From Phoronis australis (Eukaryota; Animalia; Phoronida), in the NCBI GenBank assembly GCA_002633005.1, contig NMRA01000314.1:220898-284897 (forward strand): 64,000 bases of DNA. Direction: 5' to 3'. Positions 1 through 64,000 of the stretch are shown piece after piece. Below the pieces are notes generated by a model. It was given only the letters and a program-made list of their open reading frames with translations. It ran no database searches and was not told where the DNA came from. The translations under genes and the position numbers were made by a program. Each line of letters begins with the position of its first letter. The first letter of the stretch is position 1.

Positions 1-789
1 GCTGGTGTAATGCTTTGTAAGCAAAAACTATGGGAGAGGCAAGATTTGTTATTTTAGATTATGAAGAGCTAAGGAATGACAAAACAAATCATTATAAAGT
101 CAGGTTTTGAAAAGGTGCAATATGGCTGCTACAGAGTGCCAAAGTTGGACGAAAATGGCTTCAGTGAAAACCTGCAAAATAGCCGTTTTTGCCACAAAAA
201 TCAAACCATACAAATTTGAAAATGAATTTTGAAAGTTATGCCATTAAATGTTCAATTATAGTCCTTTAAAACTGAATCACTCATTTGTTATCAGCCAGAT
301 ATACAAGCTAGTAAAATGCATTCAAACATATCTACTTCGGCGCCCAATTTTGTTGCAAAATGGCGGTACATGTCATAAAAAGAGAAACAATGGATGAAAA
401 TTTTTAAAAATCGAATTTTTATTTAAATCTCATCAAACTCATGTGCTTGTTCTCAAAAAAAAATCCGTGATATCGGTTATAGATTCTAACTGTCGGTTTT
501 TATATGGAGTCACTCTTAAATATTCACAGAGAGCTCTACTTTCCGCTCTCGAACTCGGATATTCGTCTGTGGAACATGGACATTTTGACTTTCGGCATTC
601 GTACTCAGCTCATCATCTCTGTTACTGGTTCTTGAAGTTCTCGTTGGGAGTATTTTTGATTGGCACTCTTGTTGATTTAAAAAAATCTGTCATTTCCTTG
701 TCTTGGCGCTTCGCACTCTTGACGAGCCAGAAGGGCCAAAAGTATGTGGGAACATCTCTATAAACACTTTGTGAAAGATTCGAAATTAG

Positions 790-3700
790 TAATGGCAGAA
801 TTACTCCAGAATGAGGCAACTTAACCTCTGACCTCTGTCTCGGTTAGAGCACATGCTGTAGTAGATTATATTTTACCTGACCCAACTAATTTGAATGATT
901 GTGTATCGTTTTCTGTATCTAATACTTCTGATATTTTGATACTTAGATATCCACGCTTTGATTGGGCCAAGATGTAAAGCGCCAGATTATTCTCTTCTTG
1001 TTCTAAGGTTCAAAATCTCCTCGCTTGGTTTATGTTTACCTGGTATCGACAACCATTGGATTCAAATACTCTTTCTAAAAAACGGAAAAATGACACATGC
1101 AATATCCTGGCAGAATTTAGTAATAATGTGACATTTAATGAAGAAACTTAGTGTTTAATTGATTCATTATTGTTATCCTATGAACATCAGAACCAACTTG
1201 ATATAGTGTATCAGTCATTTATGGACTTATTAATTAAGGACATTGATTCCGTGCTGGATTACAAGGATTATTATCCGAGTCGTAAACTAAGGAAGTATTC
1301 TAACAGGAATCATCGTTATTGAAATTTGGAACTTAACGATTCTTGGAAAATTTCAAAGTACATTGAATTGGTTACATTACAAACAATTATTTCTGTCTGA
1401 TCAATGTAAATTTGCGCGAAACGTTAATACCAGTTGAAGGATCGTGTTGAAACTGAAAATATAAATCTTGAAAATCCTAAGGATTTCAGGGCATGTATAT
1501 TAAAAAACTAGGACCATAATAGTTTAGCAAAGTTCCCCTGGAAGTCTTGGTTTCAAACCCTAATATAAACTTTGATAGAAATTTTGTTCTAAGTAAATGG
1601 AAAAATGATTACGGAAAATTATTTGTACGCAGTTCTGAAAATACATTATTTGATGATGAATTTTATTTGGAACCTTGCATTTGCGTAAGCAGAATGTGAT
1701 TGTACTAATATAATTGATCAAAGCTTAAATTGTGAAAATCTCTGTTGATGAGGTTGGAAATGTTGTTATAAACAAAGAATAACGAAGCCATGACTGCCTA
1801 CCTTAAGAGGTTTTAATATTCAAAACTATTGTTTTACTAACCCGACTGTTAATTGAATCTTTTAAACGTGGGCTAATGCCTTCTGACTGGTATAAGGCAC
1901 TTATAATCCTCACGCTGTATTAATTCTGCACACGACTCTAGAATTCCTTTGAACTACCGTGGGATACAGTAGTCTTCTCTCAATATTTGTAAACTCTTCA
2001 GTGTTGTGTAGAATAATAGAACTGTGGGTTTTTGTGAACAGAACAATACTTTAGTTGACGAGCAAAATGGTTTTCAAAGCCGACGGTCCTGTGTTGATCA
2101 TTTATATGTCCTGTCATCAATTATTCAAATAAGTAAGTCGTCTAACCTTTCTACATTTGTGGACATGAAAAAAGCATGGACAAACCGTGAACTTCTGTTT
2201 TATAAATCACTCCAANCTAGTTTAATACAGAAAAGATAAGTACCGAGGGTAAGTCCGAGCCATGCCAGCGTAGATGCACTATAAACATCCAATAAAGCCT
2301 GCTGAGACTTGCTATAATCAAATCCCTGTTACTGAGATAACAAAAAAAAGAAAAAACCGGTAAAAGCAATAAGGCGCTGGCATTAACATCTAACATTGGC
2401 CAATGCGAATACTTAGATAGTGACTAAATACAAAGTACTGGGATATAGTTACGCTGTAAATTTTCTCCATGGTTCTTCCTTGCTTTTCCGTACCTCCAAC
2501 CAAATCATATCAGGAGCTTCCTTGATGCGAGTGAACATCTTTTGCTGCTTTCTCAAATCTTAGGCAACGTGTGCCAGCTCTCCTCTCTTCTTATGGACTT
2601 ATTAATTAAGGACATTGATTCCGTGCTGGATTACAAGGATTATTATCCGAGTCGTAAACTAAGGAAGTATTCTAAAAGGAATCATCGTTACTGAAATTTG
2701 GAACTTAACGATTCTTGGAAAATTTTAAAGTACATTGAATTGGTTACATTACAAACAATTATTTCTGTCTGATCAATGCAAATTTGCGCGAAACGTTAAT
2801 ACCAGTTGAAGGATCGTGTTGAAACTGAAAATATAAATCTTGAAAATCCTAAGGATTTCTGGGCATATATATTAAAAAACTAGGACCATAATAGTTTAGC
2901 AAAGTTTCCCTGGAAGTCTTGGATTCAAACACTAATATAAACTTTGATAGAAATTTTGTTCTAAGTAAATGGAAAAATGATTACGGAAAATTATTTCTAC
3001 GCAGTTCTGAAAATACATTGATGATGAATTTTATTTGGAACCTTGCATTTGCGTAAGCAGAATGTGATTGTACTAATATAATTGATCAAAGCTTAAATTG
3101 TGAAAATCTCTGTTGATGATGTTGGAAATGTTGTTATAAACAAAGAATAACGAAGCCATAACTGCCTACCTTAAGAGGTTTTAATATTCAAAACTATTGT
3201 TTTACTAACCCGACTGTTAATTGAATCTTTTAAACGTGGGCTAATGCCTTCTGACTGGTATAAGGCACTTATAATCCTCACGCTGTATAAATTCTGCACA
3301 CGACTCTAGAATTCCTTTGAACTACCGTGGGATACAGTAGTCTTCTCTCAATATTTGTAAACTCTTCAGTGTTGTGTAGAATAATAGAACTGTGGGTTTT
3401 TGTGAACAGAACAATACTTTAGTTGACGAGCAAAATGGTTTTCAAAGCCGACGGTCCTGTGTTGATCATTTATATGTCCTGTCATCAATTATTCAAACAA
3501 GTAAGTCGTCTAACCTTTCTACACTTGTGGACATGAAAAAAGCATGGACAAACCGTGAACTTCTGTTTTATAAATCACTCCAAAATGATATAAATGGTAG
3601 AAGGTACTATGCAATTCGCATGGTTTACAGAAATCCATTGAACTGTATCGGATTAAATGGCACTTTGTATAGTGGTTGGTTCACTCCTAAAAACGGGCGT

Positions 3701-4260
3701 TTTATCACCGACACTTTTTGCCTTATACGTTGAATTAGCTCTGGAAATTAAAAAAAAACTGGGTAAAGGTGTCAAATGTGGTCCAAACAATATTTCAGTT
3801 CTTCTTTACGACGACGATATTGCACTTCTGTCTGAAAATGAAAATGACATGCAAGATTTGTTGAAGGTTTTAAACAACTGGTGTACAAGTGGTGTTAATA
3901 TGGCAATAAATAACGTTGTCCATTTTTGAGCTAAGTCCGCCATGCCTAGAAGCAAATTTGAATTTATTTTAAATAGTGTCGTTGATTATAAATTCTCATA
4001 CAAATACTGGATCAACACCTTGACTTAAAGAGAATTTGAATAGGTTATCTGAGGCTTCTGGTAGAGCGTTAGGAAAGGTACGCTCAACAGTTCGTGAACA
4101 TGAACTGAGGATTCGAAACATTTTTAAAAAACATTTAATTCGTGTGTGGCACAAATTTTGGATGATTACGGCTGATCTGTTTGAAGTTACAAAAATTTTG
4201 TTAATGATGAAAATAAGGCAAAACAGAGGGATGCGTTGACTTGGGTCAACCGATTTACAG
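790..4260 (+). mobile_element. Decayed APE-type non-LTR retrotransposon (LINE; CR1/L2/Rex1-like) ORF2 remnant
   Basis: Fragmentary frames give endonuclease C-terminal motifs (NGRIT at ~791, AVVDYI at ~855, PDYS at ~982). They also give RT motifs EQNGFQSRRSCVDH (ORFs 2024 and 3392), GVLSPTLF and ISVLLYDDDIALLSENENDMQ (YADD-equivalent, ORF 3657). Many stops and frameshifts. Confidence 0.85.
1219..3583. repeat. Near-identical ~1-kb direct duplication (1219-2215 and 2591-3583) inside the LINE
   Basis: Both copies start ttatggacttattaattaaggacattgattcc and end tataaatcactccaa. The first copy stops exactly at an N (2216). Confidence 0.9.
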
Positions 4261-5115
4261 CCACTCATGCTGATATAGCGGTGATATGGGGTGGTGCTCG
4301 ACCGGAAACAGAACTGGTTTGAATTGAAATTAGGACCGTGACCACAGACGATGATTATTGAAAACTGTTTCGGTTCATGTCCATCTACTCACGGCAAAAA
4401 TTTACTTAAAAGTTACACACTAGATGTCGCAAATGCTTGCTTAATGTCAACATTACTTGAAGAAATGTATTCCAAGTTCACTCAAGATTCCATGTTCACG
4501 TGCAACAGTATAGTGTCAAAGACTCTACGGTCTCTGATAGTGTGGATTGCCAGGCACGCCGAGAGGTGGCAGCACAGACATGTTTAAAATAGGAGACTGC
4601 AGAGACGGATGCCTGTGCGCTGCGCGTTATGTTTACTCGGTTATCTATATAAGTCTACGATGCCTGCGACTTCCTAGTTCGTAAGCTATAGGCATACCGA
4701 ATATTCTACTGAATAGAAGTTCGCTAAAGTGTATCAGGTAAGCGATGTATCCGTGCTGCGGTCACTGTTTTCGATGTTGACAACAAATTAGGGACAAAGG
4801 TTGGCACGAACATGTCCGTCACTTCGTCAGGGCCGTGGCCCATAGGCATACGGTCACTCGCGCCGATGTTACGTAACAAGCGGTACAAGGCTGTATTGAT
4901 TCGTAAAGTTTACTGAGAAGTATTAAACAACTTCGTCACTTTAAACCATTAAACTAGTTTGACAGCGATTGCAAGCAAAAAGTTGGCAAACCACTGTTTA
5001 CATAGTCCAGCTCTCATGTTCTGTTGTAAACAGCACACCTGATACTAACTAGTTCTTAAAAATACTAGCCAAACAAAGTTGGACAAATGTCGGGAGGAAG
5101 ATGTGTTTTATGAAA

Positions 5116-5336
5116 CATATACGGGCACCCAGCCTTTAATATGGGGGGCTCGAATTTCTGACGATGTGGACCTTTTGCTGACAAAAAAACGGGGTACCAC
5201 CTTCACTGTGCATCTGCGCCTTTTTAGTGGACTTTTGTCTTGTTTTCTAAGACTTTTTGTTTCTGAGGCGGACCTTTTTGCCCACTTGGCCAAATGGGGG
5301 GGTCATTCGACCCCCCCTCGGCTGGGTGCGCGCATG
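5116..5336. mobile_element. MITE family A copy (TIR ~catgcgcgcacccag)
   Basis: Ends cata..cgggcacccag / ctgggtgcgcgcatg, flanked by tgaaa on both sides (5-bp TSD). Homologous to 14067, 15659 and 24649. Confidence 0.75.
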
Positions 5337-5824
5337 TGAAATACTCTCTCCAAAAAACTTCGAATGGAGAAAAATAGTTGAGCTGATTCCTTTGTGGGAC
5401 TGCAGGTTCTGAGTCCCTTACTATAACATTGTTACCAACACAACAGGCTTTTTTGTCAAGTTAAATCGAGCGTGATAGTAGATCAGATCTTGATGTTGGA
5501 AATTTCTTGGTTTTAAGAGCCCAGGGCAATGGTACGTGTCGTAACGCAACGCGTCTGAAAAAGCATCGCAACTCGTCAAAAAAGGTGCAGAGTTGAGTAA
5601 GACATTAATTCCAATATATACGTAAAAGTGCACTCATTTCTATCATTTGTTTTATTTAGCATTATCAATGGGATTGGGAAACTTAGCTCAGTCCTTCCAT
5701 CAGTGTTAGTACAGCAAGTAACGCATTGAACAAAATGAAGTACTAATATATAATTGCAAGTTGTGCTTTTGCTCAAGCGGGTACCATTGTATTAATTTTT
5801 TTTTTCACCTTCAAGGAATTTGTC

Positions 5825-8800
5825 ATGTCGAAACATGCACAATACTCAGTGCCAAACGACAGCTTGGACGAAGTCACGAGTGCCGTTTCGGTCAGTGATG
5901 TTTCTCTGGATTCCATTGTCCAGATTTTCCGCTGCCCAGGCAAACAGTCAGAAGAGACTGGTGAAGATAACAGCATGCAAGTGTGTAGAGAAGATGCCAG
6001 TGGCGAACGAGTGCGACTTCAAAAAAAGGATCAATGTCAAGTTCTTCAGCAGCTGTCGCCTACCGTTCTAGTTGGTACAGGGGACGGCTGCTTCATACAC
6101 CTTGGTGATGTAGAAGGTAGAGTATTCCATATAGTGAACTTGGCACTATATGTGCGTCCTTTTTGTAAGGATGAAAGTAATGCTTAGTTCAAACTATGTA
6201 ATATTACTCTTGCGGAGTATTGGGGCTTCAGCTCAACATTGACCATTGCGTAATTGTCTTTTGTCCTCCTCCTTCTCTCTCAGTGTTGAGGACTGTATTG
6301 GGAAAGTGTTGAGCACTCAATTTCAATGTTGGACAAAGAGAGAATTATGAGTTTCTGAGTTATTCACTAAGGCTTTGATTAAAATTTACATCTTACCAGT
6401 AGCTTATGTTTCTTCATCGTCACTCAGATTGCGTTTTCTTTGAAAAAATGAAGTAGTTTTCTTCATTGCACAGTGGAGCAGACGACAGACACTGAGTGGT
6501 AGTGTGCAGCGCCACTGCCGGTTGGCTGGGATATCACACATATATTGACCAGGAGCGCCATTACTTAGCCATAGTTCCGTTATGATTGCACCGGTGGTCT
6601 GAATCGGACACGTGAAATCGGGCCTGCGCCCCTCCCTCCATCACACGCATACACAAACTAAAACTGCACACGTTGTTAAATCTTGTTTCGGCCGTATAAT
6701 GTTAATTACTGGGGTTAATTAATAAACTCAATATTTCCTCATGCTCTTGCTGTTTTATTTTTTGCAGCAGCCAAAGGGGGCAGGCCCCCTCCCCCTCTAA
6801 ATCCTCCTGTGTGTGTACTAACACAAAAGGCATACTTGACAAGTTTAATCGAGCGTAATTCTAGATTAGATGGTGAAAGTGGACATTTCTGGATTTTTAC
6901 ACTCCAGGATTAATAACATATTGGCTCAAAGTCAAAATTTAAATTTTACAGGGTTTCTGCATTCATAAAACATATATTTTTACTGAGTTAATATTTATAT
7001 TTGGTTAAATACAACCAAAACAACCCCTGCATATCCCTCAATTGATTCAATGTCTTGATGATTCTTCATTCATGCATTTTTGGTTCTCTAATGGCAAAGC
7101 TTAACACTTTTGTTCCCTGTATTTATGCAGAGGTCAAGGTCATCGAGGAACCCCAACACAAGTTAGGCAATAGCGAAGAAGTGGTTTTGTATACTAGGAC
7201 AGAGGATCATCCTAAGCAGCTGGAATCGCCAAAAATGAATCGCGTCTCGTCACATAACTGGCTTGTTGAACGAGCTGAGGGAAGTGAAACTATCAAAATG
7301 TCAGGTATGCTAATACATTGAGGTGCGTGTATAACATTGATGTCATGCGTAACTATAGAAACATTATCAAAGTTTGGCTTACATTGACTTAATTGTCTGT
7401 CAAATCCCAGAAATGGCCAATTGGTTTCAAACACGATTTCAGAAACTAGGATTAAATGTGTTGAACATTGTTAAGAATTGTTTTTAAATGTTTTTTTTTT
7501 CAAATAAGTGTAATAGTGTGGTATCACTTGTACAAATTTTGAGAACCAGTTTTCTCCACTGAATAACAGGCATCAACTGGTTCTCAAAATGCGGCCACGT
7601 TATATCAGATTACTGCTGAATGCATTGCTACCGGAAATCAAGAAAACCAGAATCTTTTAAGCGTGAACACACCAGCAATTGAAATATGCAGCAATATTTT
7701 GAGATGTCATCTTGAATGTTTATACCAAAACAAATGTGGCCATGCACCTCCCACTGTTGTTTTGCTGTGAAAACACTTTCTTTTTTGCGTAATTTTACTT
7801 ATTTAAAAAATGCATCCTGGTGTTAGTCTCTCAGTGGCAATTTATTGCCACTTTGGTTTAATATCATACATTCTGTAACAATGAAGATACAAAAGAGATG
7901 AGCTGTTGTACTGGATTAACTGTCTGCAGGGGGCCCTTTTCCAAACTTAAAGATATGAGCTGTTGTACTGGATTGGCTATCTGCAGGGGGCCCTTTTCCA
8001 AACTTAAACGTCTGTCTGGATAAGGTTTGCTCAAAGATATGATAATAATTTTTATGCTTTCCAAAAAGAATTGGAATTTAGAATTTGGTACATTTTTTTG
8101 TACATTCGTTTGTTTGGTGAACCTCTAGTTACAAATTTAGTTGTTCTTGATTGTTCTTCTTTTAACTTTGTTATTTTCAATGTTTCAGAAGTAAAAGATA
8201 TTCAACTTATCGTGACAGAGCCGATGGTAGAGGAATCAGACTCAGGAGAACCAATTTGCAAGATTAGACAGTCTACACTTGATATAAAACTGAATCCAAC
8301 TGCTGATGCTGTTGATCTCAAGAGTTTGGACAAAACAGGTTATTTATTCTAACAGCAGATATTGGATAATTACACTTGCAAGGGCTGATAACCGAATAGG
8401 GGTGTGACATCGATGTCTTTACATGTCACCTAGTTTTATTCAATATTGAATTGATTTTGTTTGCTGAGTAAAAAAATTATAGGTTCTGGTTTTTGGCAAT
8501 AATAGTCACTGTGTAAATGTTAGCGTTTTCCAAGATGGTCACACAATAGTTGAAAAGGTTGGCAAAATGCATCGATCTGATTGTAAAAGTGCTGTTTCCC
8601 TTCAATTAGGTGCTGAGAGTAGTTACACAAAGTCATCCAACGGAGACAGCGATGACCAGCCAGGGTCACCAGAAGGTAGTTACATGATGCCATCCCATGG
8701 AGGCAGTAATGGTCAGACAGGGACACAAGAAGGTAGTCAACATTTCCTGTGTCACACTTTGTTCAATTTCGACATTGTCCATTTTATAATGAAAATTTCT

Positions 8801-11800
8801 GTGTACTGTTTTGCTGGTATCACACGAGTAAGAATTTTTCACTTTTCAAACAAAGAGTAACATTAATTTTCTAGTATTCTTGAAAAATTTTGGTGACATG
8901 TATCTACACTATCTCTTTTTGTCCTAAGTTATCAGGTAATGGCTTCTAAAGTGATTTAAAACAGAATTAATATTGAAGATTACGTCATTGGTTCCTGAAA
9001 GTGCCTTTCCCAATCACAAACTACAACTGCACTCACAAGGCTGTGTAACAGCCTATTGAAGAAACCGTGCTCTGGTTTGTTTACGTTATAAGTTGATGTT
9101 TCTTTCAAGGCGATGAACTTGTTCAACTGGATCAGAGGGAGATGGAGCTGGCGACATCACTTAGGAAACGTGCGGAGTTGGAAGGAGGGACAAAGTCATG
9201 TGGTGACATTTTGCGAGAAATGGGCAACATTCACAAAAGAAGGGGATTGCTAACAACACACACACAGTGGTTTGTGACTGCATCGGCGCTGTATAACGCG
9301 GCGTTGATGAGAACTGAAGAACCAGAGTTGATTAAGAATCTGGAGACGTTAATTAGACAAAATGAAATAGCTTTTTGCGAGACTCTGTCACTCCCAACTA
9401 CTAAGCTACCGATATATTTCAAGTGTGAGGTAAAAGAAAAGTTAGAAAGCATGAGACGTCGTGTTTCACCAAATGCAGAGTGTCTGTTGAATACTTTTGC
9501 TAAAGAACTCAGTTTAGAAGCAGCTGACACTGTCAGAATGCAAGTGGAAAAAGTGTTCGTTGATGACACCTTGAGGATGTTCAAGGAAGTTTGTTCAGAT
9601 TTGAAATCTTTTGACCAATACCTCATCTCAAAAAGTAAGGACATTTTAGGCCAGCCCCCTCAAGAGTACACAGCCATTGCCATGGGTTCTTTGGCAAGGG
9701 GTGAGGCAACACCGTATTCAGATCTTGAATGGGCAATTCTGGTACAAGATGACAGTGAGGATTTAGAGTATTTCAGAAACATGACCAGGCTGGTGCAGAT
9801 ATTTGTCTTAAACATTGGAGAAACTTATCTTAGAACACTGAGCATAAAGTCACTGAATGATTATGACACGCCTGGAGGCAATTGGTTCGTGGATGACGTT
9901 GTGTCACGTGGGTTTGAGTTTGACAGTGCTGCCCCCTATGCATGCAAAACCCCACTAGGTCGTCCTGATGCGCATGGGAGACCAGGCATCGAACTGATTA
10001 GGACGCCCGAACATATGGCAGAAATATGTGAAATAAACACCGCTATTAGGGAAGGTTACCTATTCGATCGTGTTCTTACGACGACAGTCAAAATTGATGG
10101 CAGCGACTCACTATTTGAGAGATTCACTTTCCTAAAAACAGGTCATAAACTTGATATAGCTGTGCAAGTTAAGGCGTATTATGAAATTCAAGACCTTGTA
10201 AAAAAGTTCTGGCCGAAACTCAGTTTCCACAGTGAGGTTGCTGGGGCACATGATATTAAACAAGAACTGTTCAGGTTACCCACCGTAGTTATCAGTCTGT
10301 TCAAAACATTATTTAGTTTGGACAACGACAATACATGGGACTTGCTGGATGAAATGAGGTCAAAGGGTCAAGCAACACAGCATGGTGCACACAACTTAAA
10401 AGTCATCATTTCCATTGTATCTCTAATGAGGCTTGTCATGTACTGCACCAAGGGACAGCAGAGCGAATTATTGAACTTGCTGCCCAGGTCAACTTCAAAA
10501 CCAGGAAACAGCTTAACAGCAGAGAAAACACTGCCGTACAGCAAGTACAGGAATTTGATTAAAAGGTACTACTATTCGATCTATCCCTTTATCAATTATT
10601 TGAAGGATATTAAGTTCCTTCTTTTGTTGTTCCTACAGAAACTGGATTCCAATTTTTACGAAGTCAGTGGCTTTTTTGAAGGTTGCATTGAATACTGCTC
10701 GTTTCAATACAGCAAAGCCAGAGACAAATTGCTTTCTCACTTTGCCCTATGCGAGAAATTACTGAGTTCCATCGAAAACAACGGTGACACTGTTTCAAGT
10801 GACTCCGAAGACTCGGCATTTAAAACAGCAGTTGACTGTCTGTACATAGCAGGGAAGACTTACATGATGGAAGAACAGTATGTCCATGCTCTGAAATATT
10901 TCACTGATGCTTTGAAAATGGTCGTTTCACATGGTGAGCTTAGATACAAAGCATCCGCTGCTTTGGTCGAAAAGAATGTCAGCAGAGAAACACACGACCT
11001 GCTGTTCAAAGCGTTTGATGATGACTATCAAATGAATATTGCTATGCTAAAAGCTGAAATTGGAAATGCCAACACACATCTGAAGAATTGGAAACTAGCA
11101 CTAGCGTGCTATCAAGAAGCTCTCGACATCATGACAAGGTTGGACGAGGAAGAGCACAGGAAAGTTATAGCGTTGCTTTTCAACGATATTGGTATGGTGT
11201 ATTGTGCTTTTGCCAAATATGAACTGGCGTTGGAAAACTGTCACAAGTCACTTAATTTGCTGACGATTACCCACGGAGACACTGGTCAGCACAAGGAGAC
11301 GGGAGTCGAAAACTCAACTCACGGTAGTGTTGACCATTATGATATTGCTTTTTGCTTGCAATGCATCGGGGACGTGTATGGCGACATAGGTAAGTACCAG
11401 ACAGCCTTGCAATACTCTGTGGACGCTCTGGATATGCTGAAAAGGATTTACGGTGACGCTGATAATCTTTCAACTGTAGGGTGTTTACAAAGAGTTGGGG
11501 AAGCTCACAATGCTATTGGTCATTATGAGTTAGCCCTACAGTTCTACGAAGACTCGTATAGTATGTTGGTGAGACTGCTGGGTGGTGTGGAACTTCCATG
11601 CATTGCATCGAAACTGCAGGTCATGGCGCGCGTTTTATGCGAAATGGGAAAACACGAGAGAGCTTTGGAGAACTGCAGAGAATGTCTGTATCTTGTGAAG
11701 AGGCTATACTCTGACCAAGACCATTGTAATGTTGCGTTGACTTTACAGACCACAGGCCGTGTCTATTTTGAGTCAAATTTACACGAGCTAGCTTTGCAGC

Positions 11801-13536
11801 ATTTTCGTGAAGCGTATGGTGTGCTGAAACGGATTCACGGCAATGGGGATGATACTGGTATTGTATCAGTTGCAAATGACATTGGAAGTGTGTATTGCGC
11901 AACAATGACTTACCAGTTAGCATTAGAACAGTACCACAGCGCACTTGGCATGGCGAAAAGGATTTACGGTGATGGAGACGCTTTGATCGTTGCGTTTACT
12001 TTACACAACATTGCGAAAGTCCATCATAGATTAAATGAGCACAAAGTAGCATTACGTCACTACAGAGATTCTTTGAGTATGAGAAGAAGAATTTATATGG
12101 AGGGAGACCACCCAAGTATTGCCAAGGTGTTACTACACATTGGAGATGTCTACTGTGACATGACAAAACCCAATGTAGCATTGGAATATTACCAAGACGG
12201 GTTAACCATGATGAAAAGAATATTTGGTGATGTTGACCATCCAGATATAGCCTCCTCTTTGAATTGTGTTGGGATGGCTTGTTTCGCCTTGGGAGAGTAT
12301 GATGCGGCCATGCAATACTATGAAAAATCGTTGGCAATGGGAAAAGCTATAGATGGCGAACAAGGCAATCCTAACACTGCCACATGTTTGAATAACATGG
12401 CAAATGTCTGTGATGCTGCCTGTCAGTACGAGTTAGCTTTGCAATACCACAAGGAATCACTTCACACATTGCAAATTATTTACGGACAGAACGACTTTCC
12501 TGAAATTTCGACATGTTTGAAAAATGTTGGGTGTGATTACGTAAAGTTGGGTCAATACGATTTAGCCTTACAATACTATCAAAACTCTTTGGACATGAAA
12601 TTGAGAATGTATGGACAGGCCGCTAACATTGATATAGCGTCCATCTTGGGAGATATTGGAGTGGTTTATAATGATATGGGTGAGCTAAGGTTGGCACTGC
12701 AGTTTAAATTGAAGTCTTTGAAAATGATGAAGGAGCTGTGTGGTGACCATCCAAATGTTGCTGATGCCTGCTGTAACATTGGATGGCTGTACAAAGACAT
12801 CGGGATGTATGAAAAGGCAATGGTTCACTATTTTGAATATCTCGATATTATAAAGAGACTTTATGGAAACGGGGATAGTCTTGACATGGCTAATTTTCTT
12901 AACAACGCTGGTGAGGTTTATCTCAGAATGGGTAAGTTGGATGAAGCACGTGATTATTGTAGGCGGTCTTTGGACATGTTCAGGCAGTTGTTTGGTTTGG
13001 TTGATCACACTAGCATTGCTGAGACTCTAGGAAACCTGGGACTTGCCCATGGCAAGCTTGGTTTAGAAACGGGGTTGCAAACGTGCTTGGAGTCGCTAGA
13101 AATGTTTAAGAGATTGCTTGGTTGTTGTGACCACATGGACATTGCCTCATCTCTGAAGAATGTAGGCGTGTGCTACAAGTTAATGGGAGACACCGACTCG
13201 GCTCTACAACACTGTAAGGATGCGTTGGAAATGAGAAGGAGGTTAGATAAAGATGGTGGTCACCAGTACACTGCTGACATCTTGAGGGAACTTGGAGCAC
13301 TGTATTTGAGTAAGGGCGACACAGACATGGCGCTACGACATTACTTGAAAGCTATTGAGATGAGAGAGCGACTTGGATGTAACGGTGACAACGAAGATAA
13401 CGCTGCGATGCTGAGTGAAGTGAGCGAGGTGTACATGCGGACCGGTGATAGCGGATTAAGTGATGACTATTTGGAGAATTCGAAGAAAATGTTAGCTAGA
13501 TTATCGTCGCCAGTAGATGATACCGAGCCAAAATAG
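5825..13536 (+). CDS. Nucleotidyltransferase (GlnD/DUF294-like, Pol-beta superfamily) plus ~20x TPR repeat protein, ~1721 aa; exons 5825-6116, 7131-7304, 8189-8338, 8610-8732, 9110-13536
   Basis: Four GT-AG introns, all phase 1, join into one open frame (292+174+150+123+4427=5166 nt). Motif AMGSLARGEATPYSDLEWAILV begins at ~9679. About 20 repeats of ~44 aa of the type DIASSLNCVGMACFALGEYDAAMQYYEKSLAM run from ~10828 to 13490. The upstream exons are supported only by splice sites and phase; the large exon is certain. Confidence 0.8.
7537..7590. mobile_element. Small hairpin MITE core, with a second inverted copy at ~62721-62775
   Basis: ttttgagaaccagtt...aactggttctcaaaa palindrome. The same sequence occurs in reverse orientation in a Trio intron. 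Confidence 0.6.
9110..13536 (+). CDS. Giant terminal exon of the NTase-TPR gene (ORF 9142-13536)
   Basis: Uninterrupted 1464-aa ORF preceded by the acceptor tttctttcaag|GC, in frame with upstream phase-1 exons. Confidence 0.92.
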
Positions 13537-14066
13537 CTCGCGTTGTTGAAGACACGTGAATTTGTGGAGATTTTATCTTTTGGCGCGTTCAATGGGTACG
13601 CTGATGCCGTATCTGGAAACTGGGCCTGAATTTTATTGTAAAAAGTTGTTAAATGCTTTAGATACTATGCTTTGTGTTCGCTTTTATAACGGACAATGAT
13701 CATGGTGAAGTTATACATTGCATGCACATGTGCTCTGGAGTTATGTGAAGGGAATGTTGTTTTCGTTTTTGTTTAAAATGGTTGTTCGCTTTACTGAATC
13801 CTGTCGTTTTTCGCTATTTGCACATCCTAAACACGGGTTAGTTATTCGGGATTCATAAACTCTGTTACATTTTAAATCTATTCACAACTCTTATTTGCAT
13901 GAGAACTGCATGGTTTCAAAATTTAGTTTAAGAAATTTCATTTCTAGTCTCTTTCTAATTTCTTTGACGGAGCGCGAGTTTATACCGTAGCCTGTTTATA
14001 TGTAAAATAAAACTACAACAATTCTCATTTCATTGTATCACTACTCGCGTGCACTATACACATCAT

Positions 14067-14237
14067 CATGCGCGCACCCAGGGGGGCTCGCCGGGGGGGC
14101 TCGAACGAGTCCCCCATTTAGCGAAGTAGGCAAAAAGGTCCGCCTCCGAGAAACCAAAAGTCCGAGAGAATGAGACAAAAGTCCACTAAACAAGCACAAA
14201 CGCGCAATTCACAGTGGTGCCCCCGTTTTTTTTTTTA
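14067..14237. mobile_element. MITE family A, truncated, opposite orientation
   Basis: catgcgcgcacccagggggg...aaaaggtccgcctccgagaaaccaaaag is the reverse complement of the 5116 and 15659 copies. Confidence 0.65.
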
Positions 14238-15658
14238 TGATCATTTGCCTATATTGACCAACCGTTTTGTTCACACGGGTCAGTACACTTTGAGGCGCGG
14301 GGTGTCTCTTGTATACTAACAAGTGGATGTAATTATTGTTTTAACACGTCACCGTGTTAGTCAAAGAAAGTTCACGCCCGAGTACTGTTGGTACTGATAC
14401 GTCAAATTTTATTTAACACCAGTTCTCTCATTAGCTAGCAATAAATATCGTATATTCTCAGAGATTTTGTACTTTTGCCCATGTGAGATTAAGTTATTTT
14501 TCTGACTTGTGTGGAACCTTAGACCAAATTTCAGACTTAATCTTGAGAGTCAATTTCACGAAACGAACCCCAGTATCTAATCCACTGAGCTACTGTCCAG
14601 TAGTTAACATGGGCAGCAGTAAGACACTGACGAAGCGTCGACATCGCGATGTATGGATTCCCCATCTTCGAAGGTAAATTTGTCCATTGTTAAGGAACAA
14701 AACGTGATAAAAGCGTACGAAAACAATACGCTACAGGAATGAGTGCCCACGCGTTTTTAGACTTTAAATATGAAAGAAAGCCGCAGATGTTTTGACGACG
14801 TTGTGTCTTTAATTAGTAAGAACATATGCAACGAGTACATCTTTATAAAATGTACGAACACCGTGCCATCTGCAAACGTCATCGGTGTGGCGTACGGCTC
14901 GAGCCATTTTGCAAATTTTGACGTTGACGAAGGATTCGACCTACGGTTAAATAGATGCGGGTGCCTACTGCGGTTGCATGCGGCGTTGACTTAGTTTCTT
15001 TGTGGAGTTAGGCCTACTATCAAAAATTGCTCCGTGCTATTGAGACGTGTTCGGAAAATTGACTTCCACATTCCATTGTTGTGCACTGTTTTTGAATGAA
15101 AAATCGTGGAAGCGTATTCTCAGAAGCTACGATTTATTTAATTTTGTCAAGAATCAGTTTTCAGCTGAAATTTAAGTCCAAATGATGCCCGTTCAACACA
15201 ATTCCAAATATTTTAACTTTCTTTTTATTGTGGTGCACCATAAACTAAAATGGCCGTCGTAGTAAGTGACAGCGGACTCACATGGGTACTCACTCAACTG
15301 CCGTCACATGTACTGAGGTTTCCGCTGAATCTCCAGTCACTTCTTTAAAAAATATTCAAAAATCAATATGAAAATTTATATTTTAATGGTTCGACTGACG
15401 AAACTCGCCCCGTATTCAAAACGGGTGAGTGTGACGTAGAGAGTGTCTTGAATGTCACTACGCAAGTGTGTCTATTTGCGCATATGGTAGCTACTCCTCT
15501 GATTTTGTACGGCATGTAAGTACATTGGATAAGACTGTTGTTTTAGGCGGCATTCAACAACTGCTACTTTTGGCTTGAAAAACCAGGTCTTGGCAACTCC
15601 AGCAGTTTGTTCTATGGCAGGGTAGAAACATCTGAAAATATGAACACTATACGTAGTG

Positions 15659-15908
15659 CATGAACGCACCCTGCCTTCAATATGGGGGGCTCGAATTTCT
15701 GTCGATGATGTGGACCTTTCGCTGACAAAATATCGGCAGGACTAAAAAAAAAACGGGGTACTACATTCAAAACTGTAAACTGTGCGTCTGCGTCTTTTTA
15801 GTGGACTTTTGCCTCGTTTTCTCGGAGTTTTTGTTTCTCTGAGGCGGACCTTTTTGCCCACTTCGCCAAATGGGGGAGCTCGAACGAGCCCCCCTGGGTG
15901 CGGGCATG
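15659..15908. mobile_element. MITE family A copy
   Basis: catgaacgcaccctg...ctgggtgcgggcatg, with internal sequence shared with the 5116 copy. Confidence 0.75.
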
Positions 15909-17164
15909 GTACTGGGCCAAAGACTTCAGAAACGTTGCACAAAGTCTACTCGGTGAGACTGATTCCAAAGTCAAGTTTCCATCTTTTACCGTGACGACAA
16001 CCGGAAGTCTAGCGCCCTGTAAGTTGAAGAGAACTAACTACGTAACAAACGAAACACTTGTTGCTGTGATCGAGCAGTTACTAATGGCCGTCAGAACGAA
16101 AGAGAGCGCGACAAACACAAGAGCGCAATAATATCTGGCGGACTGGCGCCGACAATTTAAAAAACGAACAAAAATACACCAAATCGTCAGTTTTCACTTC
16201 AATTAAGTTACCATTTGCGTGTGATTATTAGGAGCTGAGAGACAGTGCATTGTCCAAACATCTCCAGATTATGGAAACCGGACAAAAATGGTTTACGAGA
16301 AGCCATTTTTTTACAAATACTGACTGTCTGAGGGATACTTGAATTTCAGTTTCAATTTCCCGCTTGTAAGGCAGTAAAGTTTTAATAAAAGCCACGAGTG
16401 AGCACTAAGCAATTCAACAAGGGCAATCTTTCTCTCAGACCAAACTAAAAAATCAAGCCAAATGTAATTTGTAGCCTTCACATGCAGCACAAGACTTAGG
16501 CCCAATGAAATCAGCAAGAGTCATTTTTTCTATTTAAATTCAACTCTGGCTCAAAGAACTATTGAGTTCCACCACGTACGGTGCCACCTACTAACCTCGC
16601 GCCACCTGGTAGTGAAGTTTGAGATTCTAAACGATTTGCCGAGTGTTATCATTATTGTGGCACTTTATCGAACAATCAGCCATTCGCTCATCACAGGACC
16701 CACTCAGTGGACTTTATCACCAAGATTTTAATGGCGGTCAAGTGAATAAGACGCCGCCTGGATAATACTAGATGTCGCCCCTGGACAGGGCTCACTGACA
16801 ATTTGTGCCCTGTTTCTACTTGCGTCCTGACGCGGCCTGAGTGGAATTACTGTAGTCTCTCTGATGACTTGCGACGTGGTGGATCACGGTAACCTGTAGA
16901 AGACATATAAACGCTGTGAGCTGAATCTTTAGCGTGCTGCTATATGGTTCTGTAGCCTTACACACTGCTATGGTGCCAGTTTTATTCCAAGTCGACTGTC
17001 GGTGCCTTTCTGTTGATCTGTTCAGTTAATGTCTATCAAGAACTGACATAACGCGCTGGTGTTCTCGTCGTCAAATTGCACCCGTACTCGTAAAAGCCTT
17101 TTCTATATCACACTTTGATTGCCGCCAGGGTCACGGTCAGTCGGGTACGCTCAGAACCGATATC

Positions 17165-20100
17165 ATGTCAGGAAGAAATCGTCTGTCATATGACTCGGAT
17201 TCAGACGATGATGAAGAAAAAGACTTGTTGTCAAACAGTATCAACTCCAAACTCGCCCGCTCAGATCGGGATTCCAGTGATTACGAACCCGCTGATGGAA
17301 AACCTCATGTGTACAAGCGTCGATGGTACATGCTGTTAGTCGTGTCCCTGATGATTGCACTTGAGGCGGGTACGCATATCAGCTAACTGTTCTGTTTCAG
17401 TGCCCCCCACCCGCCCTTGTCAACGGTCAGAAACGTAATTTGTTATCACGGTTATTACCATTTTTGTTGTTGTTATAACTTATTTCTGAGAATAAAAATG
17501 AATGATCTCCAATATATATACATCAAAGATTGTCGAGGATACCCGTAAAATTTTGGTTGTCCGAAAAGCCCTCATTCATAAACTGTCCTGACGTAGATTC
17601 AATGTCCCTAAACTACTGATTCCGCATTGTATTCTTAGAATTTTTGTTGTATGTTTACACCACCGTTTGTTCATCCTCTTGGATGAAGGAGTTAAGAGAG
17701 GAGTAGGCCTAATGATATGGTCGGTCATAATTATCTTGTTCTGCTGTAGTAGTCTCTATTTCGAGGGATAAAGTTGTATGTTGCTATTTTTTCGTATTAT
17801 TTATACTACCAAGATATTTTATCAATAGATAAACAGTCACCATGATTAATTGCTTGTAATGTATATGCCTTTTTGTCGTCATTTTTAAAATACTCTGCTT
17901 TATCCGTTTCGAAGTGATATGGAACACGTGGTCTCCGATATCCAGCTCAGCGCAAGCAGTGTTCGGGTGGAGTGATGGCATCATTGCGTTGCTTAGCAAC
18001 TGGGCTGCAATTGCTGCCATTTGTGTGATGGTTGGGTTCTCTTGGCTTCTTGACTCCTACGGTTTGTGAATACGTGACTAACTCAGAGGGTGGAAACGAT
18101 TCAATAGCCACGCCAAATTCTACACCATGAACCAGATCCAGTATGGATTTGTTCCCCGGTAAAAACATGCGGAATATTTTCTGCGCCCCACAGGGGTTGT
18201 TGTGCAACTTGCACTGAGGGTTTGGCCCGGGTCTGGAGTGAAGGGGATTGAAGTTGGGGCGGCCATGGAATCGTTTCTAGAGTAAAGAAGTTTTGAAACC
18301 GGAGGTACTCCCACTCATTATTATGATATAGACATGTTCGCATGACGCTCAATATTGACTATTGGTTCAAGTTTATTTTTGAGGAAAATAGCCTACACTT
18401 GTCTGAAGCTTAATTGTAACCAGCCAATCATGCTGCATTAGGAAACAAGCCACAACAACAAATGACGGTGCGCTCATCATCGTCGTTCAACATACACTGT
18501 ACTCAGTATTTTCGAAACTAGAGATCTTGGCTGCTCTTTGACCACTTAACTTTTATTTGCGGAACAAAACTTGGTTTGGTAATGCCTAGCTGAAAATCTG
18601 TCGTTATGACAACACGAACAAATCTGAATGCCTAGTTCCTGCTGAACAATGCCTAGCTCCTGCAATTTCAAGTCAAACGATTTTCACCTGTAGGGTTGCG
18701 AGTAACGTGTATTCTAACCGCCTTTCTGACAGCGGCAGGCTCAGCTCTCAGGTGCATTACGTCGCAACCCCCTGCCTGTACGTGGTAAGTTATCTTTTCC
18801 AAAATGTTGCTTTTAAATAACTGTCAAAGCTTGAGTGTAGAATCACGATGGAAAATCATTTCATCGTACTTGAAAGTCTGCAGTTGTTTTCCGTCAAATG
18901 CCGGTTCAGTTATTTAAATTGACAATAAAACTCCACAATAGCCTAATCCCGATTTTGGCCATCGAAAAGAAGTTTTGATGCAGACCGCGTTCCATTATAA
19001 AATTGGTCTCAAAATCCTTCTTACTCAGATGAATAATGACTTCTGAGCTAAAAAAAATGACAGTTCAGTCAGACGACATTAATTGACAAGCTTTGACGCC
19101 ACCTTATCGAGCCGGAGGTCGAACAGTAGCTATTCGTCCCAAGCCCAGAAATATTCTCTGATCGGAGTAAATTCATTTGGGGGCCTGTTTCGGGAGAATT
19201 ACCATGTATTGTGTGGCTGCCACCCGCGTGGGACTTCAGGAGAATCACCATGTATTGCACTTACCACCTGTGTGACTTCAAATCACCATGTATTGCTTGA
19301 CTACCACCTGTGTTACTTCAAATTACCATGTTAGTGACTACAACTTTTGCGACTTCAAATTGCCATGCATTGAATACAACGTGTGTGACTTCAAATCACC
19401 ATGTATTAATTGTTTGACTACATGTACCACCTGTGTGACTTCAAATTACCATTCATTGTTTGGGTACCACCCGTGTGACTTCAAATTATCATGCATTGTT
19501 TGAGTACCACCTGTGTGACTTCAAATTACCATGTTTGACTACCACCTGTGTGACTTCAAATTACCATGCATTGTTTGAGTACCACCTGTGTGACTTCAAA
19601 TTACCATGTTTGACTACCACCCGTGTGACTTCAAATTACCATGTTTGACTACCACCCGTGTGACTTCAAATTACCATGTTTGACTACCACCCGTATGTGT
19701 TCAAATTACCATGCATTGTTTGAGTACCACCTGTGTGACTTCAAATCACCTATTTGACTACTTGTGACTTCAGATTACCACGTATTGTTTGACTATCACT
19801 TGTGTGACTTCCCGTGCTCCAAATCCGTCCTTTCAGTGAAATTCAACTTTGCAGGCTCATAAACATTGGTCATGTGATGAATGGAATGGCTTCTGTCATG
19901 GCTGGCGCAGGTTGTAGTCAATTTTCAGCCGTGTGGTTCCCGAATTATCAGCGAGCCACGTCCACCGCTATAGCTCTCAGCTCTTTCAATGTGGGAACAG
20001 CATTGTCTTTTGTAGCCGGTAAGTATTATGAATGGATCCGTGACCGTAAATATAACACTATGGATGGCTGGACGTTGTTGGACAACTGAAGACATGAGAA

Positions 20101-23100
20101 AACAAAAGCCATAGCGTTGCTATTCGAGATACGCATTCGGCGTAATATTGACAGTCCAAGTGAGCGCGAAAAACGAGTCATTGTCAGACAGGTTACGTAA
20201 GGATGTCCTCAAATGCCACATTCCCCTCAGGCCATGTCCGCTTGTAGCAGATTCATGTTCTGTTTGTGACTCATGTTTTTGGACAGCGTTCTGGGAGACT
20301 CAGATTTGAAGGTGGTACATTTTGTAACTTAAAAGGAGACTAAACCCTATTCATTGACGATTTCAACCAATTCTCCTTCTTTCACCTGGGCATGCTAATG
20401 CATCATTGGCGTCAATCTTGAAAGATAAAAGTGAATCAACTTTATCTCACAAACTTCATATTACGGTCCTTGGCGAGTGGTCTTTTTCCACAATTGCCGT
20501 GTAATTCGCTAAAAGCGTAGGTAACGCTTGTCCATTTAGCAGACCTTGAAAGGGATTTTCAAATTCTCCTCCAAACTTTTGAGGGTTTTCAAAGGTTACA
20601 GAGCACCATTTCGTTTCAGAGAAAGTCGTTTTTAGTATCTTTTAATACGCCAAAACTGGTTTGGTATCATTTGAACTATTTCTGGGTCAATTTTGATGTT
20701 TGAAAACTGAATCGTGGACATTTGTTTAGAATAAAGACAAATTCACCCAACGGTAATACGAAAAATAGGCAGACGTAACATTAGTGAAACCAACGAGCCA
20801 ACCAAACTCGGAGAGCAAGTTCATGTTCAGAATGGCGCTTTGTCTACTTTATGACAGCAGAAATCTGGGTAAAGTTGGGATATATGCGTTATCAAAGTAC
20901 CTAGGGGCGACTATAAGTCCACTGGGTAAAGTTAAGATGTATGCGATATCAAAGTACCTATAGGAGCGACTATAAGTCCACTGGGTAAAGTTGAGATGTA
21001 TGCAATATCAAATTGCCTAGGGGCAGCTATAAGTCCACTGGGTTAAGTTGAGATGTATGAGATATCAAAGTACCTAGGGGCGACTATAAGTCCACTGGGT
21101 AAAGTTGAGATGTATGCGATACCAAAGTACCTAGAGGCGGCTATAAGTCCACTGGGTTAATTTGAGATGTATGCGATATCAAAGTACCTCAGATGTTTCG
21201 TAACCTCTACCAACTGGCACGTGTGATACGTGTATACTTTCTTGATGAAAACGTAGATTATAGACAGCAGAAGGTACTATAGTCTATGATGTTAATTGTC
21301 ATTTTTCAGGCCCCCTGCTGGTCCATGAGATTAATGGAACAAAGAAAGGCCATGTGCCAATGTACAATGCAGGCTTGACAGCAAACTCTTCAGGTAAACC
21401 TTTGCAAGATTATGTGCTGAACTGATCTCGATGGTTCCCTGCGTGTCGCTAGGTGGTAGCCAGCACGCGTGCGACCCAGATAAACCCTATAACAATAAAC
21501 GTAACAGCGATTCAGTGGTAAGAAACTCCGGGGAGCGAAAGATAAGACGATCGTCAGAGGAAGGGAGTCCCATCATTAGATGTTTCGGCCTTTAAACTTC
21601 CTGACATCTTCTAGGACCCTGGCCACATCGGGGTCATGACTACCCAATGTCCGTCTATCTTTTTTGTCCCATGGTGGAAATCGAACCTGTGCCATCACAG
21701 TTGTTGGTGCTTCCCGTGATCTGGTAGCCTGTGGATTTGACCACTAGGCCACTGCGCCTCTGGAAATAAGTGTGATTTACTCCTTATATGGTAGAGCCTC
21801 ATTTCGTTTACACCAAATCCAACACGATGCATTTTCTGTTATACACGCCATATCTTTTATAACTCCTTGCTGATCCTTCTGCCAAGACTCTTCAAGAACG
21901 AGTTCATGGATGCAGCCATGAAAACTCTGGCCCCTATCTCAACTGCGAAGATTGTTGTACTAGTTCCTTCGTTCTGAGATTGTTTACAAGTCCTTGGTAC
22001 TTGGCCATTTTGTATTCGTGTTGCTCTTCTCATATTTGTCTCGTATGGGACAGTTAGTTTCACTAGGATGCATGTTGGCGGGTTACTGGAGCTGAGAACA
22101 ATGTCTGGTCTTGCTCCTGTTTTCTTTATTGCATCATTCTCATTAAACATGTTTGGTTTTTCGTTTGTAAATAAAGGTAGCAAATAGAAGTTTAATGGTA
22201 TTTCTTCTCTGTGGTACGAATTTAGTGACCTGCGGGTACGAATCGAAAATGAAATGAGACGAATTCGTGGCTATATGCTGTTCGTGACCCAAAGAAATTG
22301 TCATTGTCATCGGTAATGCAATTAACACATTGAGGAGTGACCATTACACTTATAGGCAAATTGTTCATGTCTTGTCATGGCGGTAGCTCTTCCTGCTTTT
22401 TAATTTCGCTTAGTTATATTTCTTGTAGACCTCTTTAAAGAAACAAAGGCCGAGATTATGAGATTGATGTATTACGGTAAGACCTCATTAAAGAAACAAA
22501 GGCGAGATTATGAGATTAATGTATTACGGTAAGATGGGAAATTGGGCCTTGTTGTTGGTTATAGTTAGATAACTTTATGACATTCCAGCGAGTTAGTTAC
22601 CTGTTTTAATTTAGTTTCTAGTCGTTGTACGATTTTGTTTAATGGAAGATTTCTCGTTATGAACGAGAACAATGTAAACAAACATTGAATAGTTGTGAGT
22701 TACTGTCTCATCTCCTCTGTAACAGCACGTAGATTTGTTTTTGTCATTTGATGAAGTTTTGAACAGGTATACTTTTTCACGAATTTTCAGAATGTGGACT
22801 TGCCACTCTGATATTGTTGATGATTCTAATCTACTTTCCCGCCAAACCACCGACACCACCAAGCGTATCGGCCAGCTCTGGGAGGGTAGATTTTAAACAA
22901 GGATTGAAAAAATTGGTGAGGTAGGCTTACGTTTTAAAACAAAGGGTATTCCCTTACCTGCTTATAGTTTTCAGTTGGTCTTCAACCATGCAGACAGATT
23001 TCGGCGTAATTGACCTTTAGTGGTACACTGCCCCCGAATTTGCGCTACCATTACCACACCTGTATGGGCTGCTTGATTTGAGAAAGTTCAAAATGTAACG

Positions 23101-26100
23101 TACGTTGTGCCTTTTGCTCTGATAGTTGAAATAGAGATTGTCTCGCTGGTTGGATTTTTAATCAAACTGTATGTAAGTCAACTTTATAGCATGGGCGGCG
23201 CATCATAGAGGGCCTGGGGGGTCAATGCTCTAGTTGTACAATTAGCGGTAAGTAGGCGCCCAAAGCCCACCGTATCACCTTGAGCACTGAACGTAACTTA
23301 CGGTGCGTAGGCGCTACGTTCAAATGCCAAAAGGTGGTTGGCTGCGCCTACGTGCGCCTACGCCCCACTACAGCACTGGGGGGTATAGCCCCACTTATTT
23401 CAGTGCTGCGCCTACCATGTGTAGGCATTCGGCGGACTTTCTTGTTGTCGATTAAACTTTAACTTATTTTGTAGAATGAGAAATTTTTGGATTATTGCGG
23501 TATCATATGGCATATCGATGGGTGTCGGAAACTCGTACACAGGTGTGATGGACGTGAATTTAAAAAGTTTCAATATACACCAGGCAAGTGGTATGCTAGT
23601 TTGCGTGATTATACGTGAAGCTGTGTATGGTCACCTGACTTGTTTCTTTGAAAAGATCATAGCCATCTTGTGTGATACGTCTATGGAAAAAATCGTGTCC
23701 GTCGGAAAGGAAAGGATTTGATTGTTATTGCACGTCTCTCTTTAGAATGTATCGCACGGCGTGTTAATTGAGTGTTATTGCACTTCCCTATTTAGAGTGT
23801 ATCACAAGGCATGTTATTTAATTGTTATTGCACGTCCCTCGTGAGAGTGCATTACACCGCGTGTTATTTGATTGTTATTGCGCGTCCCCCTTTAGAGTGT
23901 ATTATACGGCTTATTCTTTTACTCTTATTGTACTTCCCTTTTTAAGGTGTAGTACACGGTGTGTTATTTGATTGTTATTGCACTTTCCCGGAGTGTATCA
24001 CTCACCATGTTTATTGATTGTCATTGCTCGTCTCTCTTTAAAGTGTGTTACACGGCGTGCTATTTGATTGTTATTCTACGTCCCTCTTTAGAGTGCATTA
24101 CACGGCGTGTTATTTGATTGTTATTGCGCGTCCCTCTTTAGAGTGTATTACACAGCGTGTTAGACAGGGCGCAACCTTGCGTAAAAGTAAAGAAAACGTT
24201 TTTGCATCATTCATTTTTTATGCAAAAATATTTTTTCGTTTTCCAAAAAATTCAGTTTTTATTCCTTTTTTAAGAAATTGCGTCCGTGTTTTCAAAAACT
24301 TCTTACGGTCTAGTTCATGCCACCAATAAACAAGTCTCCAACAAACAAGAACAAATTCAATGCAGTTGATTGTTTTCGTACTATGTTTTTGAGATTTAGC
24401 AAATTCGCAAAATGTTGGCAGGGAATTGAAATTCACTTGTATTAGAATTCATTATTTTGTGATTTAAAAAAATATCAATATATGGACGAACTCTATCGTT
24501 TTGTCAGCAGCATGTAAGTATGAACGGAGATAAATACGTTTCAAGTTTTGCGTTCATCACGTGCTAGTTTTGGGCAATTTTCACTGAAAATCTGAGCATG
24601 TAATGCTCTATAGTTCAAGGTCTAATCTTTTCACTCTACCACGATCTTCATGCGCGCACCCAGCCTAAAATATAAGGGGGTTCGAATTTTTCGGTATGCG
24701 GACCTTTTACTGAAAGAAATCAACGAGGACTAAAAAAACGGCGCCACTAGGTTCAGGCCCACGAATTGTGCGTCCTCGCCGACTTCTCGTGAAATTTGTG
24801 GACTTTTTTCTCGTTTACTGGGATTTTTTGTTTCACTGAGTGCGCCCATGATCTTATTTTTGGCATTTTCTATTCTACATTTGTGCGAGCTCAAGATAAA
24901 TGTCTATTATTCTATGCTCATAATGGTTTACGTGGATAACTTTCTAGTTCTAATTTGCATTTGGTGACCCCACTATTATTATGGCTAAAAGTTCGACTCG
25001 AAGCTATCCTGGGATCTTTAGAGTCAGCAACCTTTCAAGTGTACTGATCAGTGGTATATATATATAGGGTGTTCAGGACATAGAGATGGGATCAAAATGA
25101 CGACTTTGTGGCAAGTTTGAATGATTTTGTTTTTTCACAAAAAATTAAATGGAGTATAAAAAGCCACGACTGCGCAAACAATTGAAATAGCCAAAACTCA
25201 AAAAAAAATCAGTATTGATTTCCACAGATATTTCAGGCAGGAAAACGAATTTGACAAAAAAACACAAAACATCTACCAGCCGTGGGTCGGTTGCAATGTC
25301 TTTTCACGAGCAGCCATTGCCTCTTTCCTCAACGTTATGTTCCAAAGTGTGCGGGTCGCAAAGTTCATATGAATGAAGCTTATTCAACTTGTTTCAGTGC
25401 AAAGTATCTTGGGTTGATGGAGATCGCGTTTTGTTTTTCAGAACGAGGCCGGTTGGATCGGCTTTTATGCAGTAGTTGTTGGAACCGCATCCGCAGTGAT
25501 AACAGCCAGGTTGGTATCCGGGCTGTGACGTAATATGTGCATCTTCTTCAGTTGCGTCTCGGAGAGTGCGAAAGCATCAATGAGTTCTCGTACATCAGTG
25601 GGCTTTTGCATCAAAAGTCAAAACATTGGGCTTGGGGTGTCGAACAGCCTTTCACACCCTGTTTGTGTTTCCGCAGCCAACGGCGGTCTCGTTGGTAGCC
25701 AACAACAATAAGACGGAAAGTAAAAGTTCACCACACAAAGTAAAGGGCGACGTCAATGTGGCCATCAATCGACTGGTTAATTATAGGTTTAGCTTTCGCT
25801 AAAATCACTTGACTGTTGTAAATCTTGGTTGACCATGGAAAAACGCCTTTTTGCTTTCAGAGTGTCCGACATGTTTGCGGGTCATATGAAGGCGATCATT
25901 GCCCTGTGTCTCTTTCTGGCTGGGTTGGCCTGTACCTGGTCGGTCTTGCTCCTTGGTGGTTACATTCCGTTTAACATTGGTATGTGGACCAGTCAAGGCT
26001 ACAACCATGCATGCACGCCACAAGGCACACGAACCTCCTTGCCAAGGAACTCAAGTTTAAATTGTCTACATTTGTTTCTTCATTTCCTGCCCCTCTGTTT

Positions 26101-27269
26101 TCAACATCTTGTCACATTTTCTGTTTTACCGATCGGGAAAATGAATATATTCTGAGGAGTTTTGATATGACACCACTTCAAATCTTCACAATACGTTTCC
26201 ATTCTGTAGCGGCCTTCAGCGGCTATTGCCATTGCTGCGAATCGAGAAAATTTATTTTCTTGTAGTTTGAAAAATAACATCAGGTTGTGTTGAAGCACTG
26301 ATGTACAATGGAGGTGCTCAATAGAAAAATTCCCAGCAATCATGGTCTTTATGACATTTGATCTACAAAAAGCTGAACTTGAATTTCTATATTGAACATG
26401 AAATAGTCTTGTTTGAAAACTTTATCGAGAAGTCTGTGGCGCCGGTTTCACCCTAGGGGTTTTTGTTTCAGTTCAGATGTACGTGTCTTCCATCCTTGTT
26501 TCGGTCTTTGAGAACGGCGCGGCGCCATTAATGTTCGAGCTGGCTTGCGAGACGAGTTACCCAGTGGCCGAGGCTGTGTCTGTGGCTATGATGGCATTCC
26601 TTGGAAATCTAGTTGGCATAATATTCCTGTTGCTGCTGATGATACCAGGCATAGGTGAGTCCTACCACGGGTGCACGTCAATCGGGTATTGAACAAATAA
26701 GTGAGAAGGCTAGCGTCTTGAATGTCGGACAACCTCAGGCAGGATTATTTCAGTCGGGATTTCAGTTTATAATTAACCACACGATCATCCTAGTGTTAGG
26801 ACGTGGAGTTAGTAGGCCAACGTCACGGCCGCGTCGTTATGTGTACTTATTGTAACTTACGGGGCGTGCCGGGCAATTGTCAGAAATGCGGCACTTGTCC
26901 AAAACGATTGCTGATCCATTTGTCACCACGGAGAGGGTCGGACTGACATGCATTTGTGGATCCGAGCATGGCTGATCTATGAAGATATCGCAATGTGGGA
27001 TCATGTCCGGCAGCGGGTTTACGAACGTAGAAGGAGAATAAACAGTGTTTGTTTAGTCAGCGCATGCAGTTTCACCAACTGAACTTTATCACCTGATTCA
27101 TAAATCTATCCTTCTTGTGTTACAGGGGCTATTTNGGATGAACTGGTGCATGCTGGGAAGTTGTTTCTTCTGCTTTGGGTTGATGTTGTTCTTCAACGGG
27201 ACGTACGCACGTTTGCAGCTGGACTCAGAAATTATAGTTAACTCAGAAGATAATAGTGTGATGGAGTGA
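17165..27269 (+). CDS. SLC49A4: MFS transporter, SLC49A4/DIRC2 (FLVCR family); exons 17165-17369, 17915-18061, 18694-18784, 19855-20018, 21310-21393, 22429-22476, 22791-22920, 23475-23583, 25442-25509, 25861-25979, 26472-26654, 27126-27269
   Basis: Spliced translation gives VYKRRWYML, VIWNTWSPISSSA..FGWSD..IALLSNW, SAVWFPNYQRATSTAIA, YFPAKPPTPPSVSAS, EAGWIGF and PLMFELACETSYPVAE, all hallmark DIRC2/FLVCR motifs. Phases are consistent. An N at 27135 shifts the last exon. Confidence 0.88.
19190..19812. repeat. Intronic minisatellite, ~33-38-bp unit (ccacctgtgtgacttcaaattaccatgtttgacta)
   Basis: More than 15 visible copies, ending just upstream of the exon-4 acceptor. Confidence 0.9.
20866..21189. 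repeat. Intronic tandem repeat, ~57-bp unit (ctgggtaaagttgagatgtatgcgatatcaaagtacctaggggcgactataagtcca)
   Basis: About 5.5 copies. Confidence 0.9.
21540..21758 (-). mobile_element. tRNA-derived SINE
   Basis: Minus strand reads ggcgcagTGGCCTAGTGGtc (A box) ... GGTTCGATTTcc (B box), with no intact cloverleaf. Confidence 0.6.
21857..22140 (-). mobile_element. 3' fragment of a restriction-like-endonuclease (Hero/R2/R4-type) non-LTR retrotransposon
   Basis: RPDIVL...LVKLTVPYE...VEIGARVF matches the REL motif RPD..ELTVPWE..K..KY..VEVG.RGF. Frameshifted. Confidence 0.75.
23715..24160. repeat. Intronic tandem repeat, ~59-bp double / ~51-bp unit (ttatttgattgttattgcacgtccctctttagagtgtatcacacggcgtg)
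   Basis: About 8-9 diverged copies after DIRC2 exon 8. Confidence 0.85.
24649..24850. mobile_element. MITE family A copy
   Basis: catgcgcgcacccag...ctgagtgcgcccatg, flanked by atctt on both sides (5-bp TSD). Confidence 0.75.
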
Positions 27270-29215
27270 TAGTGTCATGCCAAAGCGCCTGGTTTACAGC
27301 AACTATGCAAAAAACATTTCAACAGGCTGGATTCAAAGGAACCGAAACTAAAGTTGTGTGTCTTAGAATGGCCGGTGCCTGTTGTAAAATATTTATGAAC
27401 TTTAACTTAACCTTAATTTATTAAAATATCACTGATGCCAAATGGCAAATTACATGAATGTATAGAACCATAGACATCACATGGTATTAAGATGTCTATG
27501 CATATAGAACTCTAGCCCTGGAATGCGAACTCCGATCTCGTGGCCTCCGAGATTGCGCCGCGCATGCATGAGACTTCTTTCCATTCGTTTGCTCCAGTGT
27601 GTGTATACTTGTTATGGAATTTAGTGTCATTAAAACTTTTCGCAACTCCCCCGTTTTTCAAACGTATTGCATGAGAGCCATCTCATTAGAAAGCCCTTCG
27701 TTAGTTCTTGATGATTATACCAGATGCAAAAGATAAATAATTTAATTTACATGTATAAGTAATTATCATTTGGCATACCTTACTGATTCAACGACATCTT
27801 TTTATTCTAAAAACCAAGAATGTTACCAAAATGCGAAAAATAACAGCGTGTAATAGTAACAAAAATAGGACATGAACCAGAGAGGTAATAAAAGTAAATA
27901 GTTAAGCCATTAGGGAAATAATTTCAATGATTCAAAAGATTTCTACCCTATAAAGACAAAGGTTTTAGAATAGGGATCCCTCACACTCGCTGTGAATAAT
28001 TTAGCCAGGCATTCATTTAAGATTATACATCTTTATATAATTAATTGCACCTTTGGTGCCGTTTAATACATTTATATTATTCAGAATGCAATGACATTTA
28101 CAACAATGCAATAAACTACTCCAAGTATTCATCCGAATTTTGCAGATAAAGTTTTTCTGTTAGATAAAAATGTGCAAACATCACATAGCTTTGAAATGTA
28201 CTGTGGATAGTTCATCACATTGGTTGCAATGCAGGACTTTCCATAAAACTTTAGAAATAAACCCTTTTCTTTAAAAAGGAAAAGTAATTAAAAATCGGCT
28301 TCTGTGCAACAGGTGAACATTGCACAAATGAATTATTTTAGAAGCAATTGAAAACAGTGATAATTCCACACCCGTACACACTTAGTGAAGGAATTATGAG
28401 TAATTTTTTCGAAAGTTACATAAATACGCCTGATTTTAGGGCCTAAACTTTTCATTTAAGTCAAATTTAACTTTTTCCCTAAAATACTGTAACATGATTT
28501 AACAACCCCAAAATGTCTCGATGGAAAACTCCTGGCATGCAGTACGAACGGTTGTCAAAAGTGACTGCAGTTGAAAAGATATCAGAGGCCAAACTATTTC
28601 CGGCATCCACCGAGGGCCACAGGTCGGTGCTTGTAAAGAATGACCATTGTAGCAGTTATACCTCACCAGTCTTGCAACAAGATGAACATGAAGCATTGAA
28701 ATTAGGCTTGATTTGGTAACTACAACCCTCCATCAAAACTAAGTCGAGCAGGCAGCCGGGACTTCTCAGTGCAAACTCTCCCGCCTGGTCTCGGGATCGC
28801 CGCAAGCTCTCAAAGAATGCGGGAATTGGCCTTTCGGGGCTACAGGTCTCAGGGCTTGAACTTTTCCACTTTTAAGAGGATTTCCTCTTTTTTGGTTTCG
28901 ATTTCCTCTTATTTGATTTCCAGTTTCCTCCTCTTTCGTCACTTTTTATCATTGTTTTGACGTTATTCATGCAAAAACGTTAATTTCAGCTAAATTTTAC
29001 CACATAAAAATATTTGTATCTCACAAACCTACTAATTAACGTGTCTGGAAAGACACGGATTCTACTTTTTGTGTATATACTTTGAAAGATGACATTAATT
29101 AAGTTTATCTTATCTTATCTGATTTGTGGAACGATACATCACCTGTAAATTTTTCCATATTTTTGTCACTGGTCATTCCAACCCCAGAGTTCTGTGATGA
29201 AGTTGTAGGCCTACG

Positions 29216-29513
29216 CCCGCGGAGTCACATTGACAAGGTGCCCTTAGGCGTGTACCAAAAATGCGGGTAAGCGGCACAACAAGTTGTTAGGGACCTGCTC
29301 GGGGTCCAATTGGCCCCTGAATTTCCATTTCAACCTCGCAAAAGGTCCCCTGCATTGGTCTCGGCCCCGCAAAAGGCACACTGGCCGTCTTCCTACGGCG
29401 AAATTTACTCCCAAAAGGGGGTGTGAATTAGCAGACCTGGCACCTGCAGTAGAGTCTCTCACCAATTTTTGGTAGACGCCTGTGGGCACCTTCTCACTGA
29501 GTGAGCCCCCGGG
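29216..29513. mobile_element. MITE with ~45-bp imperfect TIRs (cccg..tcac..aaggtgccc..aggcgt.taccaaaaa)
   Basis: The left end aaggtgcccttaggcgtgtaccaaaaa pairs with the right end tttttggtagacgcctgtgggcacctt. Confidence 0.7.
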
Positions 29514-32500
29514 ATTGTATGTAAGAAAAACGTACAAGAGACTAATAAAAATGTTCAACGGACTCTGAAGTCAACATTTCAGTGACGTCCTTTCAACAAT
29601 GCTTTTCATCAGTTGTTCAGTTAACAGAGGGTTGTCTGTTCCTTTTTACTAATACCTTGCAACTTAGAAACATTCGGTGACAAGCGTCAAGCAGAATCAG
29701 GCTGAACTCTTGGTCCCGAACTGCAGGTGGATTTAGGGGCAAAAGGTTACGAACGGGGGAAAAACGCCATCGGCATGACCGCCAATTTTCCATCGAAAAT
29801 TTTGGTTTACCCCCCCCCCCTTAAACCATCCTGAATCCACCAGTGAATTTACTTTCCAAAATTGACTCAACATTGCGACTAGGCCTACTGAGGCCCCTAC
29901 ATTCCGAAACCCTTGATCAAAATCGTCAACAATGATTACTGAAAACCAATCCTCTTCGGTCGTAAGCCGATTGGCTGGGAACTGTGGGCGAAGAACGTGC
30001 AAATTTTAATTTAATGTGTGTAGTACAGGAAAGTAGCAGTTGCAGAAGCTCACGCATTTAGATCAAACTTACGAAGCCCCTAAGATTTTGAGTCGGTGAT
30101 GAACCGAAATGCCTTATTTTGGTATTTATTTGTAAGTATTTTATGAGAAATCTAGGGAATATTTTTTGTCGGTGAAATGTAGTAAATATTAAGAACCCGG
30201 GCATCTTCAGTAATATTGCTTAGAGAACCAATAAGGATTCCCATCGCGCACGGTTGAGTAACAGGTTAGCATCCGCGCACTCATGAGATCAGTATAAATG
30301 GGACTTAGTGCAAGATCTTGCTTCTTATCTCGCTATTCTTCAACGGAATTTTAAGTACTGACCTAGTTAGATAAGAACAAGAGACACCCAAAAAACCTGC
30401 AGGGACATCCACCTATACCTATAAGTGACAAATGAGACATAAGAAAGTTGTAGAAAAAACTTGAAAAAAATGATCGGATTTCGGGTAAGTCAGGGCTCAG
30501 TCATTGATACATAGGCCTACACAATGCGACAAACTTTTTCGGTAGAAGTGGAACTGGTTGCCGCAGTTTATAATGCCTGTACGTCACACGCACAGTGTAG
30601 TCACCGCTGTTTGAGTTTTTGCAATGTTTTAATGCCTGCGGTATCAGTGAACTAATTAAATTTATGTATGCATATCTGACCGCGGCAGAGGAGACTTTTG
30701 CCGTTGCTAGCAGCGGAGCCTGGTGGCCACAACTAGAGACATACTCTCGCGTGATTCTCGATAGGCGGAAGTTGTCTTGGTTGATAAAATTTTTGCTCAG
30801 TGTGTCTGATCTATTTGGCTTCTGCTGGCGTTCCTTTGTCTGATTATTTCGAATGAGTTTTCGGCGAAATCCTAAGAGCAGCAAATTGAGTAAGTATGCA
30901 TGTAGTAACGGATGATAATAAACCCACAGCACTCTATTTGTCTATTGAGTTTGACCATGTTGACCACTCGCCTCCACGACTAGCTTATCGACTTGATGCT
31001 TTTAAGTTTTATTTAACAAACATACATTTTACCTGTAATAATGAGATGTATGTTCCAAAAAGATGGAAACAAACTCCCATGCTCGTCTCAGGGAGTTATA
31101 TGACAATTTCCATACCCTGCAGTGCATGCTTGCACTAGGACAGCCTAGGCTTCAAGACTTGAATCATGTTGTTATACAGTCGATGTTTCTATTTTGCTCC
31201 AATTGGAGGTGCTCCTTGACTATCAATTTGAGCCCAATATCCTGCATGTAGGCCCACCTCCTGGGTGGCAAGGTTAAACTAACATGACCGAGCCCTTCCC
31301 ATTTTTGCCATCTGTTTACTTCCTAGTATTTTTGAGTTTATGGTTGGACTGGCGTGGTGACTTCATGGCATCCTGGGATTTTGCCCAATTGTCAAACAAA
31401 ATGCGAAGTCATCAAATCGAGTCGTCCAGTGTACTAGTTATGGCTATAATCAATTTACACATCACCGTGCTCGATTCGATGACTTGAAAGTGCAACTCGC
31501 CAGTGTGACTTCAGATTGTGTTTGACAATCTCGGAAGAATCCCAAGTGGCCATGATGTGGCCATAGTGAGTAGCGAAGTCAGACAAGAATTCGATCAAAA
31601 TTCACTTCAAAATTTGTGATGACTTAGGGAAGTTTGAGTTAATGGCCAACGACTGGACAAAGTCGGAGCAGGAAACATGTGCCTCTAGTGTTTCTGATCA
31701 TCTGCATTCTGTATACCGCAATACTCAGCAAATGGTTGTATAATTACGAGACAGATGAAAGAACGAGAGAGGTATGCATAATTTTAATGGCGATAGTGGC
31801 ATAGCTTTCTTTCTTTTTTTTTTTGGTCAGCTACAGCTGACCTCAGTTTTGGGATTTTGCTAGGTCTGGCCTGCTACTGGCTGTCATCAAAGTCTTTAAA
31901 TATTCAAACTAACTCAGTGTGCAAATTCCCTCCACTTATTGTTCGCAGCCCAAATTTTGCAATTTAACTCGACGTTTGAAAAACATCTATCAAAAAAAAT
32001 CCGTGAAACGATGCCCTAACCGAATGACCTATTTGGATGCATGGGAACAATTCAGTGCAAATTTCACAACAAAAATGTGGTACTTATATGCTGTTTACGT
32101 TCTCAACAATTAGTTTTCCATGAAGTGAACAGCCTCGAAATAATTCTCGACTCCCTCCGTGCGGGTTTCCATCCGGTAATGGCGAGTTAGCTCCTCAATA
32201 CCTTCCAAGTACGGGAAAAATAGGTCAGTCACAAAACGACACGCATGTCATTAGTGTTAAACTTTCTGTCAGAGGTATAAAACAAAGTCGGAAAAAGACG
32301 TTTTTTGAAAACTGAATTTGTTGTGTAAAATGAAAGTGACACACCATATAAGCTGCGTTTCAATTTTAAACCACACGCGGTCGTTTGTAGTGTGCTATGA
32401 TGGGCGCTTAATTGGAAATTCTCAAAATTTAATGGGGGAATTTTTTAATAGATCAGTGAGCGCTTATTATGAAACACTTTAAAGGCAGGGAGTAGGATTG

Positions 32501-32639
32501 TGCGTGAGCATAGTCGTTAACCTGTTTGCGGTAATAAGATATTAAAACGCTACAATGGCAAGAAACGTTATAATAATACAATTTTGCGAGGCAAACTCCA
32601 TCTAGTAGGGGTGACTTTCTGGATATCGTTACCACCGGG

Positions 32640-34560
32640 AATGACACTACCACCTACACTATCCTCCAGTTTTCAGATGGATTCGAGGTATTTGCACCAC
32701 CTAGTGGTACTGTTTTTGAATCTGTTTTTTTGGCTTCCGCCCACTCCTAGGGTAATTGTGAAAATATATATGCTCCCATTGTGACGAGAATGGATGGATA
32801 TGATTTTTCGATGATTTTGGCTACTGTGGCGCCTTCTAGTTGCAGTTTTAAGTTTTTGCTCCCATGGTTGCATCTCCTAAACCCTCTGCAGCATCTTAGT
32901 AAGTGTATTTATATGAAGTTCACAATGGACGCCGTGTCCGCTAGTGGCAATTCCATTTTTTCATTTTTGTCTTCTTCTCTGAAGTTCCTTGACGGATTTT
33001 TATGAAATTTTGTATTTTCTATTAAAAAAACGATGACATGCTCCTGTTTTTGGATGGATTGGATGTATTTTGCGCCATCTGGTGGTCATTTTTACTGTTT
33101 TCTAGTCTGTTTTAGCATCTGCCCCTGTATCATCCAAACTACTCTGAGGATGATTTTGAAAATTGGCGTTTATGTTTCTACTGCAAAGAGGGTGGCTGAT
33201 GATGATTTTCGGACATCTTGGAGTACTGTGGTGCCTCCTAGGTGCAGTTTTTTGCATCTATGGCTGTATCTCCCAAACCCTTTGCAAGATCTTTGAATTT
33301 GGCAAGTTTATTTATGTGAAGTTAACAATGGACAACGACGATGTTTGGATAGATCCGACTACCACTGTGCCTCCCTAGTGGCAATTTTTTTCATTGTCCT
33401 CTGTGTCTTTGAAACTTCTTGGCAGATTGTTATGAAATTTTATTTTAATAAATGGGTTCATGTTAAGGAGTCGACAGGTTCCCATTTTGAGGTAGATTTG
33501 ACAAATAGCGGCCATTTTTGTTATCTTGAAATTTACATATAGGTTACTTTTAAAGAGGTGATGACGCTTTCTCACTTTTGGGCGAAGTTGGCATATTCTG
33601 CGCCACTTGGTGGCCAATTAAAAAATGTTTGAGTGTTTTGACATCACTCTCTCCATCCACCAAATCAAAATTTGGAGGTTTGTTCCTGATGAGAAGACGG
33701 AGGCTGATGTTGATTTTCGGACGTGTTCAACTACTCTGGCAGCCTGTAGTGGCAATTTTATTTGTATTTGCATTGATGACTGTGTCTCCTTTACCTTTTG
33801 CAAGATCTGTCTGAAATTTAGCAGATGTGTTCCTATGGAAATGGCAACAGACAGTTTGAGACCAGTCCAACTACAGCTGCGTTCCTAAGTGGCAATTTTA
33901 TTTTTATGTTTGTAGCCATGATGCTTTTTCATGAAATTGGGCAAACAAATTTCTATTATGAAGAGGACAGTGCCTTTCCTTTTTGTAATGGATTCGACAT
34001 ATTCTGCACAACTAGTGGCTATTTTCAATATTTTTTAGTCTGCTTTAGTTGTTTGGATCTGTATCTGCTAAACCATGCAGAGGATCATTCTGAAAATTGG
34101 CAGATTTGTTGCTACTGACAAGAGCAGGACTGACGTGGATTTGCAAACAGGGTCCAACTACTGTGGTGCCCCCTTGTGACATTTTTCGCTGTATCTCTTA
34201 AAGCCCTTGCACAATGTTTTTGAAATTTTGCAGTTGTATTCCTATTTATTTGACAGCAGATGGATGGATTGGAATACTGCTGTGGTTCTTAATGGCAATT
34301 TTATACGCTTGCCTTTGTGTTTTTGGAGTTCTTTGGTTTTCATGAAAATTGGCCAATAATATTGAGAGATGACGACACCTTCCCATTTGTGGATGGGCTC
34401 AATGTATTCTAATGTATTCTGAGCCATCTAATGGCCGTTTTTATGCCAGAAATAAACACCCCTAGAAGCACACCATTTGCGGTGCAATCATGGGCGCATT
34501 TCAATGCTCTTGTTAATTATTACATTCCATTTATTGAATAGCACCACCTGTGGCCAATCC
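32640..34560. repeat. Highly diverged ~105-160-bp tandem array, each unit carrying a gcgccNNNtagtggc (reverse CTCF-like) motif
   Basis: The motif recurs at ~32694, 32829, 32934, 33072, 33231, 33367, 33600, 33739, 33879, 34006, 34166, 34421 and 34541. Flanking words (tgaaattt, tatctc..aaacc, ctactgtgg) are shared between units. Confidence 0.65.
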
Positions 34561-34739
34561 TGCAGTATTTGTTTAGTTTGAAATACTTTATCAGCCGCCA
34601 GTGTCTCTGCTAGTGCTTCAATATAGCAGCTGTTATCTGCCAAGTGCCAGCATGGAGAAAAAGCTTTGGTCAAGAAATCATTCAGCACTGTGGACTGGCT
34701 ATTTGCAACTCACTGTCCAAGAAGCTCCTGATTCAAGTC

Positions 34740-35412
34740 AAATTTCACCACTAGGTGGAACTGCAAGTAGTTGTTAGATGACAACTAATTCCCATTCTGT
34801 CTGTGACCATTGTTACATTCACCATCAGACGTACCAGCAAGTGGTTGTTAGATAGCAACCAACCAACTTACTCTGCGTCTCAGATTGGTATGCATTTCAC
34901 CACTAGGTGGAGCTGCTAGAGGTTGTTAAATGACAACCAACCAACTCATTTTGTGTCTCGGATTGGTATATATTAATTTTACCACTAGGTGGAACAGCTA
35001 TTGGTTGTTACATGGCAACCAACCAACTCACTCTGTGTCTCCGATTGGTATACATTTCACCACTAGGTGGAGCTGCTATTGGTTGCTAGCAGAGGCGGAT
35101 CCAGGATTTTGAGTTAGGAGGGGGCCAGGGCACAGGATTAACCAGAATTTCGATATATGCGCGTGCCCTGCCGAAAATGCAGGGGTCTCGATTCTTTGCG
35201 TTTGCAGACCTTATTACTAAAAACAAACGGTAAACGGGGTTTGTTCAAGGCCTATGCATTGTTGATTTAATCCTCCCCGGGCATCCCTGGATGCGCGCAC
35301 CCGAACAGCCAAATGTGGAGCAGCTGTTGGTTGTTAGATGATAACCAACTAATTGGCTATTGTCCATGCTGGTCATGCTACATTTCACCACCAGATGGAG
35401 TTGCTATTGGCT
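34740..35412. repeat. ~79-bp tandem repeat (catttcaccactaggtggagctgct..ggttgttagatgacaaccaaccaactcactctgtgtctc), interrupted by a ggcggatccagga-type insertion at ~35090-35300
   Basis: About 6 copies upstream of the first coding exon of RNF41. Confidence 0.8.
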
Positions 35413-35578
35413 GCTTCTTACTTTTTTCCAGATCTCAGACTGGGTGTCTCTAAATTTTTACCTGGTATGTTTTGATGTTAGCCAACAAATATGCTTCATT
35501 TGTCTAATTCAAGTGTCGTATTTTCCTCAGCGTTTGTTCCTGTTCGTTTGGCAGCTGATTGGCTGGACCCAGCACACT

Positions 35579-38500
35579 ATGGGATTTGAGGTGAATCGTT
35601 TCCAAGGTGATGTTGACGAAGAGTTACTCTGCCCCATCTGTAGTGGTGTATTTGAAGAACCAGTCCAGGTACTGTGCTGTTTAGTTTCAGTTTTCCTAAT
35701 TTTTTGTCAAGTGTGGAAGCTATTCCTTAGCCATATTTCTAAATTCCACTGACAACAAATTGGTCAAGAGGTTTGTGGCTGGAATTTAGAGGTGCGTCCA
35801 TGTAATCTGTTTCCACCCCCTGGGTTGGCTTTAGCAGTTGATCGCATTTGCCTATGCAGTTGTGATTTGTTTTACAGTAATTGTTTTTTAGCATTCTAAG
35901 TGTTTTGCTGTTTGTGCTGTTTTCTTTTTGTCAATGCCCATGATGGCATGAGCGTCCCCTATCAATTCCCACATACTGCATGCATTTCTTCCTCATTTGC
36001 TGAGTTAGAAGATCGCATTCATTGATTAACCTTGTTTTTGAAATTGAGGGCAGCTAACCCACTTGTGACTTGAGCCAGACTGGTTTTTCAAATTTTTGAC
36101 ATCTGCATTACAACTCACATGAGAGAAGGCATTGTGGCCTAGTGTGGTAGGCGCCCGCTTTCTTTACTCGAGGTTGTGGGTTTGAGTTTCGCTGAGCCAC
36201 ACTGCTACACCCTTGAGTCAGGTTTCTAGCTCCTCAGTTTGGTTTTAACTATATATTAAAACATAAAAATGATTTCAGGTGATCAGTGCAATGGGCCCAC
36301 ATGCGTGGCCTGCGCACGTCTGGTACAACGTGTACCAGACTACCTGCAATTATTTTTTATACAACTCTAATGTCATTAGCATCCTTGTTACATCACAGCC
36401 TACAACTAAATGTATTGCAGGCAATAGCATCCTTGTTATATCACAGCATACAACTAAATGTATTGAAGGCATTAGCATCCTGGTTACATCCACAGGCGTC
36501 CTCAGCTTCTGATCGTCCCCAATACAGTAAACTAGTGTATTGGGGACGATCAGAAGCTGAGGACGCCTGTGGTTACATCAGTGTATACAACTAAATGTAT
36601 TGCAGGCTCCTCAGTGTGAGCATGCCTTCTGCAAGGAGTGTATCCATGAGTGGTTGACACGACAACCCACGTGCCCAGTTGATCGCCAGACAATCACACC
36701 CAACCAGTTAAAGCCAGTCCCTCGCATCCTCCGCAACCTATTGTGTCGTCTCTACCTGGCCTGCGATAACGCCTCCTATGGGTGTACAGCCATCATCAAG
36801 TTAGATCTTTTACCACAACATTTACAGGTAAGTGAAGATTAATAGATTAATAGTGGGCGACCAGTGGGAACGCCGCCTAACCACATAGGTTTAGGCAAAG
36901 AATCTTGTGTCACTATGAAAAATGGCGGTGACCACATGGAAGCTGTCATTGCAGTTTTGCTAGGTTAACAAAAGCATTACTACATATACTTCCAAAATTC
37001 CCTCAAACGGGGAAAATTAATCCTCCTTTGTGACAGTGGGCCTGTAGAAGGTCTCAAAGCAATGCATCAAACTTTTTGTTGCAGTTTGTCATAAATTTCA
37101 AACATGGCATTTGTAAGAGCCCTGTAACCTTCAGTAACTATTTTGAGCAGATTGAAAAATGGCTGTCCGATAGTTGAAAGTTCTTCTCGCTTCGATTTTT
37201 CCTTTCAAAGTTTCAGTCACAGCATAAAACGTTTGTCGTCGCCAGCCACCTAAAACATTTGTATGCATTGGTTCGCGTTAAAAGCAACCTAATCAGACAT
37301 TGTTGAAATTGTTTTTTTGTGAAAAATTGATCATCATGATCAACATGACTAGATAGCCATATATTTGAGTCCAGCACCTTAACCACTACACCACGGAGTC
37401 ATCCATTTACTTAGAGGGCATTTTATTATACTTAAACCTTCCTAAGTAGACTGAGCCAGGTGTCACTTGGTTGTTTGCGTGGCTGACTGAAAAGTCATGA
37501 AAATATTGCATCAGCAGCTTTTTCTGATGAATTTTGTAAACTGCCATGTCTATTTTCAGACTCTGTTGATGCAAAATACATTGCCTGATACTTGAGAAAT
37601 ATGACAAACGCCAAAATCGCCAATGTCCTAATCTTAGCAACCAAGAAAATTCAATTTTGTCTTGAATTTTGGTGTCCCAACTTTTAGAGACTGTCGCAAA
37701 TTGGAGAACTTTTTTCTGTAAGCAATGCGACAATCTGGACTGTTGTGTTATAGGAGTGTGAACACAACCCCAAAAAGCCAGTGATGTGCGACCAAGGCTG
37801 TGGAATGGTCATTCCCAAGGATGAGTTCAAGGTAATTATTGTGATGCTTGTTGTAGTCTTGATTCTGTAGGATTAAATTACAACAAAATTACCTAAAGGA
37901 ATGACAATATCCGATTGTTTTGTCCAACTGTGTTATGGGTAGTGAAACAAAAAAGCTGTAATGCAGAAGTTTCAAGTAGACAATAGCGCCATCTCTTTTA
38001 CAAACAAGAAACAAAATAACTAGAAAAAAGAGAATCTTCATTAATCTTCTGAACAGCATTAATTTTGACAATTGACAGTTGTTACGGGAACAAATGTGAT
38101 GATCAGTATTCTTTGTCAATAACATCGATAACATCCTTGTTTACTGTATGCTAGAGTACATCAAAGAAGAAATACACAAACGTGTTATTGTTATCACCTG
38201 TCTGTCTGTGCTCGATAATCAGTCCATCGCAGGACCACAAACGTGTGCTTGAACAAGTTTTTCAACTAGGTCTTTGTAATTTGGCCATAGTTTTACTGTA
38301 TTTTTGGCAACGTACCTAGCTAGTATCTCCCAAATATTGAGTAAGCTTTGCATTGCAGGACCACAACTGTGTGCGTGAACTTCGCCAGCTTGTTCAACAA
38401 CAACAGTGTAAGATGGCGGAGATGCAGGCCGAACTCTGCGATCACAAGTTGGCACTCAACGAACAGAAACGAGAAATACAATTACTCAAGGTAAGGATGG

Positions 38501-41037
38501 GCCAAAAGATTATCCTCTTTCCCATTTGTTTTCGTCAGTTATGGCTGGCTAGGTATCAAGGACAACGAAAGAAAAACAACGTCCTGATATCATAAGTCAT
38601 GGATTCTGTGGGCACAAGCCCGAGTCCCTTGAAAGCAGTTTTAGAGGACCTGTACAAGTTCCTTGAATAGGAGATTAGGTCTGTGTGATGCTACTTGCAC
38701 ACTTCGCTTTCTCTTTAATCTTCAGAATTAGTTTTGCGGTTCGATGGGTATGTGGATTTTTGCAGGGTTGTAAGGTAGTGTCACTTTAAGCTGTGTCGGT
38801 ATTTGCAGTTAGAAATGGAACGTAAGCCTTTGTTATTGATAACACTGTGGATGGTGACTTGGTAATCGTTTGCCCCAGTTGTTGATCTACGAAGGTCTTT
38901 GTGTTCTTTTACATTACCGGGGTTTGGTTGGAGGCGAAGTCGACTATTGACCTGGACAAGTCATTCTAAGCAGCTTATATTGTCAGCTGCGAGGAGAAAA
39001 GGGGAATTGTCTGTCTTAGAACCGTAGACAAGTCTTTGTCTTTTATTAACTGTCTGGTGTAATTGTAATATCTTTTGATGTATAGGAATGGATGAGAGCC
39101 ATGAGAAATCAAAGTCCTCGTGTGAGGGAGATACAGACTGAGATGGAGAATGGAGACGTGGTTAGGTAGGACGGGAAATGTGGGGCTGGTGGGTGATATC
39201 AGTAGCGTGGGTGCCGTGACTTGGAAAAGATTGGGCAAGTGGGTGATTTGTGTTTGGGACGAGTGCTGGGATATAGGAAGGACTGGGAACTGGGTTATAC
39301 GTGTTGGACAAGAGATGAGATGTGGGACACTTTGAGTGGTTATGTGGGATTGACTTTAGGTTAAAGGGTCGGAAATATGGACGGTATGTGTGAGTGGAGG
39401 TCAGATGGTTGTGTGGGAAATATGTGGGAACTAGCTGATATCCTTGTTGTAAGCAAGGCTGCTGAGTTGTGTGTGACTTGGTGCTTGATCTAGGGATCAC
39501 TTTTGATCTTGTGATCTTTTTTTGTTGTTGTTGGTGTCAGAGCGTTCAAGTGTGACTACTCTGTTTATATCACTTCATCTCCACGGTAACCACTCATTAA
39601 AGCTGCTACAAATGTCGTTCTGGTGTCAAAGATAACTTTCTTGACAGACGTACTTTGCTCTTTCAAAGCAACGTAAATGTTTTCTTATCCCTTGCTTGAA
39701 TTGAAATTAGTTGCGACAAACAGCGTAACTTCTTATGACGGCCATACTATTTCATTGTTTGATATAAGCTAACATGACAGTCAACGCCACTGAGGCTGGT
39801 CAGAAGCAGTAATAAACTGACATCTGTTGTTGAGCCAGTAAGTTATTTCTAATCTGAATAATGAACTAGGTTAGACCAGTCGATAACTTAAACCATTTTT
39901 TACAACTTGAGTGTGTTTATTGCCTGTTTGGTTGAGTATCAGCTTTACAGCCTGTCTGTGTCAGACATTGGAGATTAATGATTATCAGTGCTAAGTCAGT
40001 CGCCTAATGGTTACTAACCTTCCCCTGCTGCCATCTTTAGGTGGGTGTCGTCACTACAACCGGCCCGTGTTACACGTTGGGGAGGCATGATCTCCACACC
40101 TGATGCTGTACTACAGGCAGTTATCAAGAGGTCACTTATTGACAGTGGCTGTCCTGGACATATTGTCAATGAACTGATGGAGAACGCGCATGAAAGACGT
40201 TGGCCTCCCGGTCTAAGTACGCTGGAGACACGCCAGCTCAACAGGAGGCAGTATGAGAACTACGTGACTAAGAGAATTCCGGGTAAGTCACATGACAGTT
40301 GTGGTCAGCGACACTTGGTGGCAGTGGTGACACTCGTGTAAGATTAGTCTTAATTTTCCACCATGTTCCCTTTACTAAAGTTTTCCTCTGTTCACACCTA
40401 TTGACAAATCATATAATCAGAACTTGGATTTTGTAGCGCATGTGCAAGTTTGTTATTCACTCTTATGGCAAAGTGATGCTGATAAATTACTCTTGGATTT
40501 TCTGTTTGTGTTATGTATTGCTATTCAACTGTTCCCACATGGAAAACAGCCTGATAGTTTTACAATTTTGAGTGTGCTTCACTTCAGTATTTCCCAAATT
40601 TTCAAAGATTTCGAGGTTATGATAACATTTCCTCAGTTTAGAACATAAATGGGGGAATAATGAAATTTTATTTTATTGAAAGTTTCAAGATGGTAAAACA
40701 AGGAGAAAACTTGCTTGTTCTGGATTGTGCGACTATCAGCGACGTTGTTAACAATATCAATTTTGGCAATTATCCTTGTTAGGCACTGCCACAAAAACTC
40801 CCCTTATTGGTACTCAACCAATTTGCTTGCAAGTGGCATTTGGATTTGCATTCATGTTAGTGCAGGCATGCGCGTTTTAGTGAGGGCCTGGTGTTGAATG
40901 AGATGTTGTTATGGTATTCATTTTGTGTTACAGGCAAGCAGGCTGTTGTGGTGATGGCCTGTGAGAACCAGCACATGGCTGATGAACTGCTTGTGGAACC
41001 AGGCCTTGTTATGATATTCGCACACGGAGTCGAGTAG
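35579..41037 (+). CDS. RNF41: E3 ubiquitin ligase RNF41/NRDP1; exons 35579-35668, 36606-36827, 37754-37831, 38359-38490, 39086-39165, 40041-40282, 40934-41037
   Basis: MGFEVNRFQGDVDEELLCPICSGVFEEPVQ|APQCEHAFC..CPVDR (RING), a TRAF-type Zn finger, a coiled coil, and the USP8-binding domain ARVTRWGGMISTPD..NAHERRWPPGLSTLETR..PGLVMIFAHGVE*. All junctions are GT-AG and in phase. Confidence 0.96.
36130..36240 (+). mobile_element. Degenerate tRNA-derived SINE head
   Basis: tgTGGCCTAGTGTGGtag (A box) ... gtgGGTTTGAGTTtc (B-box-like), followed by acccttgagtcagg. Confidence 0.45.
36491..36571. mobile_element. 81-bp perfect hairpin MITE with 8-bp TSD (gttacatc)
   Basis: 36-bp perfect inverted arms (cacaggcgtcctcagcttctgatcgtccccaataca) and a 9-nt loop. 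TSD at 36483-36490 and 36572-36579. Confidence 0.9.
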
Positions 41038-41756
41038 GCGGGTCCACCTGGTGGTCATGTGAAGAGTGAAGTGCAGGTATCACTGTGGTAACTCTCACTT
41101 GTATACGTCGTGTTCACGCGATTGAGATTACGGAGGAATACAATGCAATTTCATGTTTATGATGAAAGTTGTTTCATTCAGTGAATGATATACTCTCGTC
41201 ATTTTGAAGCACGTCGAAAAAAGTTTATTTTTACAAAGAAATTGTGTTTTGAAAAAGGCTTTAATGGTTTTCTGTTGCAATGTGTCATCCTGGCACCTGC
41301 AGTACTTTCTATGGCAGATAGTTGTGGTGTAATGAAGCCTTTTTAATGTCACAATGTAAGTCCTAAATGCTCACAAACTGACAGCAGCTCACATACACGT
41401 TGTCAGACAGTGATTACTCTGTCACAGTTAAATAAATCTACGGTTGCCAGTGTTGTTCTTGATTGAAATTAGTGTTCTTGGGGACTTAATAAATTAATGT
41501 CTGTAGATAACTGTTATGTAATTAATGAAGCATGCTGTTTTTTGCTGTTTCAGTATTGGCTGTTGTTTGTACCAAGAACTGTGATAAAGATTGCATTGAA
41601 GACTCATGCCAAACCATGTGTGTAATATCCACACCAAATCTCATGGCGACTCCAGTACACAAGGACATATGGACGTTTACTGTGTACTGAGCAACCTTAT
41701 TCGAATAGGAATAGTTTTCAGTTGGTGCTATTTACCTCGTACAACACAACTTCTAC

Positions 41757-41783
41757 GATGATGATGATGATGATGATGATGAT
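41757..41783. repeat. (GAT)n microsatellite
   Basis: Direct reading. Confidence 0.9.
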
Positions 41784-44700
41784 GAGGCTGTGTCGTTGTC
41801 ATAGCGATACAATTGTCACATTTACATCTGTTATCCTTTGTTGCGATATTATTTAGGTTTCAACATTTACACCATTCCTGTGTTGGGGTATTGTTCAACA
41901 AGCATCAACACAATTAGTTAAACAGACGAACACCAGGTGGCTGCAGTGAGCCAGACACCATTTTATCAAAAATCCTACACCCCCGCAATTACCAGCGTAT
42001 CTTAGATTTTTACTGTGACCCAAATTCACAAAAATTCTGAAGTTGGTCATTTGTTCAGTGCAGACTGCTTACTGTAGAACTGGTGTTACTTTAATTAATA
42101 TCTAATGTTTGATTCAAATTTGAAAACTCCTTAAAACGTTTGCTAAACCAAGCATGTGTGACTAACACTTTTGGAGAGTAACACGACCACCCACCGTGAA
42201 CGAACAGCATATTAGCAGGGGAGACAATGAAGATTGGTTTACATCACAAAAACAGGGTTCACTATCCTTTTGAGAAGACAGTTGTGTCTTGTCGGCCTTT
42301 TTACAGGTTGATTGGGAAGTTGACTGCGGCACTATAAGTAGTGAAACGTCTGGTTCAGTTATCATTATTCATTGACCAGTTGGCACTTTCAATGTTGCTG
42401 GCTGGATTAACAACAGGAGACTGACAACCAGGTCGTGTGTATGTGTGTTTTGAGTAGCGTATTCCAGTTAAATCTAGGAGTTATGTAGGTGCTAGCGGTG
42501 CGGGTAAAATTTATATATGTTCCCGTGACTGCTTTCTGGGCGTACACTGTCTAAATGGATATCCGTTGTCATGTTTCACAAATGAAATGACTAATGAAAG
42601 GACTTGAACATGGATGATAGATGTAAAGTTGACAAACAATGTTCTTAGTGGCTGTGTTGACTACGTTAATCAAAGGGAACATGCTTTTTATGGTGAATTG
42701 CCTGTGACATATAATGTATTCTAATGAGTGAGAGCCTGAAGCTGTGTTCAGATGGTCGGTTCACACGGTTTTAATTCCCCTGGGACATTTTGCCCCCCTG
42801 AACCGCTGAATGTTTGCACAACAAACCTGCCTCAAAGTGCCGATGATTTGAAATGTCTGCTTGTGTAGTGAGATTATTTGTGCTAGTTTGATTTAAGATG
42901 TGCAAGGGCATGGCTGAGTATAAGCCCACCTCAACTCAATTAACTCAACTTAATTAAACCAACCTGTTCTCTTTCTTGCATCCTGCTGTTTGGTGGGCTA
43001 GGCTCAAGCTGTCTCAAAAAACAACTACCAACTTATGTGAAGCACAATCCACACATTTGTAGAAGCCTACCCCTGGACCTAAACAGTACTTGTTTGTAGA
43101 AGCCCCTGGGACTAAGCAATACTTGCTTGTAGAAGCCCTTGGGACTAAGCAGTACTTGTTTGTGAAAGCTTCTGCCCCTGCCATGTGCATGACCACACCT
43201 TGGTTTTTGGAGCTCCGAATCAACACCAACAGATACCATATACAGTTGTGCTAGTGTAAATAGGTTGATGTCTCCGCTGCCACTGTGGAGTTGTTAGCCC
43301 CATGGTGCCTCCTGGTGTGTTTTGTCTGAATCACATTCATGAACAAGCAGCTGCCTGTACGATAATTGTGTTACAGTAGGAGTGTGTGTACTTGACTACT
43401 GTATACACTAGTCTGAATGGGCTTTTGGTAGTCCTTTTAAAAATATGGCCTGAACTCCAGTAATTATGTTACTTGTAATGTCCCTCATTAAACCTTTGTC
43501 ATTCCATTTCGTCTTTTGCACAATGATGTTATGGCCTAAAACTGATATGTGCTTTCATTTTTTGGTGAGTTTCGATATCCAGTTAGATCCGTCTTGAGTG
43601 TCAGTCTGTTTCAGTTTTGCAAGATACCACAACCTTTCTAGGTCAGAGGTAATTGTTTTATGAAATGTGGCTGGGTTAACACTTACTATTGATATGAATT
43701 TAAATTCATTAAATGTGTAGAAAGACCATGTTAAGACTGTATCGGTTGTATTTCTCCATTTAGCTGGCTAAAAAATGAAATGTTGAATGATTCTTGACTG
43801 CAGCACTTTCGGTTTAGCTCCCTCATCGGATCTTGAATTGTTGCCAGGAAACGTGTACATGTAGCAATATTTAAATTCCCAATTTTAAGGTAGGTCAATC
43901 CCAATGAACTTCGAAGGATGATCTCGAGTCGTAAGATGGCGTACAAGGTCAAATTCGATTTTTGTTTCGTAGCCAGTTTAACAGGGCGAACTGCAGCTTT
44001 AATGGTCTGCCGTAAACTTATTGTTTTGTTGTAAATGTTTATTATAATAAAAAGGTAGAGTTTCTCATACAAATTTACTTTGGCATTGCATCAGCACACA
44101 CAATGGGCTGGTGTATGTGTTTTTCATATCTACGCGGGTAATTTTGGTTGATTATAGGTCGTCAGTTTTTTACATGAATTCATGTGAAGGGTATGATGTG
44201 ATTTTTCCCAAAAGGTTTTTCAACAATCTTGAAAATTTATGTCAACTGACTCATCATATGGCAGTGACAAAATATCAAGTGGTTAACCAGGACTGATCAT
44301 CAGACTGAACCGTGATGTCACCTCAACTTGCATCGCTATCAATCATTCTTTACTTTTACTAAGTTCAGATTAAACTGTCGACTCTTTCTGCAACTTTTGG
44401 AAGATTGATCTAAAAACACACAGAATTTAAGCCTGAATGAGATTTAACTCGAGGGCCTTTTCAAACCATGGCAGATCAGATATTACAACAGAAAACAGAA
44501 CAATTGGACAGGTTAATAAGGAGGCCTTGCATCATTTTCTCAATACACATAAGCACTTTCATTTGTTTTGATACGCATAGTTAGGGGCAGAATAGAGGTA
44601 AAAATTGTCAACAATAGTTGGAAATTGATCTATCACCAGGATTTTTTGTGACGGCTGAACTGACCACTCAGAACTCATCATTCTAGACACCTTTGTTTCC

Positions 44701-47477
44701 AAGCCGCCATTTTACCCAACAAACAACATGTTTCCAGGTAAAACTTGTTTGTTAGTAGACATTACATAAGGGGCGGAGCTTGCGATTGGTGAATTGCCAG
44801 GAAGATGCTAGCTTGTCACAGCCAGCTTTAATAGGTGGAGTTCAGACTGCAATAACATCGCAAGAGGAATTGAGCTCAACTCAAAGGAGATGCAATCGCA
44901 CAGAAATCTGGACTGTAGCTATGTTGTCTTTGAAATGCCAAGTCAAGTTATGGTGTAAAAATCAACAAGACAAAATGAATATAGACGAGAAATTCATTAT
45001 ATTTGAAATAAGATGAAACTTGACACAGATTGCACACTCAAGCTAAAGTTGACATAATATGACATATTAAACAAGTTCCATTTGAGAGTCGTTGCAGAGA
45101 GCAGTTGGTGAGAAAGGAACAACATGACCACACAATCATGTAAAGGTTAAGTACAACTGACTTCATAAAAATATACTGGAGTAGAAATAAAAGTACTGGA
45201 TAGTTTGAGAACGGGTATCTGTTTCATGATAAGTGACTTCGGATTTGAAACAGATATTTAGTCTTGTGATCACAATAGCGCATAACAGTCCAGAAATAAT
45301 TTATAGAAATTATCTCAGTAACTACCAGTTGCGTGTACATTCTCAGAGACTTGGTATTTTTGCTCAAACGAGATTTAATATTTTTCAGTTATATCGAGTG
45401 TAAGACCAATTTCTAACTAAAGACGAGTCACTTTTCATGAAAGAGACACCAGATCTTGAAATGGTGTACTTTGCTAGATAGGGTTCCACTCCGCACCAAC
45501 TTCAGCTGGAGCACTCAACAAATGGAAATGGCAAATAGTTAAATAACATGATCAAAATATCCTGGCACATGCATTTGATTGACACATGTCGCCACGGTAA
45601 CACATTCACTCGTGTATGAGCGGACAATTTATATATACACACAAGAATAAAACAATAAGTTACTACCAAAGTGCCATACCAATCATTTGGCTGAGGCACA
45701 AAGTCGCTAACATTGTGTGATTTCCCAAAAGAGCAAAAACAGCCAACGTGTCTTGCCAAGATGCTGTTTAATCAACTCATTCAAAGGGGGTGCAAAACAC
45801 CCACTGGCACATACCAGCACAAGAACTGCTGTTAAACAAAAAGCCAACCGGGCTTCAAACACGCCAAGATAAAAAAATTCCAATTGAGCGGTGCATGCCA
45901 ACTAACTTTCCAGTTAACAAGACATGACGAAAGGGAAGTTCAGAGACAGCGGGTAACTGAAAACACCAGACTATCACCAGACACAGGTGGAAACACTGAA
46001 CACAAGATGGCACCACTAAACAGATATGCTAAGTGGAAACAGTGATGAAAACACCTTACAAACACTGTACTATGACTGGATAAGACATACACAGCTGTAC
46101 AAGACAGGTGTGTACAACACTATGGGCAACGTGTCTACTGGTAACCTTGACAACACCAACTGTACACGTATTTACAGTTTACACCCACATATCCAGTTTC
46201 AAAGGGACCACACATTTACAGGTAAATCTGATTAAGAGGTAAGCGGGTTCACAATCACATTGTCATCATTTGAAACTATTTTTGGTGTTTGTTTAAGACA
46301 TCGCACATGTCTGGCCCCATGGCCACAAAATCAGTGTCTCCCTAACGTGAGGTTATCTCGTCTTTGCTTCTACTTGTACCCGAGTCAAGCCACCAAGTGA
46401 ACATGACTGTAAGTTTTCCCTGCTTTACAATAAATACAACAGCTGCTAGGAGATTCCTTTTGTTTCTTAGTTACACTAACTTTAAATTCAGGTCAAATTT
46501 TTGTAAAATACATCCAAGAATGCATACATCCCAGAATACATACATCCAAGAATGTGTACATCCAAGATTGCATACATCCCAAAACTTTTTATCAAATATT
46601 CTCCAGTTTAGGGCAGAGGGAATTAATTATTTTGCTCAAGGTCAGAGCTTGTACCAAATTCTAGAAATGGAAATATTGGCCAACCCAAGAATCACTAAAA
46701 AGACAACAAAATTACTCACTCTGTAGATAGAAAGCACAGTGTCGGAACTTTCGGAACGCCAAGATCGTCCTTGTCCCAAATTCCAGAATGAATAAAATTA
46801 ATTTTTGAGGGAGTTTCCTTGTCGATCCAAAATTCTACAGACTGTCCCAAACTGGAGAATTTTCACCATAGTCATCCAAACAGCAAAGCTGGTTAATGTC
46901 AAATATTAACAACACCATTATTTCATTATTGCACGGAAAACAATTGGGTCTGAACAGAGTTACCTTAGTTTCACCGACACTCCACGCAGACTTTAACTTT
47001 ACTAAGGATCTCATTTTTGCTGACCCACATGGCAACTACTCTGCGTCTGTGCAGTTTTACCTCATGGCAAGTGTCAAGTCAAAACCACACTTGAGTAGTA
47101 AGAGTTAGCAAGAAGCTACGGGACATAACTGACAGTGTTGCTTGGCTACCACTCACGGTTTACGAGAGTTTATGACAGGTATTCGTCCTGAAACTCAACC
47201 AGTTTATCACTAGGCTCACAGCATGATCCTCTGAATACGTAACATGGCCTTCATGAATTCATCTCATTTCATGCCTTATTTGAGTGACCAATACACACCC
47301 AGCACATGCTACAATGCAGCATTTTGTACAACTAAACACACAAAGTGAACATTCAGTGAACTCTCTGCAGACACTGGCTCCCTTGTCAGCATTCCAGGTG
47401 ACGGTATCTTGATTGGTTGTTAGTATGCTGATTGGCAGGTGGGAGTGGTTGAACTCAATGACCTTAAGCAGGGTTGA

Positions 47478-50400
47478 TCAGAAAGCATTAGTCTGAAAAA
47501 TAAATGAGGAGCAAAATGTGAGACAATGTAGCTTTATAAAGGGAAACAGAACTGTCAATTCTTACAATTATAACTGGTAAAGCAACCTCAAACAGAAACA
47601 TAACAAAATGAAGCCTAAAAGAAAGTAAATTCATACAGTATAATAAAAGAAACTTTCCATAATTTTCAAATTATTACAGTCATGGTACTTAAAAAGCTAA
47701 TAATGATTTAATGCAAAGAAATGAAAACCCAATGAACGCGAATATAGTTAGTAAAACAAGCTTGTGACAATAGTGTTGAATGTGTAGAGCAGAATAGCAA
47801 CGTGGAGAAGAAAGAGTGCTTGATTGAAGCGCCACCTACCATGTAAGTCCATCAACTCTGTTAGTTGCTGCAGGAGAGAGAAAAACAAGAAATTAGTGGT
47901 CACCAGGGGGCGCCATTAGCAGCATGTGTATCATGTGCAGTGAGAAAGAGAGAGAGAGATTCGAGCGAGAGAAGCTAAATGTTGCGTGTCTTGTTAACTA
48001 TCCAGTCGCCGACACACTAAGAAAGTTAAAGCACCAAGGAGACTATTCTTGGATCTATGTTGATTATCACAGCTCTCTAGTGATCAAGTCGTTCGTAGTT
48101 AGTCTTGGATCTATGTTGATTATCAGATCTCTCTAGTCATCAAGTCATTGGTAGTTAGTATTCTATTTCTGGTCCTATCACCACCAAACTTAACTATAGT
48201 CTTGACTATAAAAATTCACCAATTTCCTGGCACACCTCGAGTTACATATCTAGTCAAATTACATATCTAGTCAACTTTGGTGATCCCTGGCCAGATCACT
48301 GATAACTGTGACTACTAGTGAAACATCAACACGGCAAAGTGGAAATACTGTGGGAGTGTTCTGACCCAGCAAAGTGAAAATACTGCGAGTGCTCCGATTC
48401 AACGACTGTCAATCTAAATGGTAAAAGCTAAGTTCTCACACATAGTCATACTGAGTCAACAATGGCAGACAACATTAACACATGATTAACATCAAGTGCA
48501 CGTCTGCTTCCTCAATACAAGTATCTAGCCAAGCAGAGTGTGCATTAAGCCTGCAGAGGGAGCCTCAATCATTTCATCTCCGTCAATCAATGGTCGGCGC
48601 TTACTTGGTGTTTTCGTCGCTCCACAAAGTCCGACAGGCGCCCCGTTGATATCACATTGGCCTGGGACGTCAGCGCCCCCTGGCTAGAGTTGACTTGTGC
48701 TAACCAGTGCGACTCCATGCACTTCTGAGCAGTTGGTCGCTTGCTGGATACAAACGAGCAAATGAATCGCATTAAGTTTGACATTTTGTGTATAATTAAT
48801 GGAGTTTACGATCATAACTCTGCAACTATACTAAGTCTACTAATTCACGTGGCGGACATTAAAATCCAAAGCGAGGCTCACTGTGATACACAAAGCAGAA
48901 GTTGACATTGCGTGAATGAAATGGTTGGTCTTTCAAGTCCAACCTGGATATTAAATCTTAAAAATGTGTCAATAATTAACCACAGAGACGTAGAAAAATT
49001 CATTAGAGAACAAGTCAATGCACGAAAGAGTTGTCTAAGGGAAGGGATAAGTTTTTCGGAAAACTAACAATTGATTTGTCATTGATCTGCAAGATCGATG
49101 GATGTTATTAAATATATTTTTTATCAAAATAAAAAAACAGGCTGGTAATTGAAACTAAAAATTATTTGACCATCAGTTCTGCTTTCCTGGTTTTAACAAT
49201 TCTTACATCTATTTCATGTGTTAAGTTTCACATATCTATGTGGACCAAGTTGGATTTTAAAATTAAAACACCTAGTTCGTTTGACCAAAGCATAACCTGA
49301 AAAACAACCCATTTTGTTTTAGAGCTTAATTTCAGTTAACTGGACACGGCAAGCATAGTTATCATGTTTCTTCAGGGACCTCGTTCATCCGAGGGGAAAG
49401 GTGTGTAGTAACAACTGAGTACATTTATGGCCACAGCATACTGCCATAAACTGAGAAAACTTAGCAACTGAATTCCCACCAGTGACTGGATTGCAGTTTG
49501 ACCAATTAAACCACGTTTACAAAAATTATCGGCCATAGTCCAAAGACATGCACATGCACAATGCTTATTTTTACAATATTTTTAAGCTGGCTTGGAGTAC
49601 TAAGGGGAAAATTGTTGTTTGTCTGGTACAAGAACTGCATGAGCACTGACCTTGTGTCACTGACTAACATCCTGGTAATGAGATCCTTTGCCTGACTGGA
49701 GACTGGGCTGAAGTATTCATCAGGGAAACAGTAGTCAGTCCTGATGATGTTAGAAAAGGTCTCTTCAACACTCTCATCCAGGAAAGGGGAGAGACCACTC
49801 AGCATGGTATAAATGACAACACCAATACTCCTGTAATACACAGCAGTTACACTAAACACAGTCAGGCAACACATCAGCAATAACCTTGTGCACAAAAATC
49901 ATCTTACAGCAGGTTAGTACAGAAGCAACTGCCAAGCACTGCACTGCCCAGCACTGCCCTGTCCAGCCCTGGCCTGCTCTGCCCTGCACATACACACACA
50001 CACACACACAAACATAATATGACAGCGAGTGGTTGTGTTCATTGTCTGGGAATGATGCAACGAACAAGAGTTAATTGCCACAAGAGGATCCAAAGTGTCT
50101 ATTTATAGAATGCTTTATTACTAAACAGTTGTCCCACTAGTCCCGCTAGTCCAGAGGTTTGTCAATCTGGAACACAACATCCTAAATCACATAATTTCTT
50201 GAACATTTGAGATCGGGTGTATATCTTTAAAAGACGATAAAGTGACTCACCAGATGTCACTGTAAAACCCTGCTGGTGTTCCCTTGATAATCTCCGGTGC
50301 TGAGAACTCGGCACTACCAACCAGTGAGTGTGAGGTGGGGTTGTTGATAATGTACTCTGCGTCACCAAAGTCTATTAGCTTGAGACGTGGGGTCAGGCTG

Positions 50401-53400
50401 GACACATCAACTAACAAATTCTCCGGCTGTAAGAGAGACATTGACGGAGAGAGATGATATCGCTGGATTGACAACGTGGTGTATTGAACTGCTATGAAGC
50501 TTTCATTTAATAAATGAAAGTGGGTTTAAGGTGACTTGAAGCAATGTGCTTCACAGAACACATTTAAAAAAGCTGTCGCTAAAATACCTTGGGAAACTGA
50601 CCTTGATAATGACATTCTAAAGAGGGATATAGATATTACCAAAACGTAACAGACAGGCATGTGCACTCTGGCAAATAATGGAAACGCTTGTTTTCAGGAA
50701 TCATGGCAACTTTGTTCAAGTCGTTGCAGTTGAGACAAGAGTTGAATAGTTGAGAGACGTACCTTGATGTCTAAGTGTGCCACGCGACAATTGTGCAAGT
50801 ACTGAGTGACATCTAGCAGCTGACTTACAAAGCTTGCTGCCAGACTTTCTTCAAAGTGAGCTTTACAACACAAGAAGTCGAACAAGCGACCTGTTGGGAA
50901 CCTGGAGAAAGTAAATTGGCAATGGTAGACAATGGGCAGACAATGGGCAGACAATGGGCAGACAATGGGCAGACAATGGGTAGAGTGGCTACAAAGCATT
51001 ACTAAGTTTTGTCAATAACCAAAATAAGTCATTTGAGGCTTGCCACAAGCCCTGAGGTGTCATTCTCCTCAGACAATATAGCCATCAATGTCAGACCTGG
51101 ATGTACATGGTCTGGACAATCAGATGCCAAGATGTCTTGTGCCCAGTTTGACTATTCTTAACATGACTTCAAGCAAGTACTAGTCTGATGCAACATTATT
51201 TACCGTAAAAATCCACAGGAAAGACAATTTTTGACCACCTCAATAATAACATGGATACCACACAGTTACCATGCACTCTCTAACTCCACTAAGTTCCACA
51301 AAACCCAAGAGCCAAAGCTCCTTCAACCCAAGCTGGGACACACCTCCCTACGCATCTGATGGCTTACATTAACCAATGAAAACTCGTGTCATTAAGTAAA
51401 TGGCACTTCTCCTATACAACTGACTTGACTTACAGTTCTGATGTGATATAGAAGGTGGTGTCAGTTATGTAGAGATCCCAGACCAGCCCGAGGTGTGCAT
51501 GGCGTAGACTGCGTACCAATGAGAATTCATGCTCCACATGTTCTCTGGAGGACGTCTTGCGTGATAAACATTTGACAGCTACCTCCCGCCCACTGGATTT
51601 GTCTATGCATCGCTTGACCACAGCAAACCGACCTCTGCAACACAAAAATTTTGTTGATGTGTACATTATGCTTGTAAAGGGATAGTTTGAATATTAAATC
51701 TTTGCTAATCACAATTTTATTAAGACATACAAAGCATGCACAGTTCTAACTCCTTTATTCGCTAAGGGTTTTAAGATGACTCACAAATCAAGTCACTCCA
51801 TTGTATTGTACACAAGTCAAGTCACCCCATTGTGTTGTACACAAGTCAAGTCACCCCATTGTGTTGCACACAAGTCAAGTCACCCCATTGTGTTGTACAC
51901 AAGTCAAGTCAACCAATAGTGTTGCCCAGACAAGTTACACAAGAGAGGTTGGGATATGTCAACAAAGGAACAGCAGTTGAAACATGTATTGTTTCTCTTT
52001 TCTTCTGTTGTAGTTAATAACCGATTTTTGCCACTACAACAATGAAAAGATTCAATTTTCAATCACGGATTTACTTCTCAAAGTCTACAGTGTCTACAAC
52101 GGTGAGAAAAGAATGTTGCCATGAACAGACAGTGATTACCACTGACACCCATACTAATTCTCAAATAAACGATGCCAGTTTAGGCACTATTATAAGTGCT
52201 TAATATAATCCTAAACAATAAGAAACCTCAATTTCCACTCGGAAAATGTAACATAGCTTCTGACGTAGCTCCCATACTTCCTATGTGCACTGACCTCGCC
52301 AACTCTGTTGTCTCAGTAAAGTCCTCCGTGTATCCCGTCTTCCACTCGACCCTCTCCTGGTCAGATTTGGTTGATGTCTCTACGTCTTGTGGTATCCTCA
52401 CCGCCTCTGAGGCGGGTCCAGGCTGACTGATACCCACTGAGTTGTGCGCGCTCACTCTAAACTGATATGCCGAGCCTGGGGTCAGCTCCTCCACTGTCTG
52501 GCCGTTGCCCGGGATGTAGGGCACTGCAGCCTGCCATACATCCACACCTACAGAGGGAGACACCGATACGTGTGATTTCAAATAAATACAGAGGGAGACA
52601 CCGATACGTGTGATTTCAAATAAATACAGAGGGAGACACCGATACGTGTGACTTCAAATAAATACAGAGGGTGATACTGGGTGTTGTTAAAAAATTGGAC
52701 TCGATTCACATTTTGTTGGAATCGTACAAATTTAAGGCCAAAACATTTTGAATTCCAATGACCAGATGTCATGTCTCTTCTGACTATTCTTTCATAAATT
52801 TTAACATAACTAGACTTTCAACTTTCAACCACACTTAATCATTTTCATAAGAACCACTATAAGAGCATAGGCATCAAGGCAAAATTAAGAAGGTAACTTA
52901 GGTAGACTTGAAATAAAAACTCGTGTAAACATTTAGCGTCACATTTTCAATTATTGATTTTTTACTTGATCCCAGTTTATTCAACTTCACAAGTAGCAGT
53001 ATTGTATAAGAGTACAGTAAGATATAACGACCTCAGTTATGAGACAAATTTTGATTCCAACGGAGTATTTATTTTCAGCTTATTCTATGATTGTACTAGA
53101 GATAAAAGTTCCATCCAAATAAAAGGAAATCTGAATAAAATTTAGTAGACTCTTTATTCCTATCCCAGCATACCCGCAAAATGTTCTCAATGTGCCAGAG
53201 AGAAGAACAGCTTGGCAACAGTGTGATGACAGACGCCTGCATACAACACAGTTGAGCTAGCATGACAAGCATTCGGTGCAGAGATTATATAACACCATTA
53301 CCGTGAATACTTGAGTTATGACACAGAGTGAGAGAACGCCGAGGAGGATACAAAAAGTTGCAGACGTAGGTAATAAACGAAGAAAAGCATAGTACCCTGT

Positions 53401-56400
53401 TCTGTGAATTCGAGCGTGTAGCCTTCCACCGGCTCGCTGCCGTCAAACACCGGGGGGGACCAGTGAAGTGTGACGGACGCGCCCGACTGGCGCATGATTA
53501 TTGGAATACCGGGAGGACCAGGCTTGTCTACAAACAAAGAGTGCGCCAGAGGAACTAAGACACGAGCGTAGGGTGAAACTAGAGCATTAGGTTAAAGGCA
53601 CACAACACAAACTGCAAAGGAGCAAGAAATGAAAATAAGTGTGTAAATCGGCTAAAAATTCAAATAGTTCTAATTGCAACATCAATAACTCTCATCTAAA
53701 AAATATGAAAATAACAACTAGCTGCACAAACCCAAACCCTGTTTATAAAAAGCACAATTACTATCCCTGACATAAAACACAGCTCCACTCTAAACAACAC
53801 CAATAAAAAGCCACCAGAGGTTCATAACTAACAATGAGTGGCCTACTTACCAACTACTTTTAGATTGGCTAGTGAAGTAACTGAGCCTGCCTCGCTATTG
53901 GCTGTACATTCGTACTGGCCACTGTCTGATGGCGACACCTGTTGGAGCTAGAACAAAACATACCTCTTGTGAAGACCATCATTGCTATTCTCTTTGTTGG
54001 ATAGTTGCAGTACTTTGCCGAAGCTAATACAAAACACACATCGAACATCGTATTGTGAAATTACAAAAAATTCTGTTTCAAAAAGCTGTGAACTATCACT
54101 TTGTAATAAAAAATTAGGTAGCATCCAGAAAATGTTTCCCACAGGAGGTTTAGTCTCACGGAAATCTCACATCAATTATTTAACAAGAGTTTGACCATGA
54201 TCCTGGGCTTGGCTATTCACTGATCCACAGGGGGTAATCAAACAATTATCGTCTCAGCCAGGACCATAAACCCTTTGTTAAGGTGTGTTTAGTTACACAG
54301 TCCAACTGGGACAGTTGTGCACTAAGACCCTGAGTTTACTAAGAACTGCGTTCACTGACCTTGCATGAAAAATTAAAAAGGCGTGTCGTATGTGACTCAC
54401 ACCCATAATTTACAAATATTCCCCAAAATTCTAAGCCAGTAGGGGGACTAGTTGCTCCCTTCAAGCCCCAAATGACAAAGGAACATCCATAATAGGATCA
54501 CATACCTGTAAGGATGCATAACCTTCCTCGTCGTAAGATATACTAATTCTCGGAGAAGGGGAGATAACCCTTTGACCCGGTGACCTCCAGACGACCCCGG
54601 GTCGCGGTCGACCACACACCTTGCAGGTGAAGACCGCAGTGTCGCCTGCCTTCACCGTCATGTCCTTGAGGTGTTCACTGAACGAGGGTGGCACTTCATA
54701 GATGAACTCTGGCTGGCACAACTGGGGCACACAGAGGAGAACGAACATTAGTTAACTAAAGATAAATAATATGAAAGCCTGTTCAAAACTCTACCTAAAT
54801 TGACAGTTTCACAGCATTCCGTAAATTATTTTTTTGAAAAAACAAATGAAATTTTGTGGGTCTTTTTTGAAATTCAAAGTACAATAACTTGAAAACGGTA
54901 AGTCTGAGAAAAAAAATTGTTGCAGTTCATTTGACAGAGTATACCTCAGAGAATCCACATGCAAAAATTCATGTCATTTTCTCTTCCCGTTTAAAATGGC
55001 ACCCCAGCACGACTAAAAATGGGTCAACATGCACCAGATCCGCCATCTTGGAAACAACTTCCGGTTTCGTAACATAGAATAATAGCTAGTTGTAAAAAAA
55101 CTAATATGTGAAAAATTTTGAAGAAATTGGTCCAACAATGCGCCCTCTACTGGAGAAAACGTTTTTTGAACAAACTCGAAGTGCGCATGCGCAGTTGCAG
55201 ATATTTCCGCCATCATTGACCGGAAGTAAACAATATTTTTCAGATCTGTAACACATGGATAGTTCAATATTTCTACCGATTTTCAGCCCTGTACGTCAAA
55301 AATTAAGGCTTCTATGAGCAACTGAATCTGAAATTGGAAACAAAATGGCCACCATATCCGTCATCTTGGATCCGATTATGAAGAAAAACAACAGGGTTCC
55401 TGTACTCATAGATGTACAACTTGTGTGTAAATTTCGTGATGATTGGACAAAAATTGCGACCTGTATCGTGCGAACAAACAAAAAAAACTTGGTGACAGAG
55501 CAACATGCTTGGCGAAATTAATTTCGCCAAGTAATAACTTCTGAGCTTCTAAACACAGACGTGTAATATTAAATAATGCGTATTACAGCCACTGTGCAGC
55601 AATGCCACTGTCACCTCATTATATAATACAACTAAACAAAGGGTCTCTGTTTTACAATTTAAATGGATTGAGACACCTGAGTATAGCAATGCATGCATAT
55701 TTAAGACTGGACAATAAATTCATTAGTGCCACCTCACGAAATCCCAGCATTTCACAAAGACAGTGCCCATGCTGCCCCCTACCTTCAGATCCCTCTTGAA
55801 GTTCTTGTCCTTTCCAATGATCCTCCTGTCAAGGCTAGCAGTCTTAGACATCTTCTTATGCTCTTTCTTCTCTTCCTTCTCTGACTTAAAGCTTCCCTTA
55901 CGTAGTTTGGACTGCCACGATGACTTCTTGCCATCTCCGCTGATAATCTGCACGAAAATTAAAGGGAAGGTGACATGGCTACCTACTGGGGCAACAGGCA
56001 TCAGGGACTTGTTGGAAAGGCTTAGAGTCAGTGTGCTAACAGAGAGGGTTTAGTAAGAATTGTGAGTAAGAGACATGAGTGATAATCAGGAGTAACCATC
56101 AGGTGGTGAGGCAATAACAACTAACAGTCCCCCAGGTGGTTAGGCAATATCACACCCCAGTCCCCCACTTTGTTATCACAAACTGGCAGCCATCAACAAA
56201 TTTAATAGAGTAACTACAATAAGCAACTGTTGTTATCACAAAGCCATTAAACATGCATTTGGGTCTAACAAAAATTTTTGTGCCAGCCATTGCTCTCCCC
56301 AGAGAATTAATGCACTGAACTACAAATAGTCCTCCACAAAACTCCCACAAGGTGCTTCATACCTAGTTACTAGACAACGACTAGTACTTACTAATACTGT

Positions 56401-59400
56401 TAAAGCTACTGTGATGAACGTAAACATTCAAGCAGTTGTACTCTAAATGCATGAACAACAGCTCATGTTGAAGATTACATTGTGAATTCTAATACATTCA
56501 ATTTTACTAATTAGTGTCCTTTTAGTACATTAGTCAGTAGTTAACGACTATAAACAGTTTACTAACATGTGCTGGTATCCAACCCTCTGCTGCCATAGAG
56601 CCCTCTGTGGCGGGTCGATGAACTAACACCATACCCTGTTGTGCGTTAGTGTTGATCACATGAACTGTGTCACCTTTGTGTACCGAGATCTCATCCTCTT
56701 TTTCTGTTGTATACGAGGTCAGCACTTTGGCTGCTGCTGGAGTCTCAAACTAGCACAGGAAGTGAGGTCAGAGGTTAGCAAGTCAAAAAGTTAATGAATT
56801 CTAAGTTGTTAGCTAGGTTACCGTTCAAACACCTGAGAACAGATTTAGTCTGGGGACTAACATCTTGTGAGTTCAGTTCTAATTAATTACAAGTCATCAC
56901 TTCTTGCAAAGTTTGGAAATAACCCCCAACCATGAAAACGAATCACTTGGTACAAAGTTTGAAAATAACCCCCAACCATGACAAGGAACAAACTGAGACC
57001 AATTTCCTGGCCATAGGAGGTCCAAGGTAAAACTTGATGTCTTTGAAATTGATAACCGCTGTGAATGGGAGTTAGTGCTATTTAACATTTACCAACTAGT
57101 CTACAGTCCAATGAGCAACTAAAAGCCAGTGCACTTCAGATCTATTCAATGCTCTAAACTATCCCCCAGCTCTCTAATGCATCAAATTTACATTAAGATT
57201 TACATATAATTCCTTGAAGTCATATACAAAGGCAGGATTCAAAACTTATATCCTAAGTACTGCCTCAAAGCAGCACCAATCTTGTGTCGATATAGGACAA
57301 CGCGTGACTCGAGTGATAACTTTTCAGCAAAGAGCCATTCTGTGATTTAACCATTGCCTACACCAAACCAATACTCACTGCCTGAAATTCTGATTCAGAG
57401 ATATCCAGGGCACTAGACTGCTTGCCTTTCCTGTCTGCCTTCAGCTCTCCCGGGCTAGGTGGTTCACTTGCACAATCCTTTAGAACTGATGTGTCTGTTT
57501 TCGACTTCCTCAACGATCTGAAACCGTCAAATATATTCCTGCGAGGTTTGGGAGACCCCGAGTTTTTCTTTTGTCCATTTTTCATCAGTTTCTCCGTTGG
57601 TGACAAAGGATTTTTATCCAGTGGAGAGGGAGGCGTCACAAGCCCCTGTTTAGAATCATTCCCTACAGAGTCTGCCACCAATATGGGGCCAGGCACCGAC
57701 TTGCATCGTTTACCGATTTCCTGTGAACCATTGGGACTCTCGGTCTTTCTACTATCTGACGAGGTGCGTATGTGTTTACTGCCAGTGGGCTGTGATTGGG
57801 TCTTGCGCAGGGCACTCGTCTTATTCAGGCTCATGAACTCTGGTGCAGACCTAAAAAACAAATGTTCTGGTTATTAACAAAGGCACTGGTTCAGACATAA
57901 CTTAATCATAAACAGTCAAGACATGCTCAACTTCTGAGCTTGGTGTTGATATGATTAGAATTAAAATTAAGATTCAAGACAACTTTACAAAAAGCAAACA
58001 TGAAAACAAATGGCAACGCCCAACCACATCGCCTAGGATGTCAGCAGTTTTTTAAAAATGTTTTCATAAGGACTCACATCTCTTTTGTCAGCTCTTTTTG
58101 GTACGCAATTGGAGATTGAAGAGCTAGAACAGAAAAAAATGGATGATTTCTATGAAAACATTAGTATTGAGCACAGTAATGGTACGGTGATACAAGTATG
58201 CAATGACAATTGAGCACAGTAATGACAGCGTTTTCTCGTTCAGTGACTTTACCAGACGAAGGGGATTCTAAGCATGTGATAACATCTAGCTTCTTTGTTA
58301 ACTGCCAAGCACAGTCTTTTGTCTGTTATGACAACAAGCAGGCCAATTATCTACCAGGCTTATTACAGACCATGTGTGAACACCATCAAACCCAGAGTGA
58401 ATTGGTACATTTGGAAAGAATAGATTATCGTAACTTAGGTTGCACTTGGGCGATTTTGCCAATGAATTCAAAAACTAAACATGATCACCATTTGACGAAG
58501 ATTTCAGAAATGCTATTGGTTTATTTTCAAATATGTTATAACTTAACTTTTATTTTTAACACCCCAGTCAGGCTAGATACGATCTTATTGAAGATTAGAG
58601 CAATTATCGAACAAAAGAGCGCAGGCCCTCCAACCATAAATGCCAGAATGGAGTTAATCAGTCGTGCAAGATATTGGCTACGGGGGTAAACTTCCCAACT
58701 TGTTGTTGGGCTATAGAATCGAACAAGTTGGGAGCAACTGGAAAACGCCGTAATGAATGATACAGTGATACAAGCATGCAATGACAATTGAGCACAACAA
58801 TGGTACAGTGATACAAGTACACCATGACAATTCTTACTATCGTCCTAATTATAACATCATAGTCAGCTATCATCACCTTCATGACACGATACAGGGTTCA
58901 AAAGGGTGCCGGGCAACAGTATCCAAAATGGAAACAAGATCCCATGATGAAATTTCACATTTAAGACAAAACATAAGGCTTGTGAAACATAAGAGTTGGA
59001 CTCACCCCTCAGGAAGTCACCTTGCATGTCCAGCAAGGAGCGTGTCTTCTGACACCACATTTCTTTAGTCTCCTGGTCCTTGCACTGCAACATGTACTTG
59101 GCCTCACTGCCTGGTGTACGGTCAGTCAACATGAAGTTTAACGTGTTGCTCTCAACATGTTCTGTCAGAGACATCTTGTTCATCTGCATTCAAAACAAAT
59201 GTGGACAGAGCATTAGTCGTAGATAGGGCTTCGTATTGGTAATCCATAATTATACGATATTGAAAACCGACTAAATTCCATTTTAAAAAATATCGGAATC
59301 ACAGATGATTTATAGCTTTTACCTTATTTTTCTAGGCTTCTAGATGAACATTTTGTGTCAATGTAAAGAAGTCAACAATCAAACAACTGTAAACGTTACA

Positions 59401-61544
59401 GAAACTTAGTTGCGTGTGTTTGATTTTTGGAAGAAAAGCGAAATTCCACATCAAGACAGTTGAGTGCAAGCAGATCTTACCATCACAGTAACGGGAATGA
59501 TGACAGATATAAAATGAAAGCGCAAAATTACTCTAACTTCAATTTAGGATAATAGTCTTTGGCTCTGCCAGGTCAACTAGATAAGACTTCTGATTGGTTT
59601 GTAAGCCAGAATTTGCCATTGAGAACCAATCAGATGTCTTAGTCAGTTGACTTGGTTGAACTGTCAGAGTGAACAATGTTCAATCACTTACTTTTTCTTG
59701 GCAATCAAGTTCCAAATGAAGGTACATAATTTAAAACTTAATCAGATAATGCCTCAGTCAAGTAATTTTAAGAAATGACAGAGCTTCAGTGAAGGGCAAC
59801 AGATGTCACCCTCAGCCACAGCGGTGAGTTGCGCCATTACTGTTGTGTAATAAATACACCTTACAATAGTGACCTCACCAGCAAGCCTACCTTGATTGAA
59901 TTTTTGAACACATATGTCTGGTTGGACATATTGCCCCTCGTGCTTTTCCTCTCGATCATATCGCTGAAGATGATGATTTGTTCAAACAGAAACACGCGTC
60001 GCTCCTTAAACTTGGAGGGCTCGCCCCGCTGGTCACACTCGGCCACCAGTAATGTGTCTTGAGATAATAGTTTGCCTTGAGCTGTGATCTTGCCCTGTCA
60101 ACACACACGCATAGTCTAGTGCAAACCCATTTGAAAGAAAAAATGTCGACTCACTATATGCCTGCAGCAATTGACACAAAGCCCAGTGACCCCTGACCCC
60201 TTGGGTATACCAACTCGGCATCAACCCCTGCAGCTGCCCTCATGTCACTTGATGCCACGCATTTTACCTCCACTACCAATAACCTAGACCTGCCTGGCCC
60301 AGTCTTACATGAAACCCTGCATACATCACATGTTCATCACTTCATTGACAGCCTAAAGTATCAACTCCAGTGACCCGACCCCTAACCTCTCTAGACAACC
60401 AATACTTACATCACACCCTTCCCCTGTCCCCCCTACATTCATCGTTATTAGTTGCCTTAGGCACCACCTCCACCAACCCTCTGACCTCCCCTGAGACAAC
60501 CAATACTTACATCAAACCCCTGCAATCGACCGACATTCATCATGTCATTGGCTGCCTTGGGCACAACATGCATGACCTCTACAGCCCTCTCAAGGTCCTT
60601 AGTGTCGAGCCCCGCCCTACTTGTCTGTTTCAGAATGTCCTTCAACAACAACTGATACTTCATGATCCTCTGTACTGGTTTGATCAACAGATCCTGGATC
60701 TGTAGACGATGGCCCATCTTTTGTCTCAGTTCCTGTGCACAACAATATAAAGCTTAGTATAAATTGACAACAGGTACATACTCATGATCTCTGGTCAGTA
60801 AATGGTCAAACGCACGGGTCAGCAACATTGGGACATAAATTGGGACATATATTGCAACAACTGGGAAAGAACGCAGTCGCACAAAAAGAAAACCACAAGT
60901 TTACAGAGTTCAGCAATTTAGAGTCGAAAAATTCAAAAAGGGGAATTCCCTTCCTACACATGACTGAGACATGACAATTAGGAAATCAGCAGATTAACAT
61001 TCCAACTTGGTCTTGAACTTTCCTCGACACAATAACAATTGGTTTTTACCATCACGTGCAGAAGCTATGAAGCGCGCTGAGTATGGAATGTTTGGCCAAT
61101 CCCCAAAAACTGAAGTATTGAAAGGAGGAAAAGTAATGCCCATTCAAAGTTATGTGGGACCATAGAAAAATGTGCAAATTTGGCAAACTTGGGAACATCA
61201 GATATGGCCAAAAGGTTTCATATGAACTATCAGATGCTATGCACTTTTCTCCATATAACATTGTGAGGAATTGTTACAAAAATGCCCAACTTTTATGTGA
61301 GGTGTTACCAATAAATAGGACTTTGAAACGCAGTATAACTAATTATGCAATACTAATGGATAACAATTACATAACCCTTTCTAACTCCAGGCTTTGATTG
61401 TAGTCATAGTTCATGTGATCAATGCCATCAGGAGGTGCTAACTGAAAGACCAGTGAACAGTTTTACCTTAATTCCCAGTGTTGACAAAATAGTGCAAACT
61501 GTTCAACAAGGAATGACCTAATAAGAGCGCTTGTATATGGAAGG

Positions 61545-61592
<48 letters not shown>

Positions 61593-63892
61593 TGAATGTG
61601 GAAGGTATACTATAAAATCGATTGTAGCCCAATGAAGCAAAAAATCCACTTCGAATAAAGCGAGTATGATCATAAACAATGAAAACAATAAACGACACTA
61701 GAGAACTTGTTTCATTTGTCACCATCACCCATCAATTAGATGTAGTCAAACAACTTTACTTCAGCATGGAAGTCTCTCGTGCCACTGATCAAGGGCACAT
61801 GTTGTAAACACTGATTTCCTGTTCTAACTGATGGAATAACTTTGCTACCCAGATGTGTTGAATGAAACCCTGGACGGTTTAGGACTTCTTTAAACCATGG
61901 ATTAATTAACTAAAAGCATCCGGCTAATATGGCTATTATCTTGGGACTTACATACTAATATGGCTATTATCTTGGGACTTACAGGTTACTCGTGATATTG
62001 TTTGGGCTAATTATGAAGATATAAAATCACCAGCAGACAATATTTTGGAGTTTTCAATTTTTCAATATTGACCGCTCACTGACCACTGCTATGGTAATGT
62101 CATGTCAATTCCTTGCAGAACTTTTTGTGAAGTAATAGAGATGCCAAGGTGATTCCATTCTAGGATCTCTGTGTTCACAAGCCAATACTTTATCACTGCA
62201 CCACCAGCACGTTACCAAACTCAAGTCTTCTAAAGATTTTTTATGTTATCTAAATTCTGACTTTACATTTGCTTTCAAAAAACAGTAAAATATAAATCAC
62301 CAGTAAATGCAAACCCACTACAAAACGCTTTCCAGTTCCCTCCATCAGGCCAGTAATGGTAGTAAATGCACTAAAGATCAAAAGGTTAAAATGTTCCTTA
62401 ACTTTCAATACAAGGTCATTTGCTAAAGTTTATAATTGCATGACAAGTGCCGTTAACCGGTAACGATTATTTCTTGGGAAGGAATACCTGAAGTCATGAA
62501 CCACCAATTCTAAATTTACCAGGAGTACACTACCTTCAGGGTAGTCCAAGGTCATGCATTGTTGCCTGCTAAGCCATCTCAAACTTATTTTACCTATTAA
62601 ATTTTACGTTTTGATCTTCACAAGGGCATTTACTACCAATGATCGCTCCAGACTCACCCCAAAAAGTAATTCTGTAACACTGTAGTCAGACTCGGCAATA
62701 GTTTGATATAACGTGCCCGTATTTTGAGAACCAGTTTACGCCCGTTATTCAGTGGAGAAAACTGGTTCTCAAAATTCGGGCACATTATATCGGACCATTA
62801 CCGTCGGACTCACCTCAAAGTAAGTAGTACCACAGTATTCTGTAACACCGTAGTCAAGACTCACCTCAAAGTAAGTATCACAGTATTCCGCCACAATGTA
62901 GTCAGACTTGGGCTTATTTTCACAGTACTTCACATACATGTACAGCCGTCTCTCCTGGGAACAAAAACAGTACCAAGTAAACTCATCAACATCTATCTAA
63001 TATAAACTTTCATACACAATATCACACTCTCATTCCCTCAATGGCTTGTCTTGGTGATCTCAATATAGATAAAAAATGTAAGCCACTAATTAAATATCAA
63101 TTTTAAGCAACCAATACCAGAAAAAAAATTAAAGATGCATTTTGTTTGTTTAGCTGACTAAAATAATATCGAAATAATCCTTTAACTCTCATAAAATACC
63201 TTATCATGATAGGATTCTATTTATTCACCAGCTAGAGTCACAGGCAATGTGTGCAGTACGTGCGCCATTTTTGAATTTGTAATTTCAGGGTTGGCCAACC
63301 TCAATGAGCTCAGAAGCGGTTTCTTGAGTCTCGAATGATTTCAATGTTCGTCTTTCTAACGAAAATATAATCTTGTCACTGTACGGTATTTTATGAGAGT
63401 AAAAGACCGCGCTTGTATTTGGCGTTTTAGCCACCCTCACTACATTGAGGTCATAAATTGTCAAATATAACAGCTGATTGACTTTTATCTCATCACCACT
63501 AGCAGCCTCAGAGTGTTTAAATTGCCACATTCTAACTGTAAACTCGTGGGTTAACACCCCGGGCGCTTAAATTAGGAAACCCTGAGACAGGGGGTGGGCG
63601 ATTACCTGGGCTTGGGCATTAACCCGCGAGTTTACGGTATATTGCTAGGACCGGCTGGATACTCCATTACATCCAGAATAACAAGAATCCATTCCCAGGA
63701 AGCCTTGAAGTACAAACATAAACAAATATTCCATCTTAATTCAAAACATCTGTATATTTTTGTTCCTTTCCTATTAAGATGACTTTATGCCTCATAAGTC
63801 AACCACAACACCAGTAACTCACGTATCTGATAAACAACATTCCCAGTCTGTCTGGGTCTTCCAAACATCTCTCAATTTCTTTGCAGAAGGTT
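47478..63892 (-). CDS. TRIO: Trio/Kalirin RhoGEF-kinase, 3' part (DH2-PH2-SH3-Ig-FN3-kinase); exons 63823-63892, 62865-62954, 60511-60732, 59891-60094, 59006-59183, 58078-58123, 57379-57850, 56567-56749, 55783-55947, 54506-54721, 53851-53947, 53396-53527, 52295-52547, 51434-51634, 50763-50901, 50251-50426, 49651-49830, 48605-48743, [47840-47867], last exon 47478-47492; 5' end outside the window
   Basis: [17 protein letters not shown] and [18 protein letters not shown] (DH); [15 protein letters not shown] (PH); [16 protein letters not shown] (SH3); CKVCGRPRP (Ig); [17 protein letters not shown] (FN3); [25 protein letters not shown] and GSAEFSAPE (kinase). Confidence 0.93.
50925..50980. repeat. 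11-bp tandem repeat (agacaatgggc)
   Basis: About 5 copies just inside the intron, next to a Trio acceptor. Confidence 0.85.
51788..51912. repeat. 29-bp tandem repeat (caagtcaagtcaccccattgtgttgtaca)
   Basis: About 4 copies. Confidence 0.85.
52550..52671. repeat. 38-bp tandem repeat including the polypyrimidine tract of a Trio acceptor
   Basis: acagagggagacaccgatacgtgtgatttcaaataaat x3, abutting the AG at 52548-52549 on the minus strand. Confidence 0.9.
54990..55537 (+). mobile_element. Probable non-autonomous Helentron/HINE-like element with a terminal palindrome
   Basis: Ends with the perfect 24-bp palindrome cttggcgaaattaatttcgccaag followed by taataa. Internal aaaatggccacc and aaatttcgtgatgattggac words. 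The left boundary is uncertain. Confidence 0.45.
58226..58750. mobile_element. ~525-bp MITE with 15-bp imperfect TIRs and 6-bp TSD (taatga), inserted into a short tandem repeat
   Basis: taatga|cagcgttttctcgtt ... aactggaaaacgccg|taatga. The same tgagcacagtaatggtacggtgatacaag repeat continues on both sides. Confidence 0.7.
61546..61592. repeat. (AAT)n microsatellite
   Basis: Direct reading. It explains the poly-Y spurious ORF. Confidence 0.95.
63535..63640. mobile_element. Small TA-flanked MITE (actgtaaactcgtgggttaa ... ttaacccgcgagtttacggta)
   Basis: Imperfect inverted repeats of ~20 bp. Confidence 0.6.
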
Positions 63893-64000
63893 CTGAAAAA
63901 GAAATCAGCTCAACTTAACACCTACCAAGCTTCCTAGCAGATTCCTGCTTTGACAAAACACTTCAAATATTAGTTCATCCCTTTGACTTGGAACAATGGA

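Follow-up and report, generated by a model that had tools for sequence, protein, structure and literature searches.

The locus described here, from the phoronid Phoronis australis, raises the question of what an animal would do with a nucleotidyltransferase that is followed by about 20 TPRs. In the window, which is the whole stretch of 64,000 nucleotides analysed, the sole ORF longer than 170 aa lies at positions 9142-13536 of the forward strand and encodes 1464 aa without internal stops, as a sequence-only reading had claimed. Position 9110, from which that reading started the feature, is a splice acceptor, and the ATG of the ORF lies at 9142. Four predicted upstream coding exons, all in phase 1 with AG/GT ends and open frames, fuse in frame with the exon 9110..13536 (+): exon 1 (5816..6116, +; ATG at 5825; stranded RNA depth of 1.3 in its bin, one of three runs), exon 2 (7131..7304, +; predicted from the letters only), exon 3 (8189..8338, +; stranded depth 0.4-0.6, two of three runs) and exon 4 (8610..8732, +; 0.4-1.1, two of three runs). 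The ORF is therefore likely to be only part of the full protein, and the long terminal coding exon, which contains the entire enzyme-TPR module and bears stranded reads along its length in all three RNA runs, probably ends a gene of five exons that encodes 1721 aa. As none of the predicted junctions is among the RNA read joints listed at this depth, the five-exon model stands on sequence. A candidate polyadenylation signal AATAAA is located at 14006..14011 (+), and stranded RNA depth persists through the bin ending at 13957. The predicted N-terminal extension of 257 aa is rich in Ser, Glu and Asp, and has no recognised domain or convincing match in Pfam or the Atlas; a RHIM-like reading of exon 1 was dropped because neither of them supported it.

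The 4.4-kb module is intronless, and in bacteria its homologues belong to symbionts, as would be expected of a dead horizontal insertion or of symbiont DNA that mis-assembly had placed in an animal scaffold. We regard such an origin as extremely improbable. The GC content of the ORF resembles that of its flanks, its DNA depth is 6.8-11.3 compared to 7.2-8.5 in the unique flanks, and one contig links the upstream intron to the ORF, although the DNA run behind the depth and the contig may be the assembly's own source. Moreover, the ORF is transcribed at a low level from the correct strand in three of three RNA runs, which come from a study separate from the DNA run, and is preceded by the four in-phase exons. 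The neighbouring genes are animal genes of RNF41 and Trio type, and in a phylogenetic tree the Phoronis protein groups with bilaterian homologues on a branch of 1.71, with a top identity of 35% to any row. No paralogue of the ORF was found within the 64-kb window and no Rfam match in 4000-16000; PADLOC gave motif-level matches only.

The ORF starts with a TPR/MIT-like helical bundle (residues 1-85; 9142..9396, +), whose modelled helices (2-81) match TPR and MIT structures with Z of 8-10 and whose columns are conserved in animal homologues, in line with the TPR-like N-terminal helices noticed earlier. Long lead-in helices and a Pol-beta nucleotidyltransferase core follow (residues 93-334; 9418..10143, +), as indicated by Pfam, the structural model and structure searches. 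Pfam DUF294 covers residues 161-219 (E 7e-7, 29.6 bits against a curated cut-off of 21), and SidM_N matches with E 8e-4, under its cut-off; MntA, ANT(4') and LnuF are weak profile matches, and the GlnD profile is far under its cut-off. The motif GSLARGEATPYSDLEWAIL, noted in the sequence-only reading, occupies residues 182-200 and contains the superfamily pattern G-x11-[DE]-x-[DE] as G182-S183-x10-D194-x-E196 (9685..9729, +), aligned with G98-S99...D110-x-D112 of DrrA. Across homologous domains, G182 is conserved in 282/282, S183 in 281/282, and both D194 and E196 in 280/282. The candidate third catalytic carboxylate, D261 (9922..9924, +), is present in 277 of 278 filled rows and in all 20 rows of a smaller alignment, and E227 is likewise near-invariant.

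The core is connected to a helical, putatively substrate-binding domain (residues 337-494; 10150..10623, +), which matches the DrrA structure and carries conserved K373 (263/269 homologous domains), R378 and R430. The sequence-only reading had recognised this domain, in which HDIKQELFRLP begins at 10249, as a HEPN-like bundle; the bundle holds, and its type can be refined. Since residues 337-500 lack the HEPN RNase motif R-x4-6-H, the bundle belongs to the non-RNase GlnD/GlnE/DUF294_C/DrrA type. Profile searches of the ORF gave no NACHT or NB-ARC ATPase, and neither the ORF nor the four upstream exons has a Pfam match to F-box or OTU. HD, ACT, cNMP, CBS and a second nucleotidyltransferase are also missing; one nucleotidyltransferase domain plus TPRs account for the ORF. 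No hydrophobic window in the protein exceeds 1.49.

The enzyme module was modelled confidently (pLDDT 92.1, pTM 0.92), and a Foldseek search with the model returned DrrA (PDB 6yx5) first, with E 1.6e-7, followed by three GlnE chains, these being the sole four matches at E<=0.001. VIA-align gave a Z of 23.6 and an rmsd of 3.7 over 320 residues for DrrA, compared to a Z of 18.2 for GlnE, and the helical domain alone superimposes on residues 209-342 of DrrA (PDB 3l0i) with a Z of 10.8 and an rmsd of 2.4 over 127 residues. In addition, a family profile searched against 177,635 PDB sequences placed DrrA on top with E 1.5e-6, covering both subdomains. Among the matches listed in two fold searches, the GlnE/DrrA class leads by a wide margin and no cGAS, OAS or Mab-21 structure appears, an absence that by itself does not discount that class. 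The module is thus predicted to adopt a DrrA-like Pol-beta nucleotidyltransferase fold of the GlnE/DUF294 class; the fold class of the earlier GlnD/GlnE/DUF294 assignment stands with its catalytic residues intact, and GlnD gives way to DrrA/SidM as the nearer relative. According to the weaker structure rows, however, antibiotic modification and the synthesis of nucleotide products also occur within this fold class, which tells against the choice of protein AMPylation.

DrrA/SidM, a Legionella effector (PDB 6yx5, 3nku and 3l0i), shares with the Phoronis protein the lead-in helices, the nucleotidyltransferase core, the helical domain and a near-identical GS...SD-x-[DE] motif of its N-terminal AMPylase. 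They differ in that DrrA continues into GEF and P4M domains, whereas the Phoronis protein, animal-encoded and only ~15% identical, is TPR throughout after residue 560. Similarly, GS adenylyltransferase GlnE and PII uridylyltransferase GlnD share the fold of nucleotidyltransferase plus helical domain, but the Phoronis protein has one nucleotidyltransferase and none of HD, ACT, cNMP or CBS. Both DrrA and GlnE AMPylate proteins, and Rab1 binding switches DrrA on allosterically. As the closest characterised relative is DrrA/SidM and not GlnD, the comparison points to protein AMPylation more than to a nucleotide signal.

Such a signal is what an NLR-like or cGAS-like sensor would release, with ligand binding to the TPRs freeing the enzyme to make a diffusible nucleotide instead of tagging a protein. 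The repeat-plus-enzyme layout is compatible with this idea, in oyster, TPRs are described as following Mab-21/cGAS domains, no activity could be sourced for the bacterial DUF294 proteins that are nearest in Pfam, and HalB with bound oligodeoxyadenylate is a weak structure match (E 0.43). Nevertheless, all four significant structure matches are protein nucleotidylyltransferases, with DrrA leading the next family by 5 Z units, and we consider the sensor improbable. Still less probable is an enzyme acting on RNA or small molecules, such as tRNA ends, antibiotics or toxins, or cleaving RNA through its HEPN-like domain. KNTase (Z 8.4) and an AMPylated HEPN toxin (Z 7.7) are found by structure, as MntA, ANT(4') and LnuF are by profile, but they score far beneath DrrA and GlnE, R-x4-6-H is absent, and an array of 20 repeats suits protein partners.

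The TPR array (residues 561-1460; 10822..13521, +), defined by Pfam and by a profile of the protein's own repeats, is of the kinesin-light-chain/NPHP3 type. From residue 561 onwards, the profile detects 19 TPRs, each 42-43 aa long; one more was found by eye at 1418-1460, and the resulting 20 agree with the ~20 units counted previously. Sixteen of the repeats have a mean identity of 28% and a maximum of 51%, compared to medians of 51-54% in the amphioxus and Neochlamydia expansions, and groove position 9 is the most variable position among them. The repeats are thus old and diverged, and together with the absence of a paralogue in the window and a DNA depth equal to that of the unique flanks they make the Phoronis copy look old and settled, which tells against a conflict role for it.

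Homologues were found in both invertebrates and intracellular bacteria, in support of the earlier interpretation. The animal ones come from amphioxus, which has many paralogues and accounts for 119 of 120 among the matches listed, and from tunicates, Owenia and octocorals. Bacterial members number 35 loci in 19 genomes (10 named as intracellular lineages and 0 as free-living); the identifiable ones, from Neochlamydia (NEX2), Rickettsiaceae, Holosporaceae and Amoebophilaceae, are intracellular and often multi-copy, with 1-13 matches in each of five genomes searched, and some carry F-box or OTU domains. A GTDB scan with a single-protein query confirmed 0 of 12 pattern matches, and 0 of 50 viral contigs were confirmed. 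The free tree joins the octocorals to bacteria, but an AU test does not reject a single animal clade (p 0.287), so we claim neither a number nor a direction of transfers.

The enzyme module is homologous to that of a Neochlamydia EPS4 protein, with 30% identity over 397 residues (E 3e-34). NEX2 proteins share the order of DUF294 and C-terminal TPRs and a large paralogue expansion; they are described as F-box, optional OTU, DUF294 and TPR, with an F-box in most of the 50 proteins and OTU in 10 of them (Domman et al. 2014, PMC4209131). They are putative symbiont effectors for which the portions of PMC4209131 available to us report no activity test, whereas the Phoronis gene has predicted introns and lacks F-box and OTU. 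The enzyme-plus-TPR architecture was accordingly already published in 2014 for Neochlamydia, which limits the earlier suggestion of an undescribed system to the animal branch, for which we found no account in the main texts of mostly openly accessible papers.

Sequence variation in this family has to be read from other species, at ~30% identity to the Phoronis protein. Amphioxus homologues keep the catalytic motif and vary only its middle in the alignment, so that its apparent loss in a first motif search was rejected. Their TPR count ranges from 2 to 33 per protein (157 proteins), and of 130 pairs chosen by tail, 124 have a core that is more conserved than the TPR tail. The symbiont family shows the same pattern in 57 of 63 pairs, hence it is not specific to immunity. 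Differences at groove versus outer positions amount to 33% versus 16% in 28 close amphioxus pairs and to 20% versus 22% in 17 Neochlamydia NEX2 pairs, the latter without groove bias; this is not a dN/dS comparison, its pairs are non-independent and its outer set was chosen after the tables were seen. Groove positions also vary most in TPRs in general. A strictly single-copy family, at any rate, is not what we observed, as amphioxus has multiple copies with a variable groove.

Two classes of metazoan AMPylase have been described, FICD/HYPE and SelO (PMC8097203, PMC8065156). FICD resembles the Phoronis protein in coupling TPRs, which select its substrate BiP, to an AMPylase, and would share with it protein AMPylation in animals. 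Both, however, have unrelated folds (Fic and pseudokinase) and are mostly single conserved genes, whereas the present family is patchy, expanded and rich in TPRs. The FICD precedent invites the view that the Phoronis enzyme has been domesticated for housekeeping or signalling, as an AMPylase with TPRs that bring in a single fixed host substrate, with a conflict role only in ancestors or in the amphioxus expansion. Its diverged repeats, long branch, lack of a nearby paralogue, single-copy DNA depth, low expression in all three RNA runs and predicted added exons would all fit. Nevertheless, the family is not conserved one-to-one, the top tree identity is 35% and the groove position 9 varies most among the repeats, so that we find this role unlikely.

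We propose instead, at somewhat short of even confidence, that the protein acts in the cytosol as a DrrA/GlnE-class AMPylase of proteins, that its TPR array selects which protein is bound, and that its family, also present in intracellular bacteria, serves defence in animals. In this best inference, TPRs guide the AMPylation of proteins in a conflict between host and microbes. The TPR groove would capture a specific protein, for instance one made by a microbe or one of the host's own that microbes attack, and would deliver it to the active site, or binding might switch the enzyme on as Rab1 does for DrrA. A nucleotide, likely AMP from ATP, would then be transferred in a Mg-dependent manner onto Tyr, Ser or Thr, and the tag may disable the target or start a response. 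Paralogues would differ in what they bind but share one chemistry. More tentatively, and on balance doubtfully, these enzymes of marine invertebrates might form a third animal AMPylase class derived from or traded with intracellular bacteria, diversified as single-chain immune receptors whose TPR grooves each recognise a different microbial protein and whose DrrA-like enzyme tags that protein or a host switch without a STAND ATPase, with a large repertoire in amphioxus.

The gene would represent a protein-tagging enzyme of a kind new to animals, likely used against microbes. A 2021 review recognised Fic and SelO only as metazoan AMPylase classes, and a 2026 review called host-side AMPylation defences unexplored. 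If true, cnidarians, annelids, tunicates and amphioxus would possess a third class, a DrrA/GlnE-type enzyme that retains its catalytic residues; the amphioxus paralogues, currently labelled KLC1, KLC4 or TTC28, would become a testable enzyme family, and NEX2 proteins would gain a predicted activity, AMPylation. The architecture common to animals and putative effectors of Rickettsiales, Holosporales, Amoebophilaceae and Chlamydiae suggests that symbionts and hosts have exchanged conflict enzymes, and the compact, confidently modelled module makes the key claim cheap to test.

The overall layout also resembles that of fungal NLR-like TPR proteins (Dyrka et al. 2014, PMC4986451), which share an enzyme effector with a TPR array and, as in the amphioxus paralogues, variation in repeat number and a variable surface. 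Compared to them, the Phoronis protein lacks a STAND ATPase, and its maximum repeat identity is 51% against a criterion of 85% (PMC4986451). PMC8195603 mentions the fusion of a 'novel nucleotidyltransferase' to bacterial TRADD-N domains, and its source-data files may list related architectures. The UniRef name for the amphioxus and Owenia homologues is 'Protein-PII uridylyltransferase N-terminal domain'.

The 1464-aa ORF at 9142-13536 (+), the only one longer than 170 aa within the 64-kb window, has an intact reading frame, as the sequence-only reading had described, and the motifs cited in that reading all lie at the positions it gave. Pfam searches revealed that residues 161-219 match DUF294 with a score exceeding the cut-off, in addition to matches with many TPR models, whereas the SidM_N match falls short of its cut-off. 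The GlnD and MntA profiles scored far under theirs. A profile built on the ORF's own repeats defined 19 TPRs of 42-43 aa each and a probable 20th at the ORF end, in agreement with the ~20 first counted.

Residues 1-540 were predicted by AlphaFold2 from 63 sequences, with a pLDDT of 92.1 and a pTM of 0.92. Structural similarity search with the predicted enzyme module using Foldseek yielded only four matches at E<=0.001, namely DrrA/SidM (E 1.6e-7), a Legionella effector with an N-terminal AMPylase domain, and three chains of the GS adenylyltransferase GlnE. VIA-align against 48,161 chains also ranked DrrA top (Z 23.6, rmsd 3.7, 320 residues), followed by both GlnE domains (Z 18.2); in the predicted model, residues 337-494 align with the helical part of DrrA and residues 1-90 with TPR/MIT bundles. 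Moreover, when 177,635 PDB sequences were searched with a family profile of the window module and 19 bacterial homologues, DrrA scored highest (E 1.5e-6), with both subdomains covered. The predicted nucleotidyltransferase fold is that anticipated by the sequence-only reading, whose GlnD/DUF294-type assignment stands as a GlnE/DUF294-type fold, but with DrrA rather than GlnD as the nearest characterized relative.

The catalytic residues of DrrA are G98-S99, D110, D112 and D150 (PMC7815794, in part), of which G98, S99, D110 and D112 correspond to G182, S183, D194 and E196 of the ORF. Among 282 homologous domains, picked by similarity to the query and about 170 of them of amphioxus type, these four are conserved in 282/282, 281/282, 280/282 and 280/282 rows, respectively; D261 is kept in 277/278 and K373 in 263/269 filled rows. 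Judged from this alignment, D261 is a candidate third catalytic carboxylate. We infer that the window protein is very probably an active nucleotidyltransferase, and that it probably acts on proteins. An enzyme acting on RNA or small molecules is a very improbable reading; the RNase motif of HEPN toxins was not found in the helical domain of the module, and the GlnD/GlnE/DUF294_C/DrrA class is likewise without it (excerpt of PMC3710099).

A splice acceptor is located at 9110, preceded by four predicted coding segments (5825-6116, 7131-7304, 8189-8338 and 8610-8732, +) with AG/GT ends, all in phase 1. Joined in frame to the ORF exon, these segments, which were chosen by eye from the sequence without a confirming read junction, give a predicted stop-free protein of 1721 aa; random stretches of their lengths would be open with a chance of 2-12% each. 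RNA reads over the ORF come from a single strand only in all three runs (depth 0-6 per bin, drawn from about 18-19% of each run), and its DNA depth is 6.8-11.3, compared to 7.2-8.5 for the unique flanks. Domain scanning of 65 of the 79 stop-to-stop frames of >=85 aa identified RING finger and USP8_interact exons at 36561-40341 (+), which we take to be an RNF41/Nrdp1-type gene, and RhoGEF, PH, Ig, FN3 and kinase exons at 49506-60753 (-), presumably Trio, with the domain order of Trio/Kalirin, in addition to a weak MFS transporter match at 19808-20089 (+, E 0.002). The RNF41- and Trio-type exons indicate that the host is an animal. Contamination as the source of the ORF is unlikely, and an artefact is barely credible.

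The introns and flanks contain interspersed repeats of high copy number (5108-5461, 6170-6877, 7232-7939 and 13958-14311), over which DNA depth runs into the thousands. A 98% direct duplication of 1 kb (1219-2215 and 2591-3583), which ends at an N (2216) and adjoins a decayed reverse-transcriptase remnant (3657-3929), is possibly an assembly-gap artefact.

One search with the module gave 396 matches, 119 of the best 120 being from Branchiostoma, and clustering at 50% gave 1598 representatives. Organisms are named for 10 of 30 diverse representatives: Owenia (4), Clavelina, Ciona, B. belcheri (3) and Ca. Jidaibacter. Five octocoral proteins came from a second query and the Neochlamydia proteins from a third, so that homologues occur in invertebrates and intracellular bacteria, the two groups in which the sequence-only reading proposed to look. 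In GTDB, one exact motif, which overlooks variants including those of Neochlamydia, marks 35 loci in 19 genomes, ten titled Rickettsiaceae, Holosporaceae or Amoebophilaceae and nine with coarse labels only; five of them have 1, 2, 3, 9 and 13 matches. A very small Cytophagales genome (1.1 Mb) harbors nine intact enzyme-TPR genes with frames of 1600-2400 aa.

The NEX2 family of Neochlamydia comprises 50 proteins with DUF294 and TPR, most of them with an F-box and ten with OTU, which are classed as putative effectors (Domman et al., PMC4209131, in part). The window module shares 30% identity with one NEX2 protein over 397 residues. The Owenia fusiformis protein P0174, encoded on a 42-Mb contig, combines OTU, two DUF294 and TPR; its OTU domain recalls the OTU-bearing NEX2 members, yet it clusters with other Owenia copies. 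Fold and chemistry have precedents in DrrA and GlnE, and NEX2 already has this architecture. Database entries of homologues carry automatic labels such as DUF294 or "PII uridylyltransferase", and no account of the animal family was found in the literature searched: none in the main-text passages covered of PMC8195603, PMC3482391, PMC12894286 and preprints, and no occurrence in a term search of PMC13390645. Of metazoan AMPylases, one review distinguishes just two classes, Fic and SelO (PMC8097203, in part).

In a tree of 35 rows, restricted to named sequences, the bilaterian rows lie together on one side (support 89/78) and the octocoral rows group with bacteria (support 95/82); a single animal clade is not rejected by the AU test (p-AU 0.287), and the query has a long branch (1.71) and an unsure placement. 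The family distribution makes symbiont-animal exchange of the module likely, in either direction and by one or more events. In a fast tree, 12 ENA/Logan proteins (P0187, P0265-P0275) form a clade sister to the octocoral copies (support 0.94).

Among 157 single-enzyme amphioxus paralogues, TPR number varies from 2 to 33, a range that gene-model errors may inflate. Core conservation exceeds tail conservation in 125/129 amphioxus pairs picked by core and 124/130 picked by tail; NEX2, taken as a control, behaves likewise (57/63 pairs), so this pattern is not immunity-specific. The most-changed amphioxus TPR positions are 2, 9, 12, 13 and 31 (37-44%), the first four of which face the ligand groove (PMC1261162, in part). 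Groove changes amount to 393/1179 versus 224/1415 at outer positions in 28 amphioxus pairs, compared to 218/1075 versus 277/1282 in 17 NEX2 pairs, with non-independent pairs and an outer set picked after the tables were seen. Unlike the core-tail contrast, the groove bias is thus specific, being present in amphioxus and absent in NEX2 pairs, and it recalls fungal TPR receptors under diversifying selection (excerpt of PMC4986451). Most amphioxus paralogues (P0002-P0121 and relatives) have GSQAT in place of GSLAR in the motif middle with the carboxylates kept, a swap that may alter nucleotide or substrate preference; many are annotated KLC1, KLC4 or TTC28.

The groove variation is compatible with TPRs as sensor or as substrate selector alike. 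FICD, a TPR-bearing Fic-type animal AMPylase, employs its TPRs for substrate choice (PMC8065156, in part). Quite possibly, and more likely than any of the alternatives, the protein is a cytosolic AMPylase steered by its TPR groove: the DrrA/GlnE-type module would AMPylate protein in the cytosol, and the groove would guide it in host-microbe conflict. A sensor producing a nucleotide signal is improbable. For this copy, a mean likeness among repeats of 28%, compared to 51-54% in the two expansions, and the lack of a paralogue within the 64-kb window disfavor an active arms race; a domesticated enzyme with one fixed host substrate is an unlikely, if serious, alternative to the groove-steered AMPylase. 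RNA reads at 12846-12953 (TPRs 15-16) reveal another haplotype, and a further 269 differences occur over the mapped stretch. Of the five differences listed for TPRs 15-16, a number too small to test for selection, three alter the amino acid, and one lies at groove position 13.
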